This document shows positions 1 to 64,000 of a stretch of 64,000 bases of DNA, piece after piece. A program made the position numbers and the translations under genes. The notes under the pieces were generated by a model. It saw only the letters and a program-made list of their open reading frames with translations. It ran no database searches and was not told where the DNA came from. Source of the DNA: a virus. Taxonomy: Duplodnaviria > Caudoviricetes. The stretch spans positions 3,215 to 67,214 of IMG/VR virus record IMGVR_UViG_3300002220_000674; one strand, given 5' to 3'. Within the stretch, counting starts at the first letter, position 1. Each line of letters begins with the position of its first letter.

Positions 1-1
1 A

Positions 2-58
2 TATGAAGATTTAAAAACAGAATTAAAATTGTGTCCTGTATGTGATAAACCTTTCTGA
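2..58 (+). CDS. 3' end of a gene truncated by the window edge; probable N-terminal half of Rad50/SbcC ending at the zinc hook
   Basis: Frame 2 reads YEDLKTELKLCPVCDKPF-stop. CPVC (32-43) is a Rad50-type hook motif, and the gene lies just upstream of Mre11/SbcD. Confidence 0.6.
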   Translation, partial: YEDLKTELKLCPVCDKPF

Positions 59-70
59 CAGGAGCAAACA

Positions 71-319
71 ATGGCTTTAAAATATGATAACTGCACTGTA
101 AGAGTATCAGGAACCAAACTTCATTTCACAGTAGATCTTTCCAAAATCGTAGGCTTTACCAAATATAAAAATTATATCCTTTGTCATATTCCATATACAT
201 TATTTACCATAGGTAAATACAAGTTTGGTTTCAGTTTATTTCTGACTAAAGGCAAAAAAGAATTTAAAAGGATACCTGAGACAACCATCCAAGACTTAGA
301 AAAGGAGATAAACATTTGA
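71..319 (+). CDS. hypothetical protein
   Basis: 82-aa ORF preceded by GGAG; overlaps the start of the next gene. Confidence 0.7.
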   Translation: MALKYDNCTVRVSGTKLHFTVDLSKIVGFTKYKNYILCHIPYTLFTIGKYKFGFSLFLTKGKKEFKRIPETTIQDLEKEINI

Positions 320-1227
320 AAATATTATGTACAGGTGACTGGCATATCAGAGAAACCAATCCTGAATATCGCATTGATGATTTTAAAACAACATTGAAAC
401 GCAAAATAGTTTCTATTCTTAATCTATATGACAAGCATGATTGTGATTTGTTGTTGCAACCGGGAGATTTTTTTGATTATGCTGCAAGGGTTTCTTATCA
501 AATGTTAAGTGAATGGACTTTGTTTTTTGATGGAGCACCCACAATTTTTACTATTTTAGGACAACATGATACTAAAAACCATTCATTAACCAATAAAGAT
601 ATTCCTGCATATGTTTTTGATGCCATAGGAGCCATTGAGTTATTAAATGATTTTGTTATGGGAAGATCATATATCAAAGATAATGAAAAGTTAAGTTTGT
701 ATGGATGTTCTTATGGAGAAAAGATCCCAAAAGTTTCTAAAGAAAAAGAAATATTTAATATACTTGTCATTCATAAAATGATTATCAAATCTAAAAAACT
801 GTGGGAAGGGCAAGAAGAATACAGTTTAGCAAAGTCTTTATTGAAAAAATATAATTATGATTTGATTGTTTCAGGAGACAACCACACCAAATTTATTGAA
901 ACTTATGAAGATAAAACACTGATTAATATGGGATCTTTAATGAGAACTGCAAAGAATCAACAAGATCATCAACCTGCTGTTGTCATTTTTGATACTGAAA
1001 CAAGGGAATATATAGAAGAACTGATCCCGATTGAACCATTTGATGAAGTGTTTGATATCAATCGTATTGAAAAAGAAACAGTGATTAAAAAAGAATTAAC
1101 AGAATTAGTTGAAGTGTTTGAGGAACAATATGAAACTACTATCGATTTTCTAAAAAATCTTAATATTGTTAAAAAAGCAGCAGATGCAGATACCCTAGAA
1201 ATATTTAATGAAATTTCTTCAACATGA
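316..1227 (+). CDS. Mre11/SbcD-family metallophosphoesterase nuclease
   Basis: Motifs GDWH, GDFFD, GQHD, IH and GDNH, plus NMGSLMR; TTG start. Confidence 0.92.
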   Translation: MKILCTGDWHIRETNPEYRIDDFKTTLKRKIVSILNLYDKHDCDLLLQPGDFFDYAARVSYQMLSEWTLFFDGAPTIFTILGQHDTKNHSLTNKDIPAYVFDAIGAIELLNDFVMGRSYIKDNEKLSLYGCSYGEKIPKVSKEKEIFNILVIHKMIIKSKKLWEGQEEYSLAKSLLKKYNYDLIVSGDNHTKFIETYEDKTLINMGSLMRTAKNQQDHQPAVVIFDTETREYIEELIPIEPFDEVFDINRIEKETVIKKELTELVEVFEEQYETTIDFLKNLNIVKKAADADTLEIFNEISST

Positions 1228-1240
1228 AAGGAACACAATC

Positions 1241-1477
1241 ATGAACATGACAGATAGACTGTTGAAAATGAAAAAAATTATTGAAGAAGCAAAACAAGAA
1301 ATTGCTGTGTTAACTGGTAGAAAAGAAGAAATGCTATCAAGACTTGAAAAAGATTATGGATTAAAAAATGTTGCAACTGCTGAAAAGTTTATTGAAACTG
1401 AAACACAGAAACTGAAAAAAGATAGAACCAAAGCGGAATCAAAATATAAAAAACTGACTGAACAATACAATTGGTAA
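1241..1477 (+). CDS. small coiled-coil protein, possibly a Rad50 coil segment
   Basis: Helical K/E-rich sequence. Start moved to the ATG at 1241 behind AAAGGA. Confidence 0.6.
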   Translation: MNMTDRLLKMKKIIEEAKQEIAVLTGRKEEMLSRLEKDYGLKNVATAEKFIETETQKLKKDRTKAESKYKKLTEQYNW

Positions 1478-1490
1478 TTTATGGGTATAT

Positions 1491-1763
1491 TTGGATATTT
1501 TTTTGGGTATGCAGAGGTTACAGATGAAACCAAAATCAATGAGTATGATAAAGGATTCCAGACCTATTCAGGAAATTCATGGACCAAATGGTGATTGGAT
1601 GATTTCTTGTGGAGATATTTTTGAAGGGCATCCCGATCAGATTGTTTCATATCTTGAAGATGATGGCACAATATGGTTTGCCATTTTAGGAGAAAAGGGA
1701 ACAGTGCTTCAAAGAATAAACAGTAAGTATGTTGGTGAAATTATCTATAACATATCCAGTTAA
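1491..1763 (+). CDS. hypothetical protein
   Basis: Co-oriented ORF filling the operon; true start may be further downstream. Confidence 0.6.
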   Translation: MDIFLGMQRLQMKPKSMSMIKDSRPIQEIHGPNGDWMISCGDIFEGHPDQIVSYLEDDGTIWFAILGEKGTVLQRINSKYVGEIIYNISS

Positions 1764-1781
1764 TCAGAAAGGAGCTTTAAT

Positions 1782-2066
1782 ATGGCATTAAGATGGCGAA
1801 GACAACCAAATGAAGGAGGTTTACGGTCCATTGTTCAAGGATATCGTGGATATCAACTAAGAGATAAGGGTGTAGAATTAGCACATGTTGCAACTATTGA
1901 TCGTCATGGTACGGGTAAAGGTTGGTATTGGTATGCTTTTGGTAAAAACACATGCCAAACACCTGTTAAAACAGCAGAAGAAGCAAAGAAACAGGCAACT
2001 GCTTATGTAAAAACAAAATTAAAGGAGCTTTCTAATGGAAAAGAAAACAAAAAAATCAACAATTGA
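1782..2066 (+). CDS. hypothetical phage protein (WYWYA motif)
   Basis: AAAGGAG RBS and a compact ORF. Confidence 0.7.
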   Translation: MALRWRRQPNEGGLRSIVQGYRGYQLRDKGVELAHVATIDRHGTGKGWYWYAFGKNTCQTPVKTAEEAKKQATAYVKTKLKELSNGKENKKINN

Positions 2067-2319
2067 TAAGATAATTAAATCAAGTGGGTATTCTGAAAAT
2101 GAAGATAAAATTTGGTGTTCAGTTTCCTGCACTGTTCAGATTGTTTCTTATGAACCATTCAATATTACCATAGGAAGGTCGATTACACCGGAACCCAAAC
2201 AAGATCCCGAAAAAATCCTATGTGGTTTAATGAACCGATTGACAAAATATGCTATCACTCAAGCTGAAACTGTAAGGGAAAACCCTGAAGAATTCTATGA
2301 AGAGGCAACTGATGATTGA
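2035..2319 (+). CDS. hypothetical protein
   Basis: AAAGGAG RBS; overlaps both neighbours. Confidence 0.7.
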   Translation: MEKKTKKSTIDKIIKSSGYSENEDKIWCSVSCTVQIVSYEPFNITIGRSITPEPKQDPEKILCGLMNRLTKYAITQAETVRENPEEFYEEATDD

Positions 2320-2893
2320 TCAATTAATAAAAAGACAAAAAGAAGTTTCTAAAAAATTAATTGAAAAAGAAGTCTTAGAAGAACAAATTATTAATTTAAA
2401 AACAGAACTTGTTAAACAAAACAGAAGACACCTTGCAGGATTGAAAGCACGAAAATTAATCATCTTGGCAGCACAAAACACACAAGAAAACTTAAAAGAT
2501 TATATCACAAAGATAGTAAACCTTGCATTAACATCTGTTTTGCCTGATCCACCTGTGTTTTCCATGAAGTTTGAAGAAAGAAGAAACAAAACAGAATGTG
2601 ATCTCATGTTAGATGATGACTCTAACATGTTGGAATCCTATGCAGGTGGAGAATTAGACATCGTTTCCTTTGCTTTGAGATGTATTTTTGTTTCATTAAA
2701 GAAAACAAGAAAAACTTTAATTCTCGATGAAACTTTTAAAAATTTATCGGTGAGTTATCATCAGGCAGCAGCAGTAATGATTAAAACATTATCGGAAAAA
2801 TTGGGGATTCAAATTATATTAGTCTCACATATTCCGGGTTTGATTACTGCTGCTGATAAAACATTTACTTTGACGCAAAAAGGATTGAAATAA
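2297..2893 (+). CDS. C-terminal half of Rad50/SbcC ABC ATPase
   Basis: Short coiled coil followed by a signature-like SYAGGE, Walker B LILDE and H-loop LVSH. No Walker A in this ORF. Confidence 0.85.
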   Translation: MKRQLMIDQLIKRQKEVSKKLIEKEVLEEQIINLKTELVKQNRRHLAGLKARKLIILAAQNTQENLKDYITKIVNLALTSVLPDPPVFSMKFEERRNKTECDLMLDDDSNMLESYAGGELDIVSFALRCIFVSLKKTRKTLILDETFKNLSVSYHQAAAVMIKTLSEKLGIQIILVSHIPGLITAADKTFTLTQKGLK

Positions 2894-2894
2894 G

Positions 2895-3245
2895 ATGGAT
2901 AAACCACCTGTAAACACTGTTACACAGATAGATCGGCAAAGAATATCAGAACTTGCTGAACTTATAAGAACTAACAATATGGTTAGACGTTACCTTGAAG
3001 GTAAAAATGTCTTTGCTTTTCCAATGGATGTGATCACATTTGAAGATTATATAAATCGTTCATTGGAATTAATTTACCAACATTTACCTGATGCTATCAA
3101 ACGAGTCAATGAACTGGAAATTACCTACCAAACATGGTTTGAGAAAGTTCAACTTTATGATAAATTAGCCAAAGAAGTGCGCAAATTAAACAATAAACCA
3201 GAACAAGTAACTAAACTATTAAATCAATTAGGATACAAGGAGTAA
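2895..3245 (+). CDS. hypothetical protein
   Basis: 116-aa co-oriented ORF abutting its neighbours. Confidence 0.65.
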   Translation: MDKPPVNTVTQIDRQRISELAELIRTNNMVRRYLEGKNVFAFPMDVITFEDYINRSLELIYQHLPDAIKRVNELEITYQTWFEKVQLYDKLAKEVRKLNNKPEQVTKLLNQLGYKE

Positions 3246-3248
3246 TAA

Positions 3249-3617
3249 ATGACCCCTGGAATTATTACAACAGAAGAATTTGATTTTATTGTTGAAGAAC
3301 GTATTAAATTAATTAAAAAAGTATTACAGAAAAAAGCGAAGGAATATGCTTCTGATACAAATAGAATGCATAACTTTGTTGCTGGTGCTAACTATGACAA
3401 TGAATCCCCTGAAAAATATTTGTGGAATCTTTGGAAAAAACATTTAGTAGCAGTACAGGATATAATAAACAAAATTGAAAAAGTATACCAAGATGGCATA
3501 GAATATGCGTTTGATGATATTGAATATACAATTGTGAATGAAAAGATAACTGATACTGTTAATTATGCAATTTTATTGGAGGCTTTATTTAATGCCAGAA
3601 GAATTATTACCACTTAA
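3249..3617 (+). CDS. all-alpha NTP-pyrophosphatase-like (MazG/DUF1599-like) protein
   Basis: KAKEYA..D/NRMHNF and EKITDTVNYAILLEAL patterns; AAGGAG RBS. Confidence 0.5.
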   Translation: MTPGIITTEEFDFIVEERIKLIKKVLQKKAKEYASDTNRMHNFVAGANYDNESPEKYLWNLWKKHLVAVQDIINKIEKVYQDGIEYAFDDIEYTIVNEKITDTVNYAILLEALFNARRIITT

Positions 3618-5187
3618 AAAAAAGAGAATTACCATTCAATCTGGTAAAGCCAAAGGTAGAAGGTTACAACAATGGTTTGCTAAACAGATTGCTGAACTAA
3701 CAGGCTTTGAATACGGTAAAGATTGCGATATTGAATCCCGGCCAATGGGACAATCTGGTATTGATATCAGAATGTCAAAGCAAGTTTTGGAAATCTTTCC
3801 GTATTCCCCGGAATGTTTTGTTGGATCTACTTTAGTTTTAACTGAAAATGGTTTCCGTCCTATTAGTAAATTAAAAATAGGGGAAAAAGTTTTTACAAGT
3901 AAAGGACGTTTTAGAAAAATTATAAATATTTTTTCTAAAGAAACAAATAATATTTTAAAATTAACAACAGAAGGATGTACTGAATCTATTTTAACTACTC
4001 CAGAACATCCTTTTGAGACTTTTGATTTTTATTATAAACCTATTACTGATTGTTCATATATTGCTAAATTAATTTATTCTTCTTCTAATTATGATAAACA
4101 TTTTGATGCATTACATCTTAATAGACAACAATTTACTAATGATTTTTTAAATGAAAATGAATGGTATTGTGCTTGCGGTTGTGGTCAATCTTTACCAAAA
4201 ATAGGAAGTAGAAAACGTGTTAAAAGGTATATACAAGGACATGGGGGTGCTCATTACAATATTACAAATATTCCATTAACAGTTTCATTAGATTATGAAT
4301 TAGCTTTTTTATTTGGAATTTATATTGCTGAAGGAAATGTATCTCAAAATAATTTAGTTATTACAATTGATAAAAGAAAAGATTTATTACGTGATTTTAT
4401 TTGTCAAATAATTACAAATAAATTTAATTACAAACCTAAATTATATTCAAATAATAAAACAAATTCTTTACAAATTAAAATTCATTCAGTCATCATTGCA
4501 AATTTTTTTAAATCAGTACTTGGAACAGGTTCCAAGAATAAATATTTAGGTAAATTTTTATTTTTAAATAAAAAAATTTTAGCTGGTTTATTACGAGGAT
4601 ATTTTTTAGGTGATGGTTGTTGTGGAAATGATTTTGCACGATGTGAATCAGTTAGTAGACAGTTAGCTTATGAAATAAATTTTGCATTATTACGTTTTGG
4701 TATCCACAGTAAAGTTATGCTTTCTAAAAGAAGTGAACGTATTAATGATCAAGGTAAATCATATTCTGATTTATACTCTATTTTACTAATTCAAGGAGGA
4801 TTATCTAGGTTCAAACAAATAATGAAAGGTGAAATTGGTGCATTAAAATCTTTATCTAAAATTAAATTATCAGGTCAAAGTCCTTTTATATTTGATTTTT
4901 TACACAATCGTTTATACTCACAAATTAGAAAAAAAGAAATTAAAAATTATAAAAAAATTGTTTATAATCTTTCTGTTGAAGATGATGAAACTTATGTTAT
5001 TGAGGGTGGGTATATTGTTCATAATTGCAAATGTCAAGAAAATTGGGCAGTTCATCAATGGATTGAACAGGCAAAAGCAAATCAACTACCGAATACTGAT
5101 TGGGTAATCTGTGCAAAAAGAAATCATTCTGATCCAGTGGTGATAATCGATGCAAAGGTATTCTTTAAAATTTTGAAAGGGACTTAA
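3592..5187 (+). CDS. phage Holliday junction resolvase (PD-(D/E)xK) interrupted by an intein
   Basis: Exteins join as ..KAKGRRLQQW..GIDI..YSPE|CKCQENW..AKRNHSDPVVIID, about 128 aa once spliced. Start at ATG 3592 behind GGAGG. Confidence 0.85.
   Translation: MPEELLPLKKKRITIQSGKAKGRRLQQWFAKQIAELTGFEYGKDCDIESRPMGQSGIDIRMSKQVLEIFPYSPECFVGSTLVLTENGFRPISKLKIGEKVFTSKGRFRKIINIFSKETNNILKLTTEGCTESILTTPEHPFETFDFYYKPITDCSYIAKLIYSSSNYDKHFDALHLNRQQFTNDFLNENEWYCACGCGQSLPKIGSRKRVKRYIQGHGGAHYNITNIPLTVSLDYELAFLFGIYIAEGNVSQNNLVITIDKRKDLLRDFICQIITNKFNYKPKLYSNNKTNSLQIKIHSVIIANFFKSVLGTGSKNKYLGKFLFLNKKILAGLLRGYFLGDGCCGNDFARCESVSRQLAYEINFALLRFGIHSKVMLSKRSERINDQGKSYSDLYSILLIQGGLSRFKQIMKGEIGALKSLSKIKLSGQSPFIFDFLHNRLYSQIRKKEIKNYKKIVYNLSVEDDETYVIEGGYIVHNCKCQENWAVHQWIEQAKANQLPNTDWVICAKRNHSDPVVIIDAKVFFKILKGT
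3814..5025 (+). mobile_element. intein (404 aa) with LAGLIDADG homing endonuclease, in the resolvase
   Basis: Starts CFVGSTLV and ends YIVHN followed by Cys+1; block B TPEHPF; LAGLIDADG blocks FGIYIAEG and LRGYFLGDG; more AT-rich than the flanks. Confidence 0.93.
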
Positions 5188-5190
5188 ATA

Positions 5191-5409
5191 GTGCTTTCTA
5201 CTGTCTTAAATAATATCAAATGTGAAAAGAAAAAAGCAGAAAATAAAATACAACAGGCATTAGAAGAATTCATAATTAATACTAAAGTACCAATTAAAGA
5301 TGTTACAATTAATATTCAAAACTCAAAAAAAACGCCCCCAATTGAATTGGATGAAACACTAATTACCACACTACAACTGAATTTTTTTCCTTTTATTGAC
5401 AATGAATGA
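5191..5409 (+). CDS. hypothetical protein
   Basis: GTG-start ORF packed between its neighbours. Confidence 0.5.
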   Translation: MLSTVLNNIKCEKKKAENKIQQALEEFIINTKVPIKDVTINIQNSKKTPPIELDETLITTLQLNFFPFIDNE

Positions 5410-5878
5410 TATATCAAGACTGAAATCACCTTGTTTTTCATGTGTGTATTGCTTTCAAGATAAGAATCTACTTCCTTGTTCAACCTGTAAAGATCACTTT
5501 GTATACGATGCAATACTTAGTGGTCTTTCTCAACAGGAGTTTGAGCAATGGTATGAGAAAATAAAAAACGATTCCATACACAGATGTATTGTAAAAGGAT
5601 GTCATCGAAGAGTTGAAAAGGAAGGAATGAAATGTGTGCGGTGTTATAAATCAAATGGTAACAAAAAAAGATTGGAATCAAAAAAATATATTAACCAAAG
5701 TGAAAAAATAATGGCTGATTTTGTCTTATTTTGTGAAAAAAAGTATCCTAATTTATCAACTGCTGCAAAAGAATTTGGTGTAAATACGACATATATTTAC
5801 ACCATTAAAAATTTTGAAGTGTACCCATCAAAAAGCATGTTGTTTGCAATGAAAAGTTTTATTGACCAATCGCCGTAA
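5396..5878 (+). CDS. Cys-rich zinc-binding protein with C-terminal helix-turn-helix; possible regulator
   Basis: CxxC clusters plus LSTAAKEFGVNTTYIYTIKN (HTH-like). Confidence 0.55.
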   Translation: MTMNDISRLKSPCFSCVYCFQDKNLLPCSTCKDHFVYDAILSGLSQQEFEQWYEKIKNDSIHRCIVKGCHRRVEKEGMKCVRCYKSNGNKKRLESKKYINQSEKIMADFVLFCEKKYPNLSTAAKEFGVNTTYIYTIKNFEVYPSKSMLFAMKSFIDQSP

Positions 5879-6191
5879 TACTTCCAAATATCACTTTTAA
5901 AAATAACAAAAAAAGACCCACCCCTAATGATGAATTAAATACCCAAAGCCAGTTTACTTGTTTTACCAAAGATGCAATACTACATTTGTCATGTTCTTCT
6001 TTTAATACATCTAACCTAACCCAAGCAGCATCTAACCTTGATTTAAAAGTTATTTGCCGTTCTTCTTGGACTGCTAACTTAGCAATAGCTTTTTGAAGTT
6101 CAAACATGCCTTGGCTTAACATTTGCTGGCCTGCTTCAATTCGAGCTAATCGTTCAACAACTTCAGTATTCAGTTCCATTTTATTATCCAA
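5859..6191 (-). CDS. holin/XhlA-like membrane protein
   Basis: N-terminal coiled coil with one C-terminal TM helix; last gene of the late operon. Confidence 0.55.
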   Translation of the reverse strand: MDNKMELNTEVVERLARIEAGQQMLSQGMFELQKAIAKLAVQEERQITFKSRLDAAWVRLDVLKEEHDKCSIASLVKQVNWLWVFNSSLGVGLFLLFLKVIFGSITAIGQ

Positions 6192-6404
6192 TTAGGTAGT
6201 TTTGTTTTTTTCAATTTTATGAGCAATACCCCATGCGGTTAAGGCTGTTCCAAATCCTGTGATTAGAGTCCCTATAAATTTAAACCAGGATTCTAATTCA
6301 GGATTTGGAGCAATTTCAGATGCACCTAATAATACAGGACCCAATGAAACCAGAAAAGTACCTGTTTTTACTTTCCATCCAGTCATTGATTGATTTAATG
6401 GCAT
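6192..6404 (-). CDS. small two-TM holin-like protein
   Basis: Two hydrophobic segments and a basic C-tail. Start moved to ATG 6404 behind AAGGAG. Confidence 0.55.
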   Translation of the reverse strand: MPLNQSMTGWKVKTGTFLVSLGPVLLGASEIAPNPELESWFKFIGTLITGFGTALTAWGIAHKIEKNKTT

Positions 6405-6455
6405 AAAGCTCTCCTTAGTATAAATGTATTTAGTTAAATACACTCTAAGCAAGAA

Positions 6456-6920
6456 CTATTCCATTATAGAAGATAACTTACTAACAATTAATTCAAGTAA
6501 ACTTGGAGCACCCGGTTTTTGTAAAGGCGTGTAAAACATAACGAAGTAGGGATCTGATCTTACTGATTCAGCCGGTTCATTATTAATTAATCCATAAGCT
6601 GTTGCTGTTAACTTATAAACAACATCAGGAGTAAATTCCTCTTTAACAAATTCAGTAATGGTAGCTGTACCAATATCTCGTTTTTTTTCTATATTAGTTG
6701 CAACATTTAACCAATAAATATTATAACCTGTTACTCTTGTATCAGGTGAAGGATCAAAAGTAACTTTAAAATCTTTCCATTGGAACTTGTGTGTGACAGC
6801 TTCTTGAGCATAAACAAAAGTAATTGTAAAAATAGTAAATAAAAGTATAAGAATTATTTTATTGCTTTTTCTGGAGTCCCGGAGGTATCGGTTTATCTTT
6901 TTTAACTGGTTTATTTTCAT
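6456..6920 (-). CDS. secreted single fibronectin type III domain protein
   Basis: Signal peptide ..FTITFVYA|QE; FN3 pattern VTFDPSPD..VTGYNIYW..YKLTATAY..ES.RS. Confidence 0.7.
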   Translation of the reverse strand: MKINQLKKINRYLRDSRKSNKIILILLFTIFTITFVYAQEAVTHKFQWKDFKVTFDPSPDTRVTGYNIYWLNVATNIEKKRDIGTATITEFVKEEFTPDVVYKLTATAYGLINNEPAESVRSDPYFVMFYTPLQKPGAPSLLELIVSKLSSIME

Positions 6921-7269
6921 TTGGAATTATTCCTTTCTCTACTTCAGCATATAAAATGTTAGAAAAATCAGATGCTTCATTATTTAAATTATAGACTAAG
7001 GCACTCATTTGATATTTATGTCCAGGATACAATTCACCAGATTCAAATATATGTTCTGTTGTATCCTTATCTAAATGATACACATAAGAAATATTTTCAG
7101 TAACATCCGTTAAAAATAAAACCATTAATTCCACACCTTCAGAAGTTGAAGGTTGAATTACAATTTTAACATTGGTATAGTCACTTGGAATTAATTCATA
7201 TTCTTGAGCACTTACTATTCCTGAAAATAAAAAGAAAAACAAACTAAAAAGAATAAATATTTTTTTCAT
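6859..7269 (-). CDS. secreted FN3-like protein
   Basis: Signal peptide MKKIFILF..VSA|QE; L.PG..YQMSALVYN..NEASDFSN. Confidence 0.7.
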   Translation of the reverse strand: MKKIFILFSLFFFLFSGIVSAQEYELIPSDYTNVKIVIQPSTSEGVELMVLFLTDVTENISYVYHLDKDTTEHIFESGELYPGHKYQMSALVYNLNNEASDFSNILYAEVEKGIIPNENKPVKKDKPIPPGLQKKQ

Positions 7270-7280
7270 TTAATTACTCC

Positions 7281-8213
7281 TTATCTTGTACCTTTTAAAG
7301 TCCATGAAATTCCTGCTAATGTTGTATCCTGTACAGGAGATACAATTCTTAATAGATCTCCTGTTTCAAAAGTTGTTGAATAATCCATGTTAAAAACAGC
7401 ATTAGCCCCTGATGCTGCAAAAACTACAGTACCAATTTCTATTCCGTCTTTTGTGATACTAAATGTTGTTTCAGCAGTGGCAGCAGTCTCTGCCCACATA
7501 TAGGAACCTGAAAAATCAGAAGCAAAATCTACTTCTTCACAAAAACGATGTCTGAATATTACTTTTTCAGCAGGTACTAAATCATCTTCAGTACCATATG
7601 ATCCTGCCACTACATATAATTGTGCTTCATTTCCAATTGCATCAAGTGCTTCTCTAATCCCTTGTTCTGTTACAAGATTGGTGTCTAAACCGGGATTGCC
7701 AACTGTAGTGACAACAGGAAATCCATCTTTTAAAGTTTTAGAATTAGCACCATCCCACTGAGGAATTGAATTGGCAGTATTTGTTGCCGGACCTACAACA
7801 TCACCATCACCTGACCCAATGGTAGGTGTATTGGTAATATTATCCCAATGAACTTCTCCACCACCCTCAGAAGTGTTTAACTCTGTTTTTGTATAATACG
7901 AATCATTATGATCATGGGTTATATCTGCATAATCGGAACTATGATCATGAGTTATACTTGCATAATCGGAACTATGATCATGGGTTATATCTGCATAATC
8001 AGAACTATGATCATGAGTTATACTTGCATAATTTAAATCATGATTATGAGTCCCTATATCAGTAATTTCTGCTTCAGTATGAGTATGACCCGTATCTGAT
8101 TTCAAAGCTAATTCAATATTAATGGAATCCTTTAATTCTTCTAAAGGAGCATTCATATCATCAGCATTGAAACGAGTTACTTGATTTGTCCAAGGAGTAT
8201 AGTCTACTGCCAT
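7281..8213 (-). CDS. tail fibre-like protein with His-x-His repeats
   Basis: HTH/HDH repeats, GDVVGPA motif, position at the end of the tail module. Confidence 0.7.
   Translation of the reverse strand: MAVDYTPWTNQVTRFNADDMNAPLEELKDSINIELALKSDTGHTHTEAEITDIGTHNHDLNYASITHDHSSDYADITHDHSSDYASITHDHSSDYADITHDHNDSYYTKTELNTSEGGGEVHWDNITNTPTIGSGDGDVVGPATNTANSIPQWDGANSKTLKDGFPVVTTVGNPGLDTNLVTEQGIREALDAIGNEAQLYVVAGSYGTEDDLVPAEKVIFRHRFCEEVDFASDFSGSYMWAETAATAETTFSITKDGIEIGTVVFAASGANAVFNMDYSTTFETGDLLRIVSPVQDTTLAGISWTLKGTR
7908..8039. repeat. four tandem 33-bp units (11-aa repeat, e.g. SSDYADITHDH) in an A-B-A-B pattern
   Basis: Units start at 7908, 7941, 7974 and 8007 and alternate DYADIT / (D,N)YASIT. 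Confidence 0.95.
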
Positions 8214-8228
8214 TTATTTTTTCCTTAT

Positions 8229-8534
8229 TTATTTATAAAAAAATCTTTTGTGTTCATGTGTGCCTATATCCAAGATTTCCGATTCAGTATGTGTATGTTC
8301 ATCATTAAAATTAGTTAATTGAGAAACCATATTTAGTATTTCGGGATTATCTTTAAATAATGGATTCTGTTTTAATACTGTAAAAATCTGTTCAACATGA
8401 TTTGTTGCTTCATGCTTTGATACTTGTTGCTCATAATTTTTTTGACTATCTGATTCAATTAAAGTTTCCAACATTCTACTTTGTATTTCTAAAGCATGGT
8501 TTATTTTTTTAAGTTCTTCTAATATTTCATTCAT
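8229..8534 (-). CDS. hypothetical protein sharing a 16-aa HxH segment with the tail fibre
   Basis: GGAG RBS; C-terminal HTHTESEILDIGTHEH. Confidence 0.6.
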   Translation of the reverse strand: MNEILEELKKINHALEIQSRMLETLIESDSQKNYEQQVSKHEATNHVEQIFTVLKQNPLFKDNPEILNMVSQLTNFNDEHTHTESEILDIGTHEHKRFFYK

Positions 8535-8542
8535 AACAACTC

Positions 8543-9685
8543 CTATACAGGAATATATAATTGTTCATGGAAAATACCTGCACCTAATGCAACCCTTGTT
8601 CCATAAGTGACTTCAACTATAATCATAAACATCCCATATCCTGAATTATCCAATGCCGTAATTTTTTGATAAACTCTTCCTGATTTTCCTGTTGTATTAA
8701 TTTCATCTGACCAAGGACCTGTTGCACTTAAACTTATTTGTCCAATAGAAGAATCACTTGTAATTTTAACATTTAATGAACTACCTGAAACTTGTGTGTT
8801 GCAATCATATTGATCAAATATTGTCCATGACATTCGACACACAGGTGGATCATCACCATCATTGCCTGTTTCATTATTCCACCAATTATCCCAAGATACA
8901 GTAACATATGTGATAAGAGCTTCAGACCATTCTGCTCCAATATCTTCAATAAATATTTGTGTTACATTTGGTTTAACAAAAATATAATCCCCAATTAAAA
9001 TATGTTCTCCGGGTATGGATGGCTTTGCAGGTTCTGTAGCAGATTGTACTCCTTTTAAATAATCTACCTCTCCGTCAATTCCAACTACAAAAGCATCATA
9101 ACGATAACGATAACAGGCAGGAGCAGCATCAATAGTAACTGTATATTGACCTGTTCCCATTGCCATAACTTCCCCATCTCCCATAGTCATTGGAGCAGGA
9201 TCATCCATTATGATCTCATCACCCCCAATTAAAGATGGATTGAAAAAATAAGTTTCTCCATCAACGACATATGCCCCTCCAGTTGCAATTAAATTTAAGG
9301 ATTCAGGACTGGTTGGAATTAATTTACCTCCATATAACCAATGATCAGCTAATGGTGATATTTCTGGATAAGTTGGTCCTTCCATCGGAGTAGGGATTGC
9401 TCTTCCTTCTCCTGAAATTTCAATATATCCACGATGTCCTTCTCTCCAAACAATGCGTACTGCATTTCTTGGTTTTAACCAATAAGGAATATCTCGCCAA
9501 TTACGAGGATAATGTGCAATAATATCTTCAGATGATCCTTGTATCCTAACTCTTGCAATTCGAGCAATATGATCAACAGACCATAAAATACCATCAGCAG
9601 TTCCTTTCCGAAGATTAATTCTGCCATCCATATATTTTTTTATGAATTTTTTACCATATAATCTCATCCAGAAATTAACCTCCAT
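8543..9685 (-). CDS. tail protein
   Basis: 380 aa, beta-rich, within the tail-tip block. Confidence 0.6.
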   Translation of the reverse strand: MEVNFWMRLYGKKFIKKYMDGRINLRKGTADGILWSVDHIARIARVRIQGSSEDIIAHYPRNWRDIPYWLKPRNAVRIVWREGHRGYIEISGEGRAIPTPMEGPTYPEISPLADHWLYGGKLIPTSPESLNLIATGGAYVVDGETYFFNPSLIGGDEIIMDDPAPMTMGDGEVMAMGTGQYTVTIDAAPACYRYRYDAFVVGIDGEVDYLKGVQSATEPAKPSIPGEHILIGDYIFVKPNVTQIFIEDIGAEWSEALITYVTVSWDNWWNNETGNDGDDPPVCRMSWTIFDQYDCNTQVSGSSLNVKITSDSSIGQISLSATGPWSDEINTTGKSGRVYQKITALDNSGYGMFMIIVEVTYGTRVALGAGIFHEQLYIPV

Positions 9686-12600
9686 CCAGTTAACCGATCT
9701 ATTAAACCACCCTGATTTCCAGATCCTTTTTCTGGTACTGTATATGATCGGGTTAAATCCGTAATAAACATTTTTAAACTGGTTTTACTATATGGATGAA
9801 TAACCCGGATAATATCTCCTACTTGATCTTGTAAATGACCAATCTTTTCAACTTCCAGTCTTTTTCTTTGTGCTTGAACAATTGCTAATTCATAATTTGC
9901 TATTCGTTGACATTCTGCAACGGTATAACAAAACTGATCATCAATTTCACTTGTATTAATATTACCATTTAAATATCTTTGAAGTTCCAGATCATTTGCT
10001 TCAGATTGAAGTGTTTGTTTTTCATGTCCAATTGGCCGGGCATGGATATTATAATTATAAGAAGCAACTGCTCCTAAAGCCTGCCCAAGTGCTGAAGTTA
10101 AAAGAGATTGAATAAAAATATAAGGACCACATCGTACACAAGCTGTTGCCATCTTTCCATTAATAAGAATGGCGGCAATTAAAGAAATGACAACTGCAAC
10201 AAGATTTGGAGCTTCAATTGTAATTTCTACCCATTGTTCAGAAATATCCACCGAAGAAATATATTCATCTCCTCCACCTTTCAATCCAAAAATTCTAAAA
10301 TCTTTTATTGATTGTAAAATCTCTAATTCTGGATCACGACAGGTACGTTCATGGTCTTCTGAATACCAAACTTTTTCTTTTATCTTTTTACCCCACCAAC
10401 CTGTTGTTCCTGATAAATTTCCAACAGGTTCATATTCATATAATACTTCAATATCATATCTTCCTTCCCCTTTCACAACAACACGATTAACAAAACTACT
10501 AAATTCATCATCAGGAACTACATGTATTATCTGATCTAAATCAGTATATTCATGAGAAGGGGTAGCATTTAAATTAATTTCTCTAACTTCAAAAACACCA
10601 TCAGGTCCAACCAAAGAAAAACATTGGAAATGATCTAAAATTTCTTTAAGGATATTATCCAAGGTATCATCTAAAAACTGACAATAAATTAAATGTCGAT
10701 GTGACATAGTAGGAATAGAAATATCTTCTAGTTCTAATCGACCAAGATCTGTTAACAAATTTTGTACTACAGTTTCAGGATACAAATCTCCATAATAGGG
10801 AGTTGCAACTATATGATTTTCAGACCACATCGTTCGGTAGTCTTCACAACTGACATCAATTGTAGGATAATCACCACGTTTATATTGAATACTGGTTGCC
10901 ATTACCAAAAACTCACCTTGATTAACCATATACTCAACAGAATTAATTACCTCTCCAATATAAACCGAAATTCTTCTTCCTTTTTGCACAAAAGTAGATA
11001 GTACAGACATAGTATTAAGTGGGTCAAAAAGATGTCCATGTGATAATTTAAATGACAACCTATTAATCCCATCTACATGCCATTCAATTTGAACAGATTG
11101 TCCACGAACTAAAAAATCTTTTAATGCTAATGACACCCCTTCTTTATCCCATTTGATTGAGTATTCGGTACGATCTCTTCGGGTCCACATGGTCCATATG
11201 GAGCCTTCAGGATCTATGGTAATGGAGTTTTCATAGTCGAACCAGTTCCGGGTAAGTTGATTTGCTTCATCAAAGTTCCAAGTGGTTGTTTTCTCCCCTT
11301 CCATATAATAACTTTGACGAAAATCTCCTTGTTCATTCCATGCAGCTACGCCTCTAAAATTAGGAGAACTGGTAGGATAATAGGGTGCTCCAGCAAAAAT
11401 AGTCCCTGTTAATGGATCATAATCAAAACTCATAAAATCATTTGTGGGAAGACCCGGAAGAAGTGTATTCGAAAATAATTCCCATGTGCCATTCACCGTA
11501 TCGTAAATACAGGGACCATAATTGGAGTCCATTAAAATCCGACCATTGGTCAGCAATTTTTTTCTGTTCAGACCATAATTATCAGCAGTAGCAAATGAAG
11601 GTGTAATATACGTAATCTCATCCGTAGCAAGATTGATATCCATCAATCCTCTACGATCCTGATGATTAAAAGTTGATTGATATGGAGTTCCCCCATAAAT
11701 ATGTCCATTATAATATATTGGATATTGAATGCCGGGTTGTGGAAAACCTTGATAGTCATCCCAATTATAGTGTTTAATTATTCCTCCGGTACTAATTTGA
11801 TAAATAATACAATGACCTCTCCAATTACTTGCGGCACGTTCAAAACCTAAAATAATCCAATCCATTTCAGGTACTACATGCATGTAATGAAAACCTCTTA
11901 GACTCGCTTCTGATAATAATCTATCCGCAGATATAATAGGAACATATGAATATTGTCCTGTTGGAGATGGTTGTTGATGAATATTGATATATCCTAACCA
12001 CATCGCATGGGTATAGTAATAAGTATTTTGAAAATACAGATATAACCGACCTGATGAGCTATCCAACCATCCTGCTTCAAGTCCAGCAGTCCCTGTATAG
12101 CCTCCAAAATCAATACTGATATTGGCAGTTAAAAGTTGAGCAGGAATATCATCATTGATCACATAGGTAACGATTTCATTTGTGTCATGATGTACCACCA
12201 TGAAAACTTTGCCACCCACTATTCCTGCACAGGTATGATCTCCAGTACTAATCCATCGATTCCACCAAACATGATTTTCAGCAAAAATAGGATGATAAGC
12301 AGGGACCGTTTCAGTCGTATAACACCGATCTATTGTCCAAGTTGGCACATCAATGACTACGATTGAACAAAGTACCTTTGTACCCACATAAATATAAATA
12401 CAAAGTACATATAATTTATTATTTGCAGGATCAAATTGAACTTCTGCGCCATCTAATGGACCAGAACAATACCCATAAGGAGAATGAACAAAATTGGTAG
12501 AATCACCATCTACCAATAAAACATTTTTCTTTTCAGTATATGCCAGTGTGACACTACCATCAGGAGCAGCAGATAGATCAGGATGATATCCTATAGTTCC

Positions 12601-13371
12601 ATAAGTATTATAACTGGTTTGTTTAACCGGAGCAGACCATGTACTTCCATTATCTGTACTGGTAATCGTATAGATATTAATGATTTGAGAACCATCTTCC
12701 AACTCTGAATCAACATTGTCAAAAGCAAGAATAATATCCCCATTGGAAGCTTGGGCTAAAGTAGGATAATTTTTACGTAAAGCCGAATTTAACCCGGACA
12801 AAGTGATGGGTCCATTATATGTCCAAGATACGAAATTTTCTGAAGACCAAGTGACTAAATAATAATTGCTATCTGTAGTGTTTCGGTAAACAGCAGTCAT
12901 TAAATAAGAATCATCCTGTAAAAGAATGGCATAAGGAGTACTTGTCCAGTTTGAATTTGTAAAATCATAAATTCGAGTAGCCCCGGATATCGAATTACCT
13001 TCAGAGTCTACAATTAATCGGTAAATGTCATAGGATCGGGCATAAACAATAGCAATGTTATCATCGGACATAGGACAAACATTAGCATCGGTTAATCCTG
13101 TTATTGTTCCAAGGTTTGTTTCATAAAGTTGCAACCTTTCTGCATCCGAATAGACGTAAATCAGTTGTCCTCCACGAATCATGGTTCCAATAATACGATC
13201 CTGAGTATCAACTGAAAGACTTGTGTTTCCCTCATTAGTTTGAAGATCATTCATATATTGACCTTCAAATGGAATATCCTGAATAAATTGAGAAGAAATT
13301 ATTTCAATAACAGGAGTTCTTTCAATTCCATCCATTCTTGCCTGCAAAGAAGCATCAAGATTGATTGACAT
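9664..13371 (-). CDS. large tail-tip/hub protein with beta-propeller-like region
   Basis: Asp-box (TSTDNGSTWS) and propeller-like repeats in the N-terminal two thirds; hub-like C-terminal third (FVNRVVVKG); position downstream of the TMP. Confidence 0.7.
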   Translation of the reverse strand: MSINLDASLQARMDGIERTPVIEIISSQFIQDIPFEGQYMNDLQTNEGNTSLSVDTQDRIIGTMIRGGQLIYVYSDAERLQLYETNLGTITGLTDANVCPMSDDNIAIVYARSYDIYRLIVDSEGNSISGATRIYDFTNSNWTSTPYAILLQDDSYLMTAVYRNTTDSNYYLVTWSSENFVSWTYNGPITLSGLNSALRKNYPTLAQASNGDIILAFDNVDSELEDGSQIINIYTITSTDNGSTWSAPVKQTSYNTYGTIGYHPDLSAAPDGSVTLAYTEKKNVLLVDGDSTNFVHSPYGYCSGPLDGAEVQFDPANNKLYVLCIYIYVGTKVLCSIVVIDVPTWTIDRCYTTETVPAYHPIFAENHVWWNRWISTGDHTCAGIVGGKVFMVVHHDTNEIVTYVINDDIPAQLLTANISIDFGGYTGTAGLEAGWLDSSSGRLYLYFQNTYYYTHAMWLGYINIHQQPSPTGQYSYVPIISADRLLSEASLRGFHYMHVVPEMDWIILGFERAASNWRGHCIIYQISTGGIIKHYNWDDYQGFPQPGIQYPIYYNGHIYGGTPYQSTFNHQDRRGLMDINLATDEITYITPSFATADNYGLNRKKLLTNGRILMDSNYGPCIYDTVNGTWELFSNTLLPGLPTNDFMSFDYDPLTGTIFAGAPYYPTSSPNFRGVAAWNEQGDFRQSYYMEGEKTTTWNFDEANQLTRNWFDYENSITIDPEGSIWTMWTRRDRTEYSIKWDKEGVSLALKDFLVRGQSVQIEWHVDGINRLSFKLSHGHLFDPLNTMSVLSTFVQKGRRISVYIGEVINSVEYMVNQGEFLVMATSIQYKRGDYPTIDVSCEDYRTMWSENHIVATPYYGDLYPETVVQNLLTDLGRLELEDISIPTMSHRHLIYCQFLDDTLDNILKEILDHFQCFSLVGPDGVFEVREINLNATPSHEYTDLDQIIHVVPDDEFSSFVNRVVVKGEGRYDIEVLYEYEPVGNLSGTTGWWGKKIKEKVWYSEDHERTCRDPELEILQSIKDFRIFGLKGGGDEYISSVDISEQWVEITIEAPNLVAVVISLIAAILINGKMATACVRCGPYIFIQSLLTSALGQALGAVASYNYNIHARPIGHEKQTLQSEANDLELQRYLNGNINTSEIDDQFCYTVAECQRIANYELAIVQAQRKRLEVEKIGHLQDQVGDIIRVIHPYSKTSLKMFITDLTRSYTVPEKGSGNQGGLIDRLTGWRLISG

Positions 13372-13391
13372 AAAATACCTTTTTTACTTTA

Positions 13392-13601
13392 TTAGGTCAC
13401 AACAAAAACACAAGGAGCTAACATACTTTCAGAAGGTACATAATCCTCCAGAACGGCGTAACCCACTATCTTTGACGCAGCTACATTTACTTCAGTGGAT
13501 AAAACGGCATAGCCCACTAATTTAGAGGCATCTAAAGCATCAGGTGGAGATAAAACTGAATATCCAATTATTTTGGAAACATCTAAGGGACCAATAGCCA
13601 T
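13392..13601 (-). CDS. small tail-associated protein with three SK..GY.VL repeats
   Basis: Repeats visible in the translation; AAGGAAAG RBS. Confidence 0.65.
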   Translation of the reverse strand: MAIGPLDVSKIIGYSVLSPPDALDASKLVGYAVLSTEVNVAASKIVGYAVLEDYVPSESMLAPCVFVVT

Positions 13602-13616
13602 AAGCTTTCCTTATTT

Positions 13617-14588
13617 TTATACTATTTCTTTAGAGCGAAGTACTACCTGTAATGCTTCTATTTCAGCAGGAGTAAATCGATTATTTGTGATTGGATTTTC
13701 CTGATAAAGTTGCTCAACCGTTTCAAAAACGCCACCCAATTCATGGGTATCCGAAACATCTACTTCTGAATTGGTTTTTACTCCTACTTGTACTCTAACA
13801 CCCCCAATACCATCAGTAATTCTGGTAGCAATTTTTACTCCTTTACAGATAAAATCACCTGTCGGCATCCCTGTCAGATTGCACATGAAATCTTGATCAA
13901 ATTGATCGGTATAAATCAGATCGGCATCACTGTTTGTTACTTCATCCACCGCAGTATAAGCCCCTGTCCAATCATTAGTATCTCCAGCAGCATTAGGTGC
14001 TAAAGTTTTTAATGACATTAACCGGGTATCTTCATCTGCTACAATAAATTCAGATAAACAGGCTGCACTGGCTAAAGTAGATCCATAAATACTAAAATGT
14101 TGAAAATTAGTAACGTCTGGTAGCCTTAAATCTCCAGTATATTCAACAAGTAAAGTTCCCTCAAGATAAGCTCGAAAAATTCCTTCTTCAGCATACTTAA
14201 TATATAAATCAAGTGGTTTACTACTACCATAAGCTAAAGAAGCACCTGTTTCTGTAGCTAATGTAGTCCATACTCCTGCTATTCGTTTTCTTAAAACAGC
14301 TTGGCCTACTGTTTTTCGTAACCAAAGCCCTGAACTAGTAATAGGATCATCTAAACCAAATAAAAGTGTGTCACTTGTTGATGTAATAGAAGTATTAAGG
14401 TAACAACGACTATGTACCCATGCCTCTGTAACAGGACCATTTGGGAAAGGATTGGAATAACAATAATTACCAAGATATAATCCACATCTTGCATAGTTAG
14501 AATTAAAAACAGAACTAGTGCTTACCAAAGGACTATTAATTCCATATTTAAAATCAACATCTTCCCCCCCACACCAAAGAATACTCAT
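13617..14588 (-). CDS. tail protein (lectin-like beta-rich N-terminus)
   Basis: GGAG RBS; position in the tail-tip block. Confidence 0.6.
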   Translation of the reverse strand: MSILWCGGEDVDFKYGINSPLVSTSSVFNSNYARCGLYLGNYCYSNPFPNGPVTEAWVHSRCYLNTSITSTSDTLLFGLDDPITSSGLWLRKTVGQAVLRKRIAGVWTTLATETGASLAYGSSKPLDLYIKYAEEGIFRAYLEGTLLVEYTGDLRLPDVTNFQHFSIYGSTLASAACLSEFIVADEDTRLMSLKTLAPNAAGDTNDWTGAYTAVDEVTNSDADLIYTDQFDQDFMCNLTGMPTGDFICKGVKIATRITDGIGGVRVQVGVKTNSEVDVSDTHELGGVFETVEQLYQENPITNNRFTPAEIEALQVVLRSKEIV

Positions 14589-14636
14589 AATAATTTACTC
14601 CTATTTTAAAATATAAATCATCTATTACAAAATTTT

Positions 14637-15026
14637 TTACGATGTTCTTGAAGTAGGTGTTGTTAACTCCCTAATATTTAATTCCAAAGATACTTCAAAT
14701 CGATATGCCTGATCTTCTAATGCTGCTTCAATATATTCGCCATTTAAATCAGTAACGTACACAATATAAGCTTTAGCCGCTGTTTGATCCCATACAACAG
14801 GCTCTTGTGATAAATACATAGTTCTTAATTGTGCATATTGCGTAACAGTCATCCATTTCCACCAAAGAGTGACAACTGTTCCTTCAAGAAAAGCAGGCCA
14901 TTGAAACAGAGCACTTCCAGAATAGGTATTAACAATTGCAGCTGTTTTTTTAGAATCAGGAAGAGTCACTTTTAATGGATTCAATGGAAAAATATATCCA
15001 CCTAATCCTTGCATAAATATTGCCAT
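14637..15026 (-). CDS. distal tail (Dit-like) protein
   Basis: 129 aa directly after the TMP. Confidence 0.55.
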   Translation of the reverse strand: MAIFMQGLGGYIFPLNPLKVTLPDSKKTAAIVNTYSGSALFQWPAFLEGTVVTLWWKWMTVTQYAQLRTMYLSQEPVVWDQTAAKAYIVYVTDLNGEYIEAALEDQAYRFEVSLELNIRELTTPTSRTS

Positions 15027-18000
15027 TATCGTGCATACTCCTTAATAGTTCTAAGAACAACCTGTTCCACTTCAGATTGCAACCTTCCTGACAAATGCTG
15101 CTGTCTTGGTTCCAATGCTTGAACATTAACAGGTACACTTACACTTAGATTAGACCGTTCTTGTGTGATATCTTTTACCATTTTATGCAGGGATTCCAAA
15201 ATTTTTTGTTCGTAATGTACTTCTTTTTTAGCAACTACACGTTCTCCCTTTTGTAAAATTGCAGGAAATTCATCATTCATAAGACCTTTATGAAGTTTAG
15301 GAACAGCAAACTTTCCAGCAGGAAGTCCATTATGGAATTCAGAAATTTTGGTAGAAGTTACCTTGCCTGGAGTTAGTCCTTTATGTGCAGTTGTTGTTTG
15401 TCCTCCCCAATTAGGAGCAGTTGCTCCCCCCATACCAGCAGCAACTCCACCAAATACAGCAGGCATCAACCAAGCTAAACCTCTTCCAACAGCTTGCTGC
15501 ATTAACAATCTACTGATCTCTTTTAAAATATCACTGATAAAAGATTTCCATTCAAGCCGACCAGTTTCAAAAAAATCCATGAATGCATCAGATAATCCAT
15601 CTAATGTGTTATAAGTTGCAAGTTCTACAATTTCCCACATACTTGGCACATCATTGACAAATCTTCGCATTCCATTCTGTAAAGCATCTTCTAAATCATT
15701 GATATCATCAATAGTTTTACCTTTCCAATCAGTAATGGTCCTGTTGAAATTATTAAATCGCCACTTTTCAGGTGTGGTCTTTTTTTCTTCTCCAAATAAA
15801 GGTTGGGGTTCATAATTTTTATATCCATCTTTATCTGTGCCTGACATATAATTATAACTTGCAGGTTTTATTCCACCTGAAGTTGCATCATATTCAACAG
15901 TAACTTTATGCTGTGATTCAGTTGAAACTTTATCCAACTTTTCATGTAGTTCTTTTACTGATTCAAATTGATCAAGGTTTTCAATATCAAGTTTATGAAT
16001 GGAAGTTGTCTTTTTATAAATGGTACTTAACTGATCATGAAGTTTTTGAATTTGTGCAATTTTATCAATGTCTTCTTTTTGAGTCTCAACATTGATCTGT
16101 GTTTTTACTGAAGTTTGAAGTTTCTCAATGGTTGTTTTTAAAGTTGTGATTTCTTTTTGAAGTGTTGCAACTAATTGTTCTAATCCTTTTTGATCTGTTC
16201 CAGTTTTTCCTACAAAATCAACAGTAACATCACTATGAATATTTTCAGTTGCCTTTTTAATACCCTTTAAATCAGACTCTAACTTTTTACTTTTTTCTTT
16301 TACATGATCAAAAACTTCAGTGATGGGTTCTTCAAGAAATGGACTAAGACCTTTTTTCATCCGCATTAAAGCATGATCAATGGCCTTATTCATAATTGCT
16401 TCAGGAATTTCTGTTGAATTAACTACTTTTTCAATCTCTTCTTTTGATAAAGTTGGAACTAATAAAGGGATCTCCACTTCTTTATTATCAATATTAACTG
16501 TCACAGATAATTCTGTACTGATATGCCCATCTGAAGATAAAATTTTTCCAAGAAATCCTTTCCCTTTAGGAGTTCCATCAGCCCTAAATCCATAAGGAGT
16601 ATTCACTTGAACATCTAAATTAATGGGTGTTTTTTCTAAATCTTGTACCTGTTGTTTAAAATTTATAAGAGATTCTTTTAATTTTGCAATATTTTGAATA
16701 ATTGCATTTGAACTTCCTTGTTCCAACCATTGTACAGTAATTTTACTAACATCACTGGTATTGAATTCTGTAATGGATTTTTTAACTTCTTCCAAAGCTT
16801 TAAGAAAATTAAAAGTTTCCAGAAAAATTTCAATTTTTTGGATCTCTTTAATATAAGCTGCAAGAGAATCTAATTCAGCTTTTAATCCATTAAGGATTTG
16901 GTTATAAGCAGCAGCTTGTCTTTGCAAAGATCCCATCTGCTCTGCTTCTTGTTGTTTAATTTCTAATAAAGTTTGATCATGTTCTTTTTCTCTTTCTGTT
17001 TTAGATTCTTCCCCTGCTCGTTTTGCTTCTTCAATTTTTTTATCTGTTAATTCTTTTTCAAGATCAATGTGCTCTTTATTCCATTGCATTTTTAAATCAA
17101 GAGTGGCTTTTTCATCTTTAATAAATTCTGCAACTCGATTGTGTTCTTTTACAATTCTACCTTCAATAGCATTTGATTCAATAGCAGAAAGTTGATCCAG
17201 ATATTCTTGTGCTCTTTCAAGATCATCATTTGCAAGGGCTTGTTTAAAATTATAATAAGCAACTTCCCGTAATTTTTTGACATGGTAAACTTTTTCTTCA
17301 TCACTAAGTTGTTCCATTACCAAATCAATACGGTTTTGATTTATTTCACGGATACGTTTGTTTAAATCCTTTTGAATTTTTTCTATATTTTTGGCTACAT
17401 CTTTTTCAATTTGTTCCAGATCCTTTTTAAGATCCTCTTGTGCTTTTTTTCTATCTTTATTGGCTTGTTCATGGACCTTTCGTTGATCAGCAAGATTACT
17501 TTTTAATGCAGATAATATGGAATCATAAGAACTTTTACGTTCTTTATATTCTTCTGTGTATAATTCTTTTTGTGTTCCAAGATAGGTTTGATAAGCATCT
17601 TCTATCCCTTCTTGCATGATACCTTCCATCTCTTTTGGTAAATCACTCCATAAATAGAGTTGGGCATCATACAAATTTCTTGCAATTTGATGTTGTTCTT
17701 TATAAAAATCCTTAATAGTAACATCCATATCACCATAGATACGTTTTATACTATTGGCATAACTTGTTGCATATTTATCTAAAGCGGTTAATTCGCTTTG
17801 AAGAAGGGACATTCGTTTATCATAGGCTCTGCGTGCCATTTCCGATTGAACTGCATACGGTTTTGCCATCAGTTCACTGGATTTACGAACGTATTCCGTT
17901 TGATCTTTTATCAACTCTTTTTCTAAGCTTTCACGGCGTAACTCTACTAATCTATCAATATGTTCAGCAGTTAATGTTTCAATTTCTTCATTTAATTTTT

Positions 18001-21000
18001 CTAAACTTTCTCTGTATTCTTGAAGATTTCCTGCTGATTCAATCAACATTAATCTACCGGACTCCCCTAAAACATTCCAAAGCCCTAACCATTTAGCTTT
18101 TGCTTCATCAGGAAAATCTCCAAGCAATAATTGAAAACCCACTTTAATATCTTTGAGATCTACACCAACTTTTTTTGCAATCTCCTGCATTTTTTTCAAA
18201 GCACTGTATGTTCCAATAAACATACGTTCCGCAGCAGGACCTAATTCAACAATAGCTTTTAATTGTTCTTCATAATGCTGTGAAGATTCTGTAACACCAT
18301 CATAAGAAGCTTGTACTTGATCAGTATTAAAAGCCATTATTGCAGCTTGTCGGGCATATTCACGTTCTGTTTTTGTTGCTTTGGCAGTTTCAATACTTGC
18401 TTTTTTAATGGCTTGTTCACGTTTAAAAAGAGATTCCGTCATGGATTGAACGGCAGTAATAAAACCTCTGCCAAATCCAATCATCCCCCACCATTTCTTT
18501 TTATTTTCTTCCAAATTTTTATTATAAAGAGAAATTCCATCAGCACTTTTTTCCACAACATCAATGTTGTTTTTAAGTGTGACACTATTTTCTTTGATCA
18601 ACATATTGATGTTTTTAAAATGAGTTGCTGCTCTTCCTAAAAATTCTTCCTGCTTTTCTCTGGAAACTTCTTTTAATTGTGAAATAAATCCAGCAAGGTT
18701 TGTTTCAGCATCCCTTGCTTGTTTCCCAAGTTCAGGAAACTGTTCGATAATACGTCCTTGTATCCTATAAAATTCAGCACTTCCCTGTTCTACTTTTGAT
18801 AACTGTTCAGCATATCGACCATAATCATCTGCTACTTGTTTTGCAGCAATGGCATTTTCTTCATTGGCTTTGATCTCATCATATTTTATTTGTTTCAATT
18901 TATACATTGCAATTACAAGAGAAGCAACGGCAGCAGCAACAAGTAATAAAGGATGTGCTTTTAAAGTGAGCCATAAATTACGAACAGCAACATTAGCAGC
19001 AGTTACCATTGTGGATAAAAAGCCTGCCTGCATTGCTGTATCTTTAACCCGTAAAGCAGCAACACCACTTTGAGTACTTAAAAAATTTAGATTAGCAGCA
19101 GCATTTGCAACTTTTTGTCTAAATAAATCAAAAGCAGCACTGACAATTCCTACAGATGTACCCATGTTCATTAAAGATTTTACTGATTCACCCATAAATT
19201 TAAACAAGGCGACTGATACTAACATCCTTAATGCCCAATTTAATGCCATAATTGCAGCAGTTAAAGCAGCAACAGCAGCAACATATTTAACAAATTCATA
19301 CTTGAATATTTCAGTAAATAAATCAGCCATGAACCTAAGACCATCTAATACCCCCATAATAGCAGGACGAAAAGTACTACCAATTTCAATGGCTAATAAT
19401 CCTAATTTATCTTTTAAATTCTTAGCTGAAACTTGCAATCCCAACATCTGAATTTCTGCCATTTTTGCGGCAGTACCTGCTTCAGAAGCTTGATCAACAA
19501 AAAATTCTATATCATCTCCAAGAGTTGCAAGCACCAAAGCAACGTTTGCCCCTCTAAGACCAAACCCTTGAAAAGCTTTATCAACATCTCCACCAAGAAC
19601 TTGTGCTAAATTATGTACAACTGTTATGAATCCTTGCCCACCTGTTTTTGCATTCTGTGCCTGAATATTAAAATCATCAATGGACATCCCGGCTTTTGTC
19701 ATTTGCTGTTTTAAAGCAGTAGTTGGTTTAAGTAAACGTGCCAGTACCTGTCGAAAACCTGTACCAACTGTCGAAGCTCTAATACCTGCATTAGATAAGA
19801 CCATGATCGCAGCAGCAGATTGTTCAAGTGAAACCCCTGCACTATGAGCAATGGGTCCCAAATAGTTCATGGTCACATTTAATTTATCAATTGTAGTTTT
19901 GGATTTATTAACAGCATTTGCAAAAACATCAGCAACTCTTGCTGATTCAGATGCATCCAAATGAAAAACACGAAGAGTAGTTGTCAGTAAATTTGCAGAT
20001 TCAGTTAAAGAAGACAAAGTTCCAGTAGCTAAATTTGCTACTGCCTGAATGGTTTGTACAGATTCAGCAGCAGTAAAACCGGCCTGACCAATATAAATCA
20101 TTGCCTCACCAATTTCTGATGCAGAGAATTTGGTGGTGGTTGCAACTTTTTTCATGACTCGTTCCATGACGCCTACTTCACCAGCAGTTGCCATAGTAAT
20201 AGCCTGAAGATTTTTTAAAGATTGGTCAAATTCAAAAATTGCATTTTTTGCAGAAATAAAAGTTGTCATCAAAGCATAAACAGCAGATCCTGCTACCATA
20301 TAGGAAGCAGTTACCCTGAGTGCTGCATACACTCTACTTAATGCACCATGTACTGCTCCGATCTGTCTCCCAACAGTTGCATAATTTCCAGCAAGTTTTT
20401 CAGTTGTCACTAAACTTGTTTTACCTTGCTGATCTACTTTAACCTGAGTCTGTAACCATCGGCCACTCGCTTTATCTAATTGTTGGATTGCGCCATTAAC
20501 AACACGGTACTCAGTTCCAAGTCCTTTTGTAATAGTACCCAACTGTTTACTATTATTCATCAGACTGACAAGTTGCTGTTCAGTTAATTTAGACTGAATA
20601 CCTGTTTGCAACATTGCTTCATATACTTTTGAAAAAGCAAGTCCTGTAGTTCTTACTTCATGAGCAGCAGTACGGGAAGTAACACCTAAACTGAGTAATC
20701 CACGTTTATAAGCATCTTGTAATGGTCCTGTAATTTTTAATTTTTCAGATGCTTTAGCTATATGTTGTGAGAAAGCAGAAACACCTACACCTGCTTTATC
20801 CAATGAAGTTTTATAATTTGCTAAAGTAGATTGGGCTAAAAAAGTTGTACTTTGATAGGAACTTATTTTCTTTTCTGCATCTGCATATTGTGAACCACTT
20901 TTAGCCATAGTGGTCATCTGCTGTCTTACATCAGCAGTTAATAATTTGGATTGTCCATAAGCATCATCCCATGCTTTTGACAGTAACCGGGCATTCTTAT

Positions 21001-24000
21001 TGGTATACCCATAAGTATCTGCCAGATTCCTGATAATTTTTTCATGACCTGATCCTTCTTTTGCAACTCTTTGAATAAGACCTTCCATCCGGTCATATCC
21101 TTTAGAAAGAATTCCCATTTGAGAAAGTTGGTCACGGGTAAGGCGTGATGCATCTAATCCTTGTTTATTGCTGATCTGAAATGCATTCCCAACTTGTTTG
21201 ATACCATCTGCTGCTTTATAAAACTGAACAGCATCCATGTTTTTTGCCAAATCAGGATACAGTCGTTTGTATCTTTCAACGGTATCAAAGGTTCTAAGGA
21301 AATCTTTTCCGAGTTTTGAATTTTTCTCACTGACATCTAATGCTGTATACCCAACAGACTTCAATCCTTTTTCAAAAGTGGTAAATTGTGCAGTATTTTT
21401 TCCATAAGCATTAGCAGCATTAAACATTAATTTTTGATGGGCATTCATGGTTTTGGTTAAATTTACCAAAGTACCATTCTGAACATCCCATGTATTATTC
21501 AATTGCTGATTTGCTAACCAAATTTTTCCCTGAGTAGTGACAATACCTTCTGCACGTTTCAGATATCTTTGACCTTCTACAGTATTTTCACCAACTAACC
21601 TAGCCTGATCTTTCCAACGTGCCGATAACTGTGCAGATTTTTGATCCAGATCACTGACAACTCCAGGCAATTTATCCATCATAGCAGAGTTATGAGAATA
21701 GGATTTTGCCAGATTATTAAACACACCTATATTTTCTTTATTGGTTGCTGTTACTTTAGAAAGGGCTTTATGATATGCATCATAGTTTTTAGACAGAATT
21801 CCTAAAGACTGTGCCTGTTTTTCAGTATACCCGGTAAGTTCCATTCCACTTTTATTCAGAACTTGTATCCTGTTTCCAACAAGTTCAATATCTCCACGCA
21901 TTGCACCAAGAGCAACAGAAGTAACATCAAGTTGTTTTGCCAACTTGGGAAACTCCCCACCCATTGCACCCGACTGTGCTCTTAAATGTCCAACGGCTTT
22001 TGCTGCTTTATTGGTTGTTTCATACCAGGAAGTTACTGCTTTTTCAGCTTGTCCATAGGCAGTTGATTGATTCACTCCCATACGTTTTGCAGTTTCAATA
22101 CTGGCTTTACCCTGCTGATCTACTGCAACCTGAGTCTTTAACCATTTATTGGTAACATCATCAAGTTTGTATAATTCTCCTTTTCGAAGGGAATAAGTTT
22201 TGTTTAATCCTTCAGTAGCTTCCTTTAAAAAACCTGTGTTTGTAGTCAACTGTGTCAATTGATTTGCAGAAAGACCTGCTCTTGCCCCCATAGATAAAAG
22301 GGATTCATACACTCTGGTAAAATTTTGTCCCAAAGATTTCAGTTGAATTCCAGTTGCATTGGATTCTAACCCAATAGATCTCATTCCCTGAACAAATGTT
22401 TGTTGCAAAGGTTGTGTCAGATTTAACTTGTCAGTTGTCTGTTGAACAAACTGTGTGAATTTTGATACACCAATTCCTGATCGTTTGATTGCAGCATCAT
22501 AATTTTCAGCAGTTCTTTGTGCTACAAATTGTGCAGTGGAAACTGTTTTAAGCTGTTCAGACAATTTATTATATTGATCTGATCCTATGAGGACTGCATC
22601 ACGTTGTTTTTTTAATGAAGAAGTAAGTCGTGCAGATTCAGAATCAGCATCTTTATATGCCTTACTTAATAGATTAGCATTTTGAGTGGTTCCCCCATAT
22701 TTTCTGGAAAGATCACTGATAACTTTTCCGTGTTCAGCACTGACATTTGTTACTCTTTGAACCAATCGTTCCATATCAGTGTAACTTTTTGACAAGATCC
22801 CCATTTCTTGGGCATGTTGTCTGGAACTTTTAAATGCTTTCAAACCAATATCACTATGAACTTTAAATACAGTTCCAGTTTGTGTGATGGTCCTGTTTAA
22901 TTTTGCCTGATGAACATCAACTGCTTTTATATCTTTGGTTAATTCTGGATAGGCTTTACGATAATGATCAACTGCTTTTACAGTTTCAAGAAAACTATTT
23001 CGTAAAGTTCTGGTATGCTTAGTAGAATCAGTTGCATTATAACCAAGGGTTTTAAGCCCTTTTGCATATTCTTTTAATTGAGAAGAACCTTTTCCAAACA
23101 CTCCAGCAGTTTCAATCAATGCTTTTTTATGATTGGAAATATTCTTAGTGGTATTAATTAGCCGGTCATTTTGAATTTTATAAGTACCATTTAACAAACC
23201 AGTTGCAACTTTTAATTTATTTTGTTCTGAAGCAACTAATTGTGCCTGACGTAGATACCTTTGACCTTCTGTTGTATTTTTACCGACAGTATTTGCAAGA
23301 TTTTTATATGAAGCAGAATATAAACCTGTTACCCGATCTGCATCATTGGTTACTTTTGCAAGTTTAGTTAAAGCTAAACTGTTACTGTCATAATTAGTTG
23401 CAAGTGATTTGAAAACATTGACATTTTCTCTGGATTTATTGGATACTTTAGAAAGTTGATCATTATAAACACTATAATTTTTTGACAGAATTCCCATGCG
23501 TTCTGCTACTTTTTCATGTATGGGAAGTGCTGCTAAACCTTCTTTATTTAAAACCCTAACTCTGTTTCCAACAATTTCAATATTACCTTGCAATACACCA
23601 TAAGCAACAGCAGATGTACTAATTGTACCTGCAATTTTTCCTAACCCTGAATCTGCCATTGATACTCTTGATCGTAATGAATCAACAGCAGAAGCAGAAG
23701 TAGTCAATGTTTTTCCCCAATGAACAACTTCTTTGTTTGTTTTACCAAAAGACGTTCCTAAAGTTTCAATGGCCTTTTGATGTCCGATACTTTGTGTGGA
23801 TGCTTTATCTACAAGTTTATGATACAGATTGTAATCATCATTAAGTCGGGATAACTGTTTTCTGGCAATTTCATTAAACCCGACTTCTTTCATTACCTGT
23901 TCATTTTTAAACCGCAGTTCATTGCCTACTGTTTTAATATTGCCAGCAAGCAAATGATTTTGCATAGCAAGTGCTTGGGCATTTGAACCTGCTTCATCAA

Positions 24001-24505
24001 GGGAAGTTGTCCATTTGGGCATATCAGAAGCATTCAATCGCTGCATCTGAACTTGTAAACCAGCAAGTCCTTTTGTAAATTCAGTAGTTCTTCTTACAGT
24101 TTCTCTTAATGCAAATTGCCCGACTTGAACTGACTTGGATCCATCTTCAGATGTAGTTATAAATTCTCTTTGTTGTTTATTGGTTTCCATTATGGCTTTT
24201 GCATATCCTTGCATTACCCTTTGGATACCAACAACTTCAGTATTTAAATTAGGAAAAAGATGATTTAATGCTTCTAATAAATTACCAGATTGATTAATAG
24301 ATTTTGAAAAAGATTCAAATGCTTTGGAAGTATCACGAACTGCAACTGATTGACGACTACCAACAGCAACATGTTCTCTCGTTTTTTCTACCATTTTGGA
24401 CATAGCCGTACTGGTAGCAGTAGATGCCGTCTGCATTTCTTTTAAAACTTTTTTGACATTCTCATCAATTGCACGAAAGAATATATTTATATTGGTATCA
24501 GTCAT
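15026..24505 (-). CDS. tape measure protein, 3159 aa
   Basis: TP901-type core (FDQSLKNLQAIT..TTKFSASEIGEAM..G..AS..GT..R..LARL), long helical composition, position after the tail chaperones. Confidence 0.95.
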   Translation of the reverse strand: MTDTNINIFFRAIDENVKKVLKEMQTASTATSTAMSKMVEKTREHVAVGSRQSVAVRDTSKAFESFSKSINQSGNLLEALNHLFPNLNTEVVGIQRVMQGYAKAIMETNKQQREFITTSEDGSKSVQVGQFALRETVRRTTEFTKGLAGLQVQMQRLNASDMPKWTTSLDEAGSNAQALAMQNHLLAGNIKTVGNELRFKNEQVMKEVGFNEIARKQLSRLNDDYNLYHKLVDKASTQSIGHQKAIETLGTSFGKTNKEVVHWGKTLTTSASAVDSLRSRVSMADSGLGKIAGTISTSAVAYGVLQGNIEIVGNRVRVLNKEGLAALPIHEKVAERMGILSKNYSVYNDQLSKVSNKSRENVNVFKSLATNYDSNSLALTKLAKVTNDADRVTGLYSASYKNLANTVGKNTTEGQRYLRQAQLVASEQNKLKVATGLLNGTYKIQNDRLINTTKNISNHKKALIETAGVFGKGSSQLKEYAKGLKTLGYNATDSTKHTRTLRNSFLETVKAVDHYRKAYPELTKDIKAVDVHQAKLNRTITQTGTVFKVHSDIGLKAFKSSRQHAQEMGILSKSYTDMERLVQRVTNVSAEHGKVISDLSRKYGGTTQNANLLSKAYKDADSESARLTSSLKKQRDAVLIGSDQYNKLSEQLKTVSTAQFVAQRTAENYDAAIKRSGIGVSKFTQFVQQTTDKLNLTQPLQQTFVQGMRSIGLESNATGIQLKSLGQNFTRVYESLLSMGARAGLSANQLTQLTTNTGFLKEATEGLNKTYSLRKGELYKLDDVTNKWLKTQVAVDQQGKASIETAKRMGVNQSTAYGQAEKAVTSWYETTNKAAKAVGHLRAQSGAMGGEFPKLAKQLDVTSVALGAMRGDIELVGNRIQVLNKSGMELTGYTEKQAQSLGILSKNYDAYHKALSKVTATNKENIGVFNNLAKSYSHNSAMMDKLPGVVSDLDQKSAQLSARWKDQARLVGENTVEGQRYLKRAEGIVTTQGKIWLANQQLNNTWDVQNGTLVNLTKTMNAHQKLMFNAANAYGKNTAQFTTFEKGLKSVGYTALDVSEKNSKLGKDFLRTFDTVERYKRLYPDLAKNMDAVQFYKAADGIKQVGNAFQISNKQGLDASRLTRDQLSQMGILSKGYDRMEGLIQRVAKEGSGHEKIIRNLADTYGYTNKNARLLSKAWDDAYGQSKLLTADVRQQMTTMAKSGSQYADAEKKISSYQSTTFLAQSTLANYKTSLDKAGVGVSAFSQHIAKASEKLKITGPLQDAYKRGLLSLGVTSRTAAHEVRTTGLAFSKVYEAMLQTGIQSKLTEQQLVSLMNNSKQLGTITKGLGTEYRVVNGAIQQLDKASGRWLQTQVKVDQQGKTSLVTTEKLAGNYATVGRQIGAVHGALSRVYAALRVTASYMVAGSAVYALMTTFISAKNAIFEFDQSLKNLQAITMATAGEVGVMERVMKKVATTTKFSASEIGEAMIYIGQAGFTAAESVQTIQAVANLATGTLSSLTESANLLTTTLRVFHLDASESARVADVFANAVNKSKTTIDKLNVTMNYLGPIAHSAGVSLEQSAAAIMVLSNAGIRASTVGTGFRQVLARLLKPTTALKQQMTKAGMSIDDFNIQAQNAKTGGQGFITVVHNLAQVLGGDVDKAFQGFGLRGANVALVLATLGDDIEFFVDQASEAGTAAKMAEIQMLGLQVSAKNLKDKLGLLAIEIGSTFRPAIMGVLDGLRFMADLFTEIFKYEFVKYVAAVAALTAAIMALNWALRMLVSVALFKFMGESVKSLMNMGTSVGIVSAAFDLFRQKVANAAANLNFLSTQSGVAALRVKDTAMQAGFLSTMVTAANVAVRNLWLTLKAHPLLLVAAAVASLVIAMYKLKQIKYDEIKANEENAIAAKQVADDYGRYAEQLSKVEQGSAEFYRIQGRIIEQFPELGKQARDAETNLAGFISQLKEVSREKQEEFLGRAATHFKNINMLIKENSVTLKNNIDVVEKSADGISLYNKNLEENKKKWWGMIGFGRGFITAVQSMTESLFKREQAIKKASIETAKATKTEREYARQAAIMAFNTDQVQASYDGVTESSQHYEEQLKAIVELGPAAERMFIGTYSALKKMQEIAKKVGVDLKDIKVGFQLLLGDFPDEAKAKWLGLWNVLGESGRLMLIESAGNLQEYRESLEKLNEEIETLTAEHIDRLVELRRESLEKELIKDQTEYVRKSSELMAKPYAVQSEMARRAYDKRMSLLQSELTALDKYATSYANSIKRIYGDMDVTIKDFYKEQHQIARNLYDAQLYLWSDLPKEMEGIMQEGIEDAYQTYLGTQKELYTEEYKERKSSYDSILSALKSNLADQRKVHEQANKDRKKAQEDLKKDLEQIEKDVAKNIEKIQKDLNKRIREINQNRIDLVMEQLSDEEKVYHVKKLREVAYYNFKQALANDDLERAQEYLDQLSAIESNAIEGRIVKEHNRVAEFIKDEKATLDLKMQWNKEHIDLEKELTDKKIEEAKRAGEESKTEREKEHDQTLLEIKQQEAEQMGSLQRQAAAYNQILNGLKAELDSLAAYIKEIQKIEIFLETFNFLKALEEVKKSITEFNTSDVSKITVQWLEQGSSNAIIQNIAKLKESLINFKQQVQDLEKTPINLDVQVNTPYGFRADGTPKGKGFLGKILSSDGHISTELSVTVNIDNKEVEIPLLVPTLSKEEIEKVVNSTEIPEAIMNKAIDHALMRMKKGLSPFLEEPITEVFDHVKEKSKKLESDLKGIKKATENIHSDVTVDFVGKTGTDQKGLEQLVATLQKEITTLKTTIEKLQTSVKTQINVETQKEDIDKIAQIQKLHDQLSTIYKKTTSIHKLDIENLDQFESVKELHEKLDKVSTESQHKVTVEYDATSGGIKPASYNYMSGTDKDGYKNYEPQPLFGEEKKTTPEKWRFNNFNRTITDWKGKTIDDINDLEDALQNGMRRFVNDVPSMWEIVELATYNTLDGLSDAFMDFFETGRLEWKSFISDILKEISRLLMQQAVGRGLAWLMPAVFGGVAAGMGGATAPNWGGQTTTAHKGLTPGKVTSTKISEFHNGLPAGKFAVPKLHKGLMNDEFPAILQKGERVVAKKEVHYEQKILESLHKMVKDITQERSNLSVSVPVNVQALEPRQQHLSGRLQSEVEQVVLRTIKEYAR

Positions 24506-24975
24506 TTCTTTTTCTTCCTAACGCTTAATGGGTTCTTATCTTTACCTGCCCATTTGGACCATTTACTCATCATCTTTTGTGTTAATTCATCACGTTTTTC
24601 AGGTGACATCTTTGAATAGGCAGCAGGATCTCCAAACAACAATGCAGGTTGATTATCATTTGAAACTGTTGTCTGTACAGTTGAAGTTGTCACTTGTTCT
24701 CCATCTTGTGCATCAAGATTTATGCCATGAATCATTGCATGAAATTTTAACTCTCCGTTTTTTCGTTCTTTACAGCATTCATATAAGACTCTAACTTGTC
24801 CGAAGGTAAGTCCTCCCTCTCGATAACTGAGTCTAAAGAAGTGTTCAAGTCTGTATTGGCTATAGTATTCAAGGATTGTGGTGATAACCTCATCGAAGGT
24901 ACTTCCGGGATCGGTTCTGTCTGAATCGGTTTCCAGTGCTGCTTCACTTTCTCGATGAGGCTTTTCCCGTTTTTT
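24502..24975 (-). CDS. -1 frameshift extension of the tail chaperone (gpGT-like)
   Basis: The -1 frame is open from the A AAA AAC site to the stop at 24502 (..GGLTFGQVRVLYECCKERKNGELKFHAMIHG..) and includes track ORF 24502..24735. Confidence 0.8.
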   Translation of the reverse strand, partial: KKREKPHRESEAALETDSDRTDPGSTFDEVITTILEYYSQYRLEHFFRLSYREGGLTFGQVRVLYECCKERKNGELKFHAMIHGINLDAQDGEQVTTSTVQTTVSNDNQPALLFGDPAAYSKMSPEKRDELTQKMMSKWSKWAGKDKNPLSVRKKKK

Positions 24976-25319
24976 AAGGATGTCTCATAATTTACAGTCC
25001 AAATAATATCTGCAAATTCAAGAAACTGATCATTGGTCATTTTATTTGTGACTTCTTTTGCTTCCTGTAATTCCATATCACAAACAAGTGTAATGATAAG
25101 TTCAATATTTTTTTCAATTTCTTTTACAAAGGCAACAAAAAATTGACTCTCACTTGCATTTCCCTGACTGAAGGTATCAAGACTTTGCAAAATATTTGCA
25201 ATCAGGTCCGCAACTTTGAATTGGTCTGCCATTGAAAGGGGATACATAGGAAGGGTTTGAAGTTCTCGTTTTCCGTACTCAATTTCCCTGATCTTGGGAT
25301 TCAATTTACTTTCTAACAT
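24747..25319 (-). CDS. tail assembly chaperone (gpG-like)
   Basis: Between the tail tube and the TMP; contains a slippery site. Confidence 0.8.
   Translation of the reverse strand: MLESKLNPKIREIEYGKRELQTLPMYPLSMADQFKVADLIANILQSLDTFSQGNASESQFFVAFVKEIEKNIELIITLVCDMELQEAKEVTNKMTNDQFLEFADIIWTVNYETSLKNGKSLIEKVKQHWKPIQTEPIPEVPSMRLSPQSLNTIANTDLNTSLDSVIEREDLPSDKLESYMNAVKNEKTES
24888..24975 (-). promoter_or_regulatory. programmed -1 frameshift signal: slippery heptamer plus 3' stem
   Basis: A AAA AAC at 24975-24969, an 8-nt spacer, then CCTCATCGA (24960-24952) complementary to TCGATGAGG (24896-24888). Confidence 0.7.
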
Positions 25320-25347
25320 GAAGCTTTCCTTTCATAAGGATTGAGTA

Positions 25348-25373
25348 ACTGCCCCAAGTTGATTTGGGGCAGT
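25348..25373 (-). terminator. 10-bp GC-rich hairpin after the tail tube gene (partial terminator or stabiliser)
   Basis: ACTGCCCCAA/TTGGGGCAGT with a 6-nt loop; no U-tract. Confidence 0.5.
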
Positions 25374-25393
25374 CAGTTTAAACCATTAACAAA

Positions 25394-25999
25394 TTAGGAG
25401 GTAGGTTCTCCGGTTCTAAAAACAATAGTACCAAGGGGTTTTTCATCCCATACTGCATCACCACCAGTAGACAAACCAGAATCAGCACGTTTTGCCTCAA
25501 AGGTAATAGGAACAGCAGCAGCATCTTCAGCCTGAAGTTCAATAGCCATAGAAGAAACCACGTTTGCTCTCGGAAAAATGATAACCATCTGAGATTCACG
25601 ATTCGGAAAGGTATAAACAGCTTCCATCCTGATAAAATCAGGAGAAGACAGACCACCAAGTCCAATTTCATCATCGTATTCATCAATATCAGCAGGATCA
25701 ATACCACGAGCAAGTGCCAAATTAGCAACTGAAAGTTCTTTAAACGCACATTCCAAAGAAGCACGTTCACGAATAGGAAGTGACAAGTCTTCCAAAAGGG
25801 GGAAACCAGATTCCAGTCTCCAGAATTCAGTCTCACCATTAAAAGAAGTGTTTGCCAATGCACCAATAGAATCACTAACAGCAAGGACTCCATTATCATT
25901 TGCAATGTTAGTTGCTGAAGCTCCCACACGAATCTGAGCAAGGCCAAGTGCTACGGCATGTGGATTAATTGTGATCGGACCAGTTCTTGTAAGTGCCAT
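25394..25999 (-). CDS. major tail tube protein
   Basis: 201 aa, acidic and beta-rich; AAAGGAG RBS; upstream of the chaperone and TMP. Confidence 0.8.
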   Translation of the reverse strand: MALTRTGPITINPHAVALGLAQIRVGASATNIANDNGVLAVSDSIGALANTSFNGETEFWRLESGFPLLEDLSLPIRERASLECAFKELSVANLALARGIDPADIDEYDDEIGLGGLSSPDFIRMEAVYTFPNRESQMVIIFPRANVVSSMAIELQAEDAAAVPITFEAKRADSGLSTGGDAVWDEKPLGTIVFRTGEPTS

Positions 26000-26002
26000 A
26001 AT

Positions 26003-26224
26003 TTAAATCTCCTTTTTAAAATCAAAAAAATTAATAATTTGAGTATGATCACAGGTTCCCCGAAGACATTTCATTTTAATGTTTCCATGAATCATAATAT
26101 CTACCGGAGTTCTCCCATTTACACCTTTACCAAACCTGAACCTGAATAATCCATTTGGTAATTGTTGAATGAGATTCTTTCCACATTTCTCACACTTAAT
26201 AAAGATCAGATCGTTGCTGTCCAT
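26003..26224 (-). CDS. small zinc-ribbon protein (Mu Com-like)
   Basis: IKCEKCGKNL..IKMKCLRGTC. Confidence 0.55.
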   Translation of the reverse strand: MDSNDLIFIKCEKCGKNLIQQLPNGLFRFRFGKGVNGRTPVDIMIHGNIKMKCLRGTCDHTQIINFFDFKKEI

Positions 26225-26685
26225 TTTAATGATATTGAGATCCTTTTAAATTTTGTTTCTTCTTTGGTAGTGAGTTGTTCTGATTCACCAAGATGAAACA
26301 CCTGCATGTAAGTTAATAAATCCCATTCTACAGGTGCAGGGTAACTACGATAAAATGGGATTGCCATTGTTGTTTCCAATAAACTACGAACGGTATCTCG
26401 AAGTTGTGCAAGTTTATACCCTTCCATATCTCTTCTGGAACAAACATAAATGGCAGGGTATGCTGTAATAAGTGGGGAGTTTTCTACAATACCACCGGAT
26501 ACTACTGAAATCCAACGGTCTACTCGTTCATCGGTAATACGAAAAGATTCTTGAAAGATTTCTGGAAAATTGATCATCTTATCAAAAGTTACAGGAATGT
26601 TTTCTTTTCTATAAATATTATCAACAAAATATTTTTTTATTGAATCTTTATAATTAGATTCTCTTGCTAAAGGGCTTAGTGACAT
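26206..26685 (-). CDS. tail terminator-like protein
   Basis: Size and position before the tail tube. Confidence 0.55.
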   Translation of the reverse strand: MSLSPLARESNYKDSIKKYFVDNIYRKENIPVTFDKMINFPEIFQESFRITDERVDRWISVVSGGIVENSPLITAYPAIYVCSRRDMEGYKLAQLRDTVRSLLETTMAIPFYRSYPAPVEWDLLTYMQVFHLGESEQLTTKEETKFKRISISLKWTATI

Positions 26686-26878
26686 TACCTGTATCCTTTA
26701 AGATAGTTTCAACTTCATCAAAAAACTTATCCATAAAATCCAAGGCTTCCGTATCTTCTGGTGTTTGTTCTGGTTTTGCCATTAAAAGCGTAGAAACTTT
26801 TTTTAACTTGATTAATTCTTCCATTGAAAATTCAATCAGGAAGTAAATATCTCTTGGTGCAATATCAATTACTTTCAT
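26654..26878 (-). CDS. hypothetical protein
   Basis: 74-aa ORF in the operon. Confidence 0.55.
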   Translation of the reverse strand: MKVIDIAPRDIYFLIEFSMEELIKLKKVSTLLMAKPEQTPEDTEALDFMDKFFDEVETILKDTGNVTKPFSKRI

Positions 26879-27445
26879 TTATGTCTTTTCACTCCACCAT
26901 GCTTCTTTAAATGGCTTGATAAACTCTTCAACAACTGTATCATTATAATTGTTTCGCATTAATTTATTTAAAGAATACCGTAACCAAGGACGCCCCGGTT
27001 GAACACTTTTAGTTCTAACAACTCCAAACTCATACCAACTTGCATACTCGGAAAGATTCGCCATTGTTACAGGGTTTTGAATATAAGTTCCAAACAAACC
27101 ATGAGAAGCGTCACTATACCCAACAACCCAACCTTTTCTATCACCAGACCTGAAAAATGAAAGACCCTTGTACATTGTCCAAGTCATAAAACCTGGATCA
27201 GTATCCAAACCCTTGTTGTATTTCCATTTACGGTACTTATCATTTAATTTTTCTGGATTGTATTCTTGTGTTTCTAAAGCATCTCTTGCAATATCAACAA
27301 GTTGTCTTGCAAGGGACAGACACAATCTTCCTCCACCTTCTTCAGCAGCATAAAAAAAAACACGGGTAGACTGTTCTGTTGGAATCTTTAGAAAATCGTT
27401 AACCTTCTTTTTTCCGAAAAAAAACTCAGCATTTAGTTTTAACAT
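26879..27445 (-). CDS. neck/tail completion protein (HK97 gp10-like position)
   Basis: YAxWxEFG and PxRPWLR motifs. Start moved to ATG 27445 behind AAGAGG. Confidence 0.6.
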   Translation of the reverse strand: MLKLNAEFFFGKKKVNDFLKIPTEQSTRVFFYAAEEGGGRLCLSLARQLVDIARDALETQEYNPEKLNDKYRKWKYNKGLDTDPGFMTWTMYKGLSFFRSGDRKGWVVGYSDASHGLFGTYIQNPVTMANLSEYASWYEFGVVRTKSVQPGRPWLRYSLNKLMRNNYNDTVVEEFIKPFKEAWWSEKT

Positions 27446-27515
27446 GCACCAAACCTCTTGTTCGGTAGCAAAGGAAACGTGGTGGACTCTTTCCACCAGT
27501 TTCTTGAAGTTGCCA

Positions 27516-28313
27516 CTATCTCACATCAGCAGCAGCACTAAAGATATTTACATTCTCAAAACGATTAAAATCAACACGTTCAAGTTTTAAATCGATATAT
27601 GGAATTTCTCTCCAATGTAAAACAGGATCATATTCATCTGCTTCAATTGGATTATTATCTGTATTATAATTAGTTAAACTAATAAACATTTGATAAGTAT
27701 CAGGAATTAAAACAGTTTCTCCTATTGCATAAGATGTTAATTCATTCCAAAACTGCCAAGTTCCTAGATCCTGTTGAAAAATTCTTAATCGGCTCAATGT
27801 GGGAACATCGTACCAACCTGAAAAATAAAGTTCAGCAGATGTTGATGCAAATTGTTCCCATGTATACTGTAAAGTTATTGCCCGATCAAAGGCTTGTTTA
27901 TCATAAAGCAGGAAAGGGATTACTTCAGTATAAACATGTTCCCAACGCATAGTACTTCGATATTGCTGGTCCCAATCATCTGCATCTACTTGTTGTAAAA
28001 TAATCCCTTTCCTGTTGCATTTATATAAGAAAGCAACATATTCAATTACCTCATCTTCAAAACCTTCAGGATTAATTGACATAACCAGATAAGATAATCC
28101 CGTTTTTACACCAGTAAGAATATCTCCCGGTTGAATTGCTGTATTATAACGTAAACTTCCTTCAGACAAAAATTCACGGATAAAAGGTTGGGACACACGA
28201 TATGGAGTAGAGATCTCAATTTTTTCTGAAACAGTTGCAACATTAGGACGAATAACATTTACAGTCATTCCTAATTCTTCTAAAACATCCTCGATATCTG
28301 CACCAATACTCAT
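27516..28313 (-). CDS. head closure / neck protein
   Basis: Position, plus a PGDIL motif. Confidence 0.5.
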   Translation of the reverse strand: MSIGADIEDVLEELGMTVNVIRPNVATVSEKIEISTPYRVSQPFIREFLSEGSLRYNTAIQPGDILTGVKTGLSYLVMSINPEGFEDEVIEYVAFLYKCNRKGIILQQVDADDWDQQYRSTMRWEHVYTEVIPFLLYDKQAFDRAITLQYTWEQFASTSAELYFSGWYDVPTLSRLRIFQQDLGTWQFWNELTSYAIGETVLIPDTYQMFISLTNYNTDNNPIEADEYDPVLHWREIPYIDLKLERVDFNRFENVNIFSAAADVR

Positions 28314-28771
28314 ACGTCTGCTTCTTTCGGTGTAAAGTTAACATAGTTGGAAAAATCATAAGTTCTGTCTTTTCCAAATACATCATATGAAAACCCGGCA
28401 TCAATCTTGGTCCCGAATAAATGATTCGGTGGAGCATCCAGAAAATCCAACCAATCTTCTTCTAATGCCCTTTCATATTCTTTATCTAAAGTTTGAATTA
28501 TTTTATGATAATGATCAAAACGATGATTTAACCGAATCTGTTTGTACTGAAACCTGTTTGCTGATTCAATATAGAGAATAAAGAGGGCATGGCGTTTTGC
28601 CCTCTTTATTGTCCAACTTGCACGAATATACTCAGTTATCGGGAGAGAATAACCAAGTTCAGCTAATGCTTCTTCAGCAGCAGCAGTGTAACCTTCTTCA
28701 GTTAAAAAAGATGATGAGGTTCCCATCCCTACTTGTACTCGAACAATTATGTCGTTTAAAGTAGTTAACAT
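28310..28771 (-). CDS. head-tail adaptor-like protein
   Basis: Helical 153-aa protein downstream of the capsid gene. Confidence 0.5.
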   Translation of the reverse strand: MLTTLNDIIVRVQVGMGTSSSFLTEEGYTAAAEEALAELGYSLPITEYIRASWTIKRAKRHALFILYIESANRFQYKQIRLNHRFDHYHKIIQTLDKEYERALEEDWLDFLDAPPNHLFGTKIDAGFSYDVFGKDRTYDFSNYVNFTPKEADV

Positions 28772-28772
28772 T

Positions 28773-29270
28773 TTATTCTACCTTTTTCTTACGTCCTCTG
28801 CGTTTCTTTGAACTTTCATCATCTGTATCTTTTTTCTTTCGTGTCCTGCGTTTCCGAACCGGCTCATCTTCTTCTTCCTGTTCAGGTTCTTCTACTTCTT
28901 CTTCCTCTTCAGGTTCTTCTACTTCCTGTTCAGGTTCAGGTTCTTCTTCAATATCATTAGGATCAGCTTGCATCACACCATCCCGCCAATATTCTTTTTC
29001 AATTTCTTCTTTTACTTCTTCAACAGGTTCCACATAACGATCAACTTCAATCATTATTTCTTCCTGTTTTGGTTCAGGTGTTTCCATTGTGAAATCATCT
29101 ATTTCCACAACTTCATGTTTTATTTTATCTTCAAGCACCTGAACCAATGGTGTTCCTATTTTTCTCTGAATAAAACCAGGAAACGGTTTATATTCATCGG
29201 TAAAAATTGCTCCTTTGGGAAGTACTCTTCCTTTTGCAAGTTTAAGATTTACCATCAACATTACTTTCAT
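28773..29270 (-). CDS. hypothetical protein with acidic tract and basic tail
   Basis: ATG 29270 overlaps the HNH stop (ATGA); AAGGAG RBS lies inside the HNH gene. Confidence 0.65.
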   Translation of the reverse strand: MKVMLMVNLKLAKGRVLPKGAIFTDEYKPFPGFIQRKIGTPLVQVLEDKIKHEVVEIDDFTMETPEPKQEEIMIEVDRYVEPVEEVKEEIEKEYWRDGVMQADPNDIEEEPEPEQEVEEPEEEEEVEEPEQEEEDEPVRKRRTRKKKDTDDESSKKRRGRKKKVE

Positions 29271-30217
29271 AAATTCTCCTTGGAGTTGCATTGTATATTA
29301 TTTAATAAGGCGAACTCACCAAATTGTTTACGTGCTTCTTTGTTGTATACCTGTGCTGCTCTTATCTCAGATTTATAAGATCCTATGTATTTACCTGCTA
29401 ACTGAACAATCCAACGATTTCTGTTTTTAGTAACTCCTTTGTATCCTTCTTTTTTACGTTTAGCACTATTCATAGAATTTTCTGAAGGAGTACAAAATCG
29501 AAGATTACTTTTCCGATTATCTAAAGTATCTCCATTGATATGATCAACATGTTGTGTTTTTGTACGATCACCTGTAGGACTAATTCCCATAACCAATTGA
29601 TGAAGAGCAACTCTTGGTTTAATTGTATCACTATACACCAAATGTCGAACAATTCCATTTTTTCGTTTATGAGAAATTTTGTACCATTTGTAATCTTTAA
29701 TTAACAAATAATCATCAGCATCAACAATGGCTTTTAAACCATTAAAGTTACCATATATATCTGCTAAATAAATAAAACAATTTACATCTTCCATTACAAA
29801 CTTATTAGGATCTTTTTGACTGCGACCTGTACTGGTAATTTTTCCATACAAAGACCATTGTCGATAATGCCGTTGACAAACTTCTTTTGGTTTCCCATTT
29901 AAATCAATTAAACAAATAGAAGGTTTTGAGCATTTCTGTATTTCACAAACCCCTTTAGGAAGAACAGATACTTTTTTTACTGTATCAGGAGTACCATAAC
30001 GATACACCCTTTTATAATGCATCGTACAATAACCAAGTGCTTCTACATTTTTAAAACATCCAGAAATTTTACAATCTACATGTGTGTTTCTTTCCCTGAC
30101 TAAAATCTTTTCAGGATCACCATGTCTACGAAAACGTCCGTAATGTTTAATGCAAAAACCTTTAGTTCCTGCTATGGTTTTACAACCTTCCACTTTACAT
30201 ACCTTCTCTTGTTTCAT
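29267..30217 (-). CDS. free-standing HNH homing endonuclease with three N-terminal Cys/His repeats and a C-terminal AP2 domain
   Basis: CxxxGC..C..HY.R repeats; VDHINGDTLDNRKSNLR; GYKGV..W..A..YN..A..FGEFA.LN. Confidence 0.9.
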   Translation of the reverse strand: MKQEKVCKVEGCKTIAGTKGFCIKHYGRFRRHGDPEKILVRERNTHVDCKISGCFKNVEALGYCTMHYKRVYRYGTPDTVKKVSVLPKGVCEIQKCSKPSICLIDLNGKPKEVCQRHYRQWSLYGKITSTGRSQKDPNKFVMEDVNCFIYLADIYGNFNGLKAIVDADDYLLIKDYKWYKISHKRKNGIVRHLVYSDTIKPRVALHQLVMGISPTGDRTKTQHVDHINGDTLDNRKSNLRFCTPSENSMNSAKRKKEGYKGVTKNRNRWIVQLAGKYIGSYKSEIRAAQVYNKEARKQFGEFALLNNIQCNSKENL

Positions 30218-30223
30218 TTTCCA

Positions 30224-30287
30224 ACTCCCTCTTTTTAATGGGTTAAAAGTTAGAGGGAGTATATCAGTTAATTTCTATAATTGTCAA
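30224..30287 (-). promoter_or_regulatory. sigma70-like promoter overlapping an RBS-sequestering hairpin upstream of the HNH gene
   Basis: TTGACA (30287-30282), 18 nt, then TG-n-TATACT (30263-30258). Hairpin 30224-30260 has 9+6 bp, a 3-nt bulge and a 4-nt loop, and pairs the GAGGGAG Shine-Dalgarno. Confidence 0.75.
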
Positions 30288-30290
30288 GCG

Positions 30291-31556
30291 TTAAGATTCG
30301 GATATTGCTGTGTCGGACGAAACTGTCAATACGACCGATGTGTCCGGTGCATACAATACAGGTAGTCCTTTATTCTGAATCCTGAGCCAAATACCATCAG
30401 GGTCCCATTCCAGTTTGGTATCAGCATACATACCCCATACACGTTCAACCATAAACGGAGCTTTCATAAACTCAGCAATTTTCTGTCCATTGCCATCAGT
30501 GGTATTGAACATGAAGAAAGTATGATCATCAATAAATTTTTTCCGCATGATCACTTTATCCCGATTTGCCCTGAGATTTGTAGATGGATTGGGATCTGCA
30601 TCATTTATTTTAGTTACAGTAATTGTTCCGTTTACTTTATCCACAGAAGCAATCTTGTAATCGTACCAAGTATTGTGCTGATTCATGACAACACAACGGG
30701 CTTTTCCACCAACTTCAAAATCGGATACATCATCCAAAGTCAAAGTCAGTCCTGCACCACCACTGATAGAAGTAATCCATCCCTGTACTTCATACAGTTC
30801 ATCATAAACCATAATGTTACCCACACCAATCAAAGCACCAATAACACCAGCAGGATTTTTAAACAGATCACCATCTCCAAAAGCACTCTTAGTCAAAAGA
30901 GCTTGCATACTCGTATCAAGCATAAGAGTTTTCAAAACAGTAGAATTACACATGGCATATTCAACACCAACTCCTGCATCATCAGACAAAAGAGTTTTGG
31001 CATCAAAAATATCTTCAATAGTATTTCTTGCTGAACCACCATCCCATCTACGGGTATCATCCAAAGTAATAAAATGACTTTCAGGAATACCATAACTTAC
31101 TGAAATCTTGGTCCCACCCTGCATCAAATAAGTCATCGTACCTTTAGTCAGCATCTGTGCCATCATCCACTCTTTTCTACGATCACATCTGAATCGAATT
31201 TTCTGTGCGCCTTTGGCAAGTTGTCTGGCAGCCGTTTGATAAGTAGCATAAGAACCAGGTTCTCTGAGATTGTTCAGGAACACTTCATCAAAAAACATTT
31301 TCTCTTTCCAAAATGCTGCCTTTGCATTTGCATGACTGATACCATCAATTCCCACAGAAGGTGCAACAGAACCGGGGGCAACAAAAGGAGTCATCCCACC
31401 AGAACTATATTCAATTTCCCATTCAATAGAATCTGAAGGATAATCAGCTTCTGGAAACAAATTACTGAAAAACATATTTGGGGCTTTATCAAACTTACTG
31501 ATCAGCTTATTCAGTGTCGTAAGATGTAAAGCCGGAATTCCTTGTGAACCTTTCAT
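30291..31556 (-). CDS. major capsid protein (lambda gpE-like) with an insertion
   Basis: MTPFVAP, R.E.M..Q.L..G and capsid-E-like C-terminus; GGAGG RBS. Confidence 0.9.
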   Translation of the reverse strand: MKGSQGIPALHLTTLNKLISKFDKAPNMFFSNLFPEADYPSDSIEWEIEYSSGGMTPFVAPGSVAPSVGIDGISHANAKAAFWKEKMFFDEVFLNNLREPGSYATYQTAARQLAKGAQKIRFRCDRRKEWMMAQMLTKGTMTYLMQGGTKISVSYGIPESHFITLDDTRRWDGGSARNTIEDIFDAKTLLSDDAGVGVEYAMCNSTVLKTLMLDTSMQALLTKSAFGDGDLFKNPAGVIGALIGVGNIMVYDELYEVQGWITSISGGAGLTLTLDDVSDFEVGGKARCVVMNQHNTWYDYKIASVDKVNGTITVTKINDADPNPSTNLRANRDKVIMRKKFIDDHTFFMFNTTDGNGQKIAEFMKAPFMVERVWGMYADTKLEWDPDGIWLRIQNKGLPVLYAPDTSVVLTVSSDTAISES

Positions 31557-31570
31557 TTAGATATCCTCCA

Positions 31571-32200
31571 TTATTTCAGAATAAAAAATTGTCCGTCAAC
31601 AATACCAAGTGCAGCAATCGCCGTATTGTCTAGATTAATCATAGAGTTTTTGTAAAGAACAGCATTGGATAAAACAACTGAAGTATTTGCACCCACTGCA
31701 TCCTCACCAAAACCAGTATCAACATCCTGATCCAAAATGTACTTGGCAGTTGCTCCACCTTTGACAAAAAGAAACTCTCCTGCATTCAATGCAGAATATT
31801 CATCAACTGTGATGGTATCGTAATAATCTCCAAAAGTAATAGCTTCTACAGTAATATCTACAGTTTGCCCTACTTCACGAAGAATATCATCAACTGTCAG
31901 AATACCACCATATCCTTTAGGAATTTGAATCTCACCATCATTTACTGCCAAAATGGGAATACATCCAAGAGCAGAATCAGCCCCTGCAACTACAGTTGCC
32001 GGAACATACGGAATACACATACTATCTGCATCAACTGCAAGAACAGTACCTGCCTTTAACTGTCCAAAACCTTTTTTACAGGTCTTATCAATAATCAATG
32101 CTTGTTCTCGCCGTGAATGAAACAGTCGTTTAATCCCCGGACCTTCAGGATATCTGTTCATTTGTGGGGTGCTTCCCCCAAAACTACCTAAAAAAGTCAT
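31571..32200 (-). CDS. head decoration protein
   Basis: G.LKAGTVLA..PY motif; located between the protease and capsid genes. Confidence 0.7.
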   Translation of the reverse strand: MTFLGSFGGSTPQMNRYPEGPGIKRLFHSRREQALIIDKTCKKGFGQLKAGTVLAVDADSMCIPYVPATVVAGADSALGCIPILAVNDGEIQIPKGYGGILTVDDILREVGQTVDITVEAITFGDYYDTITVDEYSALNAGEFLFVKGGATAKYILDQDVDTGFGEDAVGANTSVVLSNAVLYKNSMINLDNTAIAALGIVDGQFFILK

Positions 32201-32222
32201 TTTATGTACCTCCTAAAATAAA

Positions 32223-33356
32223 TTATTTTACAAAGTTAAAAATTTTATCTGCTTCTGTTTCAGCATCTTCATCAGTGAAAGCACTCTTTGCAGGTTCTCT
32301 TTTATACGAACCAGTCCCTTTAATCTTTACTTCATCAGTGACAAGTCCTTTCCAATCTGCAAACTCAGCAACCAATGCTTCTTTAAACTTGTCAACATCC
32401 AGAACATCTTCTGAAACAAAATTAGTATAAGGAACAAGTCGCTGAATCTTTACTTTAAACTCTTCAGGAAGTTCAGAAACTTCAAACTCCGTTTCAAAAA
32501 TTCTTTCTGCTTCAAATTTTAATTCTTTTTTTCTTGCTGCACACAATTCAAGTTCCAGTTTTTCTAGACGTGCCTGCTGTTGATCCGTCATTTTGTTAGA
32601 ATTTTCTTTCAATTCATTAATCTGTTTGACAAGTTCTGTTTTTTCTACAGTAAATTTATCTTCCAAATCTCTTGTAATTTTTTCCTGAATACCTTTCTGG
32701 ATCTCAGCAAAAGCATCAGGCTCCTCCATTTTAAATTTTTCAATATCAAACATTTTAATCTCTCCTTTATCCTCTTTGTTTTTTTCAACTGTTTCCACAA
32801 AAAAAGTAATCTCTGCTTCATCCTTAAACGCTTTAGCTGATGTATTTGAATCTGCTCCAAACACACATACAGAACTTTCCTTTAACTCCCATTCTCTCCA
32901 TACATGACCGGGACCTTTCAATTTAAAACCATTTACTTCTGTAGATGCATCTTCTGTTACTTCCTCAATTCTAGTAGGAACTCCACGAATAGAACATTGA
33001 TATGGAAATCCTTCAGCAGATAATTTTTGAAATTCTTCTGATTCGGGAGTTGTCACAAAAGATGCATCAACTATTTCCAGTTTATTATCTTTAACACTGT
33101 ACTTGTGTGCAATTCCAATCTTACGGGCAAGGCTGTGTTCTTCTAAAATTGGTGTAGAACTTTTTGGAATCTTCATACCTTTCAAATCAAATGCAACATT
33201 TCCCCAATACCAATGATTTTTAATAATGCCACCCGAATATGAAACCATAGTCAGTTTTTTCTTTTCCCCTTCAACTGCAAATACATTTACAGTTGCATCA
33301 GGATCTATGAAATGCAGTGCATCTCCTTTAACTTTTTTGGTTTGCTGTACCTTCAT
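32223..33356 (-). CDS. prohead protease-scaffold fusion
   Basis: PILEEH..IG, YQCSI and ESSVCVFGADSNT motifs; C-terminal coiled coil. Start moved to ATG 33356 behind AAGGAG. Confidence 0.8.
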   Translation of the reverse strand: MKVQQTKKVKGDALHFIDPDATVNVFAVEGEKKKLTMVSYSGGIIKNHWYWGNVAFDLKGMKIPKSSTPILEEHSLARKIGIAHKYSVKDNKLEIVDASFVTTPESEEFQKLSAEGFPYQCSIRGVPTRIEEVTEDASTEVNGFKLKGPGHVWREWELKESSVCVFGADSNTSAKAFKDEAEITFFVETVEKNKEDKGEIKMFDIEKFKMEEPDAFAEIQKGIQEKITRDLEDKFTVEKTELVKQINELKENSNKMTDQQQARLEKLELELCAARKKELKFEAERIFETEFEVSELPEEFKVKIQRLVPYTNFVSEDVLDVDKFKEALVAEFADWKGLVTDEVKIKGTGSYKREPAKSAFTDEDAETEADKIFNFVK

Positions 33357-35463
33357 ATTTAATAAACTCCTTATAGGATCTAATATCATCTCCGATTAAC
33401 TTTTTTAAATATGTGCAGTCTGTATCATAAGTATAGAATTTTAGTCCACTTTTTTGTGCCTGTGTCAGTCCACAACGACCGGGCATATTTTTAATTCCGA
33501 TAGCAATTGGTTGTTCTGGATCATAGATAAATTTCTTAATTGGTTTTTTACCAAAGTTAACACGGGCAGTACCTATACGTCTTTCAATAAAAGGTGGAAA
33601 CGGTTTAAAAAAAGTCATTCCTTTTTTTAATGGACCCATTGGCGATTCAAATGGTTGAGTGACAACTACACATTTTCTATCTAAAACAGTACCTGTCTGT
33701 GTCCAGATTTGAGAATCAAGTAATCCTTTTTCTGCAAGTCCCGGTATTTGATAAACAGACTGACAAAGATCTTTCATAAAAGGAATAACATTTCGATTAA
33801 AAACTGTTTGATAAAGTGCAGGTTGTTTGGATTTATGCCGATAATTAAAACCAGGAAACTTTAAACTATAAAACACTAAAGAACCTACACCTACCATATC
33901 ATATGATTGCAACCATTTCATCATTGTTTCTATATAAGTAGAATGATACCAGTCATCATCTTCAAAGATACAAATATTTGGTTGATTAATAACTTCAAGT
34001 CCTTCTAAAAAATTTAAACAAAGAGTGTGTTTAGGATCAGTAGATTTTGATTCTCTTCTTATATAAGTACTTTCAGCAGGTATTTCTTTTAAAGGAACTT
34101 TACCATCATCTATAATGATCCATTGTTTAACTGGAACAGTTTGTCGTTGCAACCATTTTTTACAAAGTTTAAACGCTTCAGGACGATCTCCGGTACATGT
34201 TATTGCTGTTACCGGATATGATTGTGGGATTTCAATTTTTGGTGGAGTGACAACAACTTCTTCTTTATAATTAGGTTCTGGTTTTCCATAACTGACAGCT
34301 AACGCTGTACTATATATTTTATCCTGCCAAAAAATTTTATAGTTTTGTTTAAACACATCTGTAATAAAATTATAATCTGCACCCTGATTGATACAAAATT
34401 TTGATGCATGTTTTTGATATACTTCTTTAGTGACAACAAAATTTGCCATATCAATATGAGCAAACTGAGGTTTATTTTTCCAAACAACATCAGTGGGATA
34501 TACTTTATTTTTACGAGTCCCTTTAATTATAATCACATCAGGAGCATGTTCTTTTACAATTGCTTTTATATCAGCAACAAATGAATCATTTATCAAAACA
34601 TTATCATCATCTAAAATAAAAACGTAATCACTTGTTATTGCTGGACTATTTACATATAAAGATTTATTTGCAAAAGCAACTCCTTTTCCTATCTTATCCA
34701 GTAATACCATATGATAAAAATCTCGATCAGTTTGACGCAAAAGACTCTCCATATTTTGTAAATAAAGATTAGGTCTTTTAGGATGTTTTCTTGTGACAAC
34801 AGTTAGAAATTGTTTAACTGTTTTCCATCTAGAAGTATCTGTAAATTCTACTGGTGCAATTTTTCGTGTTCCTCTGCCATAGTGTTTGATATAATCAAAA
34901 ATAGGAAACTCTTTTAAAATCTTTTCGGATAGTCTTTGATTATATATCTCAACCATTGTTTCAATACAAGGGGAACCATGATGAACAAAAGGGGGATACT
35001 TAAAATACTGCGCACAATTTAATAACATAAATACAGGATGAAGATAAGAAATTTTAATAGAATGTTTATTTGATCTATGAAAGTATCCATCTTTACAAAG
35101 TTTTTCAAAATACCCAACACCATAAGTTTCTTCTTCCATTGCTGCTAACATCTTTCCAACAGCAGGTCTGTTTACTTTAATATCTGAATCAAACAAAAGA
35201 ACATATGGTGTTGTTACTTGTTGGATTCCAAAATGCATACCATCTCCATGTCCAATATTAAATCCTTTACAATATACTTTAGTATATGGATCTTTAAGTT
35301 CTGAAACATATTGGTAACAATCATTTTCTACATTAGATCCATCGACAATAATAATGGGCATCGTTGGATAAAACCTACGCATAGAAGTTAAAGCCGTGTG
35401 TGCAAACCCTTTTGTATTATATGTAACCATTACACCAGTAACATTCGTATCAATTTTTTTCAT
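33328..35463 (-). CDS. 711-aa protein with three tandem GT-A glycosyltransferase domains
   Basis: Three DxD-type motifs (LLFDSD, FILDDDN, IFEDDDWY), each in a GT2-like unit. Confidence 0.85.
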   Translation of the reverse strand: MKKIDTNVTGVMVTYNTKGFAHTALTSMRRFYPTMPIIIVDGSNVENDCYQYVSELKDPYTKVYCKGFNIGHGDGMHFGIQQVTTPYVLLFDSDIKVNRPAVGKMLAAMEEETYGVGYFEKLCKDGYFHRSNKHSIKISYLHPVFMLLNCAQYFKYPPFVHHGSPCIETMVEIYNQRLSEKILKEFPIFDYIKHYGRGTRKIAPVEFTDTSRWKTVKQFLTVVTRKHPKRPNLYLQNMESLLRQTDRDFYHMVLLDKIGKGVAFANKSLYVNSPAITSDYVFILDDDNVLINDSFVADIKAIVKEHAPDVIIIKGTRKNKVYPTDVVWKNKPQFAHIDMANFVVTKEVYQKHASKFCINQGADYNFITDVFKQNYKIFWQDKIYSTALAVSYGKPEPNYKEEVVVTPPKIEIPQSYPVTAITCTGDRPEAFKLCKKWLQRQTVPVKQWIIIDDGKVPLKEIPAESTYIRRESKSTDPKHTLCLNFLEGLEVINQPNICIFEDDDWYHSTYIETMMKWLQSYDMVGVGSLVFYSLKFPGFNYRHKSKQPALYQTVFNRNVIPFMKDLCQSVYQIPGLAEKGLLDSQIWTQTGTVLDRKCVVVTQPFESPMGPLKKGMTFFKPFPPFIERRIGTARVNFGKKPIKKFIYDPEQPIAIGIKNMPGRCGLTQAQKSGLKFYTYDTDCTYLKKLIGDDIRSYKEFIKYEGTANQKS

Positions 35464-35471
35464 ACATTACC

Positions 35472-35930
35472 CTATAAAGACTGGCTTAGTTTATTAATAG
35501 TTTCTGTCCGATGAAATCCCAATCGTAACCATACATTCCATAAATGTTCTTTGTCTGTATGAACTTCAAAACGAGTAACACCTTTGCTGATCATATGGCT
35601 CATACCCATATAAGCAAAAAATTTATAAAACCCATTGCTTCTGTATTCAGGATATGTAAAAGCTGCATGAAATGTACCAATGGTGTCTTTATAAGTAATG
35701 TACATCGTAGATATAATTTTTGCTTTATCAGTAATAAACATTATCCATGAACCTTTAATCACATTCCATTTTTTACCTCGCAACTGTTCCCATTCCTTTC
35801 TCAACTTAGGACTGACTTCTTCTTCATATAAAGCAAACATCTTATAAGATTCTTTAAGTTTACGAGTTTTTTCATCAAAACAATTTGGAAAGTCAAGTTC
35901 ATTTAGTTCTGCTGCAAAATAATTAGCCAC
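35472..35930 (-). CDS. GNAT-family acetyltransferase
   Basis: FTYPEYRSNG acetyl-CoA motif; W.RLGF C-terminus. Confidence 0.7.
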   Translation of the reverse strand: MANYFAAELNELDFPNCFDEKTRKLKESYKMFALYEEEVSPKLRKEWEQLRGKKWNVIKGSWIMFITDKAKIISTMYITYKDTIGTFHAAFTYPEYRSNGFYKFFAYMGMSHMISKGVTRFEVHTDKEHLWNVWLRLGFHRTETINKLSQSL

Positions 35931-36438
35931 CTATATTCTCCTTTATAATTCTGACTAGTCGTTTACGTTCATGGTTTGTAATAAAATCATGGAACACATA
36001 TGGACCAAGGCTTTGTTTCTTAGACCTTACACATGAATAAATCTGTAAAGCTGTTTCATATTGCTCTTCTGTAAAATCAGTATAGGGAAAAACAAAACAG
36101 ATCGGTTTTACACCAAATATTTTCTTAATCCATTTTCTACTGGCAACCATTTCATAAACTACTTCATCTAAAGGCATCTGTGAAAAATGTTTATGTGATA
36201 CTGTATGGCTTGCAATCTGCCATCCCTTGCTAAGTAAAAAACGAATCTCTTTTTTTGAAAGTACAGGAAGTACACGATTCCCATATCGTTTGGTATGTGT
36301 AATATTTTTTCCTACCATTGATGTGATTACACCGAGAACTTTTGGATAGGGATAATTTTTTACAATAGGATATGCATAAGTAAGAACGTCTTTATAACAG
36401 TCATCAAAAAAAAGTGTTTGATCAGGTAAAGTTTTCAT
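35923..36438 (-). CDS. NodB-type polysaccharide deacetylase
   Basis: FFDD, GWQIASHTVSH and FVFPY motifs. Start moved to ATG 36438. Confidence 0.85.
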   Translation of the reverse strand: MKTLPDQTLFFDDCYKDVLTYAYPIVKNYPYPKVLGVITSMVGKNITHTKRYGNRVLPVLSKKEIRFLLSKGWQIASHTVSHKHFSQMPLDEVVYEMVASRKWIKKIFGVKPICFVFPYTDFTEEQYETALQIYSCVRSKKQSLGPYVFHDFITNHERKRLVRIIKENIGG

Positions 36439-37114
36439 ACAACCCCATTTTAAATAATTGAGTGACAACTTCTTCTTTTCTTTTTGCAACACCATTTCTC
36501 TTATAAGTATCATGTTTATCAGGATGATGATCCAATCGTTTTTCTATGCACATTCCTTTTCTACTTAACTTTGCATAAACTGCATATGAAAACCAAAGAT
36601 CCTGACAGTTTGCTTTGTACTGATCAGGCCATGTTTCCACAATATCTGTATGGTCAAGGATATTTCGATCAATAACCATTCCTCCTGTACCACAATAATT
36701 TACAACTTGATTTGGACTTGCCATAGGAGTTCTCCAATAACCAATCTTTGGTTTTATTGCCCGACTCCACCAAGAACAGATATGCTGCTTTCCATATTGT
36801 TTATGACATTTATTCATATAAGAAATAAAATCTATATGAGGAAACTGGTCATCATCAAAAAAGATAACAGGATTTCCAACACTGATCTTTGCCATAAGAA
36901 ATCTTGCATACCCATAAAGATTTTGTTGTGAATGAACCACATGACAATCCACATTACTTTGTATTGTCATCTCATTTACTTTATCTTGTATTTCAATATT
37001 ATTATTCCAAATCCAGAAGGAAAAATTTTTATTGGTTTGTCTTTCTAAGCGGTCAAGTATCTCAGGAAGGTTTTGTTCTCGTTTCCATAAACACATAACA
37101 ACAGCAATAGGCAT
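36422..37114 (-). CDS. glycosyltransferase family 2-like
   Basis: VVMCLWKR..L..QT; IFFDDD. Confidence 0.85.
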   Translation of the reverse strand: MPIAVVMCLWKREQNLPEILDRLERQTNKNFSFWIWNNNIEIQDKVNEMTIQSNVDCHVVHSQQNLYGYARFLMAKISVGNPVIFFDDDQFPHIDFISYMNKCHKQYGKQHICSWWSRAIKPKIGYWRTPMASPNQVVNYCGTGGMVIDRNILDHTDIVETWPDQYKANCQDLWFSYAVYAKLSRKGMCIEKRLDHHPDKHDTYKRNGVAKRKEEVVTQLFKMGLYENFT

Positions 37115-37116
37115 GA

Positions 37117-37803
37117 TTAAATTTCTCTATACGAAGTAACTGTTATTGGAAGATCCAAATACATACATTGTTTCATTTTCTCTTTACAATTTTTTCTAAA
37201 TTCAGAATCAGGACCTGTCTTTGGATCAACTGTTAAAGCATCAGGATGTTTTCTTCTGATAAAGTATGCTTTCTTTTTTAAATTCTTAATAGGAATTCCA
37301 CAATGAATAAGTCTTTCTTTAAAATCACTGTCTGCTCCTACACGATACCCACGAAATCCATTCATGTCCAAAAAAGTTTTGTGTTGTATTCCAAACACAC
37401 CATTGGCAGTTATCTGTGATTTTTTTAAAGTAACTTTACTACCACATATTTGTTGATAGCAAAAACGTACAACAGGATAATGAGACAAGTTATGATAAAC
37501 TTCATAGACAAGTCCATCTAACATAATATCATCAGCATTAAATATAATAACCTTATCATAACCTGTTGAAAAAATAAGACTGTTTAATACAACATAAGGT
37601 CCTTGATTTTTTTCAAACCAGTAAAGTTTTAAATTATTATAGTTGTTTCGGATCTGTTCCAGTTTTTTAAGTGTGGAATGACAACCATCTATTCCCACTT
37701 TAATTTCAAAATCACCAAGACATTTTTGGTTGGCTACAGAATTTAAACATTCTTCAATAAACGGGGCGGCTTTATAAGCAGGGATAACAATGGATAAGGT
37801 CAT
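37117..37803 (-). CDS. glycosyltransferase family 2
   Basis: SIVIPAYK..IEECLNSV..Q; IDG; NADD; GADSDF. Confidence 0.9.
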   Translation of the reverse strand: MTLSIVIPAYKAAPFIEECLNSVANQKCLGDFEIKVGIDGCHSTLKKLEQIRNNYNNLKLYWFEKNQGPYVVLNSLIFSTGYDKVIIFNADDIMLDGLVYEVYHNLSHYPVVRFCYQQICGSKVTLKKSQITANGVFGIQHKTFLDMNGFRGYRVGADSDFKERLIHCGIPIKNLKKKAYFIRRKHPDALTVDPKTGPDSEFRKNCKEKMKQCMYLDLPITVTSYREI

Positions 37804-38318
37804 TATTTAAAACTCCATACATAAATGATTCGAGTACCTATTTGTTTTACTTTTACAGGTTTGATAAAACTAGTCCATTTAGCAATAGTTTCCTTAGTGA
37901 TATTATAATGACAATCATTAGAGGCACATTTCCATTTATAAGGAAAAGATAAAATAGCATTATGACTGATCCTCATCACTTCTTTGAATGCCTCAACCTG
38001 ATTGGTAAGATGTTCCCATACCTGTAAGGCAACAAATAAATCAAACTGTTTATCTTTTAAAGGAAAAGGAATTTCATTAAGATCATGACAGATACTATTT
38101 GTCTTTGGAACAAATTCAGGAATAATATCTATTACAAAAGAATTTGAATCTAATGAAATTCCCTGAGTTCCTGCTTCACATATATTTTTTGGACCAAATA
38201 CTTTAATCTCATTTAATACCCATTGCATATATGACCATCTATTTTCTAATGTTTTACTCCAATACTTCATTCCATTTGTTTGAACTAATCGTTCATATCT
38301 TTTCCTGTTCAAATACAT
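37803..38318 (-). CDS. class I SAM methyltransferase-like
   Basis: CEAGT; DLNEIPFP..FDLFVALQVWEHL. Confidence 0.75.
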   Translation of the reverse strand: MYLNRKRYERLVQTNGMKYWSKTLENRWSYMQWVLNEIKVFGPKNICEAGTQGISLDSNSFVIDIIPEFVPKTNSICHDLNEIPFPLKDKQFDLFVALQVWEHLTNQVEAFKEVMRISHNAILSFPYKWKCASNDCHYNITKETIAKWTSFIKPVKVKQIGTRIIYVWSFK

Positions 38319-38992
38319 TATTCAGATTCCTTTGATTTTTTCTTACTGTCAGATTCAAAAAATTTCTTTTCTTCAATTTTCTGCAAAGGATGTTTACCAT
38401 GAGAAGAAAATAAAATATGAATAATAACTACATCTTCAGTAACAGGATCTTTAATTGGTAAAGCAAATACACTAACAAAAAATTCCGTAAATAAATCAAA
38501 GACATCACTTCCATAAACACGAAAATGTCCATGTTTTGTTGAATCAGGAACTCCCCAATCAATAGTATGTATATATCGAACAGGAGAAGGAACCGTAATA
38601 ATAACTACTCCTTCTTTTTTAATTATCCGGGCAAGTTCTTTAACAGCTTTCCGATCTTCTTTAATATGTTCCAATACATGATTACAAATAATCATGTCAT
38701 AACTACAATCAGGTCTGTCTATATTACATAAATCTATACTGTTATTTCCACCAAAAACACTTCTTTCATAATCTTTAAACCATGTGGACACTACAGATTT
38801 ATCAGGAGCAAAGTGTAATGCATTCAATGTATTTAAAGGAACCTTAAATCTTATTTGATCAAAATAAAAACGAACTGCACGATGACGTTCTAAAGAATGA
38901 CAAGTACAACAGGAAGGAAATTTTTTTGAATGTGATAATCGAACACCGGGACCATAAGTAAATTTAGTCCCTTGGCATATATTACATATCAT
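38318..38992 (-). CDS. class I SAM methyltransferase with N-terminal zinc ribbon
   Basis: CxxC..CxxC; LHFAP; YDMIICNHVLEHI. Confidence 0.85.
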   Translation of the reverse strand: MICNICQGTKFTYGPGVRLSHSKKFPSCCTCHSLERHRAVRFYFDQIRFKVPLNTLNALHFAPDKSVVSTWFKDYERSVFGGNNSIDLCNIDRPDCSYDMIICNHVLEHIKEDRKAVKELARIIKKEGVVIITVPSPVRYIHTIDWGVPDSTKHGHFRVYGSDVFDLFTEFFVSVFALPIKDPVTEDVVIIHILFSSHGKHPLQKIEEKKFFESDSKKKSKESE

Positions 38993-39498
38993 TATTTCAT
39001 ACCTCCTACTCCTAAATTTATAACACCATGATCATACCCTCTTGGTTTAGTTAGTCTAAAAATATTTTTAAAGCCTGCTGCCCTTAAATTTTTATTTAAA
39101 CTATCATAGTCAAATATACATCGATGCCAATTCCACTTTTCACCATAGGTAAAAATCCGTCCATTAATCCATGTCATAAAATCATTATCTGAATTATATT
39201 TTCTCCATTCATCTCCACATCTTTTATTTAGATAACACTTAACAATATATTCAAAATCAGGGACCCATATCTCAATAACACCATCAGGTGATAAAATACG
39301 ATAAACCTCTTTTAATACTGCAACTGTTTTCCACCAACGAACATGTTCCAATACATGACTCATATAAACCAAATCAAAACTATTGTTTGGAAAAGGTAAC
39401 TTATCTTCTAAATTACCTATAATATCAGCATTTTCCATACCAAAAGTTTTCCAATCAATTCCAATTTTAGTTTTACCCGGTCCTATTTCAAGTTTCAT
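38992..39498 (-). CDS. class I SAM methyltransferase
   Basis: LEIGPG; LPFPNNSFDLVYMSHVLEH. Confidence 0.85.
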   Translation of the reverse strand: MKLEIGPGKTKIGIDWKTFGMENADIIGNLEDKLPFPNNSFDLVYMSHVLEHVRWWKTVAVLKEVYRILSPDGVIEIWVPDFEYIVKCYLNKRCGDEWRKYNSDNDFMTWINGRIFTYGEKWNWHRCIFDYDSLNKNLRAAGFKNIFRLTKPRGYDHGVINLGVGGMK

Positions 39499-41111
39499 TT
39501 TTTAATCTCTTTAACTTTTTTCTTAATAGTAATTTTAGGTTGTTCTTCTTCTTTTGGTTTCTTTTTAATACCTGACTTTGGAACTTCCCCTTCTTCAATT
39601 TCCTGTTGAGATTCAGCATCCACATCAGGTTCTAATTCAGGATAAAGAGCGTCTTCAGTTGCAAGTTGCAATCTTAGTTTCTTATAATTTTTAAAACCAA
39701 TCTTTTCAGCAAGTGTTGCATTAGGTATGCCAAGAGTCTTTGACAATCTACCATGTTTAACACCAAGAAGAGCTTTAACTTGTGATTCCAGATTATCAAT
39801 ACTTGAAGAAGGAAATGAAAACTCCATCAGTTTATGGGGTGCAATCTGTTTGTATTTCAATACAGGTTCTTTGTTTTTATCAAAGCCCACTGCTCGTTTT
39901 ACTTTAAAAGAAGTTGGAAAACTTGTAACTTGACTTCTTAAAAAGAAAATAGAATTCCAAAAATCGTATTTCAAAAATCTTTCAAAATAAGAAATCTCAT
40001 CTTTTAACCGATCAGCCAAAGGACCACGAGATGCTGATACAGAAGCATAGGTTCCTTTTGCTTCTCCGGTCACAATATCTGCTGGCTTGTTTAAACCAGC
40101 AACTACCATAGATAAGATATCTGTATCAGTATCCGAAATCTTGGTAAGGTTGGGATTGACTGCCTGCATCTCAAAACCCGGAGGAAGTACAAGGGAACTA
40201 CCGGGAGTCTTCTTTGCTGTGATCCCGGTCTGTGCTCGTTGCTCATCTGTTAATGATAACCATATACGAAACATTTTAGGATCAGTACATTTGAAAACCC
40301 AAACATATGCACCAGAAGATTTCTTATGATCGATTTCATATTTTTTAAGATTTTCATAATGGTTCAACCATTCAATAGTAGTACTGACATGAGAAATATT
40401 TCTTTTAGTCAGAAAACTTTTATCCCAACGAACTATGAAACGATAATATCCATTAAGTTTTTTAAACTTTCTATCTGTTGTCATTGATCCTTTGATAGCA
40501 TTTTTATCCACCTTGTCTTTGATCAAATCCCACAGTTCAGGATACCTTGCCAGAAAAATACTTGGGATCTGTCTTTTGCTGTTTGGAAGTCCAGAAGAAG
40601 TTGAAAAATCAAATAACAATGGCATTGAAGGTTTGTCAGGATGATAATGGATTTCAGAAACAGAACCCGGATCATTAAAATCCACTTCAACAAATCCATC
40701 AGCATGAAGGGTATGGGTAAGAAAAAGTTCTCCTTCAATCTCTGCCCTTGCTACATACTTAGGCATATAAGTATGCAGTTGGTTTCTTTCATCATCTAGA
40801 ATTTCATCAATCACATCCTGAATTTCATCAATATCAGAGTAATGTCCAAAACCATCCCCACATAATCTACCCATTGTATCTGTTACAGAAGTACGAATAT
40901 GTGGACTTTTATTAAACTTTTTCCAGCACTCTTCCTGTAAAGCTTTATAATCATTAGGCCAAGGTTCTTTTTTATCTACAATTGGAAATCCATCAGGATC
41001 ATGTTCAGCAATTCTTGAAGCAGATACCTGCCAAGGAACTGTAAACATTAACTGACTAAGAACCTCATCCGGCATATTATCAATAAATTCTGTAACTTCT
41101 TTCGTATCCAT
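39495..41111 (-). CDS. portal protein
   Basis: 538 aa between terminase and head genes; IEGELFL and YASV patterns. Confidence 0.8.
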   Translation of the reverse strand: MDTKEVTEFIDNMPDEVLSQLMFTVPWQVSASRIAEHDPDGFPIVDKKEPWPNDYKALQEECWKKFNKSPHIRTSVTDTMGRLCGDGFGHYSDIDEIQDVIDEILDDERNQLHTYMPKYVARAEIEGELFLTHTLHADGFVEVDFNDPGSVSEIHYHPDKPSMPLLFDFSTSSGLPNSKRQIPSIFLARYPELWDLIKDKVDKNAIKGSMTTDRKFKKLNGYYRFIVRWDKSFLTKRNISHVSTTIEWLNHYENLKKYEIDHKKSSGAYVWVFKCTDPKMFRIWLSLTDEQRAQTGITAKKTPGSSLVLPPGFEMQAVNPNLTKISDTDTDILSMVVAGLNKPADIVTGEAKGTYASVSASRGPLADRLKDEISYFERFLKYDFWNSIFFLRSQVTSFPTSFKVKRAVGFDKNKEPVLKYKQIAPHKLMEFSFPSSSIDNLESQVKALLGVKHGRLSKTLGIPNATLAEKIGFKNYKKLRLQLATEDALYPELEPDVDAESQQEIEEGEVPKSGIKKKPKEEEQPKITIKKKVKEIKK

Positions 41112-41116
41112 CTAAT

Positions 41117-41473
41117 TTAAAACCCCCATCTTGTTTTTTTAGCCCGCACATCTATGTGAACAAAAGTATCATATAAACCAATCCCGTATGATATGGGATA
41201 GACTTGATCCAGATAATCATAGACAGTAACCGGCCAGATATGTTCCACTGTAATATCCGCAGCTTTTCCAAATAAATGTTGTGAATGTTTTGATCCTTTT
41301 CTTTTAGTATTGTATTTAAGACATCGACACCCTGAATTGATGATTACTTTTCGATTAAATCTATCCCGTAATATTTGTAATATTTTCAAAAGTTCTGCAT
41401 CTACAACATCAAAACCACATTGATCAGGGCAAGAAAACTCCCGCCTGTTGAAATTTTTACTAATATCCCCCAT
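41117..41473 (-). CDS. Zn peptidase M15 family endolysin
   Basis: INSGCRC..N..GS..SQHLFGKAADI..GIGLY..FVHIDVR. Confidence 0.9.
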   Translation of the reverse strand: MGDISKNFNRREFSCPDQCGFDVVDAELLKILQILRDRFNRKVIINSGCRCLKYNTKRKGSKHSQHLFGKAADITVEHIWPVTVYDYLDQVYPISYGIGLYDTFVHIDVRAKKTRWGF

Positions 41474-41480
41474 TTATTTT

Positions 41481-42062
41481 TTACCTTTCAGCTTTAAGGT
41501 TACAAGTTGTCACTGGAATTTGATTTAAGATAGTAATCCCTTTAATCCAAGAGGTTACAAATTCATTTTTTAAATGATAAATATACATCCCTTGCATTAA
41601 TCTAATTTTCCATTTATTTTCAATTAACCTTTTTGCAAAAATACAGACTTCATTTTCAATTCCGTGTCCAGGATATCCACCAGAAGCTTCCCAAGCTATT
41701 TTTCTAATAAGCATAAATGCTCCACTACAGTATAAATCAGTTACTTTAGTGCATTCATAACCAAATCTTAAAAATAATCTTTTTGCTTCATAATAATGAT
41801 CTTCCATATTATTTGAATCCACTGCAATATCCATTCTTTTATCTAAAGCTACAGATCTGTTGGTCCAACAAGTGAATAAGCCTGTATCTGGATAAAGGTC
41901 AATTGCTTTTTGACACATATAATACCAGTGTGGATGGCATAAAAAAACATCATGATCTATTAATAAAACCCAATTTTGTTTTGTTTCCAACATAATTCGG
42001 TTAACTTCATGTCCCAAATTTCCTTTTGTCGTAAAGGGGATTCTTACATCGATCTTTTCCAT
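41481..42062 (-). CDS. GT2-like glycosyltransferase
   Basis: WVLLIDHDV; SGAFMLIRK.AWE..GG. Confidence 0.7.
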   Translation of the reverse strand: MEKIDVRIPFTTKGNLGHEVNRIMLETKQNWVLLIDHDVFLCHPHWYYMCQKAIDLYPDTGLFTCWTNRSVALDKRMDIAVDSNNMEDHYYEAKRLFLRFGYECTKVTDLYCSGAFMLIRKIAWEASGGYPGHGIENEVCIFAKRLIENKWKIRLMQGMYIYHLKNEFVTSWIKGITILNQIPVTTCNLKAER

Positions 42063-42124
42063 TTTTTTTATATCTCCAGATCTTAAACTTCACAGTAACT
42101 CCTCTCTAGTTTTGTAAAGTAATA

Positions 42125-45082
42125 TTAGTATTTTCCTAATACGGATTTTTCCTGCATAAATAAAAATCCAGGATTGCTTGTATGTCTGACTCTGAAATCT
42201 TCTACTGTTAATGCCATTCCCCCATAAATAGCATGACCTATTGCATACATAACATCATCTTGGACCCCATTTCTTGATTTTTTCTCTGGTGATCCAAACC
42301 ATTTTCCTAATTCATCCTGTACAAAATATGTCATTTCTTCATATAGAATATCTTGTAACTTAGAACCGGGAATGTTTACTGAAGGTGTTTTAAAATTTCC
42401 TTTGGCTACTGCGGTGTAAAATTCTGAAAAAAAAGTTCGTTGTCTGTCATAAGTGGGATGAACTGCCTGATAAGCAATCTGTTGATCTTCACACCACTCA
42501 GCAAGGTCCCACATTCCCCACCGTTCTGAACATATAGCATCAAGATCATCAAATTCTTCATTGCATTTTAAAATGATATCTTTCATCTGCTTTAATGTAT
42601 TTGGTTCAATGACAAGCAGACCAATTAAAAAATACATATATTCTAATGCTTCAGGATCTTTATAATTAAAAGTTAAAGTTTTACTGCTGTCTTTACATCC
42701 TTTGGCAACCAGTGCAAATAAGGACCTTGCGCCATGTGCTGCCATAGGATCGCTTCTGTCAAATCCTCCAAGAATAACAAAATCTGTATTGTAATGAGCA
42801 CCAATTTTATTGAGATCATCCAAAGAACATATTCCATAAGTGGTATCTATCCCATAAAGAGATGATACAGGATGGAGTTGTTTTTTGATTTGAACAACTT
42901 TTTTATATTTATCCTGAAGAATATCTACGGATTGTTCTTGGTCATTATTTTTTTCATTTTCATTGATTGCATCAATCAGATCAGTTTTTTCTTTGACAAG
43001 TTCAAGAAGTTCTTTATGGGTTTGATTATGAGGAAGGTAGTAACAAGTTTCAACTTGTTCAGGGGTAAACATGGCAAGGGACCCTGAACTCCATGTATTG
43101 AGAAAGTATCTTGCAAATTCACCGGGGGGAAACTTCACACGGTAAGAATCCAACTGTTTCTGATTCATCTGTGGATGCCAATAATCAGATTCTATTCCTA
43201 ATCTTGAATATCGGTATGAAAAAAACAATGCATCATCTTTTTTCTCTTCAAAAATTTCATACAGATTATGAAGTACATGTCCTTTTGCAGATACAGTGGA
43301 GTCAATAACTCCCAAAGCATTTGGAATGTTTCTGATAGAACCATCCAATTGATAAAAAAACTTTGGGTTTTTCATGTCAAAGATTTCAGAAAAAGTATAA
43401 CCTGTAATGTTAGATACAATTCCAGAAAAAGATGAAATAGCTCTGAGAATGTTATATCTTGTTTCATCTTCTCCAGTATGTAAATGTCTTCTGATTTCTT
43501 TTTCCTGTATATTTTTCTTTCCACCTATCCTATATAAAAGAAATGGTGAGTTTAAAATAATATCTCTGATGATATCAAAGTGAACAAACTTGATCTGATC
43601 TTTACTATTTGCACCGAGCATGATTTGTTGTGCATTAAAACACATAAACTTCCATATCTGCACCAATACTGCCTTGAAAGAATTATGGGTTACTGTAAAA
43701 TCAGAACGTATATATCTATGATTACCATCCAAAGCAAATCCATAATAATTCTGTCTACCTACTGATCTGATTTCTTTAATACCTGTAACTAATACATCTT
43801 TCCAACCATCTCTTCTTGGTGTACATTTTCGTCTTGCAACATTCACTGGAATCGTTGAACAGTTTCCAGTAATACCCACACAATAATATTCACCAACAAA
43901 ATCTATAGATTTAATTCCTTTGATGCATTTTTTAATTTCAGCATGAAATCCAAGCGATCTGGCTATAAAAGCAACATCTTCTGCTAATCTTTTTCTTTTA
44001 AGAGTTAATTGAAAAGAATTTCTATTTCTGTACCCATCTCCATCAATAATTCCAGCAAGAATTTTTAATCGGACTTCTCGTGAATTTGCTTTGTATACTT
44101 GTGGAATATGTTTATTATTCAAAAGGTGCTCATGTCGCATAGTTCTAACTAAAGGATGTTCAATTTTATGATTATTGTGAATATTACAGGTAAAAGCTTT
44201 TGTACCTTTTTTTGGGATAATGGAAATAGACAATCCTGTTTTTTCAACATATTCCTGCAAATAATCAATAACTTCCTGATCCATAGTTGTTATAGTTGGT
44301 CTATGTGAATCACCATCAGCAAGCCATAGTCCAAGAAAATAAGGATCAATGGGAACTTCTTGTTCAGGCCAATCAATAGGAACACGATAAAGAAAATATT
44401 TTTCTTTAAACCACTTACTTTGTTTTTGAAAATCTTTTAAGGAAATATCAATGAATTTTTTTTCTTCAAAACCTGCAATCTGCTTTCCTCTTTTATAAAG
44501 ACTCTCCTCACTTCGTTTTAAAGAAAGAATATGATCTGCGGTAACAGTTAAAGGTTCTCCTCTTGTTGGAATCACTTCAAACATTTCTTCTCTGCCACTT
44601 GCAAGTGACAATACTTTACGTGGGGTGTTATCATCCCCCATCAATAAATCTCCAACTTTTACATCTTCAACTTTTTTGATGGTTCCATCTAACATAATGA
44701 TTTTACTACCTTTTCTTTCACACTTTCCTTCACCTCGTGGTTCACAGAAAACAAGAAGTTTATGTTTAAAAATTCCATCTTCCATTTGAAGAGCTTCTTT
44801 GAAAACTTCACATTGCAACTCCCAAAATCTTTTATATGAAGCTCCCGGTCGCCATTCTTCATCAGGTAATGAATGAATAGGAGTCCATACAGGAACAACA
44901 TCTCCTTTTCTGTATATGGGGATTCTGACAAAGTGTCTGCAAAAGTTTATGAAACCTACACCACCATCTCTGTATCTTGGATCATCCATATCAGGAAGTG
45001 CTGAAGTTTTTTTTACTTCCATTGTATTTTGAACTTCAGAAATTAATGAAATTGTCTTTGGTTTTTTCTTTGTAAGTTTCAT
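42125..45082 (-). CDS. terL: terminase large subunit with an intein in Walker A
   Basis: PRGEGK|S P-loop; Walker B-like FSEIF; C-terminal nuclease with QDD; upstream of the portal. Confidence 0.9.
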   Translation of the reverse strand: MKLTKKKPKTISLISEVQNTMEVKKTSALPDMDDPRYRDGGVGFINFCRHFVRIPIYRKGDVVPVWTPIHSLPDEEWRPGASYKRFWELQCEVFKEALQMEDGIFKHKLLVFCEPRGEGKCERKGSKIIMLDGTIKKVEDVKVGDLLMGDDNTPRKVLSLASGREEMFEVIPTRGEPLTVTADHILSLKRSEESLYKRGKQIAGFEEKKFIDISLKDFQKQSKWFKEKYFLYRVPIDWPEQEVPIDPYFLGLWLADGDSHRPTITTMDQEVIDYLQEYVEKTGLSISIIPKKGTKAFTCNIHNNHKIEHPLVRTMRHEHLLNNKHIPQVYKANSREVRLKILAGIIDGDGYRNRNSFQLTLKRKRLAEDVAFIARSLGFHAEIKKCIKGIKSIDFVGEYYCVGITGNCSTIPVNVARRKCTPRRDGWKDVLVTGIKEIRSVGRQNYYGFALDGNHRYIRSDFTVTHNSFKAVLVQIWKFMCFNAQQIMLGANSKDQIKFVHFDIIRDIILNSPFLLYRIGGKKNIQEKEIRRHLHTGEDETRYNILRAISSFSGIVSNITGYTFSEIFDMKNPKFFYQLDGSIRNIPNALGVIDSTVSAKGHVLHNLYEIFEEKKDDALFFSYRYSRLGIESDYWHPQMNQKQLDSYRVKFPPGEFARYFLNTWSSGSLAMFTPEQVETCYYLPHNQTHKELLELVKEKTDLIDAINENEKNNDQEQSVDILQDKYKKVVQIKKQLHPVSSLYGIDTTYGICSLDDLNKIGAHYNTDFVILGGFDRSDPMAAHGARSLFALVAKGCKDSSKTLTFNYKDPEALEYMYFLIGLLVIEPNTLKQMKDIILKCNEEFDDLDAICSERWGMWDLAEWCEDQQIAYQAVHPTYDRQRTFFSEFYTAVAKGNFKTPSVNIPGSKLQDILYEEMTYFVQDELGKWFGSPEKKSRNGVQDDVMYAIGHAIYGGMALTVEDFRVRHTSNPGFLFMQEKSVLGKY
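43682..44722 (-). mobile_element. intein (347 aa) with LAGLIDADG endonuclease in TerL
   Basis: Starts CERKGSK and ends VTHN followed by Ser+1; TADHIL; LGLWLADG; LAGIIDGDG. Confidence 0.93.
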
Positions 45083-45085
45083 TTC

Positions 45086-45589
45086 TTATCCCTCAATGAA
45101 TTGATATGCATGTTCTTTTGCATTGAAATCCATGATAGGACCTGCCCCTTTCAAAATCATGTTTCTGTCCACATCGGCAAATTTCCACATCTCAGCAATC
45201 TTTGATAATACTTCTCTGATTTCTCTGTATACCGGGTGGATTCTTGTAGTGACCTGACCATTGACAATGATAAACATTTCTCCATTTAATGAACACTCTA
45301 CCTTGTATAGTTGTAACAGTTGTCTGTACAAGGGAAGGATTGCAATAGCTGTGTGTGTAAAAGCAGTCTCACTTATACGTCCTTCATGTTCCAACCTCAT
45401 CAGAAATTTTACGATTCGTACAAAAAATGAAGCATCAAACCCACACAAACCATCTTTAATAAATCCACATCGTTCATAGAAAGGACAATCTTCTTTCTTG
45501 CATTTGTTTACATACTCTAAAAACAGTGCATCACTTCCCCTTTGGGTAGTGATAAATAAATTCTTTTCTGTTTTTTTTATTAAATCCAT
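45086..45589 (-). CDS. probable terminase small subunit
   Basis: Directly upstream of terL; GGAGG RBS before ATG 45589; Cys cluster. Call rests mainly on position. Confidence 0.5.
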   Translation of the reverse strand: MDLIKKTEKNLFITTQRGSDALFLEYVNKCKKEDCPFYERCGFIKDGLCGFDASFFVRIVKFLMRLEHEGRISETAFTHTAIAILPLYRQLLQLYKVECSLNGEMFIIVNGQVTTRIHPVYREIREVLSKIAEMWKFADVDRNMILKGAGPIMDFNAKEHAYQFIEG

Positions 45590-45694
45590 ACTATTTCCTC
45601 CAAATTTTTTAGTTCTTTTAATCTTTTTTTTAAAAAAAGTATAGTTTTTTGTTTCTACAGTATTTATAATATACAATAGAAAGGAGAACAAATT

Positions 45695-45946
45695 ATGAAA
45701 CTAATCACAGTTATTTTTTTATCCATATTGATTGCCGGAAATACTTTAACTATTGAACAGGACAAATGGAATTCAGATCAGTATATCATAAAAGATTCTG
45801 ATAATGAAAAGAAAGGAATTATAAAAAAAGATCCGTGGTCTTCCAAACCCAAATGGAATATTTATGATGACAAGAAAAACAAAACTGGAATAATTAAACA
45901 AGATCCCTGGAATAAAAACAAATACAAAATTGAGAAGAAAAAATGA
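45695..45946 (+). CDS. small exported protein with three (I)xxDxW repeats
   Basis: AAAGGAG RBS; hydrophobic N-terminus; divergent from the late operon. Confidence 0.65.
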   Translation: MKLITVIFLSILIAGNTLTIEQDKWNSDQYIIKDSDNEKKGIIKKDPWSSKPKWNIYDDKKNKTGIIKQDPWNKNKYKIEKKK

Positions 45947-45968
45947 CATACAATCATTGTCATGGTGC

Positions 45969-46356
45969 AGGTAGTTGTCACTAAAATACAAAGAGTATAT
46001 TCTATTTGAGTAATATGGAAGGGTATTTGTCAGGATTTGCTACTGGTTTTATACAAAGATACAAACTCAGTATTCATCATGGTTTCCTGATTTGAAAAAA
46101 AATTCAGTCGCCATATGGGATAAAAATATTTTCTTATTTGATATATTACTCAAATGGGATGTAGTAGTATTCATCAATGTTTATGAAAAAATGATAAGTT
46201 TTCATAGTTTTTCATAAAAATAACAAACATAGTATTCATCAGTGTTTACAAAAAATAATTAAATTTCTGTCCCATGTATGTGTTCCTCTCTCAAAATCTG
46301 ATCTCATCCTATAAAATAAACATATGTCACTAACATAAAATAAGTGACAACTACCT
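45969..46356. repeat. non-coding block with nested inverted repeats and three direct repeats
   Basis: 14-bp IR 45969-45982/46343-46356; 13-bp IR 46004-46016/46143-46155; 11-bp IR 46170-46180/46208-46218; AGTATTCATCA three times. Confidence 0.85.
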
Positions 46357-47021
46357 ACAGTAAAAAATTATTCTTATTCTTAAAAAACAATAAATAAAAC
46401 TTATTGTAAACAAACAGAAGGTACATAAACAATATGCCCGATACTATTCATTTCCAATAATCTCTTCTCCTACAGCCTCTGACGAACTCTTATCCAATCA
46501 AATACTATACCCCCTAATAATACACATCTTCAATACATCTTTCAAATCATAGAAAAAAATATGGTGATGTCCTTTGTTTCTTATATATGTATTCTGTATA
46601 TTTATAATCTTTCTACACTATATATTTCAAATCTCCGAAACATTTTTTGTTAGGGTATATGATAACAAATCTATAATGTATCTTTCATTTTCCAGAAAAA
46701 AAATGTGGTGATGATAACAAATCTATAATACATATTCTAAAATTCAGAAAAAAAATGTGGTGGGTTGTCTGACCCAGGCTAAGTGCTACCATAGTCAACT
46801 TTACTTCAGGCGGGCTATAGCAATCATTACTTTACTACAGCATAAAAATATACCATAACAAAACAACAAACCTATGGTGGCATTGAACAAAACAATAACA
46901 TGAAAGTAAATTAAACTATAGTTGTAACATTTTGCTAATGAGTGACATTTTAGCAATGCCATATGACTACACCTGTTCAAGCCCTTTATTTATAATGGTT
47001 TACATGGATATAAAAAAGTAT

Positions 47022-47051
47022 TTGACATAAGTTAAATGCCTATTCTATATT
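47022..47051 (+). promoter_or_regulatory. sigma70-like early promoter
   Basis: TTGACA (47022), 18 nt, TATATT, with an A-tract upstream. Confidence 0.6.
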
Positions 47052-47118
47052 AAAATTAAAAACCCTAACGAAAATGACAAACTAACTAACACTCTTTAAA
47101 AATGAAAGGTGAAACAAA

Positions 47119-47571
47119 ATGAACATTAAAACTTATCAGGCAATCAAACAAGACTTAAAAGATTATCATTTTGATAACCATACCATTCATATTTCATATG
47201 ATGAATTAATCGCTTTAATTGAATATCAATTACCAGAATCTGATGAAAATCAAATAATGAATTGTTTTGACCAACTTCAAAATGATAATTTTATCATTGC
47301 TGATTATAGCTTAGATATATTTATTCTTAACATTAAAGGAAAAAACAAAATGAAAGAAAGATCTTACATGAAAAACCTTAACTATCAGGTAGAGTTTAAC
47401 AATCGTTTAAGCTGTCAATTTGTTTATTTGATTGATGCTCTAAGCTATATCAAAAATAGCAGTATACGAAAGAGCATGCTTAAAAATTATTCATGTTACG
47501 CATTAAATGACAATGGTAAACCTATTAAATCTTATAACTATAATAGTTCAGATCATTATTTTAACCGATAA
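47119..47571 (+). CDS. hypothetical early protein (possibly two in-frame genes)
   Basis: AAAGGTG RBS; second RBS and ATG in frame at 47350. Confidence 0.65.
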   Translation: MNIKTYQAIKQDLKDYHFDNHTIHISYDELIALIEYQLPESDENQIMNCFDQLQNDNFIIADYSLDIFILNIKGKNKMKERSYMKNLNYQVEFNNRLSCQFVYLIDALSYIKNSSIRKSMLKNYSCYALNDNGKPIKSYNYNSSDHYFNR

Positions 47572-47589
47572 AATGAAAGGTGAAACAAA

Positions 47590-47688
47590 ATGAAAATTAT
47601 TTATACATTCTATTTATTAGCAAGCCTGTATTTATTTTCTCATTTGTTTATTTTTGTCTTTAACATTTTTAGCAGTATTAAGTTTTAA
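47590..47688 (+). CDS. 32-aa hydrophobic peptide (not in the ORF track)
   Basis: MKIIYTFYLLASLYLFSHLFIFVFNIFSSIKF; preceded by the same 25-bp RBS/start sequence as 47119. Confidence 0.55.
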   Translation: MKIIYTFYLLASLYLFSHLFIFVFNIFSSIKF

Positions 47689-47696
47689 CCATTGAA

Positions 47697-47729
47697 TAAA
47701 GCCCTTTATTTCATTGATAAAGGGCTTTA
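47697..47729 (+). terminator. hairpin TAAAGCCCTTTAT / ATAAAGGGCTTTA
   Basis: Long perfect stem between early genes; a related hairpin lies at 53416-53448. Confidence 0.6.
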
Positions 47730-47749
47730 AACCATAAAGGAATTTTATC

Positions 47750-48058
47750 ATGATAAAAAAAAGACAAAAGGTTGGCAATACTCCAAAAATTGACAATGAA
47801 GGTTTTAACCCTAAACAGAAAATTATGCTTTCAAGTTTATACGTTTCAAACCTGAAAGGTTTAAAACGACATCACGCAATTAATTTGTTAAGTAATTCCA
47901 ATTATTCATATAAAAGCAATTTATCAATTTCAATGAACGCCGAATACATGATTGACCTTTTAATAAAAATTGATTGTATCAACCTTGAAAAACTTCAAAG
48001 ATTTTTGAATAAAAGATTTGATTCAGCACAGATTTTTTCGGATGATGAACTTTTATAA
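47750..48058 (+). CDS. hypothetical early protein
   Basis: AAAGGA RBS. Confidence 0.65.
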   Translation: MIKKRQKVGNTPKIDNEGFNPKQKIMLSSLYVSNLKGLKRHHAINLLSNSNYSYKSNLSISMNAEYMIDLLIKIDCINLEKLQRFLNKRFDSAQIFSDDELL

Positions 48059-48085
48059 AACCTTTTAAAATAAAGGATTTTTATC

Positions 48086-48991
48086 ATGAATAAAATAGAA
48101 ACAAATAAACAAATTGAAAAGCTTTTTAAAGAACTTGAAAAGTTCACGACAAAAACAAGTTTTAAATATTATCAAGTTTTAAACTCGGATCTTGAAACAA
48201 TAAAAAGCGAGTTGGATTTACATTTCACTTCTTACTTTTCATTACTTTTAAACAAACATAATATTTCATTAGAATTTGATACAATAAAGAAAAAACTTTA
48301 TGGCTGTATTCTTTCAAAAATAACCGAAAAATTAAGCCGTAAAGAATTTTACGACGAAATAAAAAATCAGGAAGTGTTAGAATTCCAAGCCGAAAATTCA
48401 AACCTTATTGAAAATAGAATTGATTTTCTTGAAAAAATAAATTTATTATCTGAATCAGCGCAAAAAATTATTGAATTCATTTTAAAGTTAGATTTTGAAC
48501 AAGAAGAAAAACTTTTAAACCATAACGATAAAATAAACTTAATTATTAACAGTCTTTTAAAACGTGATAAAAGTTTAAAACGCTCAAAATTAAATGAAGG
48601 TTTTATTGAAATTTATCAAATGTTATTCAAGTTTGATCAAAAATTTGATAGCTTTTTAACAGGTTTAAAAACTTGTAAAAAAGTCTTTCCAAAGACTTGT
48701 GAAAATTTCATTATTGATAAACAAAATAACCTTAAAACTAAAACCTTGAAACGTAAAAGAATTAAAAGGTTTTACAATCGTAAAAATCAATTTGATCCAA
48801 TAACCGGAAAATTTTTATATTCTTATTATGAATTTCAATTGGATTTTGAATTTTCAATTTGTGAAACATACAAAAAACCAATAAAACCAAAAACAGAAAT
48901 TAATTTTTGTCCTTTATCAGAAAGAGAAAGTTTCAGAAATATTTCAGATTATCATAATCTGAAAATCGAGGAAAAAATTAGATATTTTTAA
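48086..48991 (+). CDS. hypothetical protein, weakly sigma-factor-like
   Basis: Helical; LSESAQKIIEFIL segment resembles region-4-like phage proteins. Function is low confidence. Confidence 0.5.
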   Translation: MNKIETNKQIEKLFKELEKFTTKTSFKYYQVLNSDLETIKSELDLHFTSYFSLLLNKHNISLEFDTIKKKLYGCILSKITEKLSRKEFYDEIKNQEVLEFQAENSNLIENRIDFLEKINLLSESAQKIIEFILKLDFEQEEKLLNHNDKINLIINSLLKRDKSLKRSKLNEGFIEIYQMLFKFDQKFDSFLTGLKTCKKVFPKTCENFIIDKQNNLKTKTLKRKRIKRFYNRKNQFDPITGKFLYSYYEFQLDFEFSICETYKKPIKPKTEINFCPLSERESFRNISDYHNLKIEEKIRYF

Positions 48992-49005
48992 AACATACCA
49001 AAAAT

Positions 49006-49050
49006 AAACCCTTGAATAAAAAAATCTTGTTCAAGGGTTTTTTGTTTTTT
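49006..49050 (+). terminator. intrinsic terminator
   Basis: AAACCCTTGAA/TTCAAGGGTTT followed by a T-tract. Confidence 0.8.
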
Positions 49051-49071
49051 TCTCGTTCTCAATTTTCTTTA

Positions 49072-49260
49072 TTCATCGAAAACACTTTTTTTCATCGAAA
49101 GTTGTCACTTTTTTACATCGAAAGCATTTTTTTATGTCAATGTGACAGTGCGTAAAAACCTTTAAAAATCAATACTTTACAACTCAAAAATATTATCATT
49201 CGTCGAAAAAATCAAAATTCGACGAATAAAGAAAGTCAAGAGTAGATGTCAATCTGACAT
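49072..49260. promoter_or_regulatory. cluster of paired TTCRWCGAA boxes and TGTCA motifs
   Basis: Pairs at 49072/49091 and 49199/49218, both 19 bp apart; GTTGTCACT at 49101. Confidence 0.6.
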
Positions 49261-49296
49261 ACCCAATAACATTAAACTTATAAGGAGATTAAAACT

Positions 49297-49626
49297 ATGC
49301 CTAGACCTAAGAAACAATTAAAAACAGTGGAGACAGTTAATAACAATTTAACCGTAATTAGTGACGTCACAGATGTAGAATTTATTGACAAGTATATGAT
49401 AACTAAAACTGATTTAACGACAGGTTATGTTTCAATGTCAAAATTTGGTAATGGTATCGTTTGCGACGATAGGATGATTGAAATTGAACATCCTAATGGA
49501 ACAATTTATGTGTTATCTATTCGTGTTGTTCATAAAGTTGACAAACCATCAACTCGTAAAGACAAACCAAAGCGTATGAGTTTAGAAGATCTTAAAAAGC
49601 AAATGGCAAAAACGCCAAAAAAGTAA
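49297..49626 (+). CDS. small basic hypothetical protein
   Basis: AAGGAG RBS; MPRPKK N-terminus. Confidence 0.7.
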   Translation: MPRPKKQLKTVETVNNNLTVISDVTDVEFIDKYMITKTDLTTGYVSMSKFGNGIVCDDRMIEIEHPNGTIYVLSIRVVHKVDKPSTRKDKPKRMSLEDLKKQMAKTPKK

Positions 49627-49633
49627 CCAATAT

Positions 49634-49676
49634 TGATAGAGATACAGTTTTATCGTATCTCTATCATATTTTTTTT
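49634..49676 (+). terminator. intrinsic terminator
   Basis: TGATAGAGATAC/GTATCTCTATCA followed by a T-rich tract. Confidence 0.8.
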
Positions 49677-50071
49677 AAAACCAGGATTTAAATTGGGATT
49701 TTTTTGAAAATAAGTTTTTAGTTTTCTAACTTTATTTTGGGGAGTTGGAAAATAGTATATTCTGAACTTTTTGAAAATTTTATATTAAACACCATTTTAT
49801 TTGGTTCTTATAGATATGCAATTTTCAAAGAATTTGTGGGCAACTTTTAATACATGAAAGGATTGGAAAAATGACAAATTGTGAAATATGTAAAACACCT
49901 TTGGTAAAAAAGCAGGTGTACGTTTTGGCAAAATAGTTACAAAATCCATATCCATTACAGATAATGTGGATAGATTGGGGGTGATTACGTATGTAAATAA
50001 AATAAAATTGATGTAAGAGCGTTAAACAAAATAGAGCAAGCACTCATTAGGAGGGTGAGTGCTTGCAGGTT

Positions 50072-50153
50072 TTCGACGAAAAGAAAAACTTTCGACGAAT
50101 AAGGAAGTTTGAGTGTGTCAGAAAGATGTCAGGTTGTCACTTTTTAGTGACAA
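50072..50153. promoter_or_regulatory. second copy of the paired TTCGACGAA element plus palindrome TTGTCACT-N4-AGTGACAA
   Basis: Boxes at 50072 and 50091; palindrome at 50134-50153. Confidence 0.6.
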
Positions 50154-50159
50154 GTTGAT

Positions 50160-50459
50160 ATGTTTTTAACACTAAAAAAAGTGGAGGTTAATATGTTTGT
50201 AATATTTGATTGTGGTTGTATTGGAATTAAACTGGAAGATATGATCATTTTATTAGATCCTTGTGATGCTAATGATTTTCATCAACAAAATCTGGAATTT
50301 AAACTATTGAAAAAAGATGATACTCGATATGGTGATTTGATCCAGAAAAATTTTAGAAAATTATCTCCTGTAATACAGGAAGAGTATGTGGAAAAAATAC
50401 AAGATTTAATTAACAAAGGGTATCGATTGGAATTAATTCGCCAACTTTTCAAAGAATAG
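50160..50459 (+). CDS. hypothetical protein
   Basis: Probable start at the ATG after GGAGG; CGCIG motif. Confidence 0.65.
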   Translation: MFLTLKKVEVNMFVIFDCGCIGIKLEDMIILLDPCDANDFHQQNLEFKLLKKDDTRYGDLIQKNFRKLSPVIQEEYVEKIQDLINKGYRLELIRQLFKE

Positions 50460-50568
50460 GATTAATGCCATGAGAATATTTGCTGTTGCTATTGCATTGT
50501 TTATTGTTCCAATCAATGCATGTTTGATTGGATTGGTCATATACTTTTTTGGATAAAGGAAAATAAAT

Positions 50569-51501
50569 ATGAAATGTAAATATTATCCCAATATAGAAGA
50601 TGGGCCAGTATGCGATTGTGGGTCTGATGTTTCAGGAACTTTTGTATGTACGAAAGAGTACTCCAAAACATGTCAATGGGCAATTGACAGAAAAAAACAA
50701 GAATTGAAATCATTAGAAATTGAAATATTGGATTATATACATGAAAATCAGCCCGAAATTTATTGGGATTATCGGGATCAATTGTCTAAAAAGCAAATCC
50801 TGAAAATTCTGCATAGCTCTGATGGAATTTATACATTAGAAGATGAAATATTGGTAAACAATATTGATTATATTTACGAGTTGGAAAATCAAACAATAGA
50901 AGAAGTTCATAAAGAATTTGATAAAAAAGTAGAACCTTTTATAGATATTATCGGGGATTTGGATAATTGGTGGGATTCAATACGACAAAACATCTGTGTT
51001 GGTTGGAATACAGAACAACTTATTAGAAATACACCTGATCTTGTGGTTTTAATTAAGGTTTATTCCAATTATGATTGTATTAATAGTTGGAATAATATTG
51101 GTGAATTGGAAAATTATCTTTCAGAAGTTTGGAAACGTGTGAAAATATGTTGCAACAAGCAAGACTATCTGAATGAATTTGCAAATACTTATACAGCAGA
51201 ACTTCTTTGTTTTGTCGGAAAAATGTCACTCGAAGATATATTGGAATTGAAAAAGAATATGACAGGGGGCAAAGCAACAAAGATAATGATTCCAAAAAAC
51301 ACTCAATATGGATTTTTTGGATCATGGCAAGGATCTGGATCTATGTTTGAAGCTGAAACAACAGAAGATTTCATATTGGAAAAACTTAATGAATATGATG
51401 ATTGGGGAATCACATTGGATATTGAACAGTCATATTCAATGCAATCAGTTTATGGTGATACAAGTTGGGTAAAAAATGTAAACTTTCAAATTGCAGGATA
51501 G
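50569..51501 (+). CDS. acidic hypothetical protein
   Basis: AAAGGA RBS; 310 aa. Confidence 0.75.
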   Translation: MKCKYYPNIEDGPVCDCGSDVSGTFVCTKEYSKTCQWAIDRKKQELKSLEIEILDYIHENQPEIYWDYRDQLSKKQILKILHSSDGIYTLEDEILVNNIDYIYELENQTIEEVHKEFDKKVEPFIDIIGDLDNWWDSIRQNICVGWNTEQLIRNTPDLVVLIKVYSNYDCINSWNNIGELENYLSEVWKRVKICCNKQDYLNEFANTYTAELLCFVGKMSLEDILELKKNMTGGKATKIMIPKNTQYGFFGSWQGSGSMFEAETTEDFILEKLNEYDDWGITLDIEQSYSMQSVYGDTSWVKNVNFQIAG

Positions 51502-51697
51502 GGGGATTTATGTATTCAAGTGCAGAAAGAATAGCATATTTACTAATGGATCTTGTTTTTAAACCAATGTTTGCCCCTGATTTTAGAAATGTTATACGCT
51601 GTTTAAATCAATTTGACAATATGGATGAACAGCAATTGGAAACTGCAAAAAAAGTTGCAACACTTTTATATGAAGAATGGAATAGGGAGGATAAAAT

Positions 51698-52336
51698 ATG
51701 AATACAACATATATTGGCATAGATTACAGCTTAGGAAGATCCAATTTTGATCCTGAAACAGGAATTCGATATGGATTAATTCATCATGGAACAGTGGGAC
51801 AATCTTGGTATGATGAATCTGATTGTCATTATTATTAACCTGATTCTGATAAAATAGACCAAGCTTTGGAAGAAAATGATAAAGAAGCATTACAGGCATT
51901 GTATGCAGATTTTGGGATCGAAGAAATATTCGAACCTGATACACATATTGAAGAAATGAATGAAATCTTATCTGAAAAGTTTTGGTATGTTTCTGAAAAG
52001 TTTTGGGATGTTGCGGAATGTTCTGAGTTTTTCATTGATAGAGATAATTTAAAAGCATTTCAAAGTGCAGATAGTACTGATATTTGGGTAATGAAAAGCC
52101 CGTTTTATACTTATGGGCAATTCTGTTCTCCTTGTGCACCAGGTGCTATCAATTTAGATAATCCTTTGGATTATATTAAAGAATATCTATATGGACTTGA
52201 ACTGAATTGGTATGCTGATGAAAACTTGCCACAAAACAACAAAGCCTATTGTTTTGATTCTTCATGGTTTGACGATGGAAAAGCACCATATCGGGTATTT
52301 CGAGTTGATAATAATGAAGAAGTTTTTCCAAACTGA
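51698..52336 (+). CDS. acidic hypothetical protein (true start upstream of the track call 51866)
   Basis: ATG 51698 behind GGGAGG is in frame and open (MNTTYIGIDYSLGRSNFDPETGIRYG..); FCSPCAPGA motif. Confidence 0.65.
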
Positions 52337-52453
52337 TACAGGGGGATCTACATGGATTGGGACACATTGATAAAGGATGTCATTGCAGTTATTGGCATCC
52401 TTTTAGGTTTAGTTGTCACTTTAATATTGTTAAATATTGCAATCGGGGGTTGA

Positions 52454-53108
52454 TATGAAAACAGAAACCAAAGAAGATAAATTCTATCGAATTGCAAAAG
52501 CATTTTATGATAAATTTGTAGAAAAAACATATGGGGAAATTGATTATGGAGTTGATGCAAATAATACAGAACAATTAGTAGTTGTCACTGATTGGAATAA
52601 AATTGACAATTCTGATAAATGGGAAAAGCTATTTGAATCTTTAGGGGCAGAAATTTGGTGGAGTGATCAATATGGTAGATGTGATCATTGTAGTAATTTA
52701 ATTGATATGCAGCCTATTCATTATGGTTGGGAACCTGATTATATCATTACGGAATATTCTTACATTTGCAGGGAATGCATTGAAACAAATTCAGATGATG
52801 TGGAAGATTGGTTTGAAGATTACATCTACAATTATCACAATGGATGCCATCATCCTGCTAAAGCCATTCCATCATGGGCAATCAAACTATTTGAAAAACA
52901 AGGATGGCAATGCTGGAGTGAGGACAATGAAGACTTATGCCATCGATATGAATCGGGCTGGTATCCCGGTCAAAATGATGATCCGGTTAGAAATTTTAAT
53001 GACATAATGAGTGTTGATACTAACTTGCAAGTTGTATTTGCAATCGATAATGTTGGTCAATTTGATGTCCATTGGCATATTTTAGTTAAACCAAAAATCG
53101 AAGATTAA
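52454..53108 (+). CDS. acidic hypothetical protein with Cys pairs
   Basis: Track ORF 52437..53108; start probably at MKTETK; ESGWYPGQNDDP motif. Confidence 0.65.
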
Positions 53109-53121
53109 GGAATTAAATAAA

Positions 53122-53409
53122 ATGCCAAAAAAATATGATGTTATTGATTGGGCTGATCTTATTGAACATGCCCAAAAACAAGGATTTCATTGGAATTATG
53201 CGCATGAATTAGTAAGAATTTTTCAAAGAGATGGTAAACCTTTTTTGCTTGGTTGTGGAGATATAATGGATTTAAATCCATTAGATGATCCATACATAAT
53301 GGATAGTATGAAACCGGATTTTGAAAAATATGATATGAATCAAATGGGTCGAGATATTGTTTATCATTTTATGCAAACATACAATTTAAAAGAAATGTTA
53401 ATCATTTAA
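53122..53409 (+). CDS. hypothetical protein
   Basis: AAGGA RBS. Confidence 0.65.
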   Translation: MPKKYDVIDWADLIEHAQKQGFHWNYAHELVRIFQRDGKPFLLGCGDIMDLNPLDDPYIMDSMKPDFEKYDMNQMGRDIVYHFMQTYNLKEMLII

Positions 53410-53464
53410 AAATCATAAAGCCCTTATTGATAGTTAATAGGGGCTTTAGAAAGGAAAAACAAAA

Positions 53465-53977
53465 ATGAGAACTACATTTAATAACTTGAAAGGCGATGAA
53501 GAAGCATACAAGAAAGCAATCAGGAATTTGGAAAGTGTTACAAGAGATATGGAATTCTATATGAAATTTGGGGATCAATCAGATAAATCAGATTTCATTG
53601 AAGAATTGCCTAATCATTGTGGTACTATTGATGAAGTGATTGAAGCATGTGAACAGTTTCAAAGTCTTGGACCATTTAGTGAATATGGATTGTGTTTTGA
53701 TTATGTGCATTCTAAAACATTCAATGATCAGGAAGAAGGATATTTCCGATATCAATTTTCTTGGGGTGGTCCTAGTACTGAACTCAGGTTATATAAAGAT
53801 TGGGCAGAATTTGTCTATATGGATTGGTTTAGTGGAATCGGCTTTGATGTATCCACTGAAGATTGGGTGGAATGGATAAAAGACTATATGACTGATATAG
53901 GGATGCTTGATTGGGATATGGCACAAGAACAGGAGGAAACATATGGATATGATTCTGAAGACGTTGATGAAAATTAA
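53465..53977 (+). CDS. highly acidic phage protein (FSWGGPS motif)
   Basis: 40 D/E against 13 K/R in 170 aa by hand count. Confidence 0.75.
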   Translation: MRTTFNNLKGDEEAYKKAIRNLESVTRDMEFYMKFGDQSDKSDFIEELPNHCGTIDEVIEACEQFQSLGPFSEYGLCFDYVHSKTFNDQEEGYFRYQFSWGGPSTELRLYKDWAEFVYMDWFSGIGFDVSTEDWVEWIKDYMTDIGMLDWDMAQEQEETYGYDSEDVDEN

Positions 53978-54090
53978 TGTAATCCTCATCCCATTATTTG
54001 TGATTGCTGTTATCATATCTTTATTAGTTTATATGTTTCAAGGAATGCCTGCATTTGATTATTCAATTTATGAAGTAAAGGGAGGTTTGC

Positions 54091-55227
54091 ATGGCAATTA
54101 AAAAAGAGCAGTACATTGAAGCAATTGAAGATATCAATAATCGGGAAATCTTTGAAGAAGAAATCCCGATTGATTTAACTATACAAAAATTCAAAAAGAT
54201 TATGTGTGAAGTTGCAACTTCTATTGATGATGAAGATGAAATCTCCAAAGAAACCGGAGAACTTATCATGGCATTGGGATATAAATTGCCAAGACCTCTT
54301 CACACATATACAAGAAAAAATCCTGAACCACTCCCTCAAATTGATGTTGCAACTGATATTGAATATAAATTGCTGCCTATTAATTGGGTATGGTTTTGGA
54401 ACGATGATAAATGGGTATTACAACAATATCCTGGCATACAATTGGCACAATATCCACAAGTCAGATTATTTTACATTCAAAATCCTAACAATATCTGTTT
54501 TTATGAAGCTGTTGGATCATCTTTAATTTTCAAATCTCATTTTAATGATATCAATGATGCCATCGGGGAATTTATGGCACATGTGGAAAATTTGAAAAGT
54601 TTGCCAAGATATGTTCATAAACTTATGAGAAAGAATTTAAAAAGAAGAACTCCAAAATATAGAAAGACCAAGATTCGCAAAGTCTTTTTGAAAACCAAAG
54701 ATGAAAATGGAAATATTGTATGGAAATTAGAAGAAGGACAACTGATAAAGGCAAGAGGGGGATGGAAAGATTTCATATTCTATCTGATTAAAAACAGTGA
54801 AAATGTTGCAACTATTGGAGAACTATTGATAATTGAAGCATTGTCAGGAGATATAATATTTGCCGGTACTGATAAAAAACGAATTGAACATGATTTTTAT
54901 ACCTATCTTGCAACACAAGATCCTGATGCATTCAAGCAAATAATTGGTAATTCCATAGAAAAAGATGGAGCAAGTCCATTTTATCCCGGTATCCATAAGT
55001 TTCAATCGTTGGAAAAAACTCAGGAAGATATAAAAAAAACAAGAAAAAGAACTGAGAAAGGGGTCAATGATCATATAGTGGAACTGATGGTAAAGAATCC
55101 TGAAATCACACCACAGGATGTATTTGATAAGTTGATTGACAGAGGATTTACTGGATTGAAACTGGCAAACATTAAAAATTACGTGTATCGACAACGTAAA
55201 ATTATAAGAAAGGTGGTTGGATTATGA
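54091..55227 (+). CDS. hypothetical protein with C-terminal HTH-like segment
   Basis: GGGAGG RBS; ITPQDVFDKL..LANIKNYVYRQRK. Confidence 0.7.
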   Translation: MAIKKEQYIEAIEDINNREIFEEEIPIDLTIQKFKKIMCEVATSIDDEDEISKETGELIMALGYKLPRPLHTYTRKNPEPLPQIDVATDIEYKLLPINWVWFWNDDKWVLQQYPGIQLAQYPQVRLFYIQNPNNICFYEAVGSSLIFKSHFNDINDAIGEFMAHVENLKSLPRYVHKLMRKNLKRRTPKYRKTKIRKVFLKTKDENGNIVWKLEEGQLIKARGGWKDFIFYLIKNSENVATIGELLIIEALSGDIIFAGTDKKRIEHDFYTYLATQDPDAFKQIIGNSIEKDGASPFYPGIHKFQSLEKTQEDIKKTRKRTEKGVNDHIVELMVKNPEITPQDVFDKLIDRGFTGLKLANIKNYVYRQRKIIRKVVGL

Positions 55228-55430
55228 AAGATATACTATGTGATATCTGTAAACAAGCAAATGAAACAGTTTATTTGCCAATTTATACCAGTGGGTCAGA
55301 AGGAACTTACCTTTGTATTGAGTGCAGAATTTTACTAGCAAATTATATCAATTCATTAAAACGAATAAGAAACAAAGGGTTCAAAGATGCATTCATTTTC
55401 ATGAAAAAAACCAAGGAGAATATAGTATGA
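55224..55430 (+). CDS. small zinc-finger protein
   Basis: CDIC..CIEC; ATGA overlap with the previous gene. Confidence 0.6.
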   Translation: MKDILCDICKQANETVYLPIYTSGSEGTYLCIECRILLANYINSLKRIRNKGFKDAFIFMKKTKENIV

Positions 55431-55765
55431 TGAAAAAATATGATGTGGAATACAGACAAAAAATGGAAACCACTTTGATGCAGGGTATCTGGATGCATAG
55501 ATGTCCTGTATGTTGGGATCGAAATGCAGATAATAATGGTTTTATTCCTGAAGAAAATGAATGGGTACATGCTGATGATTGCCCAAGAGCACCTGAAATT
55601 GCTTATGATGTAGATCTGATTGCTCGTACCTATCAATGGAATTGTCCTAAATGTGATGCATGGAATGAAGAAGATGCACAACATCAGGTTGTTTTTTGTG
55701 AAAATTGTAATTCTGAATTTCCAGTTAATGAATACTTTCACCCAAGAGAATTGGAAAGCATATAA
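55427..55765 (+). CDS. zinc-ribbon protein
   Basis: CPVC..H..DC and CPKC..CENC; AAGGAG RBS. Confidence 0.65.
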   Translation: MMKKYDVEYRQKMETTLMQGIWMHRCPVCWDRNADNNGFIPEENEWVHADDCPRAPEIAYDVDLIARTYQWNCPKCDAWNEEDAQHQVVFCENCNSEFPVNEYFHPRELESI

Positions 55766-56163
55766 TGTATGTCAAAATATTAAATAAACTTGCAACTAAA
55801 TATCTAACAATCACACAGAAAAAAGTCAGATTAAAAAGTGCAGGTAGTGGCAAGTATCTATCAAAAATATACAATGACCTTTTTGCAGTATATGATAACC
55901 AGATTTATTACCTTCCATTGAAAGGATCAATCCTGTTAGGACAACAAGTTCCTGAAAATGATATGTCTGCTTTAATTTACCAATTATTTAAACGATGTGA
56001 AACAGAAGGAATTGATATTTACAATAAAAAAAATGATATGAAAATCTTTGGATTTCTTATTGAGCTTAGTAATTCAGAAGCTACTTTTTATTACGCCAGA
56101 AAACCAGAACAATTAACCAAAGAAGAACAAAAAATATATGACAAATTAAGGAAATCAAAATGA
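55765..56163 (+). CDS. hypothetical protein
   Basis: Coupled to the previous gene. Confidence 0.6.
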   Translation: MYVKILNKLATKYLTITQKKVRLKSAGSGKYLSKIYNDLFAVYDNQIYYLPLKGSILLGQQVPENDMSALIYQLFKRCETEGIDIYNKKNDMKIFGFLIELSNSEATFYYARKPEQLTKEEQKIYDKLRKSK

Positions 56164-56287
56164 AAAAAATAAAACCTTTATATGGACCCCTTGTTTTACT
56201 TCCATTAATATTGGGTGTTTTCCTTTTTGGAATCGTTGTTGTTATTGGAAGATATCTAATTAACTTGTTTTTCTAAAGGAAATTAAA

Positions 56288-56545
56288 ATGAATAAACAAC
56301 CTTTTTATCATAGTATTTATTACAAAACGATACCTGATATCCAAACAAAAAATGAAATTATAAAGATAATCAAAAAAAGAGTACCAAAAGAATTTCACGA
56401 TGCAGTTGATTGTGAATTTGGTGAAATATTATTCACTTGTTATGAGGATAAAACAATAGAAATAGTAAATGAATTAAAAAAATTAAACTTACAAGATCTT
56501 TCATGGAATGAAGCAGAACCGGGTGATCCGGCAAACCTGATATAA
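56288..56545 (+). CDS. hypothetical protein
   Basis: AAAGGA RBS. Confidence 0.65.
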   Translation: MNKQPFYHSIYYKTIPDIQTKNEIIKIIKKRVPKEFHDAVDCEFGEILFTCYEDKTIEIVNELKKLNLQDLSWNEAEPGDPANLI

Positions 56546-56561
56546 CATAAGGAGATTAAAA

Positions 56562-56906
56562 ATGTATGATCATCATTTAAGAGATATGGCAAGAGATATC
56601 ACAGAAGAACTAAACGGGAAAAAAATAGATGATAATTATGATTTAATCTATGCAATTTTGGAAAAGTATTGGGCTGATAAAATTGCTGTTGTTTGGGCAA
56701 TTGAGGATATTTTTTATATAGTTGATAGATTAAACGAAAATCATATTGAAAAAAATGAACCAATTATAGAATTAACAGATGAAGAAGCAAAAGAAATCTT
56801 AAATATTGCATTAGAAGATATGGATTGTGAATATGGAATAACATGGGAAACTCTAGAAGACCTTCTTGAGACTTTTTTATATAAAAGAAGTAAAGAGAGG
56901 TTATGA
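56562..56906 (+). CDS. acidic hypothetical phage protein
   Basis: AAGGAG RBS; 30 D/E against 13 K/R by hand count. Confidence 0.7.
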   Translation: MYDHHLRDMARDITEELNGKKIDDNYDLIYAILEKYWADKIAVVWAIEDIFYIVDRLNENHIEKNEPIIELTDEEAKEILNIALEDMDCEYGITWETLEDLLETFLYKRSKERL

Positions 56907-58486
56907 TGAAATTCAAAGCTAATGCTGTATTGATTGATAAAGATATGATTGAACTGGACTTTGAAATAAAAAGTACAGACTTTTTCTTATATAAAGTCCA
57001 ATCCTTACCTTCAAAATATTATAACATGAAAACTAAAACATGGACAACTCCATGCAACAAGGTCACTGTTGAATACTTGAAAAAATGGGGATTCAAGTTA
57101 GATCCAAAAATTGTAAAACAGTTGCAACTAAAAGATGAACAACCTGAACTTATTGATCCTAAACTTTTATTACCATTACGAGATTATCAAAAAGAAAGTC
57201 TTGGTTTCATTGATAGTAGAAATGGCAGGGCTTTATTAGGCTTAGATGCTGGACTCGGAAAAAGTGCGGTTGCTTTGGGTTGGATGAAATATAGAAAAAA
57301 ATATCCAACTCTAATTGTATGTCCTGCCTCATTGAAACTGAATTGGGAAAACGAAGTTAAGAAATTTCTTGGTAAAGAAAGTGTTGTACTATATGGGTCG
57401 CCACAAAAATCGCAGCGATTAATTGGCGATATCATTATCATAAACTATGATATATTAAAAAAATGGGAAACTTTACTATTAAAAAAGAAATTTGAACTGA
57501 TGATAATAGATGAAAGTCAGGTCACAAAAAACAGTTCTGCACAAAGAACCAAAGCAGTATTGAAATTATCAGGTGCAATACCATGTGTTATTCCTATGTC
57601 TGCAACATCAGTTGAAAATGGGCCAATGGATCTATTCACCACTTTCAAAATCATTAATAAAAAACTGTTTCCAAATAAACATCAGTTTGGAATACGGTAT
57701 TGTGGTGCAGTTCATAATGGTTGGGGATGGAAATATCCGGGGGCAACTAACATTAAAGAACTTATAGATCTGTTAGGCGATGTAATGATCCGAAGAAAAA
57801 AGTCTGATGTTCTAAAAGAATTACCGGATAAAACAAGGGCCGTTGTACCGATAGAATTAGATAATAGAAAAGAATATGTCAAATGTGAAAATACTTTTCT
57901 GCAATGGTATCGTATGAATCAAGGCCAGAAGGTCAATGCAATGGCTAAGATGGAAGCATTGAAACAATTAACCAACAAAGGAAAGTTTAATCAGATTATT
58001 GAATGGATTGGAAATTATCTAGAATCAGGAAATAAACTGATTGTATTTGGAATTCATATTGATCAGGTTGAAAGTATTCATAAACAATTCAAACAATCTG
58101 TATTGTTATATGGAAAAATGAATTCTAAACAAAAACAAAAATCTGTAGATGATTTCCAAAATGATAAGAAAATCAGATTGATGGTGGCTAATATCAAATC
58201 AGGTGGGGTTGGATTAAACCTTACTGCTGCACCTGATACATGTACAATAGAACTTCCTTGGAATCCTGCAATATTAGAACAGGCAGAAAGCAGAGTACAT
58301 AGGATAGGGCAGACTGCTGATAAAGTAACCAATTATTATCTGATTGCACCGAGAACTATTGAAGAAGATATGATGAGTACCTTAGATGCCAAACAAAAAA
58401 TCATGGATAAAATTTTAGATGGAGTTGATACACCATCTGATGATTTATTAACTGTATTGATAAAGAAAATGAAGGATAGAAGATGA
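56903..58486 (+). CDS. SNF2-family helicase with N-terminal HARP-like domain
   Basis: LRDYQ; GLGKS; LIVCPASLKLNW; IIDESQ; GGVGLNLTAA; PWNP..QAESRVHRIGQ. Confidence 0.92.
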   Translation: MMKFKANAVLIDKDMIELDFEIKSTDFFLYKVQSLPSKYYNMKTKTWTTPCNKVTVEYLKKWGFKLDPKIVKQLQLKDEQPELIDPKLLLPLRDYQKESLGFIDSRNGRALLGLDAGLGKSAVALGWMKYRKKYPTLIVCPASLKLNWENEVKKFLGKESVVLYGSPQKSQRLIGDIIIINYDILKKWETLLLKKKFELMIIDESQVTKNSSAQRTKAVLKLSGAIPCVIPMSATSVENGPMDLFTTFKIINKKLFPNKHQFGIRYCGAVHNGWGWKYPGATNIKELIDLLGDVMIRRKKSDVLKELPDKTRAVVPIELDNRKEYVKCENTFLQWYRMNQGQKVNAMAKMEALKQLTNKGKFNQIIEWIGNYLESGNKLIVFGIHIDQVESIHKQFKQSVLLYGKMNSKQKQKSVDDFQNDKKIRLMVANIKSGGVGLNLTAAPDTCTIELPWNPAILEQAESRVHRIGQTADKVTNYYLIAPRTIEEDMMSTLDAKQKIMDKILDGVDTPSDDLLTVLIKKMKDRR

Positions 58487-58908
58487 AAAAGAAAAAAGAA
58501 AAACCCACACTTGGTACATTTGTTAATAATAAAAATACAGAAAAAGTAGCAAACTCTACTACCAAAACAGAAGTAAAACCTAAAAAAATAGTAAAATTTA
58601 CTATTCAAAATACAGAATCCAAACCCATAACAACTAAAAAGTTCACATTGAAAATTAATAACAAGTATTTTATAGAGTCAGACGGTACTTGTGTGTCTCT
58701 ATATCAAAAAACATGGTCAGAAAATACCAAAAAATTCATGGAAAAAAATATAGGGCATTTTTCAAATCTAAATCAAGCATGTGGTAGACTGTTGGAAGAG
58801 ATGTTGGCTGATAAAACCAAAACAGATCTGGAAGGGGTCAAAGGATTTTTATATGATATCGGTCAGGAGATCAAAAGAGCCATCACAGAGAACATCAAAT
58901 ATACCTAA
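58483..58908 (+). CDS. hypothetical protein
   Basis: ATGA-coupled to the helicase. Confidence 0.65.
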   Translation: MKKKKEKPTLGTFVNNKNTEKVANSTTKTEVKPKKIVKFTIQNTESKPITTKKFTLKINNKYFIESDGTCVSLYQKTWSENTKKFMEKNIGHFSNLNQACGRLLEEMLADKTKTDLEGVKGFLYDIGQEIKRAITENIKYT

Positions 58909-59006
58909 AATTTCAAAGCCAAATCAAAATCCTGAAGACTTTTTCCAAAGTCCATACCTTAACATACCTTTTCAAAAACATAGCCTTAAAATTGATGTGA
59001 CAGAAT

Positions 59007-59906
59007 ATGAAAACATTTGATTGGGAATCTTTTTTAGATGATCATGGAATCGATTACATAACATCTGGACATGAACATTGCACATCTTCATTTAAATACC
59101 AAACACATTGCCCCATATCTGGAGTTGAAAATTATCATCTTGGATTAAACCCAACAGGTAATGCATGTTTCAAATGTGGCAGATCTCATTCTCTGTATGA
59201 ACTTTTAGAAGCATGGTTGCATCGTACAGACCATGATCTCAAAAAACTAATGGGTAAGTATGGATCTGGAAAAATCTCTGCTCCTGTGAAGTCTGGTAAA
59301 GCCCTGCATGGTAATAATGAGTTGATGCGTGTACCTGTTTTGGAGTTAACCAAACAACATCAGAAATATTTATCACGAAGAGGATTTAATACTGAACAAT
59401 TAAAAATCCAATACAAAATACAATCCATCATGCCCATTGGTAAATTTGGTGGAAGAATATATATACCTGTTTATCAAAACAGAAAGGAGGTTTGTTTTAC
59501 AACACGATCCACACAGATAAAGGGACATGCAAAATATACACATTGCTATGATGACAAAAGTATTGTGCCAATCAAAGACTGTTTGTATGGTTTGGATGAT
59601 TGTAAAAATGATCATGTTGTTTTGGTTGAAGGAGTTACAGATGTATGGAACATTGGGACTGATACAGTATGCATGTTTGGAAAAACTTTATCTGACATAC
59701 AAAAGAGGTTGTTGGTTAAAAGATTTAAAACCATTTTCGTTTTGCTTGATCCTGATGCATTCAAACAATCCAAACAGATTAAAACAAAACTTTCACCGTA
59801 CAGAAAAACTATATGTTTAGCATTAAAGGATAAAGATCCAGGGGAACTGACTAAACAGGAAGTTTATGAACTATTAAATACAATTAATCAATTGAAAGGA
59901 AAATAA
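59007..59906 (+). CDS. DNA primase (zinc-binding domain + TOPRIM)
   Basis: HCP..H..CFKCG; VLVEGVTDV; LLDPDA. Confidence 0.85.
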   Translation: MKTFDWESFLDDHGIDYITSGHEHCTSSFKYQTHCPISGVENYHLGLNPTGNACFKCGRSHSLYELLEAWLHRTDHDLKKLMGKYGSGKISAPVKSGKALHGNNELMRVPVLELTKQHQKYLSRRGFNTEQLKIQYKIQSIMPIGKFGGRIYIPVYQNRKEVCFTTRSTQIKGHAKYTHCYDDKSIVPIKDCLYGLDDCKNDHVVLVEGVTDVWNIGTDTVCMFGKTLSDIQKRLLVKRFKTIFVLLDPDAFKQSKQIKTKLSPYRKTICLALKDKDPGELTKQEVYELLNTINQLKGK

Positions 59907-59908
59907 TT

Positions 59909-60724
59909 ATGAGAACACAACCAGTGATTTCTATGGAAGCTTTAAAACATTATACACCAGCAGCATTTGGAACTCCATCTGAAAACGTATCAAACAGATA
60001 TGCATATGTACCCACACATGAAGTATTGACCATGCTCCATGATGAAGGATTTGTCATCACCAAAGCAGTTCAGACAGGATATCGCAATAACAAATCGGAT
60101 TTTGGAAAGCATATGATCCGGTTACGCCATCGAAACTTTGAAAATCCACAAGAACTTGGTATTGGTGGACTAATACCGGAAATCGTAATGATCAATTCCC
60201 ATGATGCAAAATCTTCATTTAAAATTATGGCAGGATTATTCAGATTAGTATGCTTAAATGGAATGATTGTACCCCAGGGACCAAACCAAAAGAATGTAAT
60301 CAGACATTTCGGTAATGCTGAACAGGTAGTTAATGCTGTTTTTGATGTGGTTAAAACAGTTCCATTGGTAATGAACAATGCCAAAGAGATGTCCACTATT
60401 AATCTTACTGAAGTTGAGAAAGATGTATTTGCCAATGCTGCAAGTGAATTACGTTGGCCTACTGGAGAAATAGATGCACCTAAACGTGTTAATCCACAGT
60501 ATCTGCTTACTCCCAAACGACATGATGATAATAAAAATGATCTTTGGACAACCTTTTCTGTAGTGCAGGAAAACATGCTCAAAGGTGGTACTCCTGCATA
60601 TAATCGTGGAAGAATGAGAAGATCTAAACCAATCAAAGCAATCAATGAAGATGTCAGATTGAACAAAGCTTTATGGATGTTAGCAGACCAAATGAAACAG
60701 ATCAAATTGGAGGAAGCAGCATGA
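59909..60724 (+). CDS. DUF932/DUF945-family protein
   Basis: S.RYAYVPT; H.IRLR; NSHDAKSSF..AGLFRLVCLNGM; R.DD..DLW. Confidence 0.85.
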   Translation: MRTQPVISMEALKHYTPAAFGTPSENVSNRYAYVPTHEVLTMLHDEGFVITKAVQTGYRNNKSDFGKHMIRLRHRNFENPQELGIGGLIPEIVMINSHDAKSSFKIMAGLFRLVCLNGMIVPQGPNQKNVIRHFGNAEQVVNAVFDVVKTVPLVMNNAKEMSTINLTEVEKDVFANAASELRWPTGEIDAPKRVNPQYLLTPKRHDDNKNDLWTTFSVVQENMLKGGTPAYNRGRMRRSKPIKAINEDVRLNKALWMLADQMKQIKLEEAA

Positions 60725-60909
60725 GCACTGAAGCTTTAATCGATACAATCAAACTTTTGGATAAACATGATAAAGATTTCAAACAAATTTGTGAAATAAT
60801 ATTAGATGCAAGTTTGTTATGGAATAGTAAAGATGAAAAGAAAAATCCGGGTTTACAAATTTTAAGAACATTAGCAGGGAAGTATTTAAATGACCCTGAT
60901 TATTTTTAA
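60721..60909 (+). CDS. hypothetical protein
   Basis: ATGA-coupled start behind GGAGG. Confidence 0.6.
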   Translation: MSTEALIDTIKLLDKHDKDFKQICEIILDASLLWNSKDEKKNPGLQILRTLAGKYLNDPDYF

Positions 60910-60921
60910 GGAGAAAAATAT

Positions 60922-61227
60922 ATGAGTTTTATATCCTATTATGATTTTGACAGACTCTTACTTAAAATTTTGGAAAATACCAAAGCAAGTGAAATGATCA
61001 ATGTTCCCGGTTTTTATGAATTAGCATCTGAAGAGTTTAATAACGAAGTCATTAGAATGTATGAAGAAGAACAAAATGAAATTTGGTTTATAAATTCTTA
61101 TTTCTGTGAAGGTTGTAATGAATTATGGGAAGATTGTTGGGATAGTACATCTGATGATGAGTGTCCAAAATGTGGACAACCTATAAGCCCATACAAATCA
61201 AAGGAAATACAATATAATGACAAATGA
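60922..61227 (+). CDS. acidic protein with C-terminal zinc ribbon
   Basis: AAGGAG RBS; CEGC..CPKC. Confidence 0.65.
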   Translation: MSFISYYDFDRLLLKILENTKASEMINVPGFYELASEEFNNEVIRMYEEEQNEIWFINSYFCEGCNELWEDCWDSTSDDECPKCGQPISPYKSKEIQYNDK

Positions 61228-61477
61228 TCATATACTTAAAGTATTATTTGTGGGAGGGCCGTTGAATGGATTGGTTAAAACCATGACCAATCCATCACAT
61301 GTTTTAATTGCCAATAATGGAAAACAAAAAGCAAGATACAGATTGATGCAAGGGGAAAAGAAAAATGTATGGTTTTATGTTCATAATTCTTTGAGTCATG
61401 AATCTGCATACTATGAAATACAACGTGATTTAAATTTGAGAAAGAAAACAAAACAATTAATAGAAGAATTGGATTGA
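61217..61477 (+). CDS. hypothetical protein (FVGGPLNG motif)
   Basis: AAGGA RBS. Confidence 0.6.
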   Translation: MTNDHILKVLFVGGPLNGLVKTMTNPSHVLIANNGKQKARYRLMQGEKKNVWFYVHNSLSHESAYYEIQRDLNLRKKTKQLIEELD

Positions 61478-61526
61478 CATATAGTAGACATCTATTTATA
61501 TTATGACAATATTTAGATGTCTACTA
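61474..61526 (+). promoter_or_regulatory. sigma70 promoter with a 13-bp perfect inverted-repeat operator
   Basis: TTGACA (61474), 17 nt, TATATT (61497); TAGTAGACATCTA at 61482-61494 and TAGATGTCTACTA at 61514-61526. Confidence 0.8.
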
Positions 61527-61544
61527 ACAACCAAAGGAGATAAC

Positions 61545-61745
61545 ATGACACACAGAATGACTGTAAGATTATCAGATAAACAGAAACTTTCATTGGATGT
61601 ATTGGCACAGGGAATGGAGCAGAACTTAAATGAAATTATCAGGAGGGCAATTGACGATTACATTATGACCATGACCAGCAACGAGCATCTACTGGACAAG
61701 CTTATGAACATGGAGAAAAAGAAAAAGAAATCATTAAGAATTTAG
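61545..61745 (+). CDS. ribbon-helix-helix (CopG/Arc-like) regulator
   Basis: RMTVRLSDKQ..L..LA..NLNEIIRRAIDDY; ATG 61545 behind AAAGGAG. Confidence 0.85.
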   Translation: MTHRMTVRLSDKQKLSLDVLAQGMEQNLNEIIRRAIDDYIMTMTSNEHLLDKLMNMEKKKKKSLRI

Positions 61746-62354
61746 TGACAATTAAATTACCAAAAACAGACAAACATTCACTGTCAAATCGACACAAAAT
61801 CAATGCCAAATCAGGGGTGTTTTTGGGGGGTGCTAATCAGCAAATTTCTTCAATGATTTCAGGAAGTTCCAACGTGAGGGGTGCAGTATTAATGAGGAGA
61901 CACTAGCCAGACCGTGTCCAAGTTTCCAAGTCTTGATTCTTGATTATGAATGAACGAAGTGAATTCATAATTTAGAATTACAGACAAGGATTAATGATTC
62001 GGTTGAGAAATGAGAATGGAATGGAATTGTACAAATATATAGAAATTATGGAATATGTAGGATTCTAGAAAAATAATATATTTAGTGACAACTATGAAAT
62101 TTATGGAATAGTAGGGATAAAATGTATATGTATTACTGATTAGTAATAGTAAGTAAAGTAATAGTTATTGTAAAATTAGGGTTGTATTCTGAAAATATTA
62201 TGATATGGTTTTTGTAGAAAGTGAAAACCCCAAAGGTAATGGGCCTTCAGGGTTTTCGAAATCGGTACGGGTTGCGGACCCTTTAACACTCTGTAAAATA
62301 TTCCAAGAATAGGAACACTTACATGGAAAATATCCAGATAAAAGGATCACGTAC

Positions 62355-63707
62355 ATGAAAAATATACTCCATGATGGAATAAATGTCAAACAAAATATTG
62401 TTAATACAATCCCTGATGATGCTTATCTATTTGATCCCAATCGTAAAGTTTCTTTTTTAAACACCACTCCTGAATTTAATCACTTATTTGAAAATTTATT
62501 TATTCCCAAAGGCACAAGAGAGGTACAAGAAAAGTATCAAACCTTTTGTGGGTTTCTTTATTCACTTGCTGATGCTTTTTTAGAAAACAGATCAATCAGT
62601 CTTTGTTCTAGAGAACATGATAAGTATTGGTATGTTCGTAAAATGATACCAATTCTTGAAAAAGAAAATTACATACAAATAAGAAAAGGATTTTTCAAAT
62701 GCATGTATCATCCTTCTAACCGTTTAACGAGGGTTTATCCAACTATGAAAACATTAGAAAAGTTATTCCCAATGGGGCATAGTTTCACAATACTACCGGA
62801 ACCATATCCTTTTATTTTCAAGGATGCAGTTATAAAAATAAAAAAGAATAACAGGAAAAAAAGAACCTGGAAAATTAACATACAAAAATCAAAAAGATAT
62901 CCTGTTTACATACAACGATCATATAAACTTTTATATCAACTCAGTGAATTCAATGCAGGGCAGTTATATTTTGGTCCTGATGTACTTCCGGCAGTTCTTT
63001 ACCGGGTGTTTAATGGTAACTGGAAAAGCAATGGAAGAATCTATGTGTTCAATGATAAAGTTTTCACACCATTTCGGTTATTGAAACCAGTTGAAAAAGC
63101 ATATGAACAGTCTACAGATATTGAACCAGTACAGCAAAACTATCAATCATTTTCAAAAAAAGATCGTAAACATATCCTGATTGGTGGAGAAGAGGGAGTG
63201 GAGATTGATTTTGTAGGTATGCATCCAAGAATGTTGTATGCTCTTAAAGCAAACATACAATATGATAAAGATCCATACTTGGAAATTGTTCAAGACCCTG
63301 AACTAAGAAACTTTGCAAAGAAAATATTGTATTGTGCTTTTTATTCCACTGATAAAACAATTCTCAAACAGGCTATTCAAAATCAAATCTACAAAGCTTC
63401 ATATTCAATTAAAGAAAAACTGAAACAGAAACAATTAGATACCCATCAAAAACTTCTTATCAAAATGGAAGAAGTTCATAAACCCATTGCTAAATATTTT
63501 GGCAGTGATATTTCATTAAGTCTTTGTTTTACAGAATCAGAAATCATGCTGGATGTCACAAGACAGTTATACAAAAATGATATTCATTTCATGTTGATTC
63601 ATGATTCAATCAGAGTTCCTGAAGATACTGCTGATTTTGTCACAGATCTTATGCATGAAATGTATACCAAACACACTAAATTTAAAGGACAGATTACTGT
63701 GGATTGA
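62355..63707 (+). CDS. minimal family-A / T7-RNAP-like polymerase (TV-Pol-like), no exonuclease domain
   Basis: GRIY; QSFSKKDR; motif A EIDFVGMHPRML; motif B RxxxKxxxxxxxY (RNFAKKILYCAFY); motif C FMLIHDS. Confidence 0.7.
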   Translation: MKNILHDGINVKQNIVNTIPDDAYLFDPNRKVSFLNTTPEFNHLFENLFIPKGTREVQEKYQTFCGFLYSLADAFLENRSISLCSREHDKYWYVRKMIPILEKENYIQIRKGFFKCMYHPSNRLTRVYPTMKTLEKLFPMGHSFTILPEPYPFIFKDAVIKIKKNNRKKRTWKINIQKSKRYPVYIQRSYKLLYQLSEFNAGQLYFGPDVLPAVLYRVFNGNWKSNGRIYVFNDKVFTPFRLLKPVEKAYEQSTDIEPVQQNYQSFSKKDRKHILIGGEEGVEIDFVGMHPRMLYALKANIQYDKDPYLEIVQDPELRNFAKKILYCAFYSTDKTILKQAIQNQIYKASYSIKEKLKQKQLDTHQKLLIKMEEVHKPIAKYFGSDISLSLCFTESEIMLDVTRQLYKNDIHFMLIHDSIRVPEDTADFVTDLMHEMYTKHTKFKGQITVD

Positions 63708-63718
63708 AAGGAATTATT

Positions 63719-64000
63719 ATGGCACGAGAAAACCATAAAGAAAAAGTATTGTATCCTTACAAATCATGGGCAGATATAGCAAGAGCAAGGCGTAAAAATA
63801 CCATACCAAATTATAAAGAAAAATTTAATGCCTATATGTATTCTTTTAAATTCTTCTTGAAACAAGAAGAGAAAGTACAATCAGTTAATTATTGTTGTGA
63901 ATGGTGTAAAAAACCAAATAAACCAATATATGTTCGACATCTGAATTTTAAAAATGTTTTTGAAGAGAATATGGAAGATTTAATTGTTCTTTATAATTTG
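63719..64000 (+). CDS. HNH-like protein truncated by the window edge, apparently degenerate
   Basis: Open to the window end: ..CCEWCKKPNKPIYVRHLNFKNVFEENMEDLIVLY..; AAAGGA RBS. Confidence 0.5.
   Translation, partial: MARENHKEKVLYPYKSWADIARARRKNTIPNYKEKFNAYMYSFKFFLKQEEKVQSVNYCCEWCKKPNKPIYVRHLNFKNVFEENMEDLIVLYNL

Follow-up and report, generated by a model that had tools for sequence, protein, structure and literature searches.

The window analysed here is a stretch of 64,000 nucleotides (positions 3,215 to 67,214 of the IMG/VR virus record IMGVR_UViG_3300002220_000674) from a low-GC, uncultured phage family (Duplodnaviria; Caudoviricetes) whose sources are metagenomes of sludge, digesters, sediment and gut. 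With a CheckV value of 46% and complete relatives of 80-93 kb, the record is fragmentary, and genes bearing on the target of the glycan discussed below may therefore lie outside it. A search for a host assignment returned only MAG bins from four different phyla. Eight minus-strand ORFs fill the interval that separates the portal gene (39495-41111) from the prohead protease gene (32223-33389); neighbours overlap or are at most 8 nt apart. The original prediction of eight tightly coupled enzyme genes at this junction was verified in coordinates and families by ORFs, Pfam, homologues and AF2 models. The predicted further glycosyltransferase (GT) between terL and the endolysin was confirmed by a PHROG match. 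In total there are nine enzymes, i.e., three S-adenosylmethionine (SAM) methyltransferases, a NodB deacetylase, a GNAT, GT228, GT230, GT711 and GT193, and six GT-A domains, the number predicted, each with an intact DxD-type motif. The features of the locus are as follows:

42125..45082, minus strand, terL, with an intein carrying a LAGLIDADG homing endonuclease (several PHROG families of the large terminase subunit, one of them at 1.9e-13)
41481..42062, minus strand, GT193, a 193-aa GT-A-like glycosyltransferase with a DHD motif (phrog_14179 glycosyltransferase, 2.9e-10)
41117..41473, minus strand, cell-wall peptidase M15, endolysin-like (Peptidase_M15_3, 5.9e-20)
39495..41111, minus strand, portal protein (weak Phage_portal_2 match, 1.3e-3; position after terL; relatives)
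38992..39498, minus strand, MT168, a compact class I SAM methyltransferase (Pfam Methyltransf_11, 3.6e-12)
38318..38992, minus strand, MT224, a SAM methyltransferase (Methyltransf_11, 7.6e-9; Methyltransf_23, 2.7e-8)
37803..38318, minus strand, MT171, the third SAM methyltransferase (Methyltransf_11, 1.9e-6)
37117..37803, minus strand, GT228, a GT2 glycosyltransferase with a NADD motif (Glycos_transf_2, 3e-14)
36422..37114, minus strand, GT230, a GT2 glycosyltransferase with an FFDDD motif (Glycos_transf_2, 1.8e-8)
35923..36513, minus strand, NodB/CE4 polysaccharide de-N-acetylase (Polysacc_deac_1, 5.2e-17; PgaB, 8.3e-10)
35472..35930, minus strand, p152, a 152-aa GNAT-fold acyltransferase (Acetyltransf_1 in homologues; AF2 fold)
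33328..35463, minus strand, GT711, a single chain of 711 aa made up of three GT-A modules
32223..33389, minus strand, prohead maturation protease (phrog_3244 head maturation protease, 2.7e-23)
31571..32200, minus strand, p209, a conserved protein of the head module, encoded between the protease and capsid genes
30291..31556, minus strand, major capsid protein of the lambda gpE type (Phage_cap_E, 1.1e-29; phrog_29, 2e-38)

On one side of the cassette are terL, the M15 peptidase and the portal; the other side holds the protease, p209 and the Phage_cap_E capsid protein. All nine enzyme genes belong to one unbroken series of genes on the same strand, stretching from the terminase to the capsid gene, and no minus-strand terminator-like site was found from about 46.7 kb to 31.8 kb. 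The late head operon has its upstream end at the terL gene, whose intein is recognized by Pfam (Hom_end_hint, 4.5e-18; Hom_end, 6.7e-11; LAGLIDADG_3, 6e-8). The portal call is based on its Pfam match, its position and 123 viral-contig relatives (~50% identity) with terL and the protease as neighbours; the portal stop overlaps the start of MT168. The prohead protease, whose C-terminal half is charged and probably scaffold-like, forms the downstream border of the cassette. No family match was found for p209, which is kept in 39 related loci with or without a cassette; its location suggests a possible decoration or scaffold role, and it could serve as an acceptor.

Among the methyltransferases, MT168 carries an N-terminal EIGPG motif and has homologues in the cassettes of loci L060, L061 and L067, and MT224 has a Cys-rich N-terminal segment (CxxC...CxxC). 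Homologues of GT230 are the first gene of the cassettes in L043-45, L063, L100 and L101 (tblastn, 30-33% identity). GT193 sits outside the main cassette with terL and the M15 peptidase as its neighbours; its Pfam match (Glyco_tranf_2_3, 0.006) is below cut-off, and no homologue was found in 80 related loci. GT711 consists of module A (aa 1-215, FDSD motif, Pfam GT2 1.2e-12), module B (aa 216-405, LDDD motif) and module C (aa 406-711, EDDD motif, followed by a C-terminal subdomain of ~110 aa), and its gene end abuts the protease gene. Module B has no Pfam match, and ESM Atlas assigns it to viral GT2-like clusters (TM 0.79-0.91). Module C has a weak Pfam match (0.0034) with homologues reaching 8e-14, and its AF2 model (pLDDT 89.7) adopts a GT-A fold with giant-virus GTs among the nearest structural neighbours. 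The three modules reappear in the cassettes of relatives as separate or differently fused genes. In relatives module C always comes immediately before the protease gene, an arrangement seen in 12 or more distinct contigs, and more distant homologues occur in mixed settings (tape-measure, primase, DNA methyltransferase and sugar-nucleotide genes nearby).

A smaller GT/methyltransferase insert at a similar position had been noted for mycobacteriophage Corndog (cluster O), and such an insert does exist: portal gp34 and S78 protease gp39 enclose gp35 (a TylF-type O-methyltransferase) and the GTs gp36-38. PMC11600133 and PMC12363180, both citing Freeman 2023 (Cell Host Microbe 31:1216), report that gp35-38 carry out modification of the capsid and of the tail tube, and these papers, together with PMC12619734, place the glycans of this system at the C-termini of capsid and tail-tube subunits. 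In both phages soluble, phage-encoded GTs and methyltransferases are encoded at the portal-protease junction on the head-gene strand. The analogy is positional only, since no window protein is similar to gp35-38 in blastp (E>0.08). The structural families are also unrelated (Phage_portal, S78 and an HK97-type capsid in Corndog; a lambda-type portal and Phage_cap_E in the window). Corndog, an actinobacteriophage, has four enzymes as against nine in this metagenomic phage, and of the two only the window has three GT modules fused in one chain. The three window methyltransferases belong to a different subfamily from that of Corndog, and NodB and GNAT are not seen in the Corndog cassette.

Linkage to head genes, a check proposed beforehand, was found to hold: inserts of 1.5-9.6 kb occupy the portal-protease junction in 20 of 66 informative related loci (~30%), and the sugar cassettes of relatives stay at this junction with a gene content that varies and differs from that of the window. 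The 53 proteins encoded in the 20 inserts include ten GT2 enzymes, at least eight SAM methyltransferases (two of the relatives' methyltransferases touch the NodS profile), six hexapeptide/PglD-like acyltransferases, five DegT aminotransferases and three radical SAM enzymes. Given these different cassettes at one junction, diversifying selection probably acts on the structure of the glycan.

The NodB protein probably starts at the Met at 36438 and has intact metal-binding and catalytic motifs (FDD and HTVSH), which align with FDD and HT..H of PDB 4u10 (9.7e-7). It is predicted to be cytoplasmic, with no signal peptide and a maximum hydropathy of 0.78. The neighbouring p152 has no Pfam match itself; its assignment as a GNAT was upheld by five homologues exceeding the Acetyltransf_1 cut-off and by its AF2 model (pLDDT 95.5), for which 88 PDB chains matched at E<=1e-3, the matches listed being GNAT-fold proteins, glucosamine N-acetyltransferase 5kf1 among them. 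The p152 family is very rare (14 representatives among 1.84 billion proteins). In three p152 homologue clusters NodB and GNAT are fused, in both orders (NodB-GNAT and GNAT-NodB), which points to an exchange of N-acyl groups on an amino sugar; from these fusions p152 appears to be functionally tied to NodB, in support of the predicted deacetylase-acetyltransferase pairing. Rhizobial Nod factors are tailored by the deacetylase NodB, the N-methyltransferase NodS and the N-acyltransferase NodA, and mycothiol by MshB/MshD. The logic is alike, i.e., cytoplasmic de-N-acetylation of GlcNAc followed by N-methylation or N-acylation of the amine, and rhizobial NodB likewise lacks a signal peptide. The acyltransferase is NodA there and a GNAT in the window, a likeness of logic and not membership. 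The resemblance to such small-molecule pathways would fit a soluble methylated oligosaccharide or glycoconjugate, or a modified protein of the host cytoplasm, in either case without a structural part in the particle. No exporter was found, persistent head-operon placement across relatives is hard to square with a metabolite pathway, and the Corndog parallel in position also argues against this explanation, which we regard as highly improbable.

None of the nine enzymes has a signal peptide or membrane helix (the cassette maximum of KD19 is 1.37), and the cassette encodes no flippase, polymerase or lipid-carrier-priming membrane protein. These properties bear on whether the enzymes instead work on the precursor of a host envelope glycan (LPS, capsule, teichoic acid or peptidoglycan intermediates), remodelling it on the cytoplasmic side of the membrane, which would, for example, block superinfection or aid release. 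Bacterial surface-polysaccharide pathways typically feature GT2, NodB and methyltransferase families, NCBIfam near-matches include PgaB/IcaB, TuaG, EpsD and PglI, and many GT2 enzymes acting on lipid carriers are peripheral proteins without membrane helices. Against this reading, which the original prediction had listed as an alternative, no membrane protein, flippase, GtrA/B/C-type component or lipid-carrier-priming transferase was found. In addition, the 67-kb record has no integrase, the phage encodes replication genes of its own and carries the cassette within its late head operon, nearly all of the structural clusters closest to modules B and C are of viral origin, and the junction is conserved across relatives while its gene content changes. 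Envelope remodelling is considered improbable.

Hypermodification of phage DNA with sugars, as in 5hmC-glycan pathways that evade restriction, had likewise been listed as an alternative. Phage GT-A enzymes glycosylate DNA with mono- to trisaccharides, and their clusters can adjoin structural genes (Pyle et al., bioRxiv 10.1101/2023.12.21.572611); GT193, between terL and the portal, adjoins packaging genes. Those clusters have a source of 5hmC/5hmU (a ThyS-like enzyme, or a C5 methyltransferase with 5mYOX), whereas in the 67-kb record no thymidylate-synthase-like hydroxymethylase, C5 DNA methyltransferase or TET/JBP dioxygenase was found (the TET search had no positive control), nor were these genes found in five complete relatives, including a cassette-bearing 91.8-kb record. 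Six GT domains, three small-molecule-type methyltransferases and NodB/GNAT also exceed the pathways of that preprint, and DNA modification is judged very unlikely.

The major capsid protein ends in 8-9 residues, SSDTAISES (~30294-30320), beyond the canonical C-terminus of its family, and its tail has the highest Ser/Thr content among structural-protein C-termini (7/15). The capsid C-terminus is longer by 5-8 residues in all seven loci with the GT core and ends canonically in 12 of 24 other loci, including the three closest cassette-less relatives, an association with about two independent lineages behind it. The glycans of Corndog are on C-termini, and here the capsid carries an extra Ser/Thr-rich C-terminal tail; this extension is the favoured candidate acceptor, as judged from sequence. 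One cassette-bearing lineage has an acidic capsid tail (...DLDEY) devoid of Ser/Thr, long Ser/Thr capsid tails occur in nine relatives that have no cassette at the junction, and two complete relatives with canonical capsid ends encode GT2 elsewhere. The glycan may instead be carried by a virion part other than the capsid shell (such as p209, the tail tube, a tail fibre or a 129-aa protein at 14637-15026), with the capsid extension unrelated to it. The 129-aa protein ends in TTPTSRTS (Ser/Thr 6/15), the DLDEY-type relatives lack an acceptor residue of this kind in the capsid extension, and PMC12619734 and PMC11600133 describe modification of the tail tube as well by the Corndog and Che8 systems. 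The cassette, however, is ~6-27 kb away from the tail genes, between portal and protease, and among structural features only the capsid C-terminus was found to track cassette presence; we consider a non-capsid target unlikely.

A virus-encoded precedent is known in chlorovirus PBCV-1, in which A064R combines two Rha-T domains with a methyltransferase and A111/114R has three GT domains; these soluble, cytoplasmic, multi-domain enzymes assemble a methylated glycan that the major capsid protein carries (PMC9614988). With three GTs per polypeptide A111/114R resembles GT711, and PBCV-1 mutations giving antigenic variants parallel the cassette variability among relatives of the window. PBCV-1 differs in its eukaryotic host, its membership of Nucleocytoviricota, its N-linked glycans and its early genes scattered across the genome, those of the window being embedded in the head operon; the homology shown is limited to the shared GT-A fold.

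Taken together, we consider it fairly likely that the locus encodes a cytoplasmic virion-glycosylation system co-expressed with the head genes, and the phage's enzymes probably glycosylate its own capsid; the evidence placing the glycan on the virion is circumstantial, which makes this a candidate placement. The GTs would draw on host nucleotide sugars as donors, since the cassette has no sugar-nucleotide synthesis genes, and would equip a virion protein with a short oligosaccharide, built up in the cytoplasm during prohead assembly. The likeliest acceptor would be Ser/Thr in the 8-residue C-terminal extension of the capsid protein, possibly along with other virion proteins, and the acceptor-recognition step may fall to module C, which has the extra C-terminal subdomain. 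NodB would strip the N-acetyl group from a HexNAc residue, and the freed amine would then be re-acylated by the GNAT, probably with a different acyl group, or N-methylated by one of the methyltransferases, while the remaining methyltransferases would O-methylate sugars. If this is correct, the glycan would alter the surface chemistry of the particle, with effects on shielding, stability or adhesion.

The cassette lies in a 64-kb window of a single 67,214-bp IMG/VR virus record of the linear class, which CheckV estimates to be 46% complete; those relatives that are complete and carry terminal repeats have lengths of 80-93 kb. The plus-strand arm carries replication genes, a SNF2 helicase gene among them, and the minus strand carries a gapless run of ORFs from a possible small terminase gene (45086-45691) through to the capsid gene. 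The gene order in the run is terL, GT193 (a 193-aa glycosyltransferase, GT), M15 peptidase, portal, the eight cassette genes (33328-39498), prohead protease, p209, capsid protein and HNH endonuclease. The p209 protein was assigned to no family in family searches, no terminator-like site was found on the minus strand between ~46.7 and 31.8 kb, and no tRNA genes were found. The genes around the cassette are as follows:

42125-45082, minus strand, terL, with a Hint + LAGLIDADG intein (PHROG terminase matches)
41481-42062, minus strand, GT193, 193 aa (PHROG glycosyltransferase, 2.9e-10)
between GT193 and portal, minus strand, M15 peptidase (5.9e-20)
upstream of the cassette, minus strand, portal (weak Phage_portal_2 match; 123 relatives)
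downstream of the cassette, minus strand, prohead protease (phrog_3244, 2.7e-23)
30291-31556, minus strand, capsid protein (Phage_cap_E, 1.1e-29)

The GC content is ~33% overall and 30-32% across the cassette; in the interval 34000-40000 the cassette stands at 0.30-0.32 versus 0.34-0.38 in the flanking head genes, and this lower value is consistent with acquisition from elsewhere. A complete intein, with Hint and LAGLIDADG homing-endonuclease domains, interrupts the terL product (985 aa in total). Since terL matches in relatives appear as one block or as two adjacent blocks, some of them seem to have the intein and others not. Directly 3' of the capsid gene is the HNH endonuclease gene (29267-30217, minus strand), which looks like a recent mobile insertion, because in the closest relative, L102 (capsid protein 86% identical), a p172 homologue comes directly after the capsid gene with no HNH gene between; HNH homologues are found between terL and portal in three other related loci (L075, L104 and L105). 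Portal relatives also occur on contigs from MAG bins of Bacteriovoracaceae, Desantisbacteria, Ignavibacteriaceae and Paludibacteraceae; these are probably binned phage contigs, and they gave no host call.

The original prediction of an eight-gene sugar cassette plus an extra GT was borne out in every detail, i.e., ORF order, Pfam/PHROG matches, motifs and folds. Six GT-A domains and three SAM methyltransferases are encoded, as assigned by Pfam, PHROG, ESM Atlas and model fold. Clear Pfam matches were obtained for the three methyltransferases, the NodB deacetylase and the two GT2 enzymes GT228 and GT230, and the GT assignment of GT193 is based only on PHROG and a sub-threshold Pfam match. The whole cassette gave no megablast match among 50,697 phage records, and Lj965 (26% identity) was the one tblastn match to the capsid protein. 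In a hydropathy scan, signal peptides and hydrophobic helices were absent from all nine enzymes, and the cassette carries no membrane or export component, which argues against seroconversion or another modification of the host surface by these genes. We consider this alternative unlikely: a late head operon is a poor setting for it, and seroconversion modules (GtrABC, Oac) rely on a membrane-embedded flippase, bactoprenol GT or acyltransferase and usually belong to temperate phages; no integrase was found within the 67 kb of the record.

GT711, the 711-aa protein of the cassette, consists of three modules: A is a Pfam GT2 domain, B resembles GT2 enzymes in its ESM Atlas features and structure, and C has a GT-A fold in the AF2 model (pLDDT 89.7), the C-terminal subdomain of module C (~110 residues) having no match. 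The DxD-type metal/nucleotide-sugar motifs DSD, DDD and EDDD are invariant across five full-length homologues. The closest GT711 homologues are P0002 (75%) and P0003 (52%). As a single query GT711 found nothing in IMG/VR or in metagenome contigs, and its relatives were recovered only with an alignment query. Distant module C homologues in other phage groups have mixed gene contexts, so that the notion that they always adjoin head genes was rejected.

The NodB protein is a predicted carbohydrate esterase 4 deacetylase: it matches Polysacc_deac_1 (5.2e-17), and the motifs of the Asp-His-His metal triad and catalytic Asp, FFDD and HTVSH, are present and aligned with those of PgaB, with the Arg of motif 3 apparently replaced (VFPY). 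The 152-aa protein p152 has no Pfam match of its own and is rare; an exhaustive search recovered only 14 representative clusters of its family among 1.84 billion proteins, five of them passing the GNAT model, and an alignment query found no p152 relatives in IMG/VR. The AF2 model of p152 (pLDDT 95.5) gave 88 PDB matches at E<=1e-3; the matches listed are GNAT-fold proteins, and a glucosamine N-acetyltransferase is one of the structures matched. The predicted GNAT fold is accompanied by a putative acyl-CoA (pyrophosphate) loop (R/Q-x-x-G-x-G/A) with invariant R97 and G100; because Tyr takes the place of Gly/Ala at the last loop position, the identity of the acyl donor is uncertain. Three p152 clusters (P0015, P0017 and P0022) are fused to NodB, two as NodB-GNAT and one as GNAT-NodB, and these gene fusions identify NodB as the predicted partner of this rare GNAT family.

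Linkage to head genes in related phages had been proposed as a check on the virion reading, and it was found. Portal relatives (~50% identity) are many on viral contigs, and most have the protease gene next in line, 50-900 bp beyond the portal gene; at 20 of the 66 informative loci the portal-protease junction holds an insert of 1.5-9.6 kb containing sugar enzymes. The 53 insert proteins include GT2 enzymes (10), SAM methyltransferases (at least 8), hexapeptide acyltransferases (6, two of them PglD-like), DegT-type sugar aminotransferases (5), radical SAM enzymes (3), a rhamnosyl O-methyltransferase and an FkbM methyltransferase; the tally also holds one protein with beta-helix/NosD and one with an fn3 domain. 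The modules of GT711 are separate genes in relatives, in the order B, A, C-short and C-full, and on at least 12 distinct contigs it is the full module C that stands immediately before the protease gene. The L066 insert encodes a GT2-CmcI fusion and a methyltransferase, and that of L060 combines the GT core with a B12-radical-SAM enzyme, a second radical SAM enzyme and three methyltransferases, which suggests C-methylated or otherwise unusual sugars. L060 (11635-20842) is a complete 91.8-kb relative with a 9.6-kb cassette, and its B12-binding radical SAM enzyme is 736 aa long. The GT modules recur in relatives, and the NodB-GNAT pair and this particular combination of methyltransferases were observed in the window only. 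These comparisons mark the junction as an exchange site in which the GT core is conserved and the tailoring genes vary. A different junction insert occurs at L008 (2047-4095) and L010 (5433-7601); it is dominated by a protein of 682-722 aa that has no similarity to the window enzymes.

Phage particle glycosylation has been demonstrated experimentally, as far as the reviewed literature shows, in a few actinobacteriophages only (Che8, Corndog and Myrna are named). The authors of the 2023 Freeman study reportedly saw little evidence for it elsewhere. In Corndog (AY129335), a TylF-type O-methyltransferase (gp35) and GTs (gp36-38) lie between the portal gp34 (1.7e-43) and the S78 protease gp39, with the capsid protein as gp41. 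The GT/methyltransferase insert that the original prediction placed at a similar position in this phage is thus confirmed, and the window cassette occupies the same portal-protease position. The window proteins show no similarity to Corndog gp35-38 (best blastp E = 0.083), and the head-gene families differ between the two phages; the arrangement in the window is therefore convergent or analogous, not orthologous. In cluster O phages, modification of capsid and tail tube is ascribed to three GT genes that lie in tandem downstream of an O-methyltransferase (PMC11600133), glycosylation of the Corndog capsid is stated to require gp38 (PMC12363180), and the glycans are located at the C-terminal ends of subunits of both capsid and tail tube (PMC12619734), statements that all cite Freeman 2023. 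In systems of the Corndog/Che8 type these glycans are O-linked. Multi-domain soluble capsid-glycan transferases are described in chloroviruses, i.e., A064R and A111/114R with three GT domains (PMC9614988), and this kind of system is therefore already known. The window adds a variant from a phage lineage unrelated to the known cases, in which the tailoring is richer and the NodB-GNAT coupling is without counterpart among the virus glycan enzymes reviewed.

The capsid C-terminus is the best candidate acceptor. Capsid proteins of the family canonically end 12-13 residues after a conserved KGLPVL anchor, and in all seven GT-core loci they end 17-20 residues after it: the window capsid is extended by SSDTAISES, it and L102 share the end SSDT(A/P)ISES, and the five other GT-core loci end in D(L/M)(D/A)EY or EEDEY. 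Among relatives that lack a cassette, the three closest have the canonical end. The association between tail extension and GT genes is suggestive, and we treat the C-terminus as a candidate only, because the rule is not clean and the cassette-bearing loci represent only about two lineages. Outside the closest clade, a strict correspondence between tail extension and GT presence breaks down both ways. Two complete relatives carry a GT2 although their capsid proteins end canonically; GT2 genes were located elsewhere in three of five checked records with mucin-like tails, and the two records without them are 43% and 52% complete. Such mucin-like, Ser/Thr-rich capsid tails of 31-61 residues (e.g., ...AGESATSTTTTSSSTTTTTTA) are found in nine relatives without a junction insert (L002, L004, L005, L011, L017, L023, L025, L046 and L079), and in the mucin-tail records the GT2 genes are ~20-25 kb away, in one case adjoining a radical-SAM gene. 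In the cassette-bearing locus L105 (13054-14261) the capsid gene matches as two adjacent pieces in different frames, which may reflect a frameshift, an assembly error or an insertion. The glycan might also be carried by a virion component other than the capsid, a possible alternative; a possible second acceptor is a 129-aa protein (14637-15026, minus strand), whose C-terminus ranks second in Ser/Thr content among those of the structural proteins. It is encoded just after the 3159-aa giant tail protein and ends in ...LTTPTSRTS, with Ser/Thr at 6 of 15 positions.

Taken together, gene content, junction linkage and the Corndog position lend circumstantial support to the original prediction, and we think it reasonably probable that the cassette is a virion glycosylation system. 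From these genes we infer that the cassette would be co-transcribed with the head genes, and that soluble GTs would build an oligosaccharide out of host nucleotide sugars. NodB would de-N-acetylate a HexNAc residue, and the freed amine would be re-acylated by the GNAT or N-methylated by a methyltransferase, with the remaining methyltransferases O-methylating sugars. Gene content, positions, conservation, motifs, folds and gene fusions were established here; co-transcription, the acceptor, the identity of the sugars, the sequence of steps and the benefit to the phage are proposals. The same enzymes could instead serve sugar hypermodification of DNA, which we rate as improbable; it is stated to need a source of 5-hydroxymethylpyrimidine (bioRxiv 10.1101/2023.12.21.572611), and searches of the record and of five complete relatives (one of them cassette-bearing) turned up no ThyS-like enzyme, C5 methyltransferase or TET/JBP enzyme, the TET search having been run without a positive control.

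A bolder and rather doubtful extension of the virion glycosylation reading is that a family of uncultured 80-93 kb phages swaps capsid-glycan cassettes at the portal-protease junction, which would give serotype-like, strain-specific coats comparable to O-antigen or flagellin-glycosylation islands; short or mucin-like capsid tails would be the acceptors, and here the N-acetyl group of an amino sugar would be exchanged by the NodB-GNAT pair, a remodelling step not known to have been described for a virus glycan. If the virion glycosylation reading is true, an unrelated, environmentally widespread low-GC phage family would have come independently to carry genes for sugar assembly at this same place in the head operon. 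What the site holds would change from one close relative to the next, and its chemistry would go far beyond the known cases, drawing on six transferase domains, several methylations and the exchange of N-acyl groups. The capsid C-terminal tail as candidate acceptor, the three-in-one GT whose modules are separate in relatives, and the rare GNAT with its NodB partner provide testable handles. Phage sugar coats bear on particle stability, adsorption to non-host material and antibody recognition in therapy, and also on how so-called auxiliary metabolic GT genes in viromes are read.

Follow-up and report, generated by a model that had tools for sequence, protein, structure and literature searches.

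Introduction

The TV-Pol family of polymerases was defined by Iyer, Abhiman and Aravind (2008, Biol Direct 3:39, PMC2579912). Its thumb consists of two antiparallel coiled-coil helices, an association with D5-like helicases is typical, and one subset carries an extra N-terminal domain (TV-PolN), measures 400-600 aa and lacks a nuclease. Members occur in phages and in integrase/resolvase elements located in restriction-modification (R-M) hot spots, and normal replication genes are found next to them. The sole TV-Pol-type enzyme that has been tested biochemically is CcPol-MP of SCCmec, a de novo DNA primase-polymerase (Bebel et al. 2020, eLife 9:e55478, PMC7581432). The sequence of CcPol identifies it as a PolA enzyme, and the N-terminal domain is missing. 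CcPol depends on MP, a small OB-fold partner, and acts together with the Cch2 helicase; on its own it extends primers only (PMC7581432). Rice (2022) put forward the length of the last thumb helix as a feature that marks de novo initiators.

A further group, divPolA2, was published by Yutin, Tolstoy, Mutz, Wolf, Krupovic and Koonin (2024, Virol J 21:200, PMC11348598), with AUR84708 of Vibrio phage 1.063.O as a representative. According to these authors, divPolA2 proteins have no homologous thumb, several paralogs are found per genome, and repair is a possible role (PMC11348598).

Here we analyse a minimal polymerase gene in a 64,000-nt stretch of a Caudoviricetes genome (the window; positions 3,215 to 67,214 of IMG/VR record IMGVR_UViG_3300002220_000674). 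An earlier note, made from the sequence alone, had described the gene product as a hybrid of PolA and T7 RNA polymerase (RNAP) motifs and had suggested that it belonged to an undescribed module together with an upstream ribbon-helix-helix (RHH) gene and its leader. A minimal polymerase is indeed encoded at this position. The interpretation holds in part: the enzyme class was right, but neither the novelty nor the conservation of the module was borne out.

Fold, active site and family

The open reading frame encodes a 450-aa protein whose sole PHROG match, phrog_4756, has no assigned function in that database (Table 1). Neither this protein nor its 78 aligned relatives gave a match in Pfam, NCBIfam or PADLOC, the DNA_pol_A (PF00476) and RNA_pol (PF00940) profiles included, and no PDB sequence was matched by the protein or by the family profile. 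An exhaustive HMMER search (E <= 1e-3, clusters counted at 50% identity) nevertheless recovered 1851 related cluster representatives, 272 of them at 1e-10; the names of the clusters gave no hint of function. Family lengths are mostly 420-470 aa, with a conserved core at about residues 260-445. A search aimed at fused longer forms detected none, which is weak evidence, and in members of 530-742 aa the extra length matches no Pfam domain. A plasmid collection contained only three matches to the family, all unannotated.

Table 1. Features at and around the polymerase gene (window coordinates)
Feature	Position	Strand	Evidence or remarks
Ribbon-helix-helix (CopG/Arc-like) gene	61503..61745	+	PF01402 E 8e-7
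609-nt spacer	61746..62354	.	repeats, promoter-like element, hairpin, tandem repeat
TGGAAT(A) repeats in spacer	62016-62110
Promoter-like TTGTAT-16 nt-TGATATGGT in spacer	62182-62209
GC hairpin in 5' leader	62223-62257
32-nt tandem repeat at spacer end	62292-62355
divPolA2-type minimal family-A polymerase gene	62355..63707	+	ORF, 450 aa; phrog_4756 E 4e-39
Winged-helix-like domain, N-terminal (aa 38-147)	62466..62795	+
Polymerase core (aa 148-450): reduced thumb, beta-hairpin with Arg228, palm, fingers	62796..63704	+
Motif A catalytic Asp285	63207..63209	+	invariant (78/78); His290 at the PolA steric-gate position (+5)
Motif B / O-helix R318-x3-K322-x3-Y326-x3-Y330	63306..63344	+	R318 76/78, K322 78/78
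Motif C His416-Asp417-Ser418	63600..63608	+	H 77/78, D 76/78, S 76/78
HNH-endonuclease-like small ORF	63704..64000	+	phrog_8048 E 6e-4; cut by window end

An AlphaFold2 model built from the 78-member alignment (mean pLDDT 82; about 98 across residues 270-450) adopts the right-hand polymerase fold of the PolA/T7-RNAP type. The leading Foldseek matches are all family-A DNA polymerases, namely those of Taq and Bst, the apicoplast Pol and Pol theta (E about 2e-6 to 6e-5). A separate all-against-all structural search returned exclusively family-A DNA polymerases (DNAPs) and T7-like RNAPs among its top 20, over residues ~148-450; the scores were 15.0 for apicoplast Pol, 13.5 for Klenow, 13.1 for yeast mitochondrial RNAP, 13.0 for T7 DNAP, 12.4 for T7 RNAP, 8.3 for N4 mini-vRNAP and 7.7 for N4 RNAP II. 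The PolA membership of the protein is seen only in the predicted fold and in no Pfam profile. Residues 38-147 make up a small domain apart from the core, a head of about 110 aa that looks weakly winged-helix-like in the model, and the polymerase alignment is limited to residues 148-450. In the thumb region, residues 141-178 are modelled with low confidence and one clear helix (184-200) lies ahead of a hairpin with strands at residues 215-220 and 226-231; the fingers, which carry RxxxK, are of the HTH type.

Conservation was counted in the alignment of 78 family members. R228, R271, E283, D285, Y295, Y308 and K322 are invariant, and G227, Q264, D306, R318, H375, D394, H416, D417 and S418 nearly so. 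The motif A Asp that had been placed at 63207 is indeed there, as the codon of Asp285, and both palm Asp residues are conserved across the family (Table 1). The register of motif A (IDFVGMHPRMLYA, set beside IDASGLELRCLAH of T7 DNAP) was read against D475...E480 of T7 DNAP and D537...G542 of T7 RNAP. It puts position 290, His in 70 and Gln in 6 of the 78 members, at the steric gate, the equivalents of which are Gly542 in T7 RNAP, Glu710 in Klenow and Glu in T7 DNAP. Motif B reads RNFAKKILYCAFYS, against RDNAKTFIYGFLYG in T7 DNAP. Most of the family has Leu at O-helix position 326 and Asn at 330; the 450-aa protein and P0002, a 46%-identical relative, have Tyr at both, as does T7 DNAP, and the fingers Asp, D306, is present in 77 members. 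Motif C (FMLIHDSIRV) resembles FALIHDSFGT of T7 RNAP, and the hairpin GRIYV resembles GRVYA of the same enzyme (G227 in 77 members, R228 in all). When the family profile was compared by hhalign with the single T7 RNAP and T7 DNAP sequences, neither match reached significance, and motif C alone was brought into register, with VHDE of T7 DNAP as its counterpart. The description as a hybrid was accurate, with motifs A and B like those of T7 DNAP and motif C and the hairpin like those of T7 RNAP; the minimal, exonuclease-less character of the enzyme is likewise supported. Judged by residue conservation, the active site is intact.

It might be argued that the fold is catalytically dead and now serves in DNA binding or regulation, given that the catalytic activity of the family is predicted only and that Leu and Asn replace the O-helix aromatics in most members. 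However, 78 divergent members show little or no variation at the two metal-binding Asp residues, the motif C His, R318/K322 and Arg228, and the window's copy retains both O-helix Tyr residues; we consider a dead enzyme very improbable.

The motifs also bear on whether the protein could be a very small single-subunit DNA-dependent RNAP, the head of which would read a promoter class and so direct transcription of a subset of phage or element genes, as N4 RNAP II does. Motif C with its HDS, the GRxY of the hairpin and the scores of the structural search give this reading real weight, although we judge it unlikely. The position of Gly542 of T7 RNAP, the ribose gate, is taken by a bulky His or Gln in 76 of the 78 members, His in the 450-aa protein, and by Glu in AUR84708. 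The protein is half the size, or less, of T7-like RNAPs (T7 RNAP, N4 RNAP II, mitochondrial RNAP), and the T7-type promoter-recognition N-terminal domain and specificity loop are absent, the alignment being confined to residues 148-450; the structural match to T7 RNAP spans residues 148-448, all within the core. Nor is there a PF00940 match or a significant hhalign result with T7 RNAP.

A direct link to a described family came from the A1 profile, seeded on the 450-aa protein, which matches AUR84708.1 (MG592441.1 25445-26698, minus strand) at E 2.9e-43. Pairwise BLASTP between the two proteins gives E 2e-6, with 26% identity over 85 aa spanning motifs A-B, and family member P0036 matches 115 Rheinheimera barbavirus records (E ~5e-11). 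We regard it as almost certain that the protein is an exonuclease-less minimal family-A polymerase of the divPolA2 group, and on sequence comparison it is a divergent further member of that published family, which overturns the view that the polymerase was undescribed. Like divPolA2, it is a second polymerase beside a regular DNAP; the palm is intact, an exonuclease is lacking, a globular domain stands at the N-terminus and the neighbourhoods vary, and in both cases the structural neighbours are DNAPs together with mitochondrial and N4 RNAPs. In contrast to the representative, from which it is distant, its steric-gate residue is His instead of Glu, and its O-helix is of the Tyr-Tyr type. The regular DNAP is a fusion of uracil-DNA glycosylase (UDG) and PolA in the window's phage and PolB in the published cases, and the N-terminal domain, for which the divPolA2 paper found no similarity, is weakly winged-helix-like here. 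Our search also found many bacterial members on integrative islands, which that paper does not report. AUR84708 itself (L092 4473-5762, minus strand) has Glu at the steric gate (DFKAFE), where most sampled members have His; a simple pattern search found no HD[SA] string in it, and its motif C departs from the consensus.

The TV-Pol core features had also been recognised correctly: the hairpin Arg, the two palm Asp, the fingers Asp and the RxxxK motif are all present. In length, in its extra N-terminal domain, in the lack of a nuclease and in its occurrence in phages and in integrase/resolvase elements with R-M genes beside normal replication genes, the family resembles the TV-PolN-bearing subset. 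A placement among TV-Pols would go by these core features; the A1 profile found no match in the Microcystis phage Ma-LMM01 record, in which the PF00476 match is an ordinary PolA and did not lead to the TV-Pol ORF. For the thumb, the model shows a single clear helix and a low-confidence segment where TV-Pols have two antiparallel helices. A D5-like helicase was seen neither as a neighbour nor as a fusion partner in the family.

Genomic setting

The window forms the end of a 67-kb record with an estimated completeness of 46%, and because of this the lack of a DNAP within it is uninformative. An identical protein is encoded on an 86-kb contig, which also carries genes for a 521-aa DnaB-like helicase, a dCMP deaminase, a clamp loader, a thymidylate synthase and a 339-aa clamp-like protein (faint Pfam match only), and, past the point at which the window ends and ~11.6 kb downstream of the polymerase gene, for an 843-aa fusion of UDG with DNA_pol_A. 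The phage of the closest relative (contig L005; 46% identity) likewise encodes a UDG-PolA, of 840 aa. The 450-aa polymerase is an accessory enzyme, not the replicase; that it might be the sole replicative polymerase, an alternative the earlier note had left standing, is excluded by the UDG-PolA of the same phage. The UDG-PolA gene (L008 14180-16711) is flanked by the faint clamp-like gene, the dCMP deaminase gene and a clamp-loader-like AAA+ gene. The window also encodes, upstream of the polymerase gene, a SNF2 helicase, a phrog_154 'replication initiation'-like protein, a DnaG-type primase and a DUF932 protein; the coexistence with a primase, and without a D5 helicase in view, holds as described.

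Among sequencing runs, none of RNA was listed as containing the sequence; the one run that contains it in full is a hydrocarbon metagenome, perhaps the sample of origin. Other long open reading frames of the window may be mentioned here. A 3159-aa frame (15026-24505, minus strand) matches tape-measure families over residues ~1140-3040 (phrog_1533, E 2e-56); as a tape-measure protein it implies an exceptionally long tail, and for the same reason an assignment to crAss-like phages was rejected. A 985-aa frame (42125-45082, minus strand) gives weak, partial large-terminase matches (E 2e-13, residues ~130-380) and is unusually long for a terminase. The 540-aa frame at 3565-5187 (plus strand), with a short anaerobic ribonucleotide reductase match (residues 83-151) and a weak C-terminal RusA-like match, may be composite or mis-joined.

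Between the RHH gene and the polymerase gene, the 609-nt spacer contains TGGAATA three times against 0.28 expected (P ~0.003), and the 780-nt spacer upstream of the L005 homologue contains it five times against 0.62 expected (P ~0.0005), the motif having been picked post hoc in both cases. The two spacers do not align with each other. They have in common the 13-mer TGATATGGTTTTT, which lies ~150 nt upstream of the start codon in both and reads like an extended -10 element, followed in each by a GC-rich hairpin in the 5' leader. The window's spacer has no match in Rfam, and no tRNA is found in or near it. In view of the repeats, the 13-mer, the hairpin and the lack of an Rfam match, the leader is best read as a promoter and a structured 5' untranslated region downstream of a repeat field. 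In L005, positions 9426-9664 hold an iteron-like array with helical-repeat periodicity, made up of ~20 tandem units of ~10 nt (TATAGGGATT / AATAGGGGA), TATAGGG(G)A-like, and then TCCATGACAAATGTGGAATA twice.

The RHH gene and the spacer are both real. Their conservation as a module with the polymerase was not borne out, since the gene upstream in L005 encodes a coiled-coil-like 121-aa protein and no RHH, and neighbourhoods are otherwise variable. Across the family, small DNA-binding genes occur upstream in only four contexts (RHH, Cro/C1 HTH twice, HTH_17), the non-RHH cases being the Cro/C1-type gp98 of cholera phage ICP1, an HTH_26 gene of Vibrio phage 496E54-1 and the HTH_17 gene of an island; no such upstream gene was detected at the other loci examined. 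On the downstream side, the HNH-like frame is 125 aa on a longer contig, where it separates the polymerase gene from a 314-aa gene (L003 11365-12634). L005 has no HNH-like frame at the equivalent position and keeps the latter gene as a 294-aa gene directly after the polymerase homologue (27% identity, E 3e-28). For this 314/294-aa gene a gp59-like loader was the sole Atlas lead (0.89), a score under the useful threshold, with no family match, and was rejected.

Elsewhere in the window, the strand-switch region at 45700-48000, where the structural block on the minus strand gives way to the early/replication block on the plus strand, has the lowest GC content (0.26-0.27), the cumulative GC-skew minimum and few open reading frames, and a 52-nt tandem repeat in two copies lies at 46659-46762. 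By composition this region would be a more obvious origin candidate than the spacer at 61.7-62.35 kb.

We surveyed the context of the family gene at 14 viral loci, 59 bacterial loci and several contigs. ICP1 carries a homologue as ORF100/gp100 (58,951-60,618 in ICP1_2006_E). In one T4-like clade the gene order is UvsY - UvsW - x - family polymerase gene. At L011 9380-12894 (and in L010) a 445-aa family gene is immediately upstream of a 682-aa T7-like RNAP (PF00940 E 3e-69), which is followed by terminase and portal genes. An island in an Ignavibacteriales metagenome-assembled genome (L028 8215-21356) has the order tyrosine integrase - HTH_17 - family gene - 106-aa ORF, and its cargo beyond that comprises a type I R-M system (HsdR/S/M), HigB with an HTH-M78 peptidase, and McrBC. 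At 21 of 77 loci the family gene has a tyrosine integrase no more than six genes away; a small resolvase is as close at seven and a large serine recombinase at three. This association, and the recurrence of R-M genes, holds for the bacterial members and not for the window's phage. The slot that the family gene occupies in such islands is usually held by a replication or priming protein. The integrase-proximal neighbourhood also matches what the TV-Pol paper describes for the subset bearing the N-terminal domain (PMC2579912).

The neighbourhoods speak further against an RNAP, in that a genuine T7-like RNAP adjoins the family gene in L010 and L011, and that small integrase/HTH_17 islands have no evident need for an RNAP of their own. 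They also bear on a primer-dependent DNA polymerase for repair, gap filling or recombination that would have no initiation function. The UvsY - UvsW linkage in the T4-like clade, the lack of a proofreading domain, as in translesion and repair PolA enzymes, the mention of repair among the options of Yutin et al. (PMC11348598) and the finding that CcPol alone merely extends primers (PMC7581432) would all fit such an enzyme. Yet a sequence-reader-like head combined with an integrase-proximal island position is unexpected for a general repair enzyme, and linkage to repair genes is absent in the window and at most loci examined. We hold this reading, too, to be unlikely.

Proposed role

The best overall explanation, to which we give about an even chance, is an accessory divPolA2 polymerase that carries out site-directed initiation or extension of chains. 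The winged-helix-like head would bring the enzyme to one particular site on the DNA, which may be the spacer with repeats beside its own gene; there the ~300-aa core would start and/or extend a short nucleic-acid chain, which the main replisome would then take over. Such a primase-polymerase or initiator would resemble the TV-Pol member CcPol-MP, and we put this mechanism itself at even or slightly below. It is favoured by the DNA-reader-like head and the repeat-bearing spacers, and by the integrase-proximal island position together with the CcPol precedent. We infer the DNA binding of the head, de novo initiation and the site of action; dNTPs appear slightly favoured as substrate because of the bulky His at the steric gate and an O-helix with K-x3-Y-x3-Y as in T7 DNAP. 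CcPol and the 450-aa protein are alike in being exonuclease-less polymerases of the family-A type, and CcPol sits on a mobile element. They differ in that the 450-aa protein is recognised by fold and has an N-terminal domain, and no partner equivalent to MP or Cch2 was identified for it.

ICP1 offers a positional hint. Its early read coverage is reported to peak near 60 kb, which is consistent with a single bidirectional origin, and ORF100 lies close to that peak. This coincidence makes a coarse link, and the experimental strain had no CRISPR-cas2-3. Against an initiator role, the window's phage is already equipped with a primase and an initiator-like protein, its compositional strand switch is at ~46-48 kb, away from the spacer, neighbourhoods are variable and several paralogs per genome are reported (PMC11348598).

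A stronger version of the initiator reading, in which core and head together would make up a self-sufficient, sequence-directed de novo polymerase that starts at short repeats beside its own gene, strikes us as doubtful. If true, it would be the smallest right-hand DNA-dependent RNA polymerase known, or a one-polypeptide DNA primase, and gene and spacer would form a portable origin-plus-initiator or promoter-plus-polymerase cassette common to phages and integrative islands.

Conclusions

To conclude, the window's copy in itself adds little, being another divergent member of divPolA2 with an unusual T7-DNAP-like O-helix. The family to which it belongs spans 1851 clusters across many phage types and bacterial integrative islands and has no function in Pfam, NCBIfam or PHROG. 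Its role is testable in an established system, because ICP1 carries the homologue ORF100 close to a mapped early origin. These proteins are among the smallest natural forms of the PolA/T7-RNAP fold and may provide a compact enzyme for biotechnology. Whether the product is RNA or DNA, and whether the enzyme is able to start chains, bear on how this superfamily gained priming and transcription.
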